Source of the DNA: Alphaproteobacteria bacterium
GTDB taxonomy: Bacteria; Pseudomonadota; Alphaproteobacteria; UBA9219
NCBI GenBank assembly: GCA_028708035.1
Contig: JAQVZU010000001.1
Location: forward strand, 3,275-67,274
Length of the DNA stretch: 64,000 bases
Direction: 5' to 3'
A program made the translations under genes and the position numbers. Below the pieces are notes generated by a model, which was not told the DNA's origin, did not search any database, and saw only the letters and a program-made list of their open reading frames with translations. Shown here in pieces: positions 1 through 64,000 of this stretch; the first letter of the stretch is position 1, and every line of letters begins with the position of its first letter.

Positions 1-8
1 CCTTTCGC

Positions 9-740
9 GTGGGCGAAATCGAATGGCGCGACTGGCGGCTTACGATCCTTTACGTTCTTCTGCCTTTGTGCATCGCGGTGAGGATGCTGTTCTGGAGGAA
101 AAAGGCTGCGCGGGAAGCTTTGGCCTTTCCGTATCCTGCGCGCTATCTGCTGGCGGCGTTTTCGATGGCTTATGTCGTTTGGCTCGTTATGTTCTCAATA
201 TACAGGTACGCTGTGCCGATCGAGATGATCGCGCCGCTTTTGATCGTGCTGTCGGTCGGTATGCTGCCGTTTCGGAACGCGACGCGGGCGCTTGTCGCCG
301 GGGCGATCCTGATTGTCGTGGCGGCTTCGGTTCAGCCCGGAAATTGGCACAGGCGCGCGGCGTGGCTCGACAGGTTTGTTGAGGCCACTATTCCGCCTTT
401 GGGCGACACGTCCAACCTGATGATTCTCATGGCGGGAATGGAGCCTTATTCGCACCTCGTTCCATTGTTTCCTCCGGAGATCAAATTTGTGCGGATTCAA
501 AGCAACTTTTCGAGCCCTGAGCAGGACAAAGGGATCAATGAATTGATCCGCGCGCGCGTTGAGGCGCATCTTAAAGATGGTGGACGGTTTATGATTTTGA
601 TTCCGACATGGCAGAAAAAGGCCGCTGCCGACGCCGTGTCGTTTTTTGGCCTTAAAGTCGTGCCAGACAAATGTCAGAGCGTGACGGACCTGCTTTTTGA
701 TGATAGTTCTTTGAGCCTGTGTCCTGTCGTTCCCAAGTAA
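9..740 (+). CDS. polytopic membrane protein, probably the C-terminal part of a larger protein (ArnT/GT39-like glycosyltransferase suspected); N-terminus likely upstream of the window
   Basis: Reading frame is open to the window edge. Several hydrophobic helices are followed by a soluble C-terminal domain. It is immediately followed by GT2 and GtrA genes, the typical polyprenyl-phosphate sugar transfer trio. Confidence 0.35.
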   Translation: MGEIEWRDWRLTILYVLLPLCIAVRMLFWRKKAAREALAFPYPARYLLAAFSMAYVVWLVMFSIYRYAVPIEMIAPLLIVLSVGMLPFRNATRALVAGAILIVVAASVQPGNWHRRAAWLDRFVEATIPPLGDTSNLMILMAGMEPYSHLVPLFPPEIKFVRIQSNFSSPEQDKGINELIRARVEAHLKDGGRFMILIPTWQKKAAADAVSFFGLKVVPDKCQSVTDLLFDDSSLSLCPVVPK

Positions 741-750
741 CAGGTTAGTC

Positions 751-1680
751 ATGAAAAAAATTGCTGTGCTGGTGCCGTGCTATAACGAAGAAACGGCGGT
801 CGCGAAGGTCGTGAGCGATTTCCAGAAAGCGCTGCCGGGGGCTACCGTTTATGTTTACGATAACAACTCTCGCGACAGGACTGTCGAAGTTGCGCGCGAG
901 TCCGGGGCCGTTGTGCGGACCGAGCCTTTGCAGGGCAAGGGCAATGTCGTGCGGCGGATGTTTGCCGACGTCGAGGCCGACGTTTACGTGCTAGTTGACG
1001 GCGATGCGACCTATGACGCGCCTTCCGCTCCGAAGATGGTCGAGAGATTGTGCCGGGAGTCGCTCGACATGGTCAACGGGGCGCGGCGGACCAACATCGA
1101 GAAGGCTTACAGGCCGGGACATCGGTTTGGAAACTGGCTTTTGACGAGCATGGTTTCGAAGATTTTCGGGAGCCGATTCTCGGACATGCTCTCGGGTTAT
1201 CGGGTGATGTCGCGAAGGTTCGTGAAAAGCTTTCCGGCGCTGGCGGCGGGGTTTGAGACCGAGACGGAGCTTACCGTTCATGCGCTCGAACTTAGGATGC
1301 CCACTGCCGAAGTCGAGACGCCTTACAAGGATCGGCCCGAAGGATCGGTCAGCAAGCTCAGTACCTTTAAGGACGGTTTCAGGATTTTGTGGACGATCCT
1401 CGTGCTCGTGAAGGAAGAAAGGCCGATGCAGTTTTTTTCGCTGCTTGGGCTTCTCTTCGCTTTTGTGGCGACCGCGCTGATTATTCCCATCTTCGTCACC
1501 TATGTCGAGACGGGGCTGGTGCCTCGACTGCCGACAGCGGTATTCTCGATGGGGCTAATGATTACCGCCGCGCTATCCCTGACGTGCGGGCTGATTCTCG
1601 ATACCGTCACGCGAGGGCGGCGCGAGATGAAGCGCATGCGGTATCTCAATATTCCGGGGCCTCAGGCCGAAGCCGACTGA
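751..1680 (+). CDS. family 2 glycosyltransferase, polyprenol-phosphate sugar transferase (ArnC/GtrB/DPM1-like) with two C-terminal TM helices
   Basis: N-terminal GT-A fold motifs (VPCYNEE, DGD/DxD-like VLVDGDATYD) and a C-terminal pair of TM helices as in GtrB/ArnC; RBS-spaced ATG at 751. Confidence 0.8.
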   Translation: MKKIAVLVPCYNEETAVAKVVSDFQKALPGATVYVYDNNSRDRTVEVARESGAVVRTEPLQGKGNVVRRMFADVEADVYVLVDGDATYDAPSAPKMVERLCRESLDMVNGARRTNIEKAYRPGHRFGNWLLTSMVSKIFGSRFSDMLSGYRVMSRRFVKSFPALAAGFETETELTVHALELRMPTAEVETPYKDRPEGSVSKLSTFKDGFRILWTILVLVKEERPMQFFSLLGLLFAFVATALIIPIFVTYVETGLVPRLPTAVFSMGLMITAALSLTCGLILDTVTRGRREMKRMRYLNIPGPQAEAD

Positions 1681-1681
1681 C

Positions 1682-2107
1682 ATGCAGGTGATTAACGATC
1701 TTTGGGCGCGGGGACGCGGGACCTTTTGGCAGTTCTTCAGGTTCGGCATTGTCGGGTTCGTCGGCTTTATCGTCGATTGGGCGATGCTGCATGTCGGCAT
1801 CGATCTCTTAGGGCTCGGGCGCGTTGCGGCGGGGCTGTTTTCGTTTCCCTTCGCGGTGACGGCCACGTGGATCGGGAACAGGACCTACACGTTCAAGGAT
1901 GCCAAGCCGATGCCTGTATGCAAGCAGTTTTCAAAGTTCGCGCTTGTTTGCGCGGTGGGGCTTTCGTTTAACCGGGGGACGTACAGCTTTCTGGTGACAT
2001 TCGTGCCGCTGGTTCACGATTTTCCGGTGCTGGGGCTGCTTGCGGGGACTGCGGCGGGAATGTTCTTCAATTTCTTCGCGTCGAAGAAGCACGTGTTTGA
2101 GGTTTAG
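1682..2107 (+). CDS. GtrA-family small polytopic membrane protein (flippase-like partner of GT2)
   Basis: 141 aa with 4 predicted TM helices. Its start overlaps the GT2 stop, the classic GtrA-GtrB arrangement. Confidence 0.7.
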   Translation: MQVINDLWARGRGTFWQFFRFGIVGFVGFIVDWAMLHVGIDLLGLGRVAAGLFSFPFAVTATWIGNRTYTFKDAKPMPVCKQFSKFALVCAVGLSFNRGTYSFLVTFVPLVHDFPVLGLLAGTAAGMFFNFFASKKHVFEV

Positions 2108-2255
2108 CGATGGTCGTCGTTAAAGAAGCCGAAAGGCAGAAGCATGGGGATATGATTTTTATTGGCGTCAACGAGAAGTTCGCGTGGGAAGGCGAGATGG
2201 AGCTGTTTATCGCCAATGCGCCAGGGTTCGAGGCGGGGCAATACAAGGAAGTTGA

Positions 2256-3044
2256 TTGATCCGCAATTTGCCGGAGATGCTTATGTATTCAATCGGGGGA
2301 TATTCCTTTGAAAAGGCGAGCGTTGGCGTCATGACGGACGTTATGTTTCCGTTGTTTCCCCAAAATACAACCGCCGATGTTGGCGTCATTCTTGGCGCGG
2401 GGATCGCAAGCCTCGCTTTGTCTTGGAAGGCTGTTGAGGCTGTTGAAAAAGGACAGGTTGGTTTCCTCATTTTCTCGGGCGGCGCGGTGGTGCGCGATCT
2501 TCCGGAAACAGCGGTTTTTAAAAAGTTTTTTGACGGCGTTTACACGAAAGACCAAATGCCGAAGCCAGGGGAGACAGAAAAGGAATGGGTGGAACGTTGT
2601 TTGCCCGAGTATCTCAAGAAACACGGGGTTCCGGAGAATCGCGTCCAATTTGAAGGGGCTTCGAAAAACACCAAACAGAACTTTCAGAATCTGGAAAAAT
2701 TCCCCGAATATCAACAGGCGGGAAGCGTCAATCTTTTTGGGCTTTTGCCGACGCGCGCCTTGATGACAATGCGCAATACCCAAAGCGGAAAGAACAAAAT
2801 GGCCGTTTTGACGGACCTTTTCCCTTTCGCCGGAGTAGACAGGGAAAATTGGCAAGGAAACCGCGATGCGCGGGAATTGGTTTTTTTCGAATTTTCAAAG
2901 ATTGATCCGGCCAATCCCGGAAACTACATAGCCAAGGGCGACTGTGCCGATGTCAATCTCAAGGCTGAAATCCAGATGGCGGGAAAGCTTTGCGTTCCGG
3001 CAAACGGCAAGTCCTTCGGTGCTGGGCATCACCCAGGTTTTTAA
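2256..3044 (+). CDS. DUF218 (YdcF/ElyC/SanA-like) domain protein
   Basis: Motifs VGVILGAGI, FLIFSGG and ASKNTKQNFQN resemble the three conserved DUF218 blocks (IVVLGgg, lvSGG, S.NT.eNa). Confidence 0.45.
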   Translation: MIRNLPEMLMYSIGGYSFEKASVGVMTDVMFPLFPQNTTADVGVILGAGIASLALSWKAVEAVEKGQVGFLIFSGGAVVRDLPETAVFKKFFDGVYTKDQMPKPGETEKEWVERCLPEYLKKHGVPENRVQFEGASKNTKQNFQNLEKFPEYQQAGSVNLFGLLPTRALMTMRNTQSGKNKMAVLTDLFPFAGVDRENWQGNRDARELVFFEFSKIDPANPGNYIAKGDCADVNLKAEIQMAGKLCVPANGKSFGAGHHPGF

Positions 3045-3067
3045 CGGATCGATTTGGGCTATGGGCG

Positions 3068-4057
3068 TTAGTGGGGGGCTTGCATCGCTGCGCGGATGTC
3101 CGTCATGGCCGCGATGAAGGCGAGTTTGCGGTCCAGCGCTGCGGAGTCGGCCATGGCGAAGGTGGCTTTTGTTTTCTCCCAAATTTGCATTGCGGTATTC
3201 ACGCGGCCTTGGGGGTGGCGGTTCGCTTCGTTGTGCGCGGCTTGGCGCAGGCGCTCGATCAAAAGGGCGCTAAGGGCTTCAAAGGCTTCGGAGTCGGCTT
3301 TTTTGGCGATCTTATCGGCGAGCTTGTGGAGGCTTGCCGTATCGAGCTGCGGCATCGCGTCAAGCATCGCGAGCATTTCACGGTAAAGGGGCAGGGTTCC
3401 GCTGCGCAGGATCTTAAGCGCAAAGCCGATGCTGCCGCCTGAAAGATCTATCACCGCCATAATGTCCTCTTGCGAGGCAGCCGGAGCCGTGGCGCGCAGA
3501 AGCGTGCGCATTTCATCCATGGCCAGAGGCGCGAGTTCGAGAAGGCGGGTGCGCGAGCGAATCGTGGGGAGAAGGATTCCCGGCGTTGTGGCCGTTAAAA
3601 TAATCAGGGCTTGGGGCGGAGGCTCTTCAACGATCTTGAGGATCGCGTTTTGGCCGTGGCGGTTGAGCGTGTGCGCTTCGTCAACGATGACCACGCGCCA
3701 GCCGGAGTGCGCGGCGGTCTTGTGGAAGAATGGCGCAACTTTCGAGACCTCTTCGACCGGGATGATGTTCGCAAGGAGACCTGTTTTTTCGTCTCTTGTT
3801 CGGCGAATGATGAGAAGGTCCGGGTGCGCGTCGGCATCCACAAGCCGCGTCGTGGGGCTTGTGGGATCTGACTTGCCAAGCTCGCCTTCGCCGTTCGAGA
3901 GGACATATTCGGCAATATGCTTGGCCAAAGTTGCTTTGCCAATGCCTTCGATCCCCGCGATAAGCCATGCGTGCGGCATGCGGCCCGAGGCAAACGCGTC
4001 ATGGACTTCGCGAAGCGCAGCGGCGTGGCCGACAAAGTGAAGCGGCACTTCGGTCAT
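3068..4057 (-). CDS. holB: DNA polymerase III subunit delta prime
   Basis: AAA+ clamp-loader motifs (HAWLIAGIEGIGKATLA P-loop-like, VVIVDEAH, SRT box TIRSRT). 4-nt overlap with downstream tmk as in many alphaproteobacteria. Confidence 0.8.
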   Translation of the reverse strand: MTEVPLHFVGHAAALREVHDAFASGRMPHAWLIAGIEGIGKATLAKHIAEYVLSNGEGELGKSDPTSPTTRLVDADAHPDLLIIRRTRDEKTGLLANIIPVEEVSKVAPFFHKTAAHSGWRVVIVDEAHTLNRHGQNAILKIVEEPPPQALIILTATTPGILLPTIRSRTRLLELAPLAMDEMRTLLRATAPAASQEDIMAVIDLSGGSIGFALKILRSGTLPLYREMLAMLDAMPQLDTASLHKLADKIAKKADSEAFEALSALLIERLRQAAHNEANRHPQGRVNTAMQIWEKTKATFAMADSAALDRKLAFIAAMTDIRAAMQAPH

Positions 4058-4683
4058 AGCCTGAAGCGCTCGCGAACGGCGTTTTCAAGAGCCGCCGTTA
4101 CTGCGCTCTGGCCCATTGAGGCGTCGATGATGCGGAAGCGAGAGTCATATTTCCTTGCGAGCGTTAAATAAGCCTCGCGAAGCTTTTCGTGGAAGTCGCT
4201 TTTCTTCTGCTGGTAGCGGTCGTCATGTCCGCCCCGGCTCGCCATGCGCGCGAGGCCGACATTCACGGGGAGATCGAGAAGAAGCGTCAAGTCGGGCTCA
4301 AAGCCGGGGGCAATGAGATCATAGCTTTTGTCCACCTTATCGAGTCCAAGGCCAAGGCCGATCCCCTGATAGGCGCGTGTCGAATCCACAAAGCGGTCAG
4401 AGACAACCCATGCGCCTCGCGCAAGCGCGGGGAAAACCGTTTTGACAAGGTGCTCGCGCCGGGCCGCCATGATAAGGAATATCTCGGTGATCGGGTCCCA
4501 GTAGCCTTCCTTTTTGTCAAGCCAGACGTCCCGCAGAACCTCCGCCGACGGTGCGCCGCCGACTTCGCGGGTCTGCACCACGTCAAGCCCTTCGTTGCGG
4601 AGGAAGTTCGCGAGCAGCGTGGTTTGAGTCGATTTTCCCGCGCCTTCTCCGCCTTCCAGCGTTATGAACTTCCCGCGGCTCAT
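4054..4683 (-). CDS. tmk: thymidylate kinase
   Basis: N-terminal FITLEGGEGAGKST P-loop, DRF motif, length 209 aa. Confidence 0.9.
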   Translation of the reverse strand: MSRGKFITLEGGEGAGKSTQTTLLANFLRNEGLDVVQTREVGGAPSAEVLRDVWLDKKEGYWDPITEIFLIMAARREHLVKTVFPALARGAWVVSDRFVDSTRAYQGIGLGLGLDKVDKSYDLIAPGFEPDLTLLLDLPVNVGLARMASRGGHDDRYQQKKSDFHEKLREAYLTLARKYDSRFRIIDASMGQSAVTAALENAVRERFRL

Positions 4684-4688
4684 GCGCG

Positions 4689-5861
4689 CTACGCCTTTCC
4701 GGAAATCAGCAGGCCAAGCCGTTGGAAAACACGCGAGAAAAAGCCGATTTCCTCGACGTCGCTTTGCGCCACAAGTGGGACCGTCTTCGTTTCCATTCCC
4801 GGTGCGACGATGACAAGCTTGCCGACGGCGTCGCCTTTTTTCACCGGGGCCGGGATCGGCTGGTTAAAGGTGACCGTCGCTTTCAGGCCGCTCCTTGCCG
4901 CGCGGGGAAGCGTGACGACGGCGTTTTGAGAGGCGACGATTTGGACGTTCGAGGCTTGGCCGAGCCACACCGCAGGGTTCGCAAGGACGTCGCCTTCCTT
5001 GACAACGGGATAAAGGCCGAATTCGCGATAGCCATAGTCGATGACCTTGGCCGATTCGTCCGCGCGGGCTTGCATATCCTTCATGCCATTAAGGACAAGA
5101 ATCATGCGCCGCCCGTCGCGCACGCATGAAGCCGTAAGGCCAAAGCCGCCGATTTCGGTGTGACCCGTTTTAAGGCCATCCACGTTCATGTTGCGGTAGA
5201 GCAGGGGATTGCGATTGCCCTGTTCGATGTTGTTGTACTTGAAGGTGGTCTCGGAGAAATAATGATAATACTCGGGAAAGTCGCGCTGGATTGCCATTGC
5301 AAGGACCGCGAGGTCGTGCGCTGTTGAGTAGTGCTGCGGATCGGGAAGCCCCGTGGCGTTCATGAAATGGCTGTTGTTCATGCCCAGCTTCTTCGCTTCG
5401 ACGTTCATCATATCGGCGAAGGCGGATTCTGAGCCCGAGGCCAGCCCTTCGGCCAAGACCACGGCTGCATCGTTGCCGGATTGGACAATGACGCCCCGGA
5501 CGAGGTCTTCGACTTTGACCCGGTCGCCCGTGTTGACGAACATGCGCGAGCCCTCCTGCTTCCACGCTTTTTCGCTGACTGGAAGCGCGTCTTCCATAGT
5601 GATCTTGCCATTCCGGAGCGCGTCGAAAACGACGTACATCGTCATGATCTTGCTCATCGACGAAGTCGGCATCTCCGTGTTGGCGTCTTTTTCGTAAAGA
5701 ACCGTTCCGGTAGCGGCGTCAATCAAAATGGCTTGCTTGGCCTCGACGTCCAGTGCGCTTTGCGCGCGGGCAACGGGGATTCCGAGAAAATACAATGCAC
5801 ATGCAGCAACAAGCCGAAGCTTCAATTTTTCCTCCAAGTCAGTCCACAACCGTCCGGGCAC
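4689..5861 (-). CDS. D-alanyl-D-alanine carboxypeptidase (PBP5/6 family, S11 peptidase)
   Basis: Signal peptide. SxxK active site (SMSKIMT), SGN motif (QSGND), KTG motif (LKTGHT), C-terminal beta-sandwich domain. Confidence 0.85.
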   Translation of the reverse strand: MPGRLWTDLEEKLKLRLVAACALYFLGIPVARAQSALDVEAKQAILIDAATGTVLYEKDANTEMPTSSMSKIMTMYVVFDALRNGKITMEDALPVSEKAWKQEGSRMFVNTGDRVKVEDLVRGVIVQSGNDAAVVLAEGLASGSESAFADMMNVEAKKLGMNNSHFMNATGLPDPQHYSTAHDLAVLAMAIQRDFPEYYHYFSETTFKYNNIEQGNRNPLLYRNMNVDGLKTGHTEIGGFGLTASCVRDGRRMILVLNGMKDMQARADESAKVIDYGYREFGLYPVVKEGDVLANPAVWLGQASNVQIVASQNAVVTLPRAARSGLKATVTFNQPIPAPVKKGDAVGKLVIVAPGMETKTVPLVAQSDVEEIGFFSRVFQRLGLLISGKA

Positions 5862-6759
5862 CGCTGATCCCAGCCGTTTTCATTTTAGACAACAATGCGT
5901 CGGCTTGCGGAACATCGGCAATAGGGCCTAGCCGAACGCGGTAAAATTTCATGCCGTTTACAAGAGCTGTCGAAACGGACGCCGCGCCGTATTTTGAAAG
6001 CTTTTGCTGAAGGCGCTGGGCATTTTCGGGAACTGAAAAAGCGCCTGCCTGCACATAAATCTGGGTCTTTCCGGTGACGGGCAACTGGACGGCGTAAGGA
6101 AGAGGCTTCGTCTGTATAAGTTGGCGGCGTGTTTCTTCCGTTGACCGCATCGGCTTGAGCGTTTGCGTTTCCACTGGGGCTGCGACCAAAGACGGCGTCG
6201 CCGAGGTTTCGGCGGAGGCCAATTGTACGGGCGGCGTTTCGGGTGTCTCAAGGGGCGTGCCATAGCGGCGCATGGCATCGGCAATAGCTTTGCTTTCATC
6301 GGCAAGAACTTGAACGCGGACTTTGGCCGTGCCTGCGTTCTCAAATCCCAAAAGGTTCGCTGCGCGTTGCGATACATCAATGATCCGCGCGCCAGAGAAC
6401 GGGCCGCGGTCATTAATGCGGACAACGATGGATTTCCCATTTTCAAGATTTGTCACGCGCGCGAGGCTGGGGAGAGGCAGGGTTTTGTGCGCGGCGGTCA
6501 GCTCATCCTTGTTGTAGATTTCGCCGTTCGCGGTCATTTGCTCGTGGAAATCAGCCCCATACCAAGAGGCGATGCCCGATTCGTCATAGTTGTAGTCTTC
6601 CTTTGGATAATACCACCGATTGTTTATTTGATAAGGCTGGCCCACTTTATAATAGCCGCCACCACCTCCTCCTGTAGGCGTGCGGCTTGTTCCGCACGCG
6701 GCGAGCGCGATACATAACGTAAGAGGCGTTACTGCTTTGAGAAAACGGTAAGGAGGCAT
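5839..6759 (-). CDS. rlpA: septal ring lytic transglycosylase RlpA (lipoprotein with DPBB domain and C-terminal SPOR domain)
   Basis: Lipobox LAACG. ASWYG...HG..TANGE...AAH DPBB signature. C-terminal SPOR-like repeat. Conserved rlpA-dacC-tmk-holB order. Confidence 0.8.
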   Translation of the reverse strand: MPPYRFLKAVTPLTLCIALAACGTSRTPTGGGGGGYYKVGQPYQINNRWYYPKEDYNYDESGIASWYGADFHEQMTANGEIYNKDELTAAHKTLPLPSLARVTNLENGKSIVVRINDRGPFSGARIIDVSQRAANLLGFENAGTAKVRVQVLADESKAIADAMRRYGTPLETPETPPVQLASAETSATPSLVAAPVETQTLKPMRSTEETRRQLIQTKPLPYAVQLPVTGKTQIYVQAGAFSVPENAQRLQQKLSKYGAASVSTALVNGMKFYRVRLGPIADVPQADALLSKMKTAGISGARTVVD

Positions 6760-7210
6760 CCGAATCGACTGCTTTGTTAAGTGCGACGGACGCTAACACA
6801 AATTGGCCGGGGGAGTCTATCGGGAGCGGAATATGCCCCACGGCACAAAAGTCAGGTTAACGAAGTTTTTGCGTTGAGAAGCGCCGTGCTTTTGCCTCAT
6901 CACCAAAGCGGCGGTTTGACAGGAAAAAGCCGCGCGAGATGTTGCCTTTACAAAGGATCAGCAAGGAGAGCAACGTCGTGGATAGATCTTGTGCCATGGC
7001 TCGACTCTGTTATGCCTTCACATCATAGGGCTTTTGTTTCTCCAAGAAAGGCCTTTCTACAAACACTTAAGTGGCACAGGGGGGGCCGGATTTACCAAAG
7101 GACTTGTTATGACAACGAGAGAAGAGGTTGAATGAGCTATTGGGGCGGTAATTACGCGATTTAACGATGTCGAGGTAGCTCTTCGACATTCTTGAGGGGC
7201 TTTTGGGGGA

Positions 7211-7779
7211 TCAAAGGGGCGCCGTTAGTCTAGCTTTCCATATAGGGGATTGAGTTTCTTCTTTGTCATCAAAGCAAACCGAAAAACCAACAATCTCGGC
7301 ATTCTTTTTATTTAACTCTGCCGCGATATCCTCATTGAGAATCATGAAGAGCTGAATCATCAAGTTATGAGCTTTTTCCGTAAGGTGCTGCAGATCCTCA
7401 AGCCTTTCCTTCTGGTAAATTGGTCTTAATTTCTTTCGAGATATATGCCTGCTTGATATTGTTTCATCTCCTATCATCCACAAAGAATGTGCAATTCGAT
7501 TGCGGTTTTCTCCAAGTGATAAACATTCATTGAAAAAGCAGGCGATACTTTCCTTCTTTGATGCGTTTTTTGTGAAAGGAGTTCTTTTGCAATTTTGCAA
7601 AGCAGGGAGAAATCATAAGAACCAATGACAATATCAGAAATTTTCTGCTCCAAATTTAAGGCAGTAGACAGCTCCTGTCTGATCATAAACTCAAGTTGGG
7701 AAAACTTGTAGAAGAATGCGCCGATAAGGAAAAATGTCCCGTTTGTCCGCTGCGAAATATGAATGTTTGTTTTGTCCAT
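7211..7779 (-). pseudogene. HEPN-motif (Rx4H: RNRIAH) defence-like protein, apparently split by a frameshift into two overlapping ORFs (101 aa + 129 aa)
   Basis: Two minus-strand ORFs overlap by ~126 nt in different frames inside the AT-rich island. The downstream one carries ENRNRIAHSLW matching the HEPN Rx4-6H nuclease motif. A combined product of ~190 aa would fit a single HEPN protein. Confidence 0.35.
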
Positions 7780-8373
7780 TTCTTGCTTCCCTTCGTGTGT
7801 GAGGGGGATCTTTTTTATGTAGAGACCACACCAGTTATATCTAAGTGCGATTTCTTAAGGGTTCTAGATAACCTCTGCCTGCCACACGAAATACAACCAC
7901 AACACCTAACCTGTTGACTTAAAAGTGCCGTACCGAGTCAACAGCTACCATAACTTTTAGAGAGTTTTTGGCCTATATCGCAATCCCATGGGACGGGATC
8001 GAAGAAATCGAGGTCAACAGCTTTTCATAGAACGTGTTGAAGCTATTGCGACTTTTCATCGCATCCCAAAATCATATATGAGTTGTAATTGTAAAAAGCG
8101 TGGCGGAGGGATGCCTGATGGAAAACCTTGGCATCTGTTTGAATGTCCTGCAATCGTGGATTTGCGCCGAAAAATATATGCGGAATTCTATTCGGAAAGT
8201 GATTGGCTTCAGTTGGACAGCGTTGGAAGCCCTTTTTTATCCGAGCGGATCAGCGGGTGCAAATGTATGGCCGACGGGCCTGTTCTCTTGTTGTCAGCTA
8301 TCACGTGTCGGAGGGAACGCGTGCGTATTGGAAAATAGCATCGCTCGCGCTGTAACCTGGCCTAGTATTTGGG

Positions 8374-8607
8374 CTACGTACAGAGCGCTTCAGCGGAATA
8401 ACGAGAGCAGCAGCTGGGGCAAACGGGAATTGTTTCAAGTTCTTTGCGAGCATTTGTGTGTTCTCGGTCGCTAATCCAACCGGTAGCAATTCCCGCAGCT
8501 GTCAAAAAACCAGCGAGTATTGGCTTCCCGGCAGACCAAGCAACTGCTGCACCGCCAAAAGCGGCACCAGAGATTGCTGCGAGCGACACATCACAAAATA
8601 AATTCAT
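8374..8607 (-). CDS. small glycine-zipper membrane protein (GxxxG-rich, 2TM-like)
   Basis: A GC-rich islet inside the AT-rich island. The ORF from internal Met MNLFCDVSLAAISGAAFGGAAVAWSAGKPILAGFLTAAGIATGW has tandem GxxxG/AxxxG zippers. Confidence 0.3.
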   Translation of the reverse strand: MNLFCDVSLAAISGAAFGGAAVAWSAGKPILAGFLTAAGIATGWISDREHTNARKELETIPVCPSCCSRYSAEALCT

Positions 8608-9233
8608 CTTCACTAAGTCCCAAGCGGACGGTCGGGACGAAGCATCTGGCGATCTCATAGCAAAAACCTCTTCAAAAATATGTTCGAATTATAATTCTAA
8701 AACCCATTGGATTGTATCCGAAATTTTCATGAGGAGAAAGTCATATGAATACTTTTAGAAACTATTCTCAGAGCGGCGAAATCAATCATAGTTAATGTGC
8801 AGAGAAATTGCCATTAACGTATCATCGATCCTTTTATGACAGATTTTTTGTCTGTTTCGGTGTCAGCGGGCTGGATGTCGCCATCTTCAGTCTTTTGCAT
8901 GTAGGCGGTCTTGGACGGCAATGGAAATCGGAGAGGATACCTGGGAAAGTGAGGGGCGGAAGGCAAGATAAAGCACATTCACATGAACGCGCTAAGTGTT
9001 TGGTCTGCACGTCCTTTTTTGAGTTTTTCATGTGCATGCTACTCATTCATGGAGGCTATTCGCTGCAACTCGTTGATTTCTCACCGTGCGGTAGGAGCAT
9101 TACAAACAAAGACAAAAAACGACACCAACCGTAGGGTTATAGGTGGAAAGCGGCAAAACAAATTCAGGGCGCATGCTCGCAAAAATTTCTGCGGCGATCA
9201 ATCGGACGAGCGGCGGACAAGAATGTTCCTTAT

Positions 9234-9281
9234 CAGAGGCGGCGCGGCTTTGGACTCTTGCGGTCCCGCCGCGCCGCCTCT
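9234..9281. repeat. perfect 14-bp inverted repeat (cagaggcggcgcgg / ccgcgccgcctctg) with 20-nt spacer
   Basis: Read directly from the sequence, ~110 nt downstream of the integrase stop. Candidate terminator or recombination/regulatory hairpin. Confidence 0.5.
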
Positions 9282-9326
9282 GACCTATCGGCATCGACTA
9301 TTGCCAAAAGCGCTGCGCGCAAGTTG

Positions 9327-9349
9327 AGAGTGTGGTGCCACCACACTCT
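9327..9349. repeat. perfect 10-bp palindrome agagtgtggt-gcc-accacactct
   Basis: Read directly from the sequence, 40 nt beyond the 3' end of the integrase gene; no T-run follows, so it is more likely a protein-binding site than an intrinsic terminator. Confidence 0.45.
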
Positions 9350-9388
9350 GGCGTCCCTAAAGGTCGAGGCGCTATTCGTGTAGCGATG

Positions 9389-10624
9389 TTACTTTCGGGC
9401 TTCGCCGGATTTTGAAAAATTGCCTTTCACGACTTTCTTTTCGGCGTCCACAAGAACGCTGTCCAAGTAGTCAGCGTAATCCTGCATCATCTTTTTCCGT
9501 TCGAGCAAGTATTCGGCGCGGTTATAGGCCGAGCGGATTTTGTCGTCGCTTTCGTGCGCCAGTTGCCTTTCGATAACATCCGGCTTGTATCCCTGCTCGT
9601 TCAGGATCGTCGAGGCCAGGGCGCGGAAGCCGTGGCCCGTCATGCGTCCGTGGTAGCCCATGCGGCGCAACGCGACGAGAACAGCGCCGTTGCTGATATG
9701 CTTTAGGCTTCCCCGCTGGGCGTGGAAAATATGCTCTTTCGTTCCTGTTTGGGCGTGTAGCTCTTTCAATATGTTCAAGGCTTGGCGTGAAAGGGGCACG
9801 ACATGAGGACGGCCCATTTTCATGCGTTCGGCGGGAATGTTCCATTCGGCCCTGTCGAAGTCTATTTCCGTCCACTGAGCGCCAATAAGTTCGCCGGTGC
9901 GAACGAAAGTCAGCGCCAGCAGTTGCATAGCCGCCCTTGTCAGGAATGTCGCATTTTTGCATTCGCGCATGTCCAGCAGGAGCTGCGGAAGTTCGCGGGG
10001 GTGAATACAGGAATGATGTTTTTGCTCGGCGGCGGGCAGTAAATCGCGCATATCCGCCGCCGGATTGAATTGGCACTGGCCGCGCTGCGCTGCATATCGG
10101 AAAGTCTGGCTGATAAGCTGTTTCATACGCTTGGCGGTCTCAATCGTGCCGCGTTCGCCGATCTTCTCAACCACCCGCGCCACGTCGGGGATGGTGATCT
10201 CCGTTATCGGCAGCGCGCCTATCATCGGAAAAACAAGCGCTTCAAGGCGCGAAAGGCATTGCGTGTGGTACTTGGCATTGAGCCGCCCGGCCCTGAGTTC
10301 GAGCATATGCCGGGCAATTTTTTCGAATGTGTTTTGGCCCTCAACCATTCGGCGCAGCTTTTCGGCTTTTCTTTCGCGGGCAGGATGCTTTCCGGCCTCA
10401 ACCAGAGCCTTTGTCTCGTCGCGTTTCTTGCGGGCTTGTTCCAAAGAGACCTTCGGAAACTTGCCCAGAGACATCATCTGCGGCTTGCCATTGAAGGTAT
10501 AGCGGAGCCGCCACAGCTTGCTGCCAGTTGGTGCTATCTCAAGGCAAAGCCCCTCTGAGCCGGCCACACGGTATATTTTGGCCCTCGGCTTGAGGTGTTC
10601 GATCTCTAAAACGGTGAGAGACAT
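9389..10624 (-). CDS. int: tyrosine-type site-specific integrase (P4-like, N-terminal DUF4102 arm-binding domain)
   Basis: N-terminus LKPRAKIYRVAGSEGLCLEIAPTGSKLWRLRY is typical of P4-family integrases. C-terminal catalytic residues R...HGFRA...R...Y are present. The 3' end of tRNA-Ser is next to the gene start. Confidence 0.85.
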   Translation of the reverse strand: MSLTVLEIEHLKPRAKIYRVAGSEGLCLEIAPTGSKLWRLRYTFNGKPQMMSLGKFPKVSLEQARKKRDETKALVEAGKHPARERKAEKLRRMVEGQNTFEKIARHMLELRAGRLNAKYHTQCLSRLEALVFPMIGALPITEITIPDVARVVEKIGERGTIETAKRMKQLISQTFRYAAQRGQCQFNPAADMRDLLPAAEQKHHSCIHPRELPQLLLDMRECKNATFLTRAAMQLLALTFVRTGELIGAQWTEIDFDRAEWNIPAERMKMGRPHVVPLSRQALNILKELHAQTGTKEHIFHAQRGSLKHISNGAVLVALRRMGYHGRMTGHGFRALASTILNEQGYKPDVIERQLAHESDDKIRSAYNRAEYLLERKKMMQDYADYLDSVLVDAEKKVVKGNFSKSGEARK

Positions 10625-10641
10625 CGAAAGTCTCGTTCCAA

Positions 10642-10680
10642 AAATCTACTCAGAAATATACGCTTTTCGTGAGTAGATTT
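10642..10680. repeat. 11-bp inverted repeat aaatctactca / tgagtagattt with 17-nt AT-rich spacer in the int-tRNA intergenic region
   Basis: Read directly from the sequence just upstream of the integrase start codon; candidate operator or integrase promoter element. Confidence 0.4.
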
Positions 10681-10779
10681 CAATAAATTTCTTAAGATGT
10701 CCTCGGACGTCAAAATTGAAGAACATAGCCTTAAATAACACTTAAACAAGACTTCTATAGAAACTCTCGGACTTAAAAC

Positions 10780-10872
10780 TGGCGGAAGGGATGGGATTCG
10801 AACCCACGATACGGCTTATGACCGTATACCCGCTTTCCAGGCGAGCGCCTTCAACCACTCGGCCACCCTTCC
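10780..10872 (-). tRNA. tRNA-Ser (anticodon GGA), long variable arm, CCA encoded
   Basis: The reverse complement gives GGAAGGGTGGCCGAGTGGTTGAAGGCGCTCGCCTGGAAAGCGGG...GGTTCGAATCCCATCCCTTCCGCCA. 7-bp acceptor stem GGAAGGG/CCCTTCC, anticodon loop CTGGAAA, T-loop GGTTCGAATCC. Confidence 0.85.
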
Positions 10873-10945
10873 GTAACTCTAATTGTAATAGCCTTTTCTG
10901 CCTCGTGGTTGAAGCAAGGGATGCTCGCCTACGCTCGCGGGCACT

Positions 10946-10963
10946 CGGCCACCCTTCCGCAAA
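10946..10963. repeat. 18-nt duplicate (cactcggccacccttccg) of the tRNA-Ser 5' acceptor/D-arm segment
   Basis: An exact copy of tRNA positions ~1-18 lies 75 nt beyond the tRNA 5' end. It may be a remnant of a second tRNA-Ser or of an ancient att duplication. Confidence 0.35.
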
Positions 10964-11146
10964 TTCTGATTTCCAACGATCTTTCCTGCCCCAAGTTAAG
11001 CAAGCGTCGCTTACCTATGCTTCCTGGCGCTTAATAATCGCTGTCTTCAAACCCATGCCGCTGCTGAACCATCCAGCTTAAACAAACGGGGTTCAAGGAC
11101 CGACGGTATAGCCTGTCTATTTCCCCAAATAAATACCAAATTGCAT

Positions 11147-11176
11147 CTTGCAAAATGAATGTTAACCTCCATATTT
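11147..11176 (+). promoter_or_regulatory. candidate sigma32 (RpoH) heat-shock promoter of htpG: CTTGCAA-N14-CTCCATATTT
   Basis: CTTGCAA at 11147 and CCATATTT at 11169 with a 14-nt spacer match the CTTGAAA-N13-15-CCCCATNT consensus, ~35 nt upstream of the htpG ATG. Confidence 0.45.
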
Positions 11177-11211
11177 TTCCGGTTTCCATCTTATAAGCTT
11201 AAGGACAACCC

Positions 11212-13065
11212 ATGTCAGCCGAACAAATGCATTTCAAGGCCGAAGTCAGCCATTTGCTGGATATCGTTGTCCACTCGCTTTATAGCGATAAAGAGGTGTT
11301 TTTGCGGGAACTTATTTCCAACGCTTCTGATGCATGCGATAAGTTGCGTTACGAGGCGGTGACCCAGCCCGAACTTCTGAACGGCGATCCAGAATTTAAA
11401 ATTAACGTTACGCTCGACCAAAAAGCGCGCACCATTACTGTTTCGGATAACGGCATTGGCATGACGCGCGATGAGTTAGTTGAGAATCTCGGCACTATTG
11501 CGCGCTCGGGCACCTCGGCATTTCTGGAGCATCTCAAGGAGAAGAAAGCCGATGTCACCCAAATTGGCCAGTTTGGCGTAGGCTTTTATGCGGCGTTCAT
11601 GGTTGCCGAGGCGGTCGAGGTCACTTCCCGCAAGGCGGGAGCCGAAGAAAGCTGGACGTGGGAATCCGATGGCAAGGGCGACTTCACCGTCGAAGAGGCT
11701 GCAAAGCCCGCGAGAGGAACCGATGTCGTGGTTTATCTTAAGCAGGGCGAGGACGAATTCACGACCCTCGACCGCCTCCGTACAATCATTGCGAAATACT
11801 CTGACCACATCGCGATCCCTGTTATCCTTAACAATGAGGAAAAACCTGCCAACCGCGCCGGAGCCCTGTGGTTGCGCCCCAAAAACGAAATCACTTCGGA
11901 ACAGTACAAGGAATTTTACCATCACGTCGCGCATGCTTATGACGATGCTGCTCTTATCATGCACTGGCGCGCCGAAGGCCGCATCGAGTATTCGGGGCTC
12001 CTGTTCATCCCGGGCATGCGCCCCTTCGATCTCTTTGACCCCAAGCGCGCGCATGGCGTCAAACTGTATGTAAAAAGGGTTTTTGTCACAGATCAGGCCG
12101 AGGGGCTGATTCCGCCGTGGTTGCGCTTCCTGCGTGGCGTTGTGGACAGCGAAGACCTTCCGCTTAACGTCAGCCGCGAAATGCTTCAAAACAATCCAGT
12201 GGTCGCTAAGATTCGCCATGGCGTCACAAAGAAGGTCCTTTCGGATCTCAAGAAGTTCGCTGCCGATAAGCCTGAGGACTACGCAAAAGTCTGGGAAAAC
12301 TTCGGCGCGGTCCTGAAGGAAGGAATCTACGAAGACATTGAACACCGTGCGGAAATCGCCGAACTCGTGCGCTGCCGCTCTACGGCTTCCGATGGCTGGG
12401 TCTCCCTGTCCGATTACATTAAGCGCATGAAGGAAGGCCAAACGTCGATTTTCTACATCTGCGGCGAAAGCGTTGAAAAGCTTCAGCGCAACCCGCATCT
12501 CGAAGGCTTCAAATCTAAAGGCGTCGAGGTGCTGCTTCTGACGGAAACTGTCGATGATTTCTGGCCCGGCGCGATGGGCGAATACCAAGGTAAAGCCTTC
12601 AAGTCGGTTACGCGTTCCGGCGAAGATTTAGGCAAAGTATCGGAGGAAAAAAGCCAACAGGATAAAAAAGAAAAATCCCCGCCTGAAGCTTCATCCGAGC
12701 TTATCGCACTGTTGAAACTGGCCTTGGGCGACGCCGTCAAGGATGTCCGCACTTCCGAACGCCTTACGTCCAGCCCCGTTTGCCTCACAGCGGACGAGGG
12801 AGACATAGACATCAATCTTGAGCGTTTTCTGAAACAGCACAACCAGATCCGCACACCAAGCAAGCGCATCCTCGAGATCAATCCTGCCCATCCGCTGATC
12901 GAACAGATGGCTCGCCGCGCGAAAGAGCCCGGGGCTGCGGAAAGCCTTAAAGACATCGCATGGATATTGTTCGACCAAGCGCGGCTTCTGGATGGCGACA
13001 CGCTCAGCGATCCCGTGGCGTTTAGCGAACGCCTTGGCGCGGTTCTTAAAAAAGCCGTTAGCTAA
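11212..13065 (+). CDS. htpG: molecular chaperone HtpG (Hsp90)
   Basis: 617 aa. N-terminal GHKL ATPase motifs (ELISNASDA, GQFGVGFYA), Hsp90 middle and C-terminal domains. Confidence 0.95.
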   Translation: MSAEQMHFKAEVSHLLDIVVHSLYSDKEVFLRELISNASDACDKLRYEAVTQPELLNGDPEFKINVTLDQKARTITVSDNGIGMTRDELVENLGTIARSGTSAFLEHLKEKKADVTQIGQFGVGFYAAFMVAEAVEVTSRKAGAEESWTWESDGKGDFTVEEAAKPARGTDVVVYLKQGEDEFTTLDRLRTIIAKYSDHIAIPVILNNEEKPANRAGALWLRPKNEITSEQYKEFYHHVAHAYDDAALIMHWRAEGRIEYSGLLFIPGMRPFDLFDPKRAHGVKLYVKRVFVTDQAEGLIPPWLRFLRGVVDSEDLPLNVSREMLQNNPVVAKIRHGVTKKVLSDLKKFAADKPEDYAKVWENFGAVLKEGIYEDIEHRAEIAELVRCRSTASDGWVSLSDYIKRMKEGQTSIFYICGESVEKLQRNPHLEGFKSKGVEVLLLTETVDDFWPGAMGEYQGKAFKSVTRSGEDLGKVSEEKSQQDKKEKSPPEASSELIALLKLALGDAVKDVRTSERLTSSPVCLTADEGDIDINLERFLKQHNQIRTPSKRILEINPAHPLIEQMARRAKEPGAAESLKDIAWILFDQARLLDGDTLSDPVAFSERLGAVLKKAVS

Positions 13066-13108
13066 GAAGCTTCAGACTTTATTAGCGATATTGCCGTAGA
13101 CTTAAAAT

Positions 13109-13933
13109 GTGCCAAAAGCGCTTTTGGGGCAGGGAGACATGCGCTCGATTTTTGCAGCTAAATGCTTGTCGTGTCTTGCGCTTGCTGGAGCGCTGGTGTC
13201 GGTCGCCGATGCTGTGGCCACGGCGAAAGAGCCGTTTGCTATTGACGATAGCCAATGGAAATCTCCCGAAGGTTACGACGCTCGCGAAGCGCGCAATCCT
13301 GCACCCCTGCCGTCCAAAGAAACTTCAGCTCCGACCGCGTCCAACCCCGACTCCGCAGTGTCCCAAGAATACCCTGATGACAGTTTTCGCACGCCGCTAT
13401 TGCCGGGCATAAACAAAGGATTCAACGTTGAGGTCGAATCGACTGAGGACAAAAATATAGTTACCGAATTTGAAATGCGCGATGGAGTTTCTCTTTCGGA
13501 AGGAGAGTGGAAATCTCTGCCAGCAAGTTCTGCGACCGATGCCGGAAAAGGCGACGAGGAAGAAAACCAGCCCCTTAAGGTGCGCATGACTTATCTTCCA
13601 TCTAAAGTTCCTTTGCCATTGCCGAAGGCTGAGCGCAGCACGGCGCCGCGAAAGGGCCACGACCTGATGCGTCGGCTTGCAGAGCAGAAAAAAATCAAGC
13701 CCAAGACGCCCGAAGAGGCCGCCGCCTGTCGCGCATTGAATGCCTATAAAAAACAGCAAATCGATGCGATCCAAAGCGACCGAGAAACATTGAAGGCGCT
13801 GCAAGATGCAATTAAGTCTCTGGGCTTTACAAAGCAGATGCAATTCATGGTCGAGCAGGGAAGTGCCCTATCGTCTCCCGTCGTTTCTACTGGAACAATC
13901 TTCTCGATCGACGAAAATGACAGAAAAAACTAG
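13109..13933 (+). CDS. secreted acidic protein of unknown function
   Basis: Signal peptide (CLSCLALAGALVSVADA), acidic low-complexity central region, lysine-rich C-terminus; no family recognised. Confidence 0.5.
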   Translation: MPKALLGQGDMRSIFAAKCLSCLALAGALVSVADAVATAKEPFAIDDSQWKSPEGYDAREARNPAPLPSKETSAPTASNPDSAVSQEYPDDSFRTPLLPGINKGFNVEVESTEDKNIVTEFEMRDGVSLSEGEWKSLPASSATDAGKGDEEENQPLKVRMTYLPSKVPLPLPKAERSTAPRKGHDLMRRLAEQKKIKPKTPEEAAACRALNAYKKQQIDAIQSDRETLKALQDAIKSLGFTKQMQFMVEQGSALSSPVVSTGTIFSIDENDRKN

Positions 13934-14325
13934 ACCGTTGCGGGCGGTTGCGTAGAACGATTCTTGGGCGAACCATCTGCCGTTAGCCCTTGCTTCAAAT
14001 AGGCGACAACCACAGCGGATGGAGATTGATCCATGACCTGCCCGTTGGATGTGTTGACATATTGAGTAATAAACCCGGCCATCGGATCCTGAATGATCTT
14101 GGGGTTGCGAATTGCCTGATCACCGCCCGAATGGGTTGAGGGTGTCCTCTCAGATGGAGGTGCAGTGAGAGCTACACCAACACCACATTGCGCTCCCGTC
14201 GAAGAGCCGATTGTATCGATAGCTCCAGCCATATTAAATTCCTTGCGTGTGCTTAGGAAACAAAACGAGTGGACAACTACCCCAATATCCTTTGTCAAGA
14301 TACCTGACAATCCTTGCTCTGGCAA
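13930..14325 (-). CDS. hypothetical protein (~100 aa from internal Met MAGAIDTIG)
   Basis: An ORF convergent between two secreted-protein genes. Protein-like composition but no recognisable motif. Confidence 0.3.
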   Translation of the reverse strand: MPEQGLSGILTKDIGVVVHSFCFLSTRKEFNMAGAIDTIGSSTGAQCGVGVALTAPPSERTPSTHSGGDQAIRNPKIIQDPMAGFITQYVNTSNGQVMDQSPSAVVVAYLKQGLTADGSPKNRSTQPPATV

Positions 14326-14486
14326 GAGGGCAAAACACCAAGACCATTACTGCCCGAAAAATTAAGAACTGAGAAACCATTAAGGCGTTACTATTACCTT
14401 TAATTGACAGCAAAAGCGCGGAAAAGATAGAATGCCGTCAGTTTTTGCTGTCATTTATTTCAGTCTATCGGGTGCTGGGGGCTTAA

Positions 14487-16058
14487 ATGCAAAAGAAGAA
14501 CCGTGGCGCGCTGTCGGTCCTATCATTGACAGTTTTATTGTCGATGTTCGCTTTTTCTCCAGCGGCGCGGGCAGACCAGATGCTTGATCTTGTCGCGGAC
14601 ATTGATATGTGGGTCCAAAGAATAGGACAAGTGGCGAACGAGATATCAGCTGCTATTGAAGATGCCATTGATAATGGCCAAGATGGCGGGTGGGACGAAC
14701 GGCTGCTTAAAGCCATTACCGGGGTAACTCCTGGAGATCCATATTTTGATGGATACAATACAAACTTTATTTTGAGCGGAGGGGCATTAGATGCGCCTGA
14801 TCCGGCTGCGTATAACTCCCCAGTCTCTAAAACATTCAATATCCTTTCGCTCGCGGGGGGCATTCCGTCGAAGATGACTGGCCCTATGTTTTCTGGAGAA
14901 TATTTCGATCCGACAACTTACAACAACAACTCTCTGCTTCAAAATGCGCTTTTAGGCTCCAGCGGAACCGGCCCCACAGCCCTTACGACAACGTCGAGCG
15001 GGACCGCAACGGGGGCGGTGTTGTGGGTGGGCAGTACGAGCTATGTGCCAAATATTAATGGAAATATCTATTCGACCATGGATAACAATGGCACCATTCA
15101 AAACCTGTTCGTCAATCAGGTGGCGCGCGCGGTCTCCATTGCGAAGCCGCTGCACTACAGCGACACCAAGATATATAATGACGGGGTGGAGGTGCCTGAC
15201 ACCATGGCCAACGATCCGGCCCGCGCGTTCGCCTTCAGATGCGATATGGGTTTTAATCCAAACTGGGGCGATACGAACGCCAAGGGCAATGTGATCGATG
15301 TTGAAAGCGGGTTGGTTCTTTCAATAAATCCGAAGTGTGGCAAGGACAACCACGACAATGTCCGCAAGGACCGGCAACTCAACTCGCTGCTCAATCCGGT
15401 GCAGTTTGTTGCGCCGACAGATATGAAAGAACCTCTTAATGGTGCACCGGGTTACTACCGTTTCGACAAAAGGGTGAAACGAGCTGACCATGCGAAATAT
15501 GTTGATCTTATAGCCGCTGCGAGTTTTTGTACGAACGTGTCGCTAAAAGCATACCCAGATGTACCTAGTTCGACCGATACGCTTGGAACAGTAACGAAAG
15601 TTATGTACCGTGAAACGATCGACAGCAAGATCGTCTCCGATTGCTGGCAGTTCTTCGAAGAACGCGTGGCTTATCCTAAGGGGAGCTCCGGCAGCTTTGC
15701 TATTATTTATGAACATCAGCATGCACTATGCACTGAAGATTATAACAAGCATATCATTTCAGAATCCCAATTAAAGGCTTGCGAGGCAAATGGCCGTAGC
15801 GCTCTTCAGGCGCGCCGGGATTTGGCTTATAGGGCCTATTCGCCAGTTTATGTCGCCTATCTCAATACGCTTGGGGTTCAGACCCGCGAATTAATACTTG
15901 CCCAAGCGATGGGCGAAGTCGAAAGATTTGAGCAAACCCTGCTGATGGAGCGGCAAATTATGACCGAGGCCATGGCCCTTCCTGAGCGGTCGCCAATCGG
16001 GAAAGATATCGAAAACTCTTCGACGAAGGTTCGCGGCGCTAGTTCCTCTTCGCCGTAG
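14487..16058 (+). CDS. secreted protein of unknown function (523 aa); candidate periplasmic T4BSS-associated protein or effector
   Basis: Clear signal peptide MQKKNRGALSVLSLTVLLSMFAFSPAARA. Ser/Thr/Asn/Gly-rich mature region, no catalytic motif recognised. Sits 1.8 kb upstream of dotD-dotC-dotB. Confidence 0.55.
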   Translation: MQKKNRGALSVLSLTVLLSMFAFSPAARADQMLDLVADIDMWVQRIGQVANEISAAIEDAIDNGQDGGWDERLLKAITGVTPGDPYFDGYNTNFILSGGALDAPDPAAYNSPVSKTFNILSLAGGIPSKMTGPMFSGEYFDPTTYNNNSLLQNALLGSSGTGPTALTTTSSGTATGAVLWVGSTSYVPNINGNIYSTMDNNGTIQNLFVNQVARAVSIAKPLHYSDTKIYNDGVEVPDTMANDPARAFAFRCDMGFNPNWGDTNAKGNVIDVESGLVLSINPKCGKDNHDNVRKDRQLNSLLNPVQFVAPTDMKEPLNGAPGYYRFDKRVKRADHAKYVDLIAAASFCTNVSLKAYPDVPSSTDTLGTVTKVMYRETIDSKIVSDCWQFFEERVAYPKGSSGSFAIIYEHQHALCTEDYNKHIISESQLKACEANGRSALQARRDLAYRAYSPVYVAYLNTLGVQTRELILAQAMGEVERFEQTLLMERQIMTEAMALPERSPIGKDIENSSTKVRGASSSSP

Positions 16059-16280
16059 GGAAAATGATAAGAACGAAAAAACGGGCGGCAAAAGCCGTCC
16101 GCTTTTTGTTCGTGGCAAGTCCGAAACCATACCGCCCGCTAATTCACTTTTTCCTAACATTTTAATGTAACTATTAGGCTTGGGCTTCACGAAAAGCGAA
16201 AAAGCCTCTATAGTGCCTTGCCCTTTCGCAAGACGCTTATGTGGAAGTGGCTTACTTTGGTTTTATGAGGGATAGACAAG

Positions 16281-17102
16281 ATGGCTGAGGATTCCGACAA
16301 GTCGCGGATGCAATCGCTGCTTATGGCGTTCCGCCAGCTTGGCTTGCCGTTGCTTCAAGCCGTTAGCGAAGCGCAAAATAAATCCGAGATTTCTCAGGAA
16401 TTTTTGAATACCGAAGCGCTTAGTCCTCTCATCGACAGCACCGTCATGTTAAGCCAAAAGTTGGCGTCGCAAATTGGCGCGAGCGAGGATAAGGTCGATG
16501 CTTGGGTCCGCTGGGCTTTGGCCGGAACTGCCGCTCAGGTCGTCGGTGCGTCATATAAAATGGCAGGGCGTGTGCTAACCGAAGAAGAGGCCGATCAGAT
16601 AGCCTCGATTGCCATCGGGTTGCAAGGCAAGTTCAAAGCGCAAATTCCTCCCGGACAGGAAAACATTCCGAACACCATAGCGACCTTCCGCGCCAAGATG
16701 CTTGAAGCGATGGTCCCTGTGGTCGGTGCCGTCGCTCAATATTCGTTTGGCCGCGCCGAGCACGCACTTTTGGCCGAGGTCGCCGAAAAGCTTGTCAAAA
16801 CAGCCGATCAGGTCACGCGCGCGCTTGCGCCCACCGGGGCATCGCCCGAGGAATGGCGGCTTCTTTGCTGGTACGTGCTGAAAGCTGCGGGGCAGATCTA
16901 CATGGAATCCCACTTTGCCGAGGCCGACCGTCTTCTTTATATGCCCGCCGAAGAACGCTCAGCCTATTTTGCGGAGCACGGCCAAATCGTTCCGATGCAG
17001 GAAGTCTGGCAAGCCTTCAATCAGCGAATGGCCATGTTGGCGACGCTGGCCGCCTATCTTGAGGTTCCCGAGACGGCGAAGCTAGATTCCGAGGGATGGT
17101 GA
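16281..17102 (+). CDS. all-alpha cytoplasmic protein of unknown function (273 aa)
   Basis: No TM segment or signal peptide. It precedes the VirB1-like transglycosylase by a 7-nt overlap, so they are probably co-transcribed. Confidence 0.5.
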   Translation: MAEDSDKSRMQSLLMAFRQLGLPLLQAVSEAQNKSEISQEFLNTEALSPLIDSTVMLSQKLASQIGASEDKVDAWVRWALAGTAAQVVGASYKMAGRVLTEEEADQIASIAIGLQGKFKAQIPPGQENIPNTIATFRAKMLEAMVPVVGAVAQYSFGRAEHALLAEVAEKLVKTADQVTRALAPTGASPEEWRLLCWYVLKAAGQIYMESHFAEADRLLYMPAEERSAYFAEHGQIVPMQEVWQAFNQRMAMLATLAAYLEVPETAKLDSEGW

Positions 17103-17557
17103 TGCTCACAGCACAAGCTTTTGCAGCATGTATTATTCTTGCGGCGAACACCTACAAAGTTCCGCCTGCGGTGATGATTGGCATCATGCATGTCGAAGGC
17201 GGGCGTGTTGGCCAGGAAGCGGGGCCGAATTTCAATGGCACGTACGATCTTGGGCCTATGCAGGTCAATACGCGTTGGATTCCGACGCTTCAGCGCGTTT
17301 GGCGGGTGGATGCTTCGACAGCTCGCTCCTGGGTGCGCGACAATGGATGCGTAAACGTGCACGTGGCGGCATGGATTTTGCGCCAGAAGCTTGACGGCAC
17401 CGGGAGCCTATGGGGAGCTATAGCCGCCTATCACTCATTAACTCCCAGCAAGGGCATCCCTTATGCGAACAAAGTCATTGCCGCAATGGACCGCAAGGGA
17501 CTCGTCAAACACGACGCCCCGTTATATCCACCAGTTGCGCGATATGCGCAGAAATGA
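17096..17557 (+). CDS. VirB1/IagB-like lytic transglycosylase (SLT domain)
   Basis: Signal peptide plus MHVEGG...NFNGTYDLGPMQVN, matching the E-S/G-G...N.NG..D.GLMQIN lytic transglycosylase signature of type IV secretion-associated enzymes. Confidence 0.7.
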   Translation: MVMLTAQAFAACIILAANTYKVPPAVMIGIMHVEGGRVGQEAGPNFNGTYDLGPMQVNTRWIPTLQRVWRVDASTARSWVRDNGCVNVHVAAWILRQKLDGTGSLWGAIAAYHSLTPSKGIPYANKVIAAMDRKGLVKHDAPLYPPVARYAQK

Positions 17558-17565
17558 GGGTTTTA

Positions 17566-17843
17566 TCATGGGGGGATGGCTGCAAAAGGTCAACAAGGCG
17601 CTGACGCCAAAGCTGACGAACCAGTTAACGAAACCACAACAAAAAAGGAACGCCCCCATTCAGGGGAAAAAAGCCGCGAACCTGCCCCCGGCAACCATTA
17701 TATATGGAATTGGCGCTGGATTATTATTCGTCCATTCGTTATCTCTGATGGCGCGTGGAATATGGTTTTCAGGCATCGTGGTGCTGCTTTTGGGGGGAGT
17801 GCTGACGGGATTTGCATTACACCATCTTAAACATCAGGATTGA
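17566..17843 (+). CDS. small two-TM membrane protein (~92 aa)
   Basis: From internal Met MGGWLQKVNK: Lys/Gln-rich N-terminus then two hydrophobic helices; located between the SLT gene and dotD. Confidence 0.4.
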
Positions 17844-17899
17844 ACAGAATTTGAGTGTAAGCTATTAGAGTACAAGCGCGAATCATTCGGAACCGCAAA

Positions 17900-18424
17900 A
17901 TGAAAATATGCAAAACGATACTCAAGGTATCTATCGCAACTTTGCTCTTGGCTGGATGTAGCGAATGGAACAGGTTATTTTCTGATTCGCAAACAGCACC
18001 CGGGGCGCCCATAGCGACTCAACCCGACATCGTTTCGATTAAATTAGCGCAAGCCGCCGACAAAGCGGCCAAGGCTTTAGATACAATAGCAAACATCGAA
18101 CAGCACAAAAATCCTGCCGTTCCTCCTCTACAAAAGGACTTGTCCAGCGCGTCTCCCGCGATGATGCAGCCGGTAACGGTGCGTTGGTCGGGTCCCATCG
18201 AACAGATTACCCGCGTGCTCGCCGAAAAGGCAGGCATGCGTTTTCGCTCGAGCGGTCGCACACCCGGCATTCCGCTGGTCGTGAATGTCGATGCCTATCA
18301 GCAGCCGATCCTTTACATACTGCGGGATGTCGGCTTGCAATCAGGATCTCGGGCCGATTTGTTGGTTGACCAAAACGAGGGTGTTGTCGAGGTGCGGTAT
18401 GCTGCTGCTGACCAATCCCGGTAA
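17900..18424 (+). CDS. dotD: type IVB secretion system outer-membrane lipoprotein DotD
   Basis: Lipobox LLLAGCS, 174 aa. C-terminal block VRWSGPIEQITRVLAEKAGMRFR...VVEVRYA is colinear with the WSGPIEELT...VELRY region of Legionella DotD as recalled from memory. Followed by dotC-like and dotB genes in the Legionella order. Confidence 0.65.
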   Translation: MKICKTILKVSIATLLLAGCSEWNRLFSDSQTAPGAPIATQPDIVSIKLAQAADKAAKALDTIANIEQHKNPAVPPLQKDLSSASPAMMQPVTVRWSGPIEQITRVLAEKAGMRFRSSGRTPGIPLVVNVDAYQQPILYILRDVGLQSGSRADLLVDQNEGVVEVRYAAADQSR

Positions 18425-28409: not shown

Positions 28410-30823
28410 GCGACCACGTTGACAATGCGGTTAGGGACCACGATGATCTTTTTGGGCTCTTTATCGTTCAGCGCTCTTTTTACGCCTTCTTCTGACAAAG
28501 CCGCCGCTTCGACATCCTTGTTGGGCGCGTCGCGCGGCACCGTGATGGTGGCGCGAAGCTTGCCGTTGACCTGAACGGCGATGGTGACCGAGTTTTCGAC
28601 CAACAGCGCCGGGTCGGCTTTTGGCCAAGCCGCAGTGGCAAGGATTTCCTTATGGCCAAGCGCTTCCCACATTTCTTCCGCAATATGCGGAGCGAACGGC
28701 GCGAGAAGCTTCAGGAAAACCTCCCAAGCGTCCTGCGGAATCTCCTTCAGTTCGCCAAACGTATTGGTGAGCGTCATCAAAGCGGCGATGGCCGTGTTGA
28801 ACTTCATCGTCTCGATGCGCTCACTAACGTTGCGGATCGTGCGGTGCGTGGCGCGAAGAATATCTCCTTCGGCTTTATCCGGCCTCACCTTTTCGCTGAA
28901 TGTCCAAAGACGCGAGAGAAACCGCCACATGCCCATAAGGCCGTTGGTTGACCACGGAATGGCCTGATCGAACGGCCCCATGAACATCTCATAAAGGCGC
29001 AACGTGTCCGCACCATAGGTTTTCACCACCTCGTCCGGATTAACGACGTTGCCGCGCGACTTCGACATTTTCTCGTTGTTTTCACCCAGGATAAGGCCGT
29101 GCGACGTGCGCTTGGCATACGGCTCCGGCGTCGGAGCCACGCCGATGTCATAAAGAAACTTGTGCCAAAAGCGCGAATACAACAGGTGGAGAACCGTGTG
29201 CTCCATGCCGCCGTTGTACCAATCGACGGGCGTCCAAAACTCGAGAGCCTTGCGGCTTGCAAGTTCCTTGTCGTTATGGGGATCGCAATAACGCAGGAAA
29301 TACCATGACGACCCGGCCCATTGAGGCATCGTGTCGGTCTCGCGCTTGGCGGACCCGCCGCATTGAGGGCATTGGGTGTTGACCCAGTCGGTCATAAGAG
29401 ACAAGGGCGACTCGCCGGTTTCGCTGGTCTGGTAGTGCTCGACATCGGGAAGCTTCAGCGGAAGCTCGCTTTCGGGGAGAGGGACCCAACCGCATTTCGG
29501 GCACTCGACCATCGGAATAGGTTCTCCCCAATAACGTTGGCGCGAGAAAACCCAGTCGCGAAGCTTATATTTGATCGACGCTTTGCCATAGTTTTCGCGT
29601 TCGACTGTCCCAATCATCTTGTCGATGGCTTGCGGAGGTGTGAGCCCATTAAGATGGCCGGAATTCACCATGCGGGCGTCTTTGCAATCGATGTCGGTAA
29701 AGGCTTCCTTGGAAATGTCTCCGCCCGTGATGACTTCGATCATCGGAAGGCCGAATTTCTTTGCAAACCTCCAGTCGCGTTCGTCGTGTGCAGGCACTGC
29801 CATGATCGCGCCGGTGCCATAAGTCGCAAGCACGTAATCGGCAATCCAGACGGGAACGGGCTTCTTCGTAGCAGGATTAACGGCGAAAACGCCTTCGAGC
29901 GCGACGCCAGAGACTTCCTTCGCGCCCTCGGTGCGGTCAAAGTCGGATTTGCGGGCCGTGGCTTCAATATAAGCTTTAACCGCATTGGGGTTCTTCGCAT
30001 GCGAAAGAAGTTCGGTAACCAAGGGATGCTCGGGAGCCAAGACCATGTACGTCACGCCGAAAAGCGTGTCAGGTCGCGTCGTGAAGACTTTCAGTGCGCG
30101 GTCGCCAAGGACGGGAAGCGTAAAATCAATTTCGGCGCCTGTGGATTTGCCGATCCAGTTGCGCTGCTGGGCCTTGATCTTTTCGAGATAATCGACCGTG
30201 TCGAGATCGGAAAGAAGGCGCTCAGCATACGCGGTTATCTTAAGCATCCACTGGCTGCGGCGGCGCTGGACAACAGCTCCACCGCAACGCTCGCATTCGC
30301 CGCCTACAACTTCCTCATTTGCCAAGCCGACTTTGCACGAAGGGCACCAGTTGACCGGCATATTGGTTTTATAGGGAAGGCCTTTCTTCCAAAGCTGAAG
30401 GAATATCCACTGCGTCCATTTATAGTAATCGGGAGCGGTGGTATCGACTTCGCGAGACCAGTCAAACGAAAACCCAAGGCTTTTAAGCTGGCGGCGAAAG
30501 TTCGCGATATTTTTCTGCGTCACGGACTTGGGATGCTGGTGCGTTTTGATTGCGAAGTTTTCGGTAGGCAGCCCAAAAGCATCCCAGCCGATGGGGTAAA
30601 GAACATTGAATCCTTCCATGCGGCGCTTGCGGGCGACGATGTCCAGAGCCGTATAGCTGCGCGGATGGCCGACGTGCAGTCCTTCGCCAGAGGGATAGGG
30701 AAACTCGATCAACGCGTAAAACTTGGGGCGCGATGAATCCTCGGTTGCCTTAAATGATTCTTTTTCAGCCCAGATCTTCTGCCATTTGGCTTCCGTCGTC
30801 TGGTGGTTATATCGCTCGCTCAT
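28406..30823 (-). CDS. leuS: leucine--tRNA ligase
   Basis: 805 aa; HIGH motif (HVGHP), KMSKS motif (KMSKSRGN), editing CP1 domain and zinc-binding Cys clusters. Confidence 0.95.
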
Positions 30824-31094
30824 TTGCCTTTGTCCTTGGAAATCCGGTATCAGACGATAAAAACCTTTTTAATGCCTCATATCAAGAGGGGTATTGACAG
30901 AATCTTCGATTGCGTGGCCAGAAGCATGGATCTCGATGTATTGATGCCTTTTTAAAGGCAACAAGGGGCGTTGCATGGAAAACCTGCTTGGTATCTAAAA
31001 GTTCGATGCTCAAGAGAAGATTGCGCAAGTATTTCTAAAGCCCTAGATTTTAAAATAGATAACATTTTATTAACTTTTATTTATTCAATTTCGA

Positions 31095-31835
31095 ATGTCA
31101 TTGTCGCATTATAGAACCTCCGCCAGTTTATTGCTTTATTTTGCTGAACACGGATTTTCTAAAACGCTCGAAGAACAAACAAAATCTCAAGTATATGTTG
31201 TTATGGGCGCAATGTATTGGATTGATCAGTGTTTGGACAACAAAACCGGCGATGAAAAGACACAGACGCAAACAAAAATCCTCGACTATCTGGGGGAAAA
31301 AACGACTGGCATCCTCATTGAGGACGAACCGGAAACATGCCGAGCGCTTCGGATTCTGAGAAATTTTTTAAAAGAACATCCTGCTGCGCAAAAAAGAGCG
31401 TTCGTCGATAAAGTTCGGGATGTTTTCGAAAATGGAGAAAAGGTTTCCTCTGCGACAAAACTCGCCGATTTTATAAGCGCACGAAGACAAGAGGGCATTG
31501 CGACTGCCGACATTGTGCTGACCTTAGCCGACGAGCTTGGCTCAAACAAAAGGTTCTCAACATTTCTCCGGCTAACGACTGTTGCTGGCAATTTTATTGA
31601 CACCTTTCTGGATGCACGTTCGGACGCCAAAGATTCACGAATATCCATCAATCCGACCCGGCTCCAGTTCGGCATCGCAAAGGAAGCCCTAACTGGGCTT
31701 AGAAGCGTATATGCCTTTTATCCGGGCAAAATCGCCAAAGACGCAGGAAGAGGCTACTTTTTATATAAAACAGGAGGCATTCCTAAATATCCTCCGGGCC
31801 TGACAAACGCTAATAACACATTCATTCCAAGCTAA
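31095..31835 (+). CDS. hypothetical cytoplasmic protein (246 aa) in an AT-rich insertion; candidate translocated effector
   Basis: The gene and its 270-nt AT-rich upstream region have markedly lower GC than the flanking leuS/ftsW. No signal peptide and no recognisable domain. Confidence 0.5.
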   Translation: MSLSHYRTSASLLLYFAEHGFSKTLEEQTKSQVYVVMGAMYWIDQCLDNKTGDEKTQTQTKILDYLGEKTTGILIEDEPETCRALRILRNFLKEHPAAQKRAFVDKVRDVFENGEKVSSATKLADFISARRQEGIATADIVLTLADELGSNKRFSTFLRLTTVAGNFIDTFLDARSDAKDSRISINPTRLQFGIAKEALTGLRSVYAFYPGKIAKDAGRGYFLYKTGGIPKYPPGLTNANNTFIPS

Positions 31836-31857
31836 CAGGCTCTTATTAACACGTAAA

Positions 31858-33015
31858 TCAATCCTCGTCGCCGAGGCCAAAGCGCTTGCGAGTCAGGCCC
31901 AAAAGCATTCCCATGCCGATAGATAAAGCAAACAATGATGAGCCGCCGTAGGAGATAAAAGGAAGCGTCATGCCCTTGGCGGGGAGAAGCCGCATGGTGG
32001 ACCCCAGATTGATGACCGCCTGGAGGCCGAATTCGATCAAAAGCCCGCTGACCGCGAGCATTATGAAGAGGCTGTTTTCGTTCTGAATGCGGCGGAGTCC
32101 CCGAAGCACGATGAAGGCGAACAGGCCTATAATCAACAAACACCAGAGAAGCCCAAGTTCTTCGCCCGCAACAGCAAAGACAAAATCAGCATGGGCATCG
32201 GGAATCGACATTTTCACAGTGCCCTCGCCCGGGCCTGTGCCGAAAAGGCCCCCGTTTGCGAAGGCGTCGAGCGCCTTGTCAACTTGATACGTATCGCCTG
32301 TCCGGCTTAAGAATTTATCGATGCGCGCGGAAAAATGAGGAAAAATGTAATAAGCCGCGATCATGGCGGCAACGCCTAACACGCCGGAGATACCCACAAA
32401 GAGTGCCGAAAGGCCCGCCAAAAAAAACTGACCGAACCAGATGACAGAAACCAAAAAGACCATCCCGATGTCGGGCTGCATTAGCAGAAAAAACGCGATC
32501 AAAATATAGAGCGCGATGTTGACGCTAAGCGCAGGGAAGCCCCGGCGTTCGCACTGGCGGGTAAATAGCCAAGCGGCGGTGACCGCGAACAACGGCTTTA
32601 TGAACTCGGAAGCCTGAATTGAAAAAAGGCCCAGGATTCTGATCCAGCGGACCGCACCTTTGATTTCCGCGCCGATAAACGGCGTTGCGATAAGAAGAGG
32701 AACAAAAATCGCGAGTCCTGCCGCGGAGAAAAGGCGGATTCTCTTGGGTGACAAAAGAGAAACGGCGAACATGACGCCGATAGCGGGCAAAAGCATGGCA
32801 AGGTGGCGTTCGACGAAATAAAGGTTGCTCCAGCCATGCTTGACGGCCACGGCAGGGGTTGATGCTTGAATAAGGAGAATCCCGAACCCCATGATAATGA
32901 CCAGCGCGGCCAAGGCCCAGCGATCAACAGTCCACCACCACCTGCCAAGGACTGAACGGTCGGATCGCGTAAGCGCGGGCATCAGGACTTCCTTATCGTG
33001 AGTCAGAAGCATCAC
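31858..33015 (-). CDS. ftsW: peptidoglycan glycosyltransferase FtsW (SEDS family)
   Basis: 385 aa, ~10 TM helices, SEDS motifs, located in the dcw cluster. Confidence 0.85.
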   Translation of the reverse strand: MMLLTHDKEVLMPALTRSDRSVLGRWWWTVDRWALAALVIIMGFGILLIQASTPAVAVKHGWSNLYFVERHLAMLLPAIGVMFAVSLLSPKRIRLFSAAGLAIFVPLLIATPFIGAEIKGAVRWIRILGLFSIQASEFIKPLFAVTAAWLFTRQCERRGFPALSVNIALYILIAFFLLMQPDIGMVFLVSVIWFGQFFLAGLSALFVGISGVLGVAAMIAAYYIFPHFSARIDKFLSRTGDTYQVDKALDAFANGGLFGTGPGEGTVKMSIPDAHADFVFAVAGEELGLLWCLLIIGLFAFIVLRGLRRIQNENSLFIMLAVSGLLIEFGLQAVINLGSTMRLLPAKGMTLPFISYGGSSLFALSIGMGMLLGLTRKRFGLGDED

Positions 33016-33075
33016 TATACACTTAATTGGGCGAACGGCTGAAAGTATCCCTTATAGCTCGATTTATCAAAGGAC

Positions 33076-34038
33076 TTATCCCCAAAGCGCGGCGGTGGGA
33101 GGATAGAGAACACCATCGGCATAAGCCAAAGCGTTCGGGCGGTCGCAGGCGAGAAGAAGAGCCCCGTCAAGATCCGCAAACTTGGCTTCTTGCGCGACCA
33201 AGAACGCGGGCGCAATGGAAAGCGACGTGCAAACCATGCACCCCACCATCAAGCCAAAACCCGATTGTTTCGCTGCGGAAGCCAGCGCAAGGGCTTCGGT
33301 AAGGCCGCCGGTTTTGTCCAGCTTGACGTTGATGAAATCGTATTTCCCTTTAAGCCCACTTAAAGAATCCCTGTCGAAAACGCTTTCATCCGCGCAAATG
33401 GGGATAAGGCGAGAAACCAACGCCAAAGCTGCGTCGTTTGAGGCAGGAAGAGGCTGTTCGACAAGCTCGACACCGGCAGACGCGCAAGCAGAGATGTTTT
33501 CGGCTAGGTTTTCCGGTGTCCATCCCTCGTTGGCGTCCGCGATCAAGCGCGTTTTGGGAGCAGCGTTGCGGATTTGCCTGAGACGTTCGGGATCGCCTTC
33601 CCTGCCGAGCTTGATTTTAAGCAGCGGACGTGCGGCATGGGTGCGCGCAGCGTCGGCCATTTTTTCGGGCGTGTCCAGAGAGAGCGTGTAAGAAACCGTA
33701 AGAGGTTTCAGTTTTTCGATTCCCGCAAGAAGGTGCGCCGAAAGGCCGTGTTGCTTGGCCTTCAGATCCCAAAGAGCGCAATCGATGGCGTTTCGCGCGG
33801 ATTTAAGCGGAATTTCGCAAAGCGTTTCGGGAACGCCGGTCCACGATTGAATGGCAGCGAGCGCGGTTTCGGGCGTTTCCTCATAACGGGGGTAGGGAAC
33901 GGCCTCGCCTCGCCCCCAATGCGTGCCGTCCGAAACTTCGACGACGACCACGACCGCCTCGGTCTTGGACCCCCGGCTAATTGTAAACGACCCCGCAATG
34001 GGCCAGCGTTCGATTTGGGCTTTAACGGTCAGTGTCAT
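33076..34038 (-). CDS. L-Ala-D/L-Glu (dipeptide) epimerase, enolase superfamily (MLE subgroup)
   Basis: Capping domain plus TIM barrel with KIKLG (KxK), DANEGW, E and D metal ligands, and a second catalytic Lys (KLDKTG). The ATG overlaps the mraY stop as ATGA, indicating translational coupling. Confidence 0.75.
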
Positions 34039-35120
34039 CTTAGCTTCAGCGTTGAGAGGCCGATCAGTCCCAGAATGCATGCGATGATCCAAAAGCGAAT
34101 GACCACGGTAGGTTCGGACCAGCCCAGTTTTTCAAAATGGTGATGGATGGGCGCCATGCGGAAAACCCGCTTGCCGGTGAGCTTATATGAGGCCACCTGA
34201 ATGACGACTGAAAGAGTTTCGGCAACGAAGAGTCCTCCGATGATCGCCAAAACCAGCTCGTGCTTGACGATCACGGAAATCGTGCCAAGCGCGCCGCCTA
34301 ATGCCAGAGATCCCGTGTCACCCATGAAGACCTGCGCAGGAGGCGCATTGAACCAAAGGAAGCCGAGGCATGCGCCGACAAGCGCGCCGCAAAAGACCGC
34401 GAGTTCGCCCGCGCCGGGAACATGATGTATTTGGAGATAATTCGCAAAAACGAAGTTTCCGGCAAGGTACGATATGAGAATAAAGCATAAAGCCACAATG
34501 ATAACGGGAACTGTGGCCAAGCCGTCCAGGCCGTCCGTGAGATTGACCGCATTGCCCGCGCCGACGATCACAAACACCGCGAACGGGATGAAGAGAGGGC
34601 CAAGCGGAATCATGTAGTCCTTGACGAACGGGATCGCCAACATATTGGCCGACGATGGCGAGACGGCGGTAGAAATAGCATAGACGGCGAGCGCGGAAAT
34701 AATCACCTGTATGGCGAGGCGGATCTTTCCCGGGACGCCGTTGGACGACCGCTTGGTGAGTTTTTTGTAATCATCGAAAAAGCCTACCAATCCAAAGCCG
34801 AGGGTGACGAACATGACCGCCCATGTATATAGGTTCGAGAGGTCCATCCACAGAACCGTACTGATGCCTGTCGAAACCAAAATCATCAGGCCTCCCATGG
34901 TGGGCGTGCCTTTTTTCTTGAGGTGCGTTTCGGGGCCGTCTGTGCGGATTGGTTGTCCCTCGCCTTGTTTCGACTTGAGCCATCGAATAATTGATGGCCC
35001 CGCGAGAAAACAGATAATCAGCGACGTAGCCATGGCTCCGCCCGTCCGGAACGTGATGTAGCGGAACAGGTTGAAAAGAATGAAATCCCGTGCGTATGGC
35101 GCAAGTAAATGAAACAGCAT
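34035..35120 (-). CDS. mraY: phospho-N-acetylmuramoyl-pentapeptide transferase
   Basis: 361 aa, 10 TM helices, conserved MraY Asp-Asp motifs and HHH motif (APIHHHFE). Confidence 0.95.
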
Positions 35121-35128
35121 GACTATCC

Positions 35129-36556
35129 TTAAGCGTTGATCTTTTTTCTGGAGGGATCGGCGGAAAGGCCGCGAAGGGCATCGAGGATTTCTTGCAGGGC
35201 AGTCCTTTGGCCCTTGACGACGACAATATCGTTTGCGTTAACATAGTTGGCGACCATGGCGGCAAGTTGATCGCCGTCGGGATCGTAACCGCCGCGAAGA
35301 TCGGGCGGAAGCGCATCGTACAAATAGCGCGTTGCATCTCCGAAGCAGAAGACGAGGTCGATACGGCCCAAAACGATTTCAGGGACCAGCGCCAGATGCA
35401 AATCGGGGGACATCAAACCGAGGTCCGGCATTTCCCCCAGAATAAGAATCCGGCGGCCTCTATGCCGAGGGATGTGTTGCGACAGGACCTGAATCGCAGC
35501 GCGAACGGATACCGGACTTGAATTCGAGGACTCATCGATCACCATCAGCGGGCCTTCAGGCAGGTCCAGAATATCGGCATCCCCCCTGCCTTCGCCCGGT
35601 TCGTAAAGCGAGAGGGCGGAAGCGGGCTCTTCGATCTTGCCGGACGCCGCAAATGCGGCGAGCAACGCCGCGAGCGCGTTTTTGACGAGGTGCTTGCCGG
35701 GAGCCGGAATGGTATAGGAAAGCTGGCGGCCCGCGACAACAACGTTCGCGAAGCTGTTCTCTTCCGTCAAAACGCATTTGCGCAAAAACGCATCGGCGTG
35801 GCCGATTTCGGAAAATGTCACAGTTTTCTTGAAGCCCTTGCTTTTTGCCGCTGCCGAAAGACGCGCAAATTGCGGAATGTCTTTGTTGACAATGAAAACG
35901 CCGTCCTTCTTGAGTCCTTCCAGAATTTCCGCCTTGGCGTCCGCAATGGCGTCCAAAGATGCAAAATTCGCGAGATGGACCGCTTCGACTCCCGTGATGA
36001 CAGCGACGTCCGGGGCGGCGAGGCGCGCGAGTGGAGAGAGTTCGCCTGCATGACTCATGCCCAGTTCGAAAACGCCAAAATCCGCATCGGGCGGTAAGTT
36101 GGCGAGCGATACCGGAAGACCATATTTGTTGTTGTAGCTGCTTGGGCAGGCGAAAGTTTTTCCCACGGCGGAAAGGCAGAGGCGCAGCATTTCCTTCGTT
36201 GTGGTCTTGCCGATAGAACCCGTGATCGCGATGATCTTGCCGCGCGCGCGCGCACGCGCGGCGCGGGCAAGGTCTTGAAGGGCCTCGAAGGTGTCTTGTA
36301 CGAAAAGAAGCGGAACGCCCGGTTTCAGGTTAAGCGGTTGGCGCGAAACAATTGCGGCGGCGGCGCCAGAGGCAAAAGCCGAGGCTACAAATTCGTGGCC
36401 ATCGTTGTTAGGGCCCTGAAGCGCGATAAATAAATCGCCTTTGCGTGCCGTCCGGCTGTCGATAGAGACTCCTTGCGCCGTCCATGCCTGCTCATGCAAA
36501 ACTGCGCCTCTTACGGCACGAACAACGTCTTCGGCATGCCAAAGAGTTTCGCTCAT
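35129..36556 (-). CDS. murF: UDP-N-acetylmuramoyl-tripeptide--D-alanyl-D-alanine ligase
   Basis: Mur ligase P-loop [11 protein letters not shown], central and C-terminal Mur ligase domains; 4-nt overlap with murE. Confidence 0.9.
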
Positions 36557-37998
36557 TGACCGATGACCTTTCGCGCTTCTTCGGCGTCGTCAAAGGGAAG
36601 GACTTTGTCGCGAACGATCTGGCCGGGCTCGTGTCCCTTGCCAGCGATGATAACTGCGTCTTTTGTGTCGAGCTTGCCGATGCCCTCACGGATCGCCGCG
36701 CCGCGATCGCCGATCTCCCGGACGTTTGTTTTGTCAACGCAACCCGCGAGTATTTCGGCGCGAATGGTCCCGGCATCTTCATAGCGGGGATTATCGTCGG
36801 TTACGATAACCCAATCTGCCAAACGTTGAGCAATGTCTCCCATCATGGGACGTTTGCCCTTGTCGCGGTTGCCGCCGCATCCGAAAATAACGCCCAGCTT
36901 TCCACCCGAAGCCGTGACGTGCGAGCGCATGGCGCGCAGGACGTTTTCAAGAGCATCGGGCTTGTGCGCATAATCGACGTAAACTTCTCCGCCGTTTTTC
37001 GAAAGGCCAATAAACTGCAGGCGGCCCGGAACCACGGACACTTTGCCGATGGCTTGAATTGTTTTTTCGGCATCTTCGCCGCCGCCGATCACCAAACCCG
37101 CAGCGCAGAGCGCATTCCATGCCTGAAAGCTGCCCATCACGGGCAATGCGACATCCATCTTTTTTCCGAAAACTTCGAGCGAAAGGATCTGGCTCCCGTC
37201 ATCAAGACGCGCGTCGAGAAGGCGCAGGTCCTTAGCTTTTTTGCCGTAGGAAATGATGCGAAGGCCGCGCGCCTTGGCCGTCTCGGACAGCGGCCTGAAT
37301 TCAGGAACGTCGGCGTTAAGGACAGCAGCTCCGTCCGCAGGAAGGAGATTCGAAAAGAGGCCTCGCTTTGCTTCGAAATAGGCTTCCATGGTCTCATGAT
37401 AATCGAGATGATCGCGCGACAGATTGGTGAATGCGCCCGCCTTGAATTTTACGCAGTCGAGACGTTTGAGTTCGATGCCGAAGTTTGACGTTTCGATAGC
37501 GACATGTGTGACGCCTTTGTTTGCGCATTCGTCAAGCAGACGATGCGTTGTGATTGCGTCAGGCGTCGTAAGCGCGCCGTAGTGTGTGCCCCAGGCATCA
37601 ACGACCCCAAACGTTCCGATGCTGGCGGAGGAATGGCCCAAGGCTTGCGCGATTTCGCGCGTGAATTGCGCAGTAGAGGTCTTACCGCTTGTACCTGTAA
37701 CGGCAAGAATTGTTTGAGGCTGTTTCGGGTAAAAAGTCGAGGCCAGCACGCAGGTTTCGTGCCGCACGTCGGAGGTTTTGAAAGTGGTAACCGGCGTGTC
37801 GGGAGTATCTTCGGGAACCAGAATGGCGACGGCGCCTTTCTTGATGGCGTCGTCAATGAATTCCCGGCCATCCTGTTTAAGGCCCGGCGTCGCAATGAAC
37901 AGAAACCCCGGCTGAACCTTGCGTGAATCTTCGGTAACTCCCTTGATATCGACATCGGCGCCAGTAAAGGGAAGTTTTGTCAATTTCGAAAGGAACAT
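36553..37998 (-). CDS. murE: UDP-N-acetylmuramoyl-L-alanyl-D-glutamate--2,6-diaminopimelate ligase
   Basis: P-loop GTSGKTSTAQFT, DNPR motif (meso-DAP specificity), 481 aa. Confidence 0.9.
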   Translation of the reverse strand: MFLSKLTKLPFTGADVDIKGVTEDSRKVQPGFLFIATPGLKQDGREFIDDAIKKGAVAILVPEDTPDTPVTTFKTSDVRHETCVLASTFYPKQPQTILAVTGTSGKTSTAQFTREIAQALGHSSASIGTFGVVDAWGTHYGALTTPDAITTHRLLDECANKGVTHVAIETSNFGIELKRLDCVKFKAGAFTNLSRDHLDYHETMEAYFEAKRGLFSNLLPADGAAVLNADVPEFRPLSETAKARGLRIISYGKKAKDLRLLDARLDDGSQILSLEVFGKKMDVALPVMGSFQAWNALCAAGLVIGGGEDAEKTIQAIGKVSVVPGRLQFIGLSKNGGEVYVDYAHKPDALENVLRAMRSHVTASGGKLGVIFGCGGNRDKGKRPMMGDIAQRLADWVIVTDDNPRYEDAGTIRAEILAGCVDKTNVREIGDRGAAIREGIGKLDTKDAVIIAGKGHEPGQIVRDKVLPFDDAEEARKVIGQ

Positions 37999-38143
37999 GG
38001 AATGGGCCCATTTGAGGCGAGAATCAAAATACTATTAATTATTAGACCCATTCACAGGGACTTGTCGATGCTTGGTTTCCTCTTTTCTTGCGCCATGCAA
38101 AACGACCTTGTAAACCGGTATCCTCGCCGAAAGGATCGTTAAT

Positions 38144-38893
38144 ATGGACATCCGTCATACCCATCGCATTTTTGTTTCTCAACGGCTTGAGGAAGGGGCC
38201 TCGGTGCGGGTCGAGGAGGATCTCGCGCATTATTTGCTGCATGTGCTGCGTCTCGGCAATGGCGATGCGCTTCGGCTGTTTAACGGGAAGGACGGAGAAT
38301 TCAAGGGAAGCGTCGAACGAGCGGGAAAAAACAAGGCGCTTGTGCATATTGGCGCGCAGACCAGGCCGCAAGAGGCTGGGGTCGATGTTTGGTTGTGTTG
38401 CGCACCGATCAAGAAGGCTCATTTTGACTACATGATTGAAAAAGCCACTGAACTTGGCGTTTCAGAAATTCAGCCGATTCTGACCCAAAGGACCCAAGTC
38501 CGTGAGGTTAACGGAGATCGCGCGTGGACCCTATGCAAAGAAGCCGCCGAGCAATCAGACAGGCTAGACATTCCCGCAGTAGGAAATCCGGTGAAATTAG
38601 ACGATCTTATAGGGGTTTTTCCGAAAGACAGGGCGCTGATTGTATGCGCTGAATGGGGCGAAGCCGCGCCCATTCATAAGGCGCTGCATTCTGAAGCAAT
38701 CCAAAAATTCGAGAAGGCCGCCATCGTGACGGGTCCGGAAGGCGGTTTTGCGGCGGAAGAGCTGGAGCTGTTACGGAAAGCGCCGAATACGTTTTTCGTC
38801 CGTCTCGGGCCGCGGATTTTACGCGCAGACACCGCCGCCATTGCGGCGCTGGCATGCTGGCAAGCGATCAAAGGGGACTGGGGGAAGGCATGA
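38144..38893 (+). CDS. rsmE: 16S rRNA (uracil1498-N3)-methyltransferase
   Basis: PUA-like N-terminal domain followed by a SPOUT knot domain (IVTGPEGGF); 249 aa. Confidence 0.8.
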   Translation: MDIRHTHRIFVSQRLEEGASVRVEEDLAHYLLHVLRLGNGDALRLFNGKDGEFKGSVERAGKNKALVHIGAQTRPQEAGVDVWLCCAPIKKAHFDYMIEKATELGVSEIQPILTQRTQVREVNGDRAWTLCKEAAEQSDRLDIPAVGNPVKLDDLIGVFPKDRALIVCAEWGEAAPIHKALHSEAIQKFEKAAIVTGPEGGFAAEELELLRKAPNTFFVRLGPRILRADTAAIAALACWQAIKGDWGKA

Positions 38894-39708
38894 GAGTCAA
38901 CAGGCTTATTTGCTGGGCTGCGCTCGCTTATTTGGGGGCAATGGCTGGCGTTTTCGCGTTTCAGCGCAGTTTTATTTATGTTCCGAACCAGACATATGCC
39001 GCGCCGGAGCAAGTATCTCCGGAAACGCCGTTAAAGGAATTGGCCGTTACGACAAAGGACGGCCTTAATCTTGTGGGATGGTATGCGCCCGCATCGGGCA
39101 AGGACTATACGCTTGTCTATTTTCATGGCAATGCCGACAGCTTGCAAAGCGTTTGGCCATTAGCCGGACCTTATTTGGATGCCGGATATGGCTTTTTATT
39201 TGTCGAGTATCGCGGATACAGCAATCTTCCGGGCGATCCTGACGAGGAAGGGTTTTATGAAGACGCGCGCGCGTTTGTCAAAAAGCTGATTTCTGATGAA
39301 GGCGTGAAAGAGAAAGATATTGTTCTGATGGGGCATTCGCTGGGCACAGGGGTGGCCATGCAGATGGCTTCGGAGTTCAAGGTGCGCGGCGTTGCGCTTT
39401 TGGCTCCGTTTCTTTCAATGCCCGATATGGCTCAGGAGAGATTCCCATGGCTTCCGGCACGGTACCTTACGCTCGACAAATTCGACAATGCGGCAAAGGT
39501 CTCAAAGATCAAGATGCCTCTTCTGGTGGGCGTTTGCGGGGCCGATAACGTCGTTCCCGCCAAGCAGGAGCAGAAGCTTTTCGAGATGGCAAAAGAGCCG
39601 AAGAAGCTGTTTTACGCGCCCGAGAGCGGCCATAGCGGGCTATTCGAAAACGGGTTTTATCAGGCGAGCATCGAGTGGCTGGAGTCGTTGCCTTACCTTT
39701 CGGAGTAA
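38890..39708 (+). CDS. alpha/beta-hydrolase fold serine hydrolase, membrane-anchored
   Basis: N-terminal TM helix, GHSLG nucleophile elbow, Asp and His downstream; its ATG overlaps the rsmE stop (ATGA). Confidence 0.7.
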   Translation: MRVNRLICWAALAYLGAMAGVFAFQRSFIYVPNQTYAAPEQVSPETPLKELAVTTKDGLNLVGWYAPASGKDYTLVYFHGNADSLQSVWPLAGPYLDAGYGFLFVEYRGYSNLPGDPDEEGFYEDARAFVKKLISDEGVKEKDIVLMGHSLGTGVAMQMASEFKVRGVALLAPFLSMPDMAQERFPWLPARYLTLDKFDNAAKVSKIKMPLLVGVCGADNVVPAKQEQKLFEMAKEPKKLFYAPESGHSGLFENGFYQASIEWLESLPYLSE

Positions 39709-39747
39709 GCGAAGGGTATAAGGATTGATCTGACCATGCACAATAAA

Positions 39748-40581
39748 CTATTCAATATTTATTGCTTGTTTGTGCCGCAGCACGTTTTCGGCTTCCAAAG
39801 TATAAGCGCCATTTGGCGCATGTAAAACAAGCGAATGACCTTCGGCGATGGAATAGGGAAGCCCCTTGCGTGCGCAAAGAATTATCCGTTTAGGTGGAAT
39901 GCCTTTTTTCGGAAGTATCGAGAGAACGCGTACCTCTCCAAAGTCGTTGCCAAGATAATTTAAAATCTCTTCTTTCCGATCGGCGCGGTGAATCAACTTT
40001 AGCGTGCCGCCGTTCTTCAGCGCCTTGTGTGCCGAGGCGATCCAAAGCGCCAGATCGCCTTGTCTTTCAGTGTTTGCGATTGCCTTGGCGTTGTCCGGAG
40101 AAGCGTCGTGGCGGGCGTCTTCGTGGTATGGAGGGTTCATCAGGACGTGGCTGAACTTATCGGCCAACCCTGAAGGCAAAGCCGTTACATCGGCTTGTTT
40201 TACCCTGAGGTTTTTCGCGAATGGGTTGCGGCCAATGTTGCGCATGCAAATTTCGGCGAGATCAGGATTTAATTCAAGCCCCAAGCCCGATATCCCGGGG
40301 ACACGGCACGCGAGGCATAACATCGCTCCGCCCACGCCGCAGCCCAGATCGAGGACGTAATCTTGAGGCTTGGCAGGAACAGCCGCCGCAAGCAAAACGG
40401 TATCGACCGCGACGCGATACCCCGCAGCGGGTTGCTCAAGCTTAACCCGGCGGTCAAGAAGGCCATCAAGGGTAGTGGACGATATAGGCATATCTTGGTT
40501 AATATCCGTTCGGCTCAACAGATTCGCATTTTGACCCATGCTTCGCGTCCTTGTCATCCTTTGTGTTGTTTTCTTTGCCAA
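39748..40581 (-). CDS. N6-adenine-specific RNA methyltransferase (tRNA1Val m6A37 TrmN6/YfiC-like)
   Basis: SAM-binding motif LDLGCGVGG and catalytic NPPY; the true start is probably an internal Met ~10 codons in, which would remove the overlap with the convergent 40538 ORF. Confidence 0.65.
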   Translation of the reverse strand: MAKKTTQRMTRTRSMGQNANLLSRTDINQDMPISSTTLDGLLDRRVKLEQPAAGYRVAVDTVLLAAAVPAKPQDYVLDLGCGVGGAMLCLACRVPGISGLGLELNPDLAEICMRNIGRNPFAKNLRVKQADVTALPSGLADKFSHVLMNPPYHEDARHDASPDNAKAIANTERQGDLALWIASAHKALKNGGTLKLIHRADRKEEILNYLGNDFGEVRVLSILPKKGIPPKRIILCARKGLPYSIAEGHSLVLHAPNGAYTLEAENVLRHKQAINIE

Positions 40582-40816
40582 TCAGGCGCTTGCGGGCGTG
40601 CCCGAGGCCCGCGAAGTGGCCCGGCTCAACAACTGTCCGCCAAAGAAGATCGAAGTATTGCAGAATTACCCCGGCGCATCAGGACGGACGCTTTATCGCG
40701 TCTCGTGCGCTCTTCCCAAGGCGGTTGGAGAGCAACCGGGCGGAGCAGATACCATTTTGATCGAGTGCCAACAATCCTTATGTGCGCTCAAGAGGCCGAT
40801 TGAGGCGGGGAAATAG
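40538..40816 (+). CDS. small secreted cysteine-containing protein (92 aa)
   Basis: Signal peptide MLRVLVILCVVFFANQALA, four Cys in the mature part, no known family. Confidence 0.4.
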   Translation: MLRVLVILCVVFFANQALAGVPEAREVARLNNCPPKKIEVLQNYPGASGRTLYRVSCALPKAVGEQPGGADTILIECQQSLCALKRPIEAGK

Positions 40817-40937
40817 GGATTGTGAGCCGGGGCTTAAGAAGATAAAAACCTTAACTTCCCGGTTTCCAACCCTCTACCCATGCCCCGACTTGTTCGTTAA
40901 AGTCTTGCTGTTCTGATTCTTTTTTAGTTTCTCGTCC

Positions 40938-43364
40938 ATGGCACGTCCTCTTATCCGCTCGCGCAGCCGCAAGTCTCAGGCTTTGCTTCCCCGCTCCCTT
41001 TATGAAGGGCTGGCGCGTTTCGTTCACATGATTTTCGGCGGACTTGTTCTGGGCGCCGCGCTTTGTATCGCGCTGGCTCTGGCGACTTATGCTCCCGGCG
41101 ATCCGTCGTTAAACGCTGCGTTCTCTGTGAGCAATCCGGGAATGGTGCGCAATTTGTGCGGCGTTTGGGGCGCTTATGGTGCGGACGTTCTTTGGCAGCT
41201 TTTCGGGCTTGGAGCTTTCATTCTGCCGTTTGTTATCGGCGCTTGGGGCTGGCGGGTGGCAAAGGACTTGGGCGTCGAGATGTTCTGGTGGCGGGTCCTT
41301 GCGACATTCGGCTCCATGCTTTCGGCAAGTATCGCTCTTTCGGGCATGAGGCTTCCGGCGCTTAAAGGGCTGCGGCTTGAGGGCGCGCTTGGGAAGATTA
41401 TCGAGCGCGGAGCATCGGAGTTACTTTACTTTTCGTGGGCACATATTGCCGTGGCGCTGTTGTTTTCGATTCTTACGATTCTTGCGGTTTATCTCTCCTG
41501 CGCGTTGACGCCCGAAGAGTGGATCTTCCTCGGGCAGACTCTCCGGTCGTTTGCGGCGGCGGTTGCCGAGCAGACGCATAAGTTACTGAATGGACTATGG
41601 GGATTGGCGCGCGGGCAGCGCGATGAGAACCCGTTGGACGACCTGGAGGGCGACGAAGAGGAAAGCGGAGAAACAGGCGAAGAAGAAAGTGAGAAAGAGG
41701 CCGAAGGCGAGGGCAAAGGCAAGAAAGAAGCCGAAGGCGGTGAAGAGGCTAATGAGGAGAAAAAGCCCAAGGAAAAGAAGCCGATCGTCAAGCGCCCGGC
41801 GGTTACCGCACGACAGCCTCGTTTGGCTTTGGACGTTACCATGGATTATCCGCTGCCGCCGCTGGATTTCCTGCGCTGGCCCGAGAAAGGCAACCAGCAG
41901 GAGCTGATTTCCGAGGAAATTCTGGAGAAGAACGCAAAGCTTCTTGAGAATGTTTTGGAGGATTTTGGCGTCCACGGCCAGATTCTGAAGGTAAGCCCGG
42001 GGCCGGTCGTGACTCTCTATGAACTTGAACCTTCCCCCGGAACGCGGGCGGCGCGAGTTATTTCTCTGGCCGACGACATCGCGCGGAACATGAGTGCGAT
42101 TTCGGTGCGCGTCGCGATCATGCCGGGGCGCAATGTGATCGGCATCGAGTTGCCCAACACGAAGCGCGAAACGGTTTATTTGCGCGAGCTTTTAAGCGCT
42201 CCCGCGTACCATGAAACCAAGGCGGTCTTGCCTCTGGTGTTGGGCAAGGATATCGCGGGCGGTCCGGTGATCGCGGACTTGAGCAAGATGCCGCATTTGC
42301 TGATTGCGGGCACGACGGGTTCAGGCAAGTCGGTCGCGATCAATACGATGATTCTGTCCTTGCTTTATCACCATCCGCCGCAGAAGTGCCGCTTTATCAT
42401 GATCGACCCGAAAATGCTCGAACTTTCGGTTTATGAGGGAATACCGCATTTGCTGGCTCCTGTCGTGACCGAGCCGAAAAAAGCTATTTTGGCGCTGCGC
42501 TGGACGGTCAGGGAAATGGAAGAGCGTTACCGCGCGATGTCGAAGCTGGGCGTGCGCAATATCGACGGATACAACGTGCGGCTGCGGCAAGCCTCGAAAA
42601 ACGGCGAGAATCTGATGCGCACAGTACAGACCGGCTTCGACCGCGAAACGGGCAAGCCGATTTACGAAGAGCAGCCTTTGGATCTGACCGAATTGCCTTT
42701 TATTGTGGTGATCGTTGACGAAATGGCCGATCTGATGATGGTCGCGGGGAAAGAAATCGAAGCGGCTATTCAACGCTTGGCGCAAATGGCGCGCGCGGCG
42801 GGCATTCATATTATCATGGCGACGCAACGGCCTTCGGTCGATGTCGTCACCGGCACCATTAAGGCGAACTTCCCGACGCGCATCAGCTTTCAGGTTTCCT
42901 CGAAGATCGACAGCCGCACCATTCTGGGCGAGCAAGGGGCAGAGCAGCTTCTCGGGCAAGGCGACATGCTTTACATGGCCGGGGGCGGGCGCATCACACG
43001 CGTCCATGGGCCGCTGGTGCGAGACGACGAGGTTGAGCAGATCGTCAAGTTCCTTAAGGCGCAAGGCGAGCCTGAGTATCTGGACGAAGTCACGGAAGAC
43101 GACGGAAGCGCGATTGGTGAAAGCGGCGCAATGGGCGATTCATTTGGCGGCGAAAGCTCGGGCGACGGTCTTTACGACAAGGCCGTCGATGTCGTTTTGC
43201 GCGAGCGCAAGGCATCGACCAGCTTTATCCAAAGGCAGTTGCAGATCGGCTACAACAAGGCCGCCACTCTGGTCGAGCGTATGGAGAAGGACGGCTTGAT
43301 CGGTCCCGCCTCGGCAACAGGCAAACGCGAGATATTCGGGCGGAATCTTAAAGAGGATGAATAG
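40938..43364 (+). CDS. ftsK: DNA translocase FtsK
   Basis: N-terminal 4-TM domain, acidic/lysine-rich linker, C-terminal motor with Walker A GTTGSGKSV and gamma (winged-helix KOPS-binding) domain. Confidence 0.95.
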   Translation: MARPLIRSRSRKSQALLPRSLYEGLARFVHMIFGGLVLGAALCIALALATYAPGDPSLNAAFSVSNPGMVRNLCGVWGAYGADVLWQLFGLGAFILPFVIGAWGWRVAKDLGVEMFWWRVLATFGSMLSASIALSGMRLPALKGLRLEGALGKIIERGASELLYFSWAHIAVALLFSILTILAVYLSCALTPEEWIFLGQTLRSFAAAVAEQTHKLLNGLWGLARGQRDENPLDDLEGDEEESGETGEEESEKEAEGEGKGKKEAEGGEEANEEKKPKEKKPIVKRPAVTARQPRLALDVTMDYPLPPLDFLRWPEKGNQQELISEEILEKNAKLLENVLEDFGVHGQILKVSPGPVVTLYELEPSPGTRAARVISLADDIARNMSAISVRVAIMPGRNVIGIELPNTKRETVYLRELLSAPAYHETKAVLPLVLGKDIAGGPVIADLSKMPHLLIAGTTGSGKSVAINTMILSLLYHHPPQKCRFIMIDPKMLELSVYEGIPHLLAPVVTEPKKAILALRWTVREMEERYRAMSKLGVRNIDGYNVRLRQASKNGENLMRTVQTGFDRETGKPIYEEQPLDLTELPFIVVIVDEMADLMMVAGKEIEAAIQRLAQMARAAGIHIIMATQRPSVDVVTGTIKANFPTRISFQVSSKIDSRTILGEQGAEQLLGQGDMLYMAGGGRITRVHGPLVRDDEVEQIVKFLKAQGEPEYLDEVTEDDGSAIGESGAMGDSFGGESSGDGLYDKAVDVVLRERKASTSFIQRQLQIGYNKAATLVERMEKDGLIGPASATGKREIFGRNLKEDE

Positions 43365-43372
43365 GGCGGGGC

Positions 43373-44389
43373 ATGGCGAGAAAACCGGAAATCCAGAAGG
43401 CTGGAGTGTGGGCGATTGTTAAGGGCCATATCGAGATTTGCCGGTTCGATCACTGGATTAAGAACATTTTCGTCGTGCCAGGTACGCTTGTGGCGCTTGC
43501 CTTTTGGCCGCAGCCTGTTGGGTGGGGGCTTGTCGAACGGTTTGCCGTGGGGCTTCTGGCGGTGGGACTGATCTCGTCCAGCAATTATGTCCTCAACGAG
43601 GTTTTGGACGCGCCGTTTGATCTCAAACATCCGCAAAAGCGCAATCGCGCGGTGCCTTCGGGGCGCGTGATCGTGCCGGTCGCTTACGCTCAGTGGATCG
43701 TGCTTATGGTTCTTGGGATGAGTGTCGCCTTATCGATCTCCCGTCCCTTTGCGGCAAGCGCCGCCGCCCTATGGGCAATGGGGTGTTTGTACAATATCCG
43801 TCCCATCCGGTTGAAAGACGTTCCCTACCTGGATGTCATAAGCGAATCGGTCAACAATCCGCTGCGGATGTTGGCCGGATGGACCATTGTTAACCCCGAT
43901 GTGTTTCCATCAGCCAATCTTTTGCTGAGTTATTGGATGCTCGGCGGGTATTTGATGACGCTAAAAAGGTTCGCCGAGTACCGCGACATCGCAAATCATA
44001 TGGTTGCGGGTGATTACCGGAAGTCTTTCAGATTCTACAGCGAGAACAGGCTGCTGGTTTCGACGATGTTCTATGCATCCGCATCAATGCTTTTCTTGGG
44101 CGCGTTTATCATGCGCTACAAGATGGAACTGATTTTTTCTTTCCCGTTTGTCGCTTGGGTGATGGCTCTATACATGAATCTGGCGTTCAAGAAGGACAGC
44201 GCCGTTCAAGCCCCCGAGAAACTGTACCGCGAAAAAGGACTTATGGTTTCGGTCGGCGTGTGTTCGGTAGTAATGGTCGCTCTGTTCTTCATCAAAATTC
44301 CCGGAATGGCGGCGTTCTTCGCGCCAACGATGCCGATTGCCGATTCCGCAAGCCAAACCTATGCGGAAGCAGTGAGTAACGCATTTTGA
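43373..44389 (+). CDS. UbiA-family aromatic/decaprenyl-phosphate prenyltransferase
   Basis: 338 aa, ~8-9 TM helices, Asp-rich NxxxDxxxD-like motif (NEVLDAPFD) and a second YxxxD motif. Confidence 0.65.
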   Translation: MARKPEIQKAGVWAIVKGHIEICRFDHWIKNIFVVPGTLVALAFWPQPVGWGLVERFAVGLLAVGLISSSNYVLNEVLDAPFDLKHPQKRNRAVPSGRVIVPVAYAQWIVLMVLGMSVALSISRPFAASAAALWAMGCLYNIRPIRLKDVPYLDVISESVNNPLRMLAGWTIVNPDVFPSANLLLSYWMLGGYLMTLKRFAEYRDIANHMVAGDYRKSFRFYSENRLLVSTMFYASASMLFLGAFIMRYKMELIFSFPFVAWVMALYMNLAFKKDSAVQAPEKLYREKGLMVSVGVCSVVMVALFFIKIPGMAAFFAPTMPIADSASQTYAEAVSNAF

Positions 44390-44408
44390 CAGAGATGCTG
44401 TAGACGTT

Positions 44409-45590
44409 TCAGCCCGCAGTCGAGTCGCGTTTGACGGTCAATCTTTCTGCGCCCACAATGCAGGAACGGCCCGCTTTTTTGGCTTCATAAAGCCGTTGGT
44501 CGGCTATCTGAATCAGCGCATTTGCATCGTTGATCGTTTCGTTCAAGCGTTCAGAAATGCCGACACTGAAAGTTTGCGGCGTTCCATCAGGAAGCTTGCC
44601 GAACCCTGTTTCAGCGATACGCTGCATTGTGCGCGCTGCATTTTGGAGGTTGGCGTCGGGGAGAACCACCAAAAATTCTTCGCCGCCCCATCGGATAATC
44701 GGGTCGCTTTTACGCAGGCTGTTCTTCATGGCCGTGGCCGTTTGGGCAAGCACTTTATCGCCAATCTCATGCCCGAATTTGTCGTTAACCTGCTTGAAAT
44801 TGTCGAGGTCCACAAAAGCGACCGCCAGGTTGGATTTCTTCCTGACAGAATAATTCCAAAGGATTTTAAAGATTTCTTCCCCGCTGCGGCGTCCGAGGCA
44901 GTTTGTCAACAGGTCGTAAGCCGAATATGAAACAAGCTCGACCAGCGTTCGCAACTGGCTTATGCAGATGACCATGGACATCAGCGCGATGAGAACAATC
45001 ACCCAGAGCATGCCGAAGTCAGGCGACCAAAGGCCCTCGTCAGGCGGCGGCGTCGTCAGGTAATAGGCGGTCAAAAAAGGCATGGCGATTGTTGCGGATT
45101 CGATAATCGTCAGAGGGAAGAAGCCAATGCCAGCGAGAATCACAAGAGGGAATAGGAAATATGTGCTTGCAACGGCTTCGGCAAATGGCATTGGAGCGAA
45201 AAGCGGTTCGGGAAGCCTTACGCAGTACACATAAAAGAGCGTCGGAATGACGAAAATGACGCCCAGACCGAGATAAAGACGCCATAACTTATCAACACTT
45301 TTTCCGAATAGGCGATTTTCGAATACAAGGAGGCCTATCAGCGAAAAGCCCACAAGCACGCGCGCGGACAAAAGAGATAACCAAAGCTTATGAGAAAAAA
45401 CATGGACTTCAAGCGCGCTCCATGCGGGGATGCCTATGGCCATCGCTCCCATCAGAAAACGAAGGCGCGATTGAATCACGGCAATCCGCCTCTGTTGCAG
45501 CGGAAGGGATAACGCGCTCGGAAATACGTAAATATCCTGCTTAAGCGCTGCATGAAAAAAAGTTGAAATAAGTTTTTTCACGATAGACAC
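44409..45590 (-). CDS. membrane-anchored diguanylate cyclase (GGDEF domain, GGEEF active site)
   Basis: N-terminal ~6 TM sensor domain; C-terminal GGDEF with RWGGEEF and RxxD I-site-like motif. Confidence 0.8.
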   Translation of the reverse strand: MSIVKKLISTFFHAALKQDIYVFPSALSLPLQQRRIAVIQSRLRFLMGAMAIGIPAWSALEVHVFSHKLWLSLLSARVLVGFSLIGLLVFENRLFGKSVDKLWRLYLGLGVIFVIPTLFYVYCVRLPEPLFAPMPFAEAVASTYFLFPLVILAGIGFFPLTIIESATIAMPFLTAYYLTTPPPDEGLWSPDFGMLWVIVLIALMSMVICISQLRTLVELVSYSAYDLLTNCLGRRSGEEIFKILWNYSVRKKSNLAVAFVDLDNFKQVNDKFGHEIGDKVLAQTATAMKNSLRKSDPIIRWGGEEFLVVLPDANLQNAARTMQRIAETGFGKLPDGTPQTFSVGISERLNETINDANALIQIADQRLYEAKKAGRSCIVGAERLTVKRDSTAG

Positions 45591-45646
45591 AAAATCTATT
45601 ATAGGAAGTTTGTCATTAAGCCGACGAAATATTAAAATTTAATTAT

Positions 45647-46621
45647 CTAATGCGCTCCGAGCCACGCGGCGAGAGGTTTCCAGACTTGAGAAATGGCGTT
45701 GGGGCTCGACATGATGCCGATATGACCCAGCATCGGTTTTTGACAGACGGCTTTGGGTAGCGCTTGCGCTAGAGGCATTGCCGATTGCGGCGGAACGATC
45801 CGGTCTTTGCCGGGGACGACGGCATAGGCGGGAATCATGATCTTGCGCGGGTCGATAAATTGTCCCCCGATGCGCCAAAAGCCCCGCTGCATTGCATTGC
45901 GCGCGCACCAATCGCCGTAGCATTCGCGCGCCGCAGGGGCGGTGAGCGGAACGCCGTCGTTAAGCCAGTCTTCCGTCAGAACGAAGCGCGCCGCTTGCGG
46001 GCTTGATTGATCGTAGCCTGCGAAAGCTGTGAATTTGTGAAAGGCATGCATCGGCTGGAAGGCCGTAAAGGCACCTTGGACAACTTCGACCGGAAGGTAT
46101 TCTTCGCCTTTAAGCCAAACGCCAAGTTTTTCTTCCAGTATCGCGCCGTTTTGGCCAGCAGCTCCGTATCCCGCATGGAAATCCCATGGCGTCGCAAGCA
46201 GAACGAGGCTTCGAACGCGAGTAGGCTCCAGTTGGGCTAATGCCAGCGCCAAAGCGCCGCCCATACAATAGCCAATGACATGCGCTGGCTTTTCAGCGGC
46301 GGCGATCCCGAGCGCGGGAATGAGTCGCTTCATGACGTAATCGTCGAGCCCGAAGGCTTTTTCTTCCTCGCTGGGGGCATCCCAGTCCATAACCAATGGG
46401 CGCAGTCCTTGCGCAGCTAAAAAACGGATCAGAGAATGCTGGGGTTCGAGATCGAGAATCCAAAAGCGGTTGATGAGCGATGGTACGATAAGCACCGGCT
46501 GCGCATCGGTGTCATGAGGGGCATAATCCCTCAGGCATGTCGAACCAGAGCGCCAGATGACCGGCGCGGATTCGGCTCCTCGGCGTACGGGATGATTGCG
46601 ATAGAGATTGATGCCATCCAT
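45647..46621 (-). CDS. phaC: class III-type poly(3-hydroxyalkanoate) synthase PhaC-like alpha/beta hydrolase (start codon uncertain; homology suggests the protein begins near 46690)
   Basis: GYCMGG lipase box with catalytic Cys, conserved Asp and His downstream, and colinearity with Allochromatium PhaC as recalled from memory (PLLIV...LIDW...LDDY). The upstream 300 nt of the long ORF overlaps a better gene in another frame. Confidence 0.55.
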   Translation of the reverse strand: MDGINLYRNHPVRRGAESAPVIWRSGSTCLRDYAPHDTDAQPVLIVPSLINRFWILDLEPQHSLIRFLAAQGLRPLVMDWDAPSEEEKAFGLDDYVMKRLIPALGIAAAEKPAHVIGYCMGGALALALAQLEPTRVRSLVLLATPWDFHAGYGAAGQNGAILEEKLGVWLKGEEYLPVEVVQGAFTAFQPMHAFHKFTAFAGYDQSSPQAARFVLTEDWLNDGVPLTAPAARECYGDWCARNAMQRGFWRIGGQFIDPRKIMIPAYAVVPGKDRIVPPQSAMPLAQALPKAVCQKPMLGHIGIMSSPNAISQVWKPLAAWLGAH

Positions 46622-46691
46622 AAAAGTCCTCGCCCGGAGCAATATTTCCCGGGTCAGGTATGGCGTCAGGTCGGCGTGCGCGGCGCTGAGT

Positions 46692-47102
46692 TCACCGAGC
46701 CGCGCTAGCGAGCTGGAGTTCGAGCTGCGCGACACGTTTTTCAAGCTCGGCCAGACGGAGGGCAAGCTGAGCAACGCGGAGAGGGTCGTCAATAAGTGTA
46801 GCGCCGCCCGATGCCGTTGCAGCGGGCGCGGCTGCATCGGTTGGATCTGTTGTGGCAGGCTCTTTTGCGGCTGCATCCGTTGCAGGGGGGGGCGTTTCTT
46901 CGGCGCGGCTTGGGTCACTATTGCCTCCTCGCATCATAGCTGCCCAATCGGCGAACAGCCGACGCTGAGGCTCAAGAAAGCGCGTCAGTTCCGCGCGCGC
47001 ATTCGGATCGTTGGCAAAATTCGACAAATGCTCTTGCCACATGTCACAGGCTTCCATCGCCAGAGCATTTAGGTCGGTCAGATCGGGCTTCTTGTCTGTC
47101 AT
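46692..47102 (-). CDS. hypothetical coiled-coil protein (136 aa), possible PHA synthase partner/phasin-like
   Basis: Ends exactly where the PhaC homology begins; Pro/Ala/Thr-rich linker and C-terminal leucine-zipper-like coiled coil. Confidence 0.4.
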   Translation of the reverse strand: MTDKKPDLTDLNALAMEACDMWQEHLSNFANDPNARAELTRFLEPQRRLFADWAAMMRGGNSDPSRAEETPPPATDAAAKEPATTDPTDAAAPAATASGGATLIDDPLRVAQLALRLAELEKRVAQLELQLASAAR

Positions 47103-47186
47103 GTTTCGGATTGAAGCACAGAAAAGCCCAGTCGAAAAGAGGGTTTGGAGGGGCAGGACTTAAAATCAGGTGAAGAGGCGCGGTTT

Positions 47187-47813
47187 TTAGCGGCTGCTCT
47201 TTTTAAGCTGGTAGGTGCCCATAAGGCTCGTTTCGGCAAGGATGTGGCCCCACATCGCGTCTTCGATCTCTTTCTTTTGAGGCGGCTTTTTCTTGTCGAC
47301 GTTAAGCGTTGCAACATCGAGCGCATAGAGCTTGAAGAAGTACCGGTGCGTGCCAATGGGCGGGTGCGGCCCCCCATAGCCTATCTGGTTCCAGCCGTTG
47401 AAGCCTTGCCGCACGGGGGCGAGAAGCCTAACGCCTTCGGGAAACCCTCTTACAGTCGCGGGGATGTCGAAAACAACCCAGTGAACGAACGTTTTTTCAG
47501 GGTGGGCCGGATCGGGGGCGTCGGGGTCTTCAACAATAAGCGCAAAGCTTTTTGTATCCTCCGGAAGGTCATACCAGGCCAGGGGCGGCGAAATGTCTTG
47601 CCCGCGATTGATGTCGCTGCCTTGAAATGTGTAACGGACAGGGATTTCTGCGCCATTCTTAAAGGCCGGGGATTCAAGCTTCATTTTTAGCTCCGCCGAT
47701 CTGATGGGGCGCACGGGGCCCAAGGATTTAACATCAATCATTTGTGCATTAGCCGTCTCGCTTAACGGCAGAAATGCCACGCACAGGGCTGTAAAGACAA
47801 CTGGTAGGCGCAC
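47187..47813 (-). CDS. YbhB/YbcL-family phosphatidylethanolamine-binding protein (PEBP/RKIP-like), secreted
   Basis: Signal peptide; PEBP signature ...DPDAP...GPHPPIGTHRYFFKLYALD. Confidence 0.75.
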   Translation of the reverse strand: MRLPVVFTALCVAFLPLSETANAQMIDVKSLGPVRPIRSAELKMKLESPAFKNGAEIPVRYTFQGSDINRGQDISPPLAWYDLPEDTKSFALIVEDPDAPDPAHPEKTFVHWVVFDIPATVRGFPEGVRLLAPVRQGFNGWNQIGYGGPHPPIGTHRYFFKLYALDVATLNVDKKKPPQKKEIEDAMWGHILAETSLMGTYQLKKSSR

Positions 47814-47987
47814 GATAATGCCAGTCCCGACTAGGTTAACCCAACGTAAACGATAATGCTAGCAGCCCTAGTGTAAAAAAGCCACTAACCAAAAGCACTC
47901 CTCAATTACTATTGGCCGCAGGCGTAATCCATGATTTTCTTTTGTTTTGGATGTTTTTTTGGCAAATAAGATCCGCGCTTTAGTTAA

Positions 47988-49418
47988 ATGGGGACAAAAA
48001 TGGCCAAGAAAGATGCAACTTCGGGCAGCGGCAACGCGAATCCTATGTGGGGAGGGCATTATGCAGCCGGACCCTCGGTAATCATGGCTGAAATTAACGC
48101 TTCCATCGATGTGGACAAGCGCCTTTATGCCCATGATATCCGCGCTTCTAAAGCGCATGCGGAGATGCTCGGCAGGCAGGGCGTCCTTTCGGGCAAAGAT
48201 GTCAAGGCGATTACACGGGGGCTTGACGCCATACAGAAGGAAATCGAGGACGGAACATTCGTATTTTCCTCGGCTCTTGAAGACGTTCACATGAATATCG
48301 AGGCCAGCCTTAAGGAAAAAATCGGCGATGCAGCCGGAAGGCTTCATACTGCAAGGTCGCGAAACGATCAGGTTGCGACGGATTTTAGGCTATGGCTGCG
48401 CGACGCTCTTGATGGACTGGATGAAAGCATAAAGGACGTGCAGGCCGCGCTTCTGGATAAGGCTGACGAACATGCCAGCTTGACGATGCCTGGGTTTACC
48501 CATTTGCAGCCTGCGCAACCTATTACATTCGGGCATCATCTGATGGCGTATGTCGAGATGATCGGGCGCGATCGCGCGAGGATGCGCGATTGTCGCGCGC
48601 GCGTTAACGAGATGCCGTTAGGCGCAGCCGCGCTTGCGGGAACGTCATTCCCTATCGACAGGGCCAGCGTTGCGAAAGAACTTGGGTTTGAAAAGCCCAT
48701 GGAAAATTCGTTGGACGCCGTGTCTTCGCGCGATTTTGCGCTTGAATTTTTGGCGGCGGCCACTGTTCTGGGCGTGCACCTTTCTCGATTGGCCGAAGAG
48801 ATCGTGATTTGGGCAAGTCCTTCGTTCGGATTCATCAAGCTTAGCGAAGCGTTTACGTCGGGCAGTTCGATCATGCCTCAGAAACGCAACCCCGATGCGG
48901 CGGAACTCGTCAGAGCCAAGACAGGGCGGCTTTTGGGAGCTTTCTCGGCGTTGACGGTCATCATGAAGGGGCTGCCGCTTGCTTACGCCAAGGATCTTCA
49001 GGAGGACAAGGAACAAGTTTTCGATGCTGCGGACACCTTGAGGCTTTCTTTGGCCGCCGCTGCAGGCATGGTACGCGATATGCAACCGCAGGAAGACGCG
49101 CTGAAAAAAGCTCTTGGCGTCGGATTTATCACGGCCACGGATTTAGCCGACTGGCTGGTTCGCGAAGCGAATGTGCCATTTCGCGATGCGCACCGGATTA
49201 CGGGCAGAATCGTTCGACTGGCTGAGACCAAAGGGTGCAGGCTCGATCAACTGAGTCTTGAAGAAATGCGAAGCGTAGAAAAGAGCATTACGGAGGCTGT
49301 TTTTGGCATTCTGGATCCTGTACAGGCCACGGCAAGCCGAAAAAGCGCCGGAGGAACCGCGCCATCCAATGTCAAACATGCGGTCAAGAAGGCAAGGAAA
49401 AGGTTTTTAAGCGCTTAA
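47988..49418 (+). CDS. argH: argininosuccinate lyase
   Basis: Fumarase/aspartase family signature [12 protein letters not shown]; length ~460 aa from the probable Met at 48002. Confidence 0.95.
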
Positions 49419-49440
49419 AAAGACGCTATAAGCCCTCACT

Positions 49441-50091
49441 ATGGAAACGACTTTACACAAAAACTCCTTGGTTGCTCCGGTTAATGAGATTGTCGACGAA
49501 GCCCGGCAGGGACGCATGTTCATTCTGGCGGACGACGAGGATCGCGAGAATGAAGGCGACCTCGTGATTGCGGCGGAGTTCGTTACACCGGAAGCTATCA
49601 ACTTTATGGCGCACTTCGGATGCGGGTTGGTTTGCCTTGCTATGGCGCCGCAGCTTGTGGACAGGCTTGGGCTACCGATGATGACCCCAAACAACGGGTC
49701 CCGGTTCGGGACAGGCTTTACGATTTCGATCGAGGCGCGTGAGGGCATTACAACGGGCATTTCGGCGGCGGATCGGGCGCATACGATCAAAACTGCTGTT
49801 GATTTGAACAAGGGGGCCAATGATATTGTCAGTCCTGGCCATGTGTTTCCATTAAGGGCCAATCCGAATGGCGTTATGGCCCGGCGAGGGCAGACGGAAG
49901 GTTCTGTCGATATTATGAGGCTTGCGGGGTTGATTGAGGCTGCCGTGATTTGCGAGGTCATGAACGATGACGGCACCATGGCGCGAATGCCCCAACTCGC
50001 GCGGTTCGCACACAAGCACGGGATCAAGATCGGAACCGTCGCCGACATAGTCCGGCACAGAGAAGCAAGCGAACAGCGCGCCATTGCATAG
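49441..50091 (+). CDS. ribB: 3,4-dihydroxy-2-butanone 4-phosphate synthase (monofunctional RibB)
   Basis: DDEDRENEGDL motif; 216 aa with no GTP cyclohydrolase II domain attached. Confidence 0.9.
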   Translation: METTLHKNSLVAPVNEIVDEARQGRMFILADDEDRENEGDLVIAAEFVTPEAINFMAHFGCGLVCLAMAPQLVDRLGLPMMTPNNGSRFGTGFTISIEAREGITTGISAADRAHTIKTAVDLNKGANDIVSPGHVFPLRANPNGVMARRGQTEGSVDIMRLAGLIEAAVICEVMNDDGTMARMPQLARFAHKHGIKIGTVADIVRHREASEQRAIA

Positions 50092-50099
50092 GAGCTGTT

Positions 50100-59245: not shown

Positions 59246-59965
59246 CTATGTGTCTCTCTTTTTATTCAAAACGTATCGTTCCCACAAGTCCGGACGCCGC
59301 TCTCGCGTTATCTTTTCAGCCTCGGCGCGTCGCCAAGTCCGGACATTTTCGTGATGCCCCGAGATCAAGACCTCCGGCACCTCCGCGCCCTTCCACAGGG
59401 CAGGGCGCGTGTAATGGGGGTACTCCAGCAACCCCTCGGAAAAACTCTCTTCCTCAATCGTCGCAGCATTGCCCAAAACGCCAGGCAAGAGCCGCACGCA
59501 AGCCTCAATCAGCGCCATTGCGGCAACTTCGCCGCCTGCCAGAACGAAATCACCGAGGCTAACTTCCTCCAGCCCCTGCGCCTCGATCACGCGCTGGTCT
59601 ACACCTTCGTATCTGCCGCAAACCAGCAGCAGAGACTTTTCATTCGCCAGTTCGGAAACCAGTTTCTGGTTCAGAACCTTTCCGCGCGGCGAGAGATAGA
59701 TCTTGCGGGAAGCTTTGCCGAATTTCATTTCGGCTCCCGCAATGGCTTCATCCAAAACATCCGGACGCATCACCATGCCCGCCCCGCCGCCGTAGGGCGT
59801 ATCGTCCACAGAGGCGTGCTTATCGCGCGCAAATGAACGAATGTCCAGTGTTTCCAGACGCCATAGCCCATCTTTTAATGCTTTGCCGGGTAGCGAGATG
59901 CCCAAAATCCCGGGAAAAGCCTCGGGGAAAAGGGTTAAAACGGCAACGTGCCAGCTCATATCCAA
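59246..59965 (-). CDS. trmD: tRNA (guanine37-N1)-methyltransferase
   Basis: SPOUT fold, 239 aa, conserved YGGGAGMVM motif. Confidence 0.9.
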
Positions 59966-60462
59966 TCCTCTGGCACGACAATAACCATTTTCCCAGCCTT
60001 AACATCGATGGTCGGAACAAAGGCATCCTTGAAGGGAAGCATGAAGCTGTCCTTCTTCGTCTGCCCGATCTCAAGGAATGTTCCTCCGCCAAAGTCGAAA
60101 ACGCCCAAGACCGAGCCGTAGTTCTTGCCTTCCGCATCGATGGCTTTAAGTCCGATAAGATCGGCCTCGTAAAACTCGTTCTTGCGTGTTTTTGGCAGAA
60201 GGCTGTGCGGAATGAAGATTTTGTCTCCGCGCAACTGATCCGCCGCTTCCTTGTTTTCGATGCCCTCGACGGAAACAATGAACATATCCTTGACTGCGGA
60301 TTTTGGGGCAATCTTAAAAGTCCGCTTGCCGTCCTCTCCGATTAAGGGCGCATAGTCAAAAATTGCCTCCTGCTCCGCCGTAAAGCTGCGCAGCTTGACA
60401 AGCCCGCGAACGCCATGAGCTCCGGCAAACTGCCCTACGCATATTTTAGGCCCAGTAGACAA
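59956..60462 (-). CDS. rimM: ribosome maturation factor RimM
   Basis: [10 protein letters not shown] N-terminal beta-barrel motif and PRC barrel C-terminus; operon position between rpsP and trmD. Confidence 0.85.
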
Positions 60463-60510
60463 GTGTGCCCTCGGAAATCCCCGGCCATTGAGGGCCGGGA
60501 TTAAACAGCA

Positions 60511-60885
60511 TTAAGCTGCGGGCGTTTCTGCCGGAGCGGCCTCTGCTGCCTTTGCGGCTTCGGCGGCGGCTTTCAGGCGTTCCTGCGTCTTTGCGCGCGG
60601 AGCGGACTTCTTGGGCGATTCGCGCCATGTGATTTTCGGTCCAAGGCCAGCGGTATGCAAAAAGCGTGCGACGCGCTCGCTCGGCTGAGCGCCGACGGAA
60701 AGCCAGTGCTTGATGCGCTCTTCGACCAGAACGACGCGCTTGGGGTCTTCCTTGGCAAGCATCGGGTTATAGGTGCCTACCTTCTCAAGGTAGCGTCCGT
60801 CGCGCGGACAGCGGCTGTCAGCCGCGACGATGTGATAGAAGGGGCGCTTTTTCGCGCCATGGCGAGACATGCGTAAAACGAGCAT
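60511..60885 (-). CDS. rpsP: 30S ribosomal protein S16 (with Ala/Lys-rich C-terminal extension)
   Basis: MLVLRMSRHGAKKRPFYHIVAADSR N-terminus. Confidence 0.95.
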   Translation of the reverse strand: MLVLRMSRHGAKKRPFYHIVAADSRCPRDGRYLEKVGTYNPMLAKEDPKRVVLVEERIKHWLSVGAQPSERVARFLHTAGLGPKITWRESPKKSAPRAKTQERLKAAAEAAKAAEAAPAETPAA

Positions 60886-60909
60886 TTAATTTTCTCCTGT
60901 TGTTAACAA

Positions 60910-62268
60910 TTAACCTCTAAATCCGCCGAGCTTCGGAAGCATGGAGCGCATAAAGCCGGATTTGCCCAGCTTCTGAATTTGCCTCATGATCTTTTGAAGT
61001 TCGAGGAATTGCTTAATAAGCCGATTGACATCGGCGACCTCTACGCCCGCGCCTGCCGCGATGCGTCTTTTTCGCGAAGCCTGAAGAAGATCGGCGTTCT
61101 TGCGTTCGGCAGGCGTCATCGACTGGATGATCGCCTCCTGCCGTTTTAAAATTTTTTCGTCGATATTGGCGTCCTTAAGCTTGTCTTTTATTTTCCCGAT
61201 GCCGGGGAGAAGATTCATCATGCCGCCCAAGCCACCCATTCTGCGCATTTGTTGCATCTGCTTGGCGAAATCGTTGAAGTCGAATTTGCCGCCCCCCAGC
61301 ATCTTTTCGGCCATGGACTGAGCTTCGCTCATATCGATAGATGCCGCCGCTTTTTCGACGAGAGAAACGACATCGCCCATGCCCAGAATGCGTCCGGCAA
61401 GCCTGTCTGGGTGATAAGCTTCAAGCGCATCGGTTTTTTCGCCAGTGCCAAGGAATTTGATCGGCTTGCCAGTTACCGCCCGCATGGAGAGCGCAGCGCC
61501 TCCGCGCGCGTCGCCATCGATGCGCGTCAAAAGGATTCCGGTGATGCCGATTTTTTGCTCGAACTGTTGTGCGGTGTTGACGGCGTCTTGCCCTGTCATA
61601 GCATCCACGACAAGAAGGCTTTCATGCGGACCCGTCGTGTCGCGAACGGCGGCGGCTTCATTCATCAATTCGTCGTCGATCGCGAGGCGTCCTGCGGTGT
61701 CCAGAATGACGGCGTCGTAGACTCCTTCGCGGGCGGCTTCCAAGGCTCGTTGCGCGATTTCGACGGGCATTTCTCCGGCAACCACAGGCAGTGAGGCGAC
61801 GCCGATTTGTTCGCCCAAGACCGCCAACTGCTCTTGCGCGGCGGGGCGCTGAACGTCGAGCGAAGCGAGCAGAACTTTCTTGCCTTCTTTGTCTTTAAGA
61901 TGCTTTGCGAGTTTTGCCGCCGTTGTCGTTTTGCCCGATCCTTGCAAGCCGAGCAGCATGATAATTGCGGGGGGCGTGACGGCAAGGTTCAAAGGTTCGG
62001 ACGTCGTGCCCAGAAGCTCGACAAGATTGTCATGCACGATCTTGATGACCTGCTGCCCCGGCGTAACGGAGCGCAGGACTTCCTGGCCCACAGCGCGTTC
62101 TTTCACCTTGGCCGTGAAATCCTTCACGACCGGAAGTGCGACATCAGCCTCCAGAAGCGCAACGCGAACCTCGCGCATCGCTTCGGTAACGTCGGCTTCG
62201 TTCAGAACGCCTCGCCCCGTGAGCCGGTCGAAGATGCCGGTTAGTTTGCTGCTCAGGTTATCGAACAC
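60910..62268 (-). CDS. ffh: signal recognition particle protein Ffh
   Basis: N domain, SRP54-type GTPase G domain (GLQGSGKTTT, DTAGR), Met-rich M domain. Confidence 0.95.
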   Translation of the reverse strand: MFDNLSSKLTGIFDRLTGRGVLNEADVTEAMREVRVALLEADVALPVVKDFTAKVKERAVGQEVLRSVTPGQQVIKIVHDNLVELLGTTSEPLNLAVTPPAIIMLLGLQGSGKTTTAAKLAKHLKDKEGKKVLLASLDVQRPAAQEQLAVLGEQIGVASLPVVAGEMPVEIAQRALEAAREGVYDAVILDTAGRLAIDDELMNEAAAVRDTTGPHESLLVVDAMTGQDAVNTAQQFEQKIGITGILLTRIDGDARGGAALSMRAVTGKPIKFLGTGEKTDALEAYHPDRLAGRILGMGDVVSLVEKAAASIDMSEAQSMAEKMLGGGKFDFNDFAKQMQQMRRMGGLGGMMNLLPGIGKIKDKLKDANIDEKILKRQEAIIQSMTPAERKNADLLQASRKRRIAAGAGVEVADVNRLIKQFLELQKIMRQIQKLGKSGFMRSMLPKLGGFRG

Positions 62269-62557
62269 TGTCGATTATCCTTTTCAATCAAGTAGATGCC
62301 CAAACGCCATCGGGCCTGTGCACGCAACGCGTGGACAGACCTTACGCCCTATAGTTGAGGGCGTATCCGAAGCGGCTTGTCTATTATCCGAAAGACGATT
62401 GCCGCCGCCTTGATGGCTGGAATAAACGAGCTTTTACCAAAAGGCCTGCCAAATGTCAATTTTTCTAATGGAAGAATATGGTAAACCTTAAAAAATATCG
62501 TTTTAGCGGTGTTGCCGGGAATCATGCCTGTTGTGCATTCCTTAAAAATACCTTAAA

Positions 62558-63103
62558 ATGGATCCACGTTTAAGTTGTCCGCGAGGTGAAGAAGTGACTA
62601 CCTTCGATATGTCCCCTGGCCCTGACCAGGGTTTTCAGACAGAGGCCGTCGTCAAGTGGTTTAGTCTGACAAAGGGATTCGGGTTTGTGGCTCCGGCGGA
62701 CGGAACGTCCGACGCCTTCATTCACTCTTCCGTCGTAAGCCGTGCGGGTTTGCGGGATGTCGCAGAAGGAACGAAGCTGCTCGTGCAGATCGGCGACAGC
62801 ATCAAAGGACGCCAAGTCTTGAGCATTGTGCAGGTTTTGGGCGTGACTGAAGTGCCGATGTCGAATGCGCGCCCCGTTCCTACCGGGCCGGAAGTCGAAA
62901 TGACCGGGATGGTCAAGTGGTTCAAGCCAGATAAGGGGTTTGGCTTTGTCACTCCCGACGATGGTGGGCGCGACGTATTCGTTCATCGTACCGTTGTTTT
63001 GCGCGCCGGTCTCCAGACGTTGGAATCGGGCGTGAAAGTTAGGATGATGGTCCAGACGGCTGCAAAGGGCCGGGAAGCTTCCACAGTCGAAGTCATCGAG
63101 TAA
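62558..63103 (+). CDS. tandem cold-shock-domain protein (two CSD repeats)
   Basis: Two copies of the CSD RNP motifs (VKWFSLTKGFGFVAP and VKWFKPDKGFGFVTP, each followed by VFVH). The probable real start is the internal Met at ~62609. A ~290-nt upstream leader is present. Confidence 0.8.
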   Translation: MDPRLSCPRGEEVTTFDMSPGPDQGFQTEAVVKWFSLTKGFGFVAPADGTSDAFIHSSVVSRAGLRDVAEGTKLLVQIGDSIKGRQVLSIVQVLGVTEVPMSNARPVPTGPEVEMTGMVKWFKPDKGFGFVTPDDGGRDVFVHRTVVLRAGLQTLESGVKVRMMVQTAAKGREASTVEVIE

Positions 63104-63143
63104 TCGTCAAGGAAGCGGAAGAATATCCCGCTTTTTATGCGCT

Positions 63144-64000
63144 CTATTTCAGCACGCGCAGCGTCGGCGCAGGAATTTCCGAGGAAGGCGCGTCGATATG
63201 CGCAAAAAAAGCGATAGAAAAAGAAGATTTCCCTCCAGCCGTTGGCTGCATCACGACGTTCATTCCGTATGGTGAAAACTCACAATCCGTAAAAGGCGTT
63301 AAATCGCGCGCCGAAAGCCAAGGAATAAACGAAAGATTGCCTAATTGCGTCGAAAGGGGGCATCCGATCGGGTGCAGGCTATTGGATCTGCTTTGAACCA
63401 GCGCTGATGCTCCCTTGGGGAGAGCGGGCGCTTCGCCCTTGATCTCGACCAAATAGGGTTCGCCGCGCAAAGGCTTCGCCGTCGGGGAAAGTTCGACCCC
63501 GTTAAGCCTATAAATATGTCTCGTAATTGTGGTTCCCTGTGAAAAAGAGTTCGGGTGCGCGTCGATGAATGTTGCGTACAGAGGCTCGGCAGAATTGTTC
63601 CGGAATCCCTTGTCCTTGGCTGGAACCATCGCGACGACGCCCGTTGCTACACGTGTGTCCTGTCCAGCGGCGGTCCGGATTTTCCCTGCAAGGCTGTTGT
63701 TCGATGCAATGGCTTTCAACAGGGCTGCGGCGTCCTTAAGCTCGACCGCTGTTCCGTTTCTTAAATCTTTGCCCATCGCTTCTGTCGCCGCAACAACGTC
63801 ATCCGAGGGCAGGGCGTCGGTAAAAGACAAGGCGTAAAGCATGGAGGTCGTTTTAAGCCTTCCATTTTCGTCAAGCATCTTTTTGATCCAGAACGCGGCG
63901 GCATTTGGATCGCCGATGCGCTTGAAAGCCGCTGCGACCTGCGCTTCCGCCACAGGCGGAAGCTTTTTCGCGGCGCTTGTGTCCGAGAAATAATGGAGGC
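63144..64000 (-). CDS. hypothetical protein, C-terminal part only (reading frame continues past the window end)
   Basis: The frame stays open from 63953 to 64000 on the minus strand; no family recognised. Confidence 0.35.
   Translation of the reverse strand, partial: LHYFSDTSAAKKLPPVAEAQVAAAFKRIGDPNAAAFWIKKMLDENGRLKTTSMLYALSFTDALPSDDVVAATEAMGKDLRNGTAVELKDAAALLKAIASNNSLAGKIRTAAGQDTRVATGVVAMVPAKDKGFRNNSAEPLYATFIDAHPNSFSQGTTITRHIYRLNGVELSPTAKPLRGEPYLVEIKGEAPALPKGASALVQSRSNSLHPIGCPLSTQLGNLSFIPWLSARDLTPFTDCEFSPYGMNVVMQPTAGGKSSFSIAFFAHIDAPSSEIPAPTLRVLK

Follow-up and report, generated by a model that had tools for sequence, protein, structure and literature searches.

Why should a gene for an enolase-superfamily epimerase lie inside an operon for peptidoglycan precursors? 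An earlier note on the stretch of DNA analysed here (64 kb, hereafter the window) had placed such a gene between mraY and ftsW, in the slot where murD normally sits, and had suggested that its product helps to make or salvage the D-Glu-containing stem peptide, possibly by a route analogous to the MurD2/MurL pathway of Xanthomonas. We addressed this question by characterizing the locus, the predicted enzyme and the genomic surroundings of its relatives.

The epimerase gene in a truncated dcw cluster

Profile matches confirmed that the minus strand of the 64 kb carries the order murE-murF-mraY-epimerase-ftsW. The features of the locus are as follows:

38144-38893, plus strand: rsmE, divergent upstream of murE (PF04452 and PF20260; synteny kept in relatives)
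36553-37998, minus strand: murE (NF001124, 571.9 bits, cut-off 476; three Mur ligase Pfam domains)
35129-36556, minus strand: murF, its start overlapping the end of murE (TIGR01143, 349.6 bits, cut-off 288.6)
34035-35120, minus strand: mraY (TIGR00445, 424.6 bits, cut-off 192)
34035-34038, minus strand: ATGA overlap of the epimerase start (34038-34036) and the mraY stop, TGA (34037-34035), read directly from the sequence
33076-34038, minus strand: enolase-superfamily N-acyl-glutamate epimerase (DgcA / L-Ala-D/L-Glu epimerase family), 320 aa (MR_MLE_N and MR_MLE_C)
33016-33075, minus strand: 60-nt spacer between the epimerase stop and the ftsW start (from the sequence, compared with loci L064, L065 and L068)
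31858-33015, minus strand: ftsW-type SEDS gene, the last gene of the operon (PF01098, 216.7 bits)
31095-31835, plus strand: ORF246, a low-GC orphan at the operon boundary (no Pfam or NCBIfam match)
27903-30823, minus strand: leuS-lptE, the downstream boundary (Pfam; synteny with L065, L067 and L161)
28406-30823, minus strand: leuS, boundary gene
27903-28409, minus strand: lptE, boundary gene

For the epimerase we preferred the ATG, which matches the N-termini of homologues, over an upstream TTG at 34092. The SEDS gene scored 306 bits against the ftsW model TIGR02614 (below its cut-off of 337.5), as opposed to 201 bits against rodA. ORF246 has a GC content of 0.447, compared with 0.54-0.57 in the adjoining genes; it occupies the position of a TPR gene in relatives and shows no similarity to their TPR proteins.

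As the earlier note had stated, the dcw cluster is cut short at both ends, with rsmE divergent on one side, and leuS and the low-GC orphan after ftsW on the other. Of the canonical order, murE-murF-mraY and ftsW alone remain, and relatives show the same truncation. Pfam scans of ~50 further large ORFs of the window revealed no mraZ, rsmH, ftsI, murG, murC, ddl, ftsQAZ, murI or dgcN. Within the same 64 kb, phmmer detected no Mur-ligase paralogues besides murE and murF, tblastn detected no MurL-like sequence, and we found neither a D-amino-acid aminotransferase nor murein-peptide amidase or peptidase genes (mpaA, ldcA, ykfC). The window does contain argH.

We considered whether this arrangement could be an artefact of assembly, which was ruled out by an independent Logan assembly of the same sequencing run, SRR22315502 (L001): its junctions match, the order being mraY-epimerase-ftsW-ORF246-leuS, and its proteins are 99.6-100% identical. 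A chance juxtaposition of mraY and the epimerase was likewise ruled out, since the identical ATGA overlap recurs in loci L067 and L159, where the epimerases are 63-66% identical. The claim that the gene is embedded in the precursor operon and coupled to it thus stands.

The enzyme itself (MDD4615529.1, encoded on a 76.6-kb contig of a metagenome-assembled genome, MAG, labelled 'Alphaproteobacteria bacterium') matches PF02746 (E=1.2e-10) and PF13378 (E=1.3e-26), i.e., the capping domain and the C-terminal barrel domain. Its best-scoring curated family is DgcA, the N-acetyl-D-Glu racemase (NF042940, 424.8 bits, cut-off 400), although this is the lowest DgcA score of the set, relatives reaching 434-476 bits. 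Against the YcjG equivalog NF011708 it scored 297.3 bits, under the cut-off of 343. The closest solved structures, both matched over the full length, are 4gfi, an Agrobacterium enolase-family protein (E=1e-89), and YcjG, 1jpd (E=6e-76). No homology to MurL_N / MurL_epimerase_C (NF041275) was detected, the protein matching enolase-superfamily models only.

A KxK motif, a second catalytic Lys and three acidic metal ligands are traits of the MLE subgroup of the enolase superfamily, and in dipeptide epimerases a DxD after the last barrel strand binds the free amino group of the dipeptide. When we compared 25 homologues from three genomic contexts, R22, K141/K143, D168, E194, D217, K239/K242 and D289-x-D291 were invariant, and the K141-I-K143 motif, D168, E194, D217 and K239/K242 aligned with YcjG and 4gfi. 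The window enzyme carries D289-L-D291, yet this motif is equally invariant in DgcN-linked enzymes and so does not discriminate between YcjG and DgcA. In a three-group residue comparison, window-type epimerases displayed no systematic substitution at positions conserved in MurL-linked and DgcN-linked enzymes and therefore give no sign of a new substrate; a new function for the window-type epimerases was rejected on these grounds. Judged by its sequence, then, the window enzyme appears to be an intact epimerase acting on an N-acylated glutamate, in line with the YcjG/DgcA-type activity on D-Glu-containing compounds proposed for it. The acyl group may be L-alanyl and/or acetyl: both are compatible with the sequence, the DxD being invariant in all three context groups.

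Relatives with murL and murD2 beside the epimerase

To place the locus among its relatives, we retrieved 62 genome loci encoding homologues and, separately, relatives from metagenome assemblies with 57-69% identity. Among the 62 loci, L002 is the nearest (75% identical, on a 5.5-kb MAG contig) and the sole one in which the epimerase adjoins ftsW. In Rhizobiales, Granulosicoccaceae and other groups (<=60% identity), the homologues are remote from cell-wall genes, and some adjoin ABC-transporter genes. In 10 outgroup loci dgcN is found directly upstream of the epimerase homologue (in L007 with 530 bits against NF041892, above the cut-off), whereas DgcN is absent from the window and from every dcw-linked or MurL-linked locus.

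The metagenomic relatives presented a different picture. In L064, L065/L066 and L068/L069 the order is murE-murF-mraY, a small ORF or a GNAT acetyltransferase, the epimerase, murL, a MurD-family ligase and ftsW. MurL was called with NCBIfam NF041275, which the proteins of these relatives matched over the full length with 486-489 bits; in L064 the MurL gene is split. Altogether, an epimerase orthologue stands directly upstream of murL and a murD2-type ligase gene in each of five distinct genomes, which represent three contexts: the mraY-ftsW slot of the dcw cluster (L064, L065, L068), a site after an unrelated ORF (L070) and the interval between sodB and marR (L155). The distance from epimerase to murL is 5-60 nt, and usually 5-10 nt or an overlap of the two genes. 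Same-sized contigs in both match lists suggest about five more co-located epimerase/MurL pairs beyond the loci read directly. In sister genomes the murL-murD2 insert measures ~2.7 kb at the point where the window has its 60-nt spacer. The epimerase does not replace murD; rather, the slot that is empty in the window holds murL-murD2 in sister genomes.

Two relatives carry an additional gene coupled to the epimerase. In L068 the GNAT acetyltransferase is translationally coupled to it, and in L161 the coupled gene encodes an S33 peptidase of the prolyl-aminopeptidase family (TIGR01249, 398.7 bits). We also considered orf118 as a decayed acetyltransferase, which was rejected: it has no similarity to the L068 GNAT and possesses an N-terminal hydrophobic segment.

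The short form of the locus, mraY-epimerase-ftsW without murL and the ligase gene, is found in the window, L067, L159 and L161, and in part in L002, where two ORFs resembling (by eye) CoA-transferase subunits replace mraY upstream and the epimerase still lies beside ftsW. The flanks of the long and short forms are alike, with ftsK, a methyltransferase, an alpha/beta hydrolase and rsmE on one side, and leuS, lptE, a PPIase, motAB and dnaK on the other, such that the two forms differ by a clean presence or absence of murL-murD2. By neighbour-joining, the dcw-linked epimerases form one clade, joined next by the L155 and L070 enzymes, with the Rhizobiales DgcA outside; in neighbour-joining of housekeeping genes the window pairs weakly with L067. 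This lineage shows strong genome rearrangement. Most simply, the common ancestor had epimerase-murL-murD2, and murL-murD2 later departed from the site in some lineages.

Stand-alone murL-murD2 pairs were found in the related genomes L072 and L156. In the latter, a gene resembling D-amino-acid dehydrogenase and an alanine transaminase gene lie divergent beside murL-murD2, at the site held by the epimerase in other genomes, an observation that is no more than suggestive. Further afield, murL and murD2 were always paired in the 80 further metagenome loci listed (MurL 35-57% identical), and none of these 80 had an epimerase, mraY or ftsW nearby. Because no epimerase accompanies the pair in these distant loci, its partnership with murL-murD2, like the location of that pair in the classical murD slot, is lineage-specific and reflects no general need of the pathway. 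Other organisms with MurD2 and MurL must have a different solution or unlinked genes.

The type of the accompanying ligases could be read from their specificity residues. In L-Glu-adding MurD2, the residues Asp182, Lys348, Ala414 and Leu416 of E. coli MurD are changed to Glu, Arg, Pro and Phe, with Glu and Arg deciding the stereospecificity and Lys319 mattering too (PMC8788868). We aligned 68 MurL-linked ligases to E. coli MurD and found E182, I319 and R348 in all 68, and P414 and F/Y416 in nearly all, two differing at 414/416 (one gap, one A). This signature indicates that the window's relatives would ligate L-Glu and then epimerise it on the nucleotide precursor.

We next looked for these enzymes in the genome of the window itself. 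A search with the L065 ligase returned a protein of 435 aa (P0266, MDD4616582.1) from a 21.6-kb contig of an 'Alphaproteobacteria bacterium' MAG, with the full MurD2-type signature E, I, R, P, Y. Its accession is only 1053 above that of the window epimerase, MDD4615529.1. Within one annotated assembly, NCBI assigns consecutive numbers to the proteins; on the basis of accession proximity only, P0266 is thus probably the product of a different contig of the window's MAG. The nearest relatives of P0266, P0263 and P0272, lie on contigs of the same size as those of the MurL matches P0183 and P0188, and thus appear to share contigs with MurL. None of the best 120 MurL matches has an accession near MDD4615529 or MDD3370513, though this is a weak test: the best 120 do not contain the split MurL of L064 either, and contig-size pairing fails for about a quarter of MurD2 matches. 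We consider it very likely that the genome has a MurD2-type ligase and likely that it has a MurL, presumably encoded beside P0266. No canonical murD turned up in these searches; what was found instead was this MurD2-signature ligase, probably of the same MAG.

A proposed return arm for D-glutamate and its alternatives

With modest confidence, we favour the view that the epimerase is a recycling partner of the MurD2/MurL route and not a replacement for it. The enzyme is predicted to be an active, metal-dependent, two-lysine 1,1-proton-transfer enzyme of the YcjG/DgcA family that would interconvert the D and L forms of an N-acylated glutamate, probably L-Ala-D/L-Glu and/or N-acetyl-D/L-Glu. Its gene would be co-transcribed with murE-murF-mraY and ftsW, and translationally coupled to mraY. 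In this lineage, which presumably has no MurI and hence no glutamate-racemase route, a MurD2-type ligase would add L-Glu and MurL would then epimerise it on the nucleotide precursor. Here murL-murD2 would have left the mraY-ftsW slot while the epimerase stayed, the ligase gene and, we infer, murL now lying on another contig. When stem peptides, whether the cell's own or acquired, are broken down, the D-Glu set free would be unusable by MurD2 and, without MurI, could not be racemised. The epimerase would convert this D-Glu, while still N-acylated, to the L form, and hydrolysis would then yield L-Glu, the substrate of MurD2.

This reading follows from the consideration that D-Glu cannot be reused unless it is flipped back. 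MurD2 is reported to use D-Glu barely, and organisms with the pathway are reported to be without D-Glu-forming enzymes (PMC8788868). The D to L direction in vivo is suggested by the coupled genes in relatives, which look catabolic: the L068 GNAT is a possible stand-in for DgcN, and the L161 S33 peptidase possibly performs the dipeptide-cleaving step. The dgcN-dgcA operons of the nearest outgroup homologues point the same way. Counting against salvage is the fact that the window epimerase is adjoined by neither an acetyltransferase nor a peptidase.

The opposite view, that the enolase-fold enzyme has taken over from MurL and works in the biosynthetic direction, draws on the absence of murL from the site in five lineages (window, L002, L067, L159, L161), on the lack of an accession-near MurL among the best 120 matches, on a MurD2-signature ligase that is probably of the same MAG, and on a substrate that would still be an N-acyl-glutamate. 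If true, it would constitute a second, non-homologous and ATP-independent entry of D-Glu into peptidoglycan without glutamate racemase. However, at least five genomes encode an orthologue together with true MurL, so MurL's job was not ancestral for the epimerase, and the window-type enzymes show no systematic residue change. In addition, the closest relatives of P0266 appear to be MurL-linked, and the negative evidence on MurL is weak, as described above. In enolase-superfamily epimerases the capping domain closes the active site, and small dipeptides or N-acyl amino acids are the substrates known, which also speaks against a role on the nucleotide precursor. We consider such a takeover very improbable, and it is just as improbable that the short-form genomes are truly without MurL and use this enzyme in its stead. 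Of the analogy with MurD2/MurL drawn earlier, what holds is the link itself, given that the orthologue stands immediately upstream of murL and murD2 in relatives; the idea that a different fold performs the MurL step is not supported, as the two enzymes coexist. Similarly, of 'making or salvaging' the stem peptide, salvaging is the best explanation, while a biosynthetic substitute for MurL is unsupported.

The enzyme could also feed biosynthesis by running a DgcA/YcjG-type reaction in reverse, supplying free D-Glu or L-Ala-D-Glu and bypassing glutamate racemase; for example, N-acetyl-L-Glu from arginine synthesis would become N-acetyl-D-Glu and then D-Glu for a D-Glu-using ligase. Chemically, such a reaction can run both ways, and the gene lies inside a biosynthetic operon; argH in the window shows only that arginine metabolism exists. 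Yet the sole glutamate ligase attributable to the genome carries the L-Glu (MurD2) signature, MurD2-type ligases occur in all close relatives, and neither a deacetylase nor a D-Glu-specific ligase was seen, making a supply of this kind very unlikely. A more serious contender, albeit one that we still consider unlikely, is that this is an ordinary gene of D-glutamate or murein-peptide catabolism that has no particular connection with the synthesis of the cell's own wall and came to lie between mraY and ftsW by historical accident. Most homologues (Rhizobiales etc.) indeed lie away from cell-wall genes, some in dgcN-dgcA operons and others beside ABC-transporter genes; the 80 distant murL-murD2 loci listed have no epimerase; and the lineage's genomes are heavily rearranged. 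Against an accident, the linkage to murL-murD2 is found across three unrelated contexts, the mraY-ftsW position and the start/stop overlap are kept at 63-66% identity, and in L002 the upstream neighbour was swapped and the epimerase nevertheless adjoins ftsW.

On the favoured reading, that of a recycling partner, the epimerase-murL-murD2 unit, which in some relatives comes with a coupled acetyltransferase or aminopeptidase gene, points to a chirality cycle that is closed: after ligation as L-Glu, the residue would be inverted to D on the precursor, enter the wall, and return to the L form as a small N-acyl-glutamate. Bacteria with MurD2 and MurL are not known to have any enzyme that makes or interconverts free D-Glu. 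In the literature searched, the fate of D-Glu from wall turnover in these bacteria is not addressed, and we found no mention of a companion epimerase of murL-murD2. What is new, then, is the context, i.e., the conserved unit with murL-murD2 and the retention of the gene in a truncated dcw operon with a start/stop overlap with mraY. These loci also widen the range of MurD2/MurL to an uncultured alphaproteobacterial lineage, in whose dcw cluster the pair takes up the classical murD site. Lastly, they expose a systematic misannotation in these MAGs: MurD2 is labelled a D-glutamate ligase, and MurL appears as 'endonuclease domain-containing protein' or as 'hypothetical protein'.

Comparison with known systems

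In E. coli, YcjG converts L-Ala-D-Glu from murein-peptide breakdown to L-Ala-L-Glu, which a dipeptidase then cleaves (the MpaA-YcjG-PepD route). The window enzyme has its fold and catalytic residues in common with YcjG and with YkfB of B. subtilis, and the job proposed here is alike, namely the conversion of stem-peptide D-Glu to L-Glu for hydrolysis and reuse. It differs in scoring 297 bits against the YcjG cut-off of 343, in having no mpaA, ldcA or peptidase gene adjoining, and in being encoded within a biosynthetic dcw operon and coupled to mraY. The linkage to murL-murD2 seen in its relatives has not been described for YcjG.

The DgcN-DgcA system converts free D-Glu to L-Glu via the N-acetyl derivative, according to the work of Yu et al. 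(2023, ISME J 17:537) as cited in PMC12363236. The window enzyme passes the DgcA cut-off, its nearest outgroup homologues lie directly downstream of dgcN, and the net chemistry would be alike, from D-Glu to L-Glu without glutamate racemase. In contrast to that system, dgcN (DUF1611) is missing from the window and does not adjoin the epimerase anywhere in the dcw-linked clade; its place is taken in one relative by an unrelated GNAT gene and in another by an S33 aminopeptidase gene.

The MurD2/MurL pathway was described in Xanthomonas oryzae as an alternative route to the peptidoglycan precursor (Feng et al. 2017; reviewed in PMC8788868). The review gives its distribution as Xanthomonadales, Devosia, Pelagibacterium, Parvularcula and rare actinobacteria, a list that does not include the present lineage, and mentions no companion epimerase. 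In the other 80 murL-murD2 loci listed here, the pair is located outside dcw clusters and no epimerase accompanies it. The window enzyme and MurL are not homologous; the former, an enolase-superfamily member, lacks an adenylating domain, and its reaction should be reversible. The relatives, on the other hand, have true MurL (~487 bits) beside ligases with the E/R/P/aromatic signature, and the window epimerase occupies the very site that holds murL-murD2 in sister genomes.

ORF246 and other gene groups in the window

Directly beside the truncated dcw operon lies ORF246, which, together with the spacer that adjoins it, differs in base composition from the surrounding genes. It is listed here with other features of the window:

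31095-31835, plus strand: ORF246 (GC 0.447, vs 0.54-0.57 for the adjoining genes)
4689-6759, minus strand: PBP5-type DD-carboxypeptidase and RlpA-like protein (DPBB_1 and SPOR domains), adjacent genes with a 23-nt overlap
9389-10624: tyrosine integrase, adjoining tRNA-Ser(GGA)
10780-10872: tRNA-Ser(GGA), neighbour of the integrase

The spacer (30824-31094) has a GC content of only 0.37, and ORF246 itself matched no family in Pfam or NCBIfam. Four relatives carry a TPR gene (490-641 aa) at the same position, to whose products ORF246 showed no similarity. ORF246 looks like a lineage-specific insertion or replacement.

A 2.6-kb stretch of lower GC content (about 0.48), devoid of any ORF of at least 150 aa, precedes the tyrosine integrase, and the region comprising this stretch, the integrase and the tRNA gene (6760-10872) may be what is left of an integrated element. 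The DD-carboxypeptidase/RlpA-like pair adds further cell-wall remodelling genes, ~27 kb away from the operon. Type IV secretion genes were also observed, at 18285-20530 and 52051-53357, encoding a TraI-like protein, a T2SSE-family ATPase and two DotI/IcmL paralogues in tandem; their presence suggests that this uncultured alphaproteobacterium lives in association with a host or prey.

Gene content of the relatives' loci

Among the relatives' loci, a conserved ORF of 118-119 aa, with a hydrophobic segment at its N-terminus, follows mraY in three (L064 7768-8124, L065 9625-9981 and L161 8409-8768); it matched no family and is absent from the window. In L068, murE and murF are separated by inserted genes for a Gp49/HigB-like toxin and an HTH antitoxin (6150-6772). 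The MurL gene of L064 (9148-10445) is split into two frames of 374 and 57 aa, seen as two tblastn segments, reflecting either an assembly error or a frameshift, and the fragment is missing from the list of MurL homologues.

In L156, a D-amino-acid-dehydrogenase-like FAD enzyme and an alanine transaminase (3385-5862) are encoded divergently from, and adjoining, a stand-alone murL-murD2 pair. The FAD enzyme scored 184 bits against NF001933, below the cut-off; the two enzymes could provide an alternative route of D-Glu disposal.

Naming and signature variants of MurL and MurD2

Examining the annotation names of homologues P0126, P0135, P0154, P0121, P0243 and P0266, we found that NCBI MAG annotations label MurL 'endonuclease domain-containing protein' or 'hypothetical protein', and ligases with the MurD2 signature 'UDP-N-acetylmuramoyl-L-alanine--D-glutamate ligase'. 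Both proteins being misnamed, the pathway is invisible in those records; part of the JGI data has both under their correct names.

Within the best 120 MurD2 homologues (P0243-P0362), two departures from the E-I-R-P-F/Y signature were observed: D-I-R-P-Y in seven, which have Asp in place of Glu where E. coli MurD has Asp182, and C-I-V-A-F in one. Both variants may be ligases that are moving back in the direction of D-Glu.
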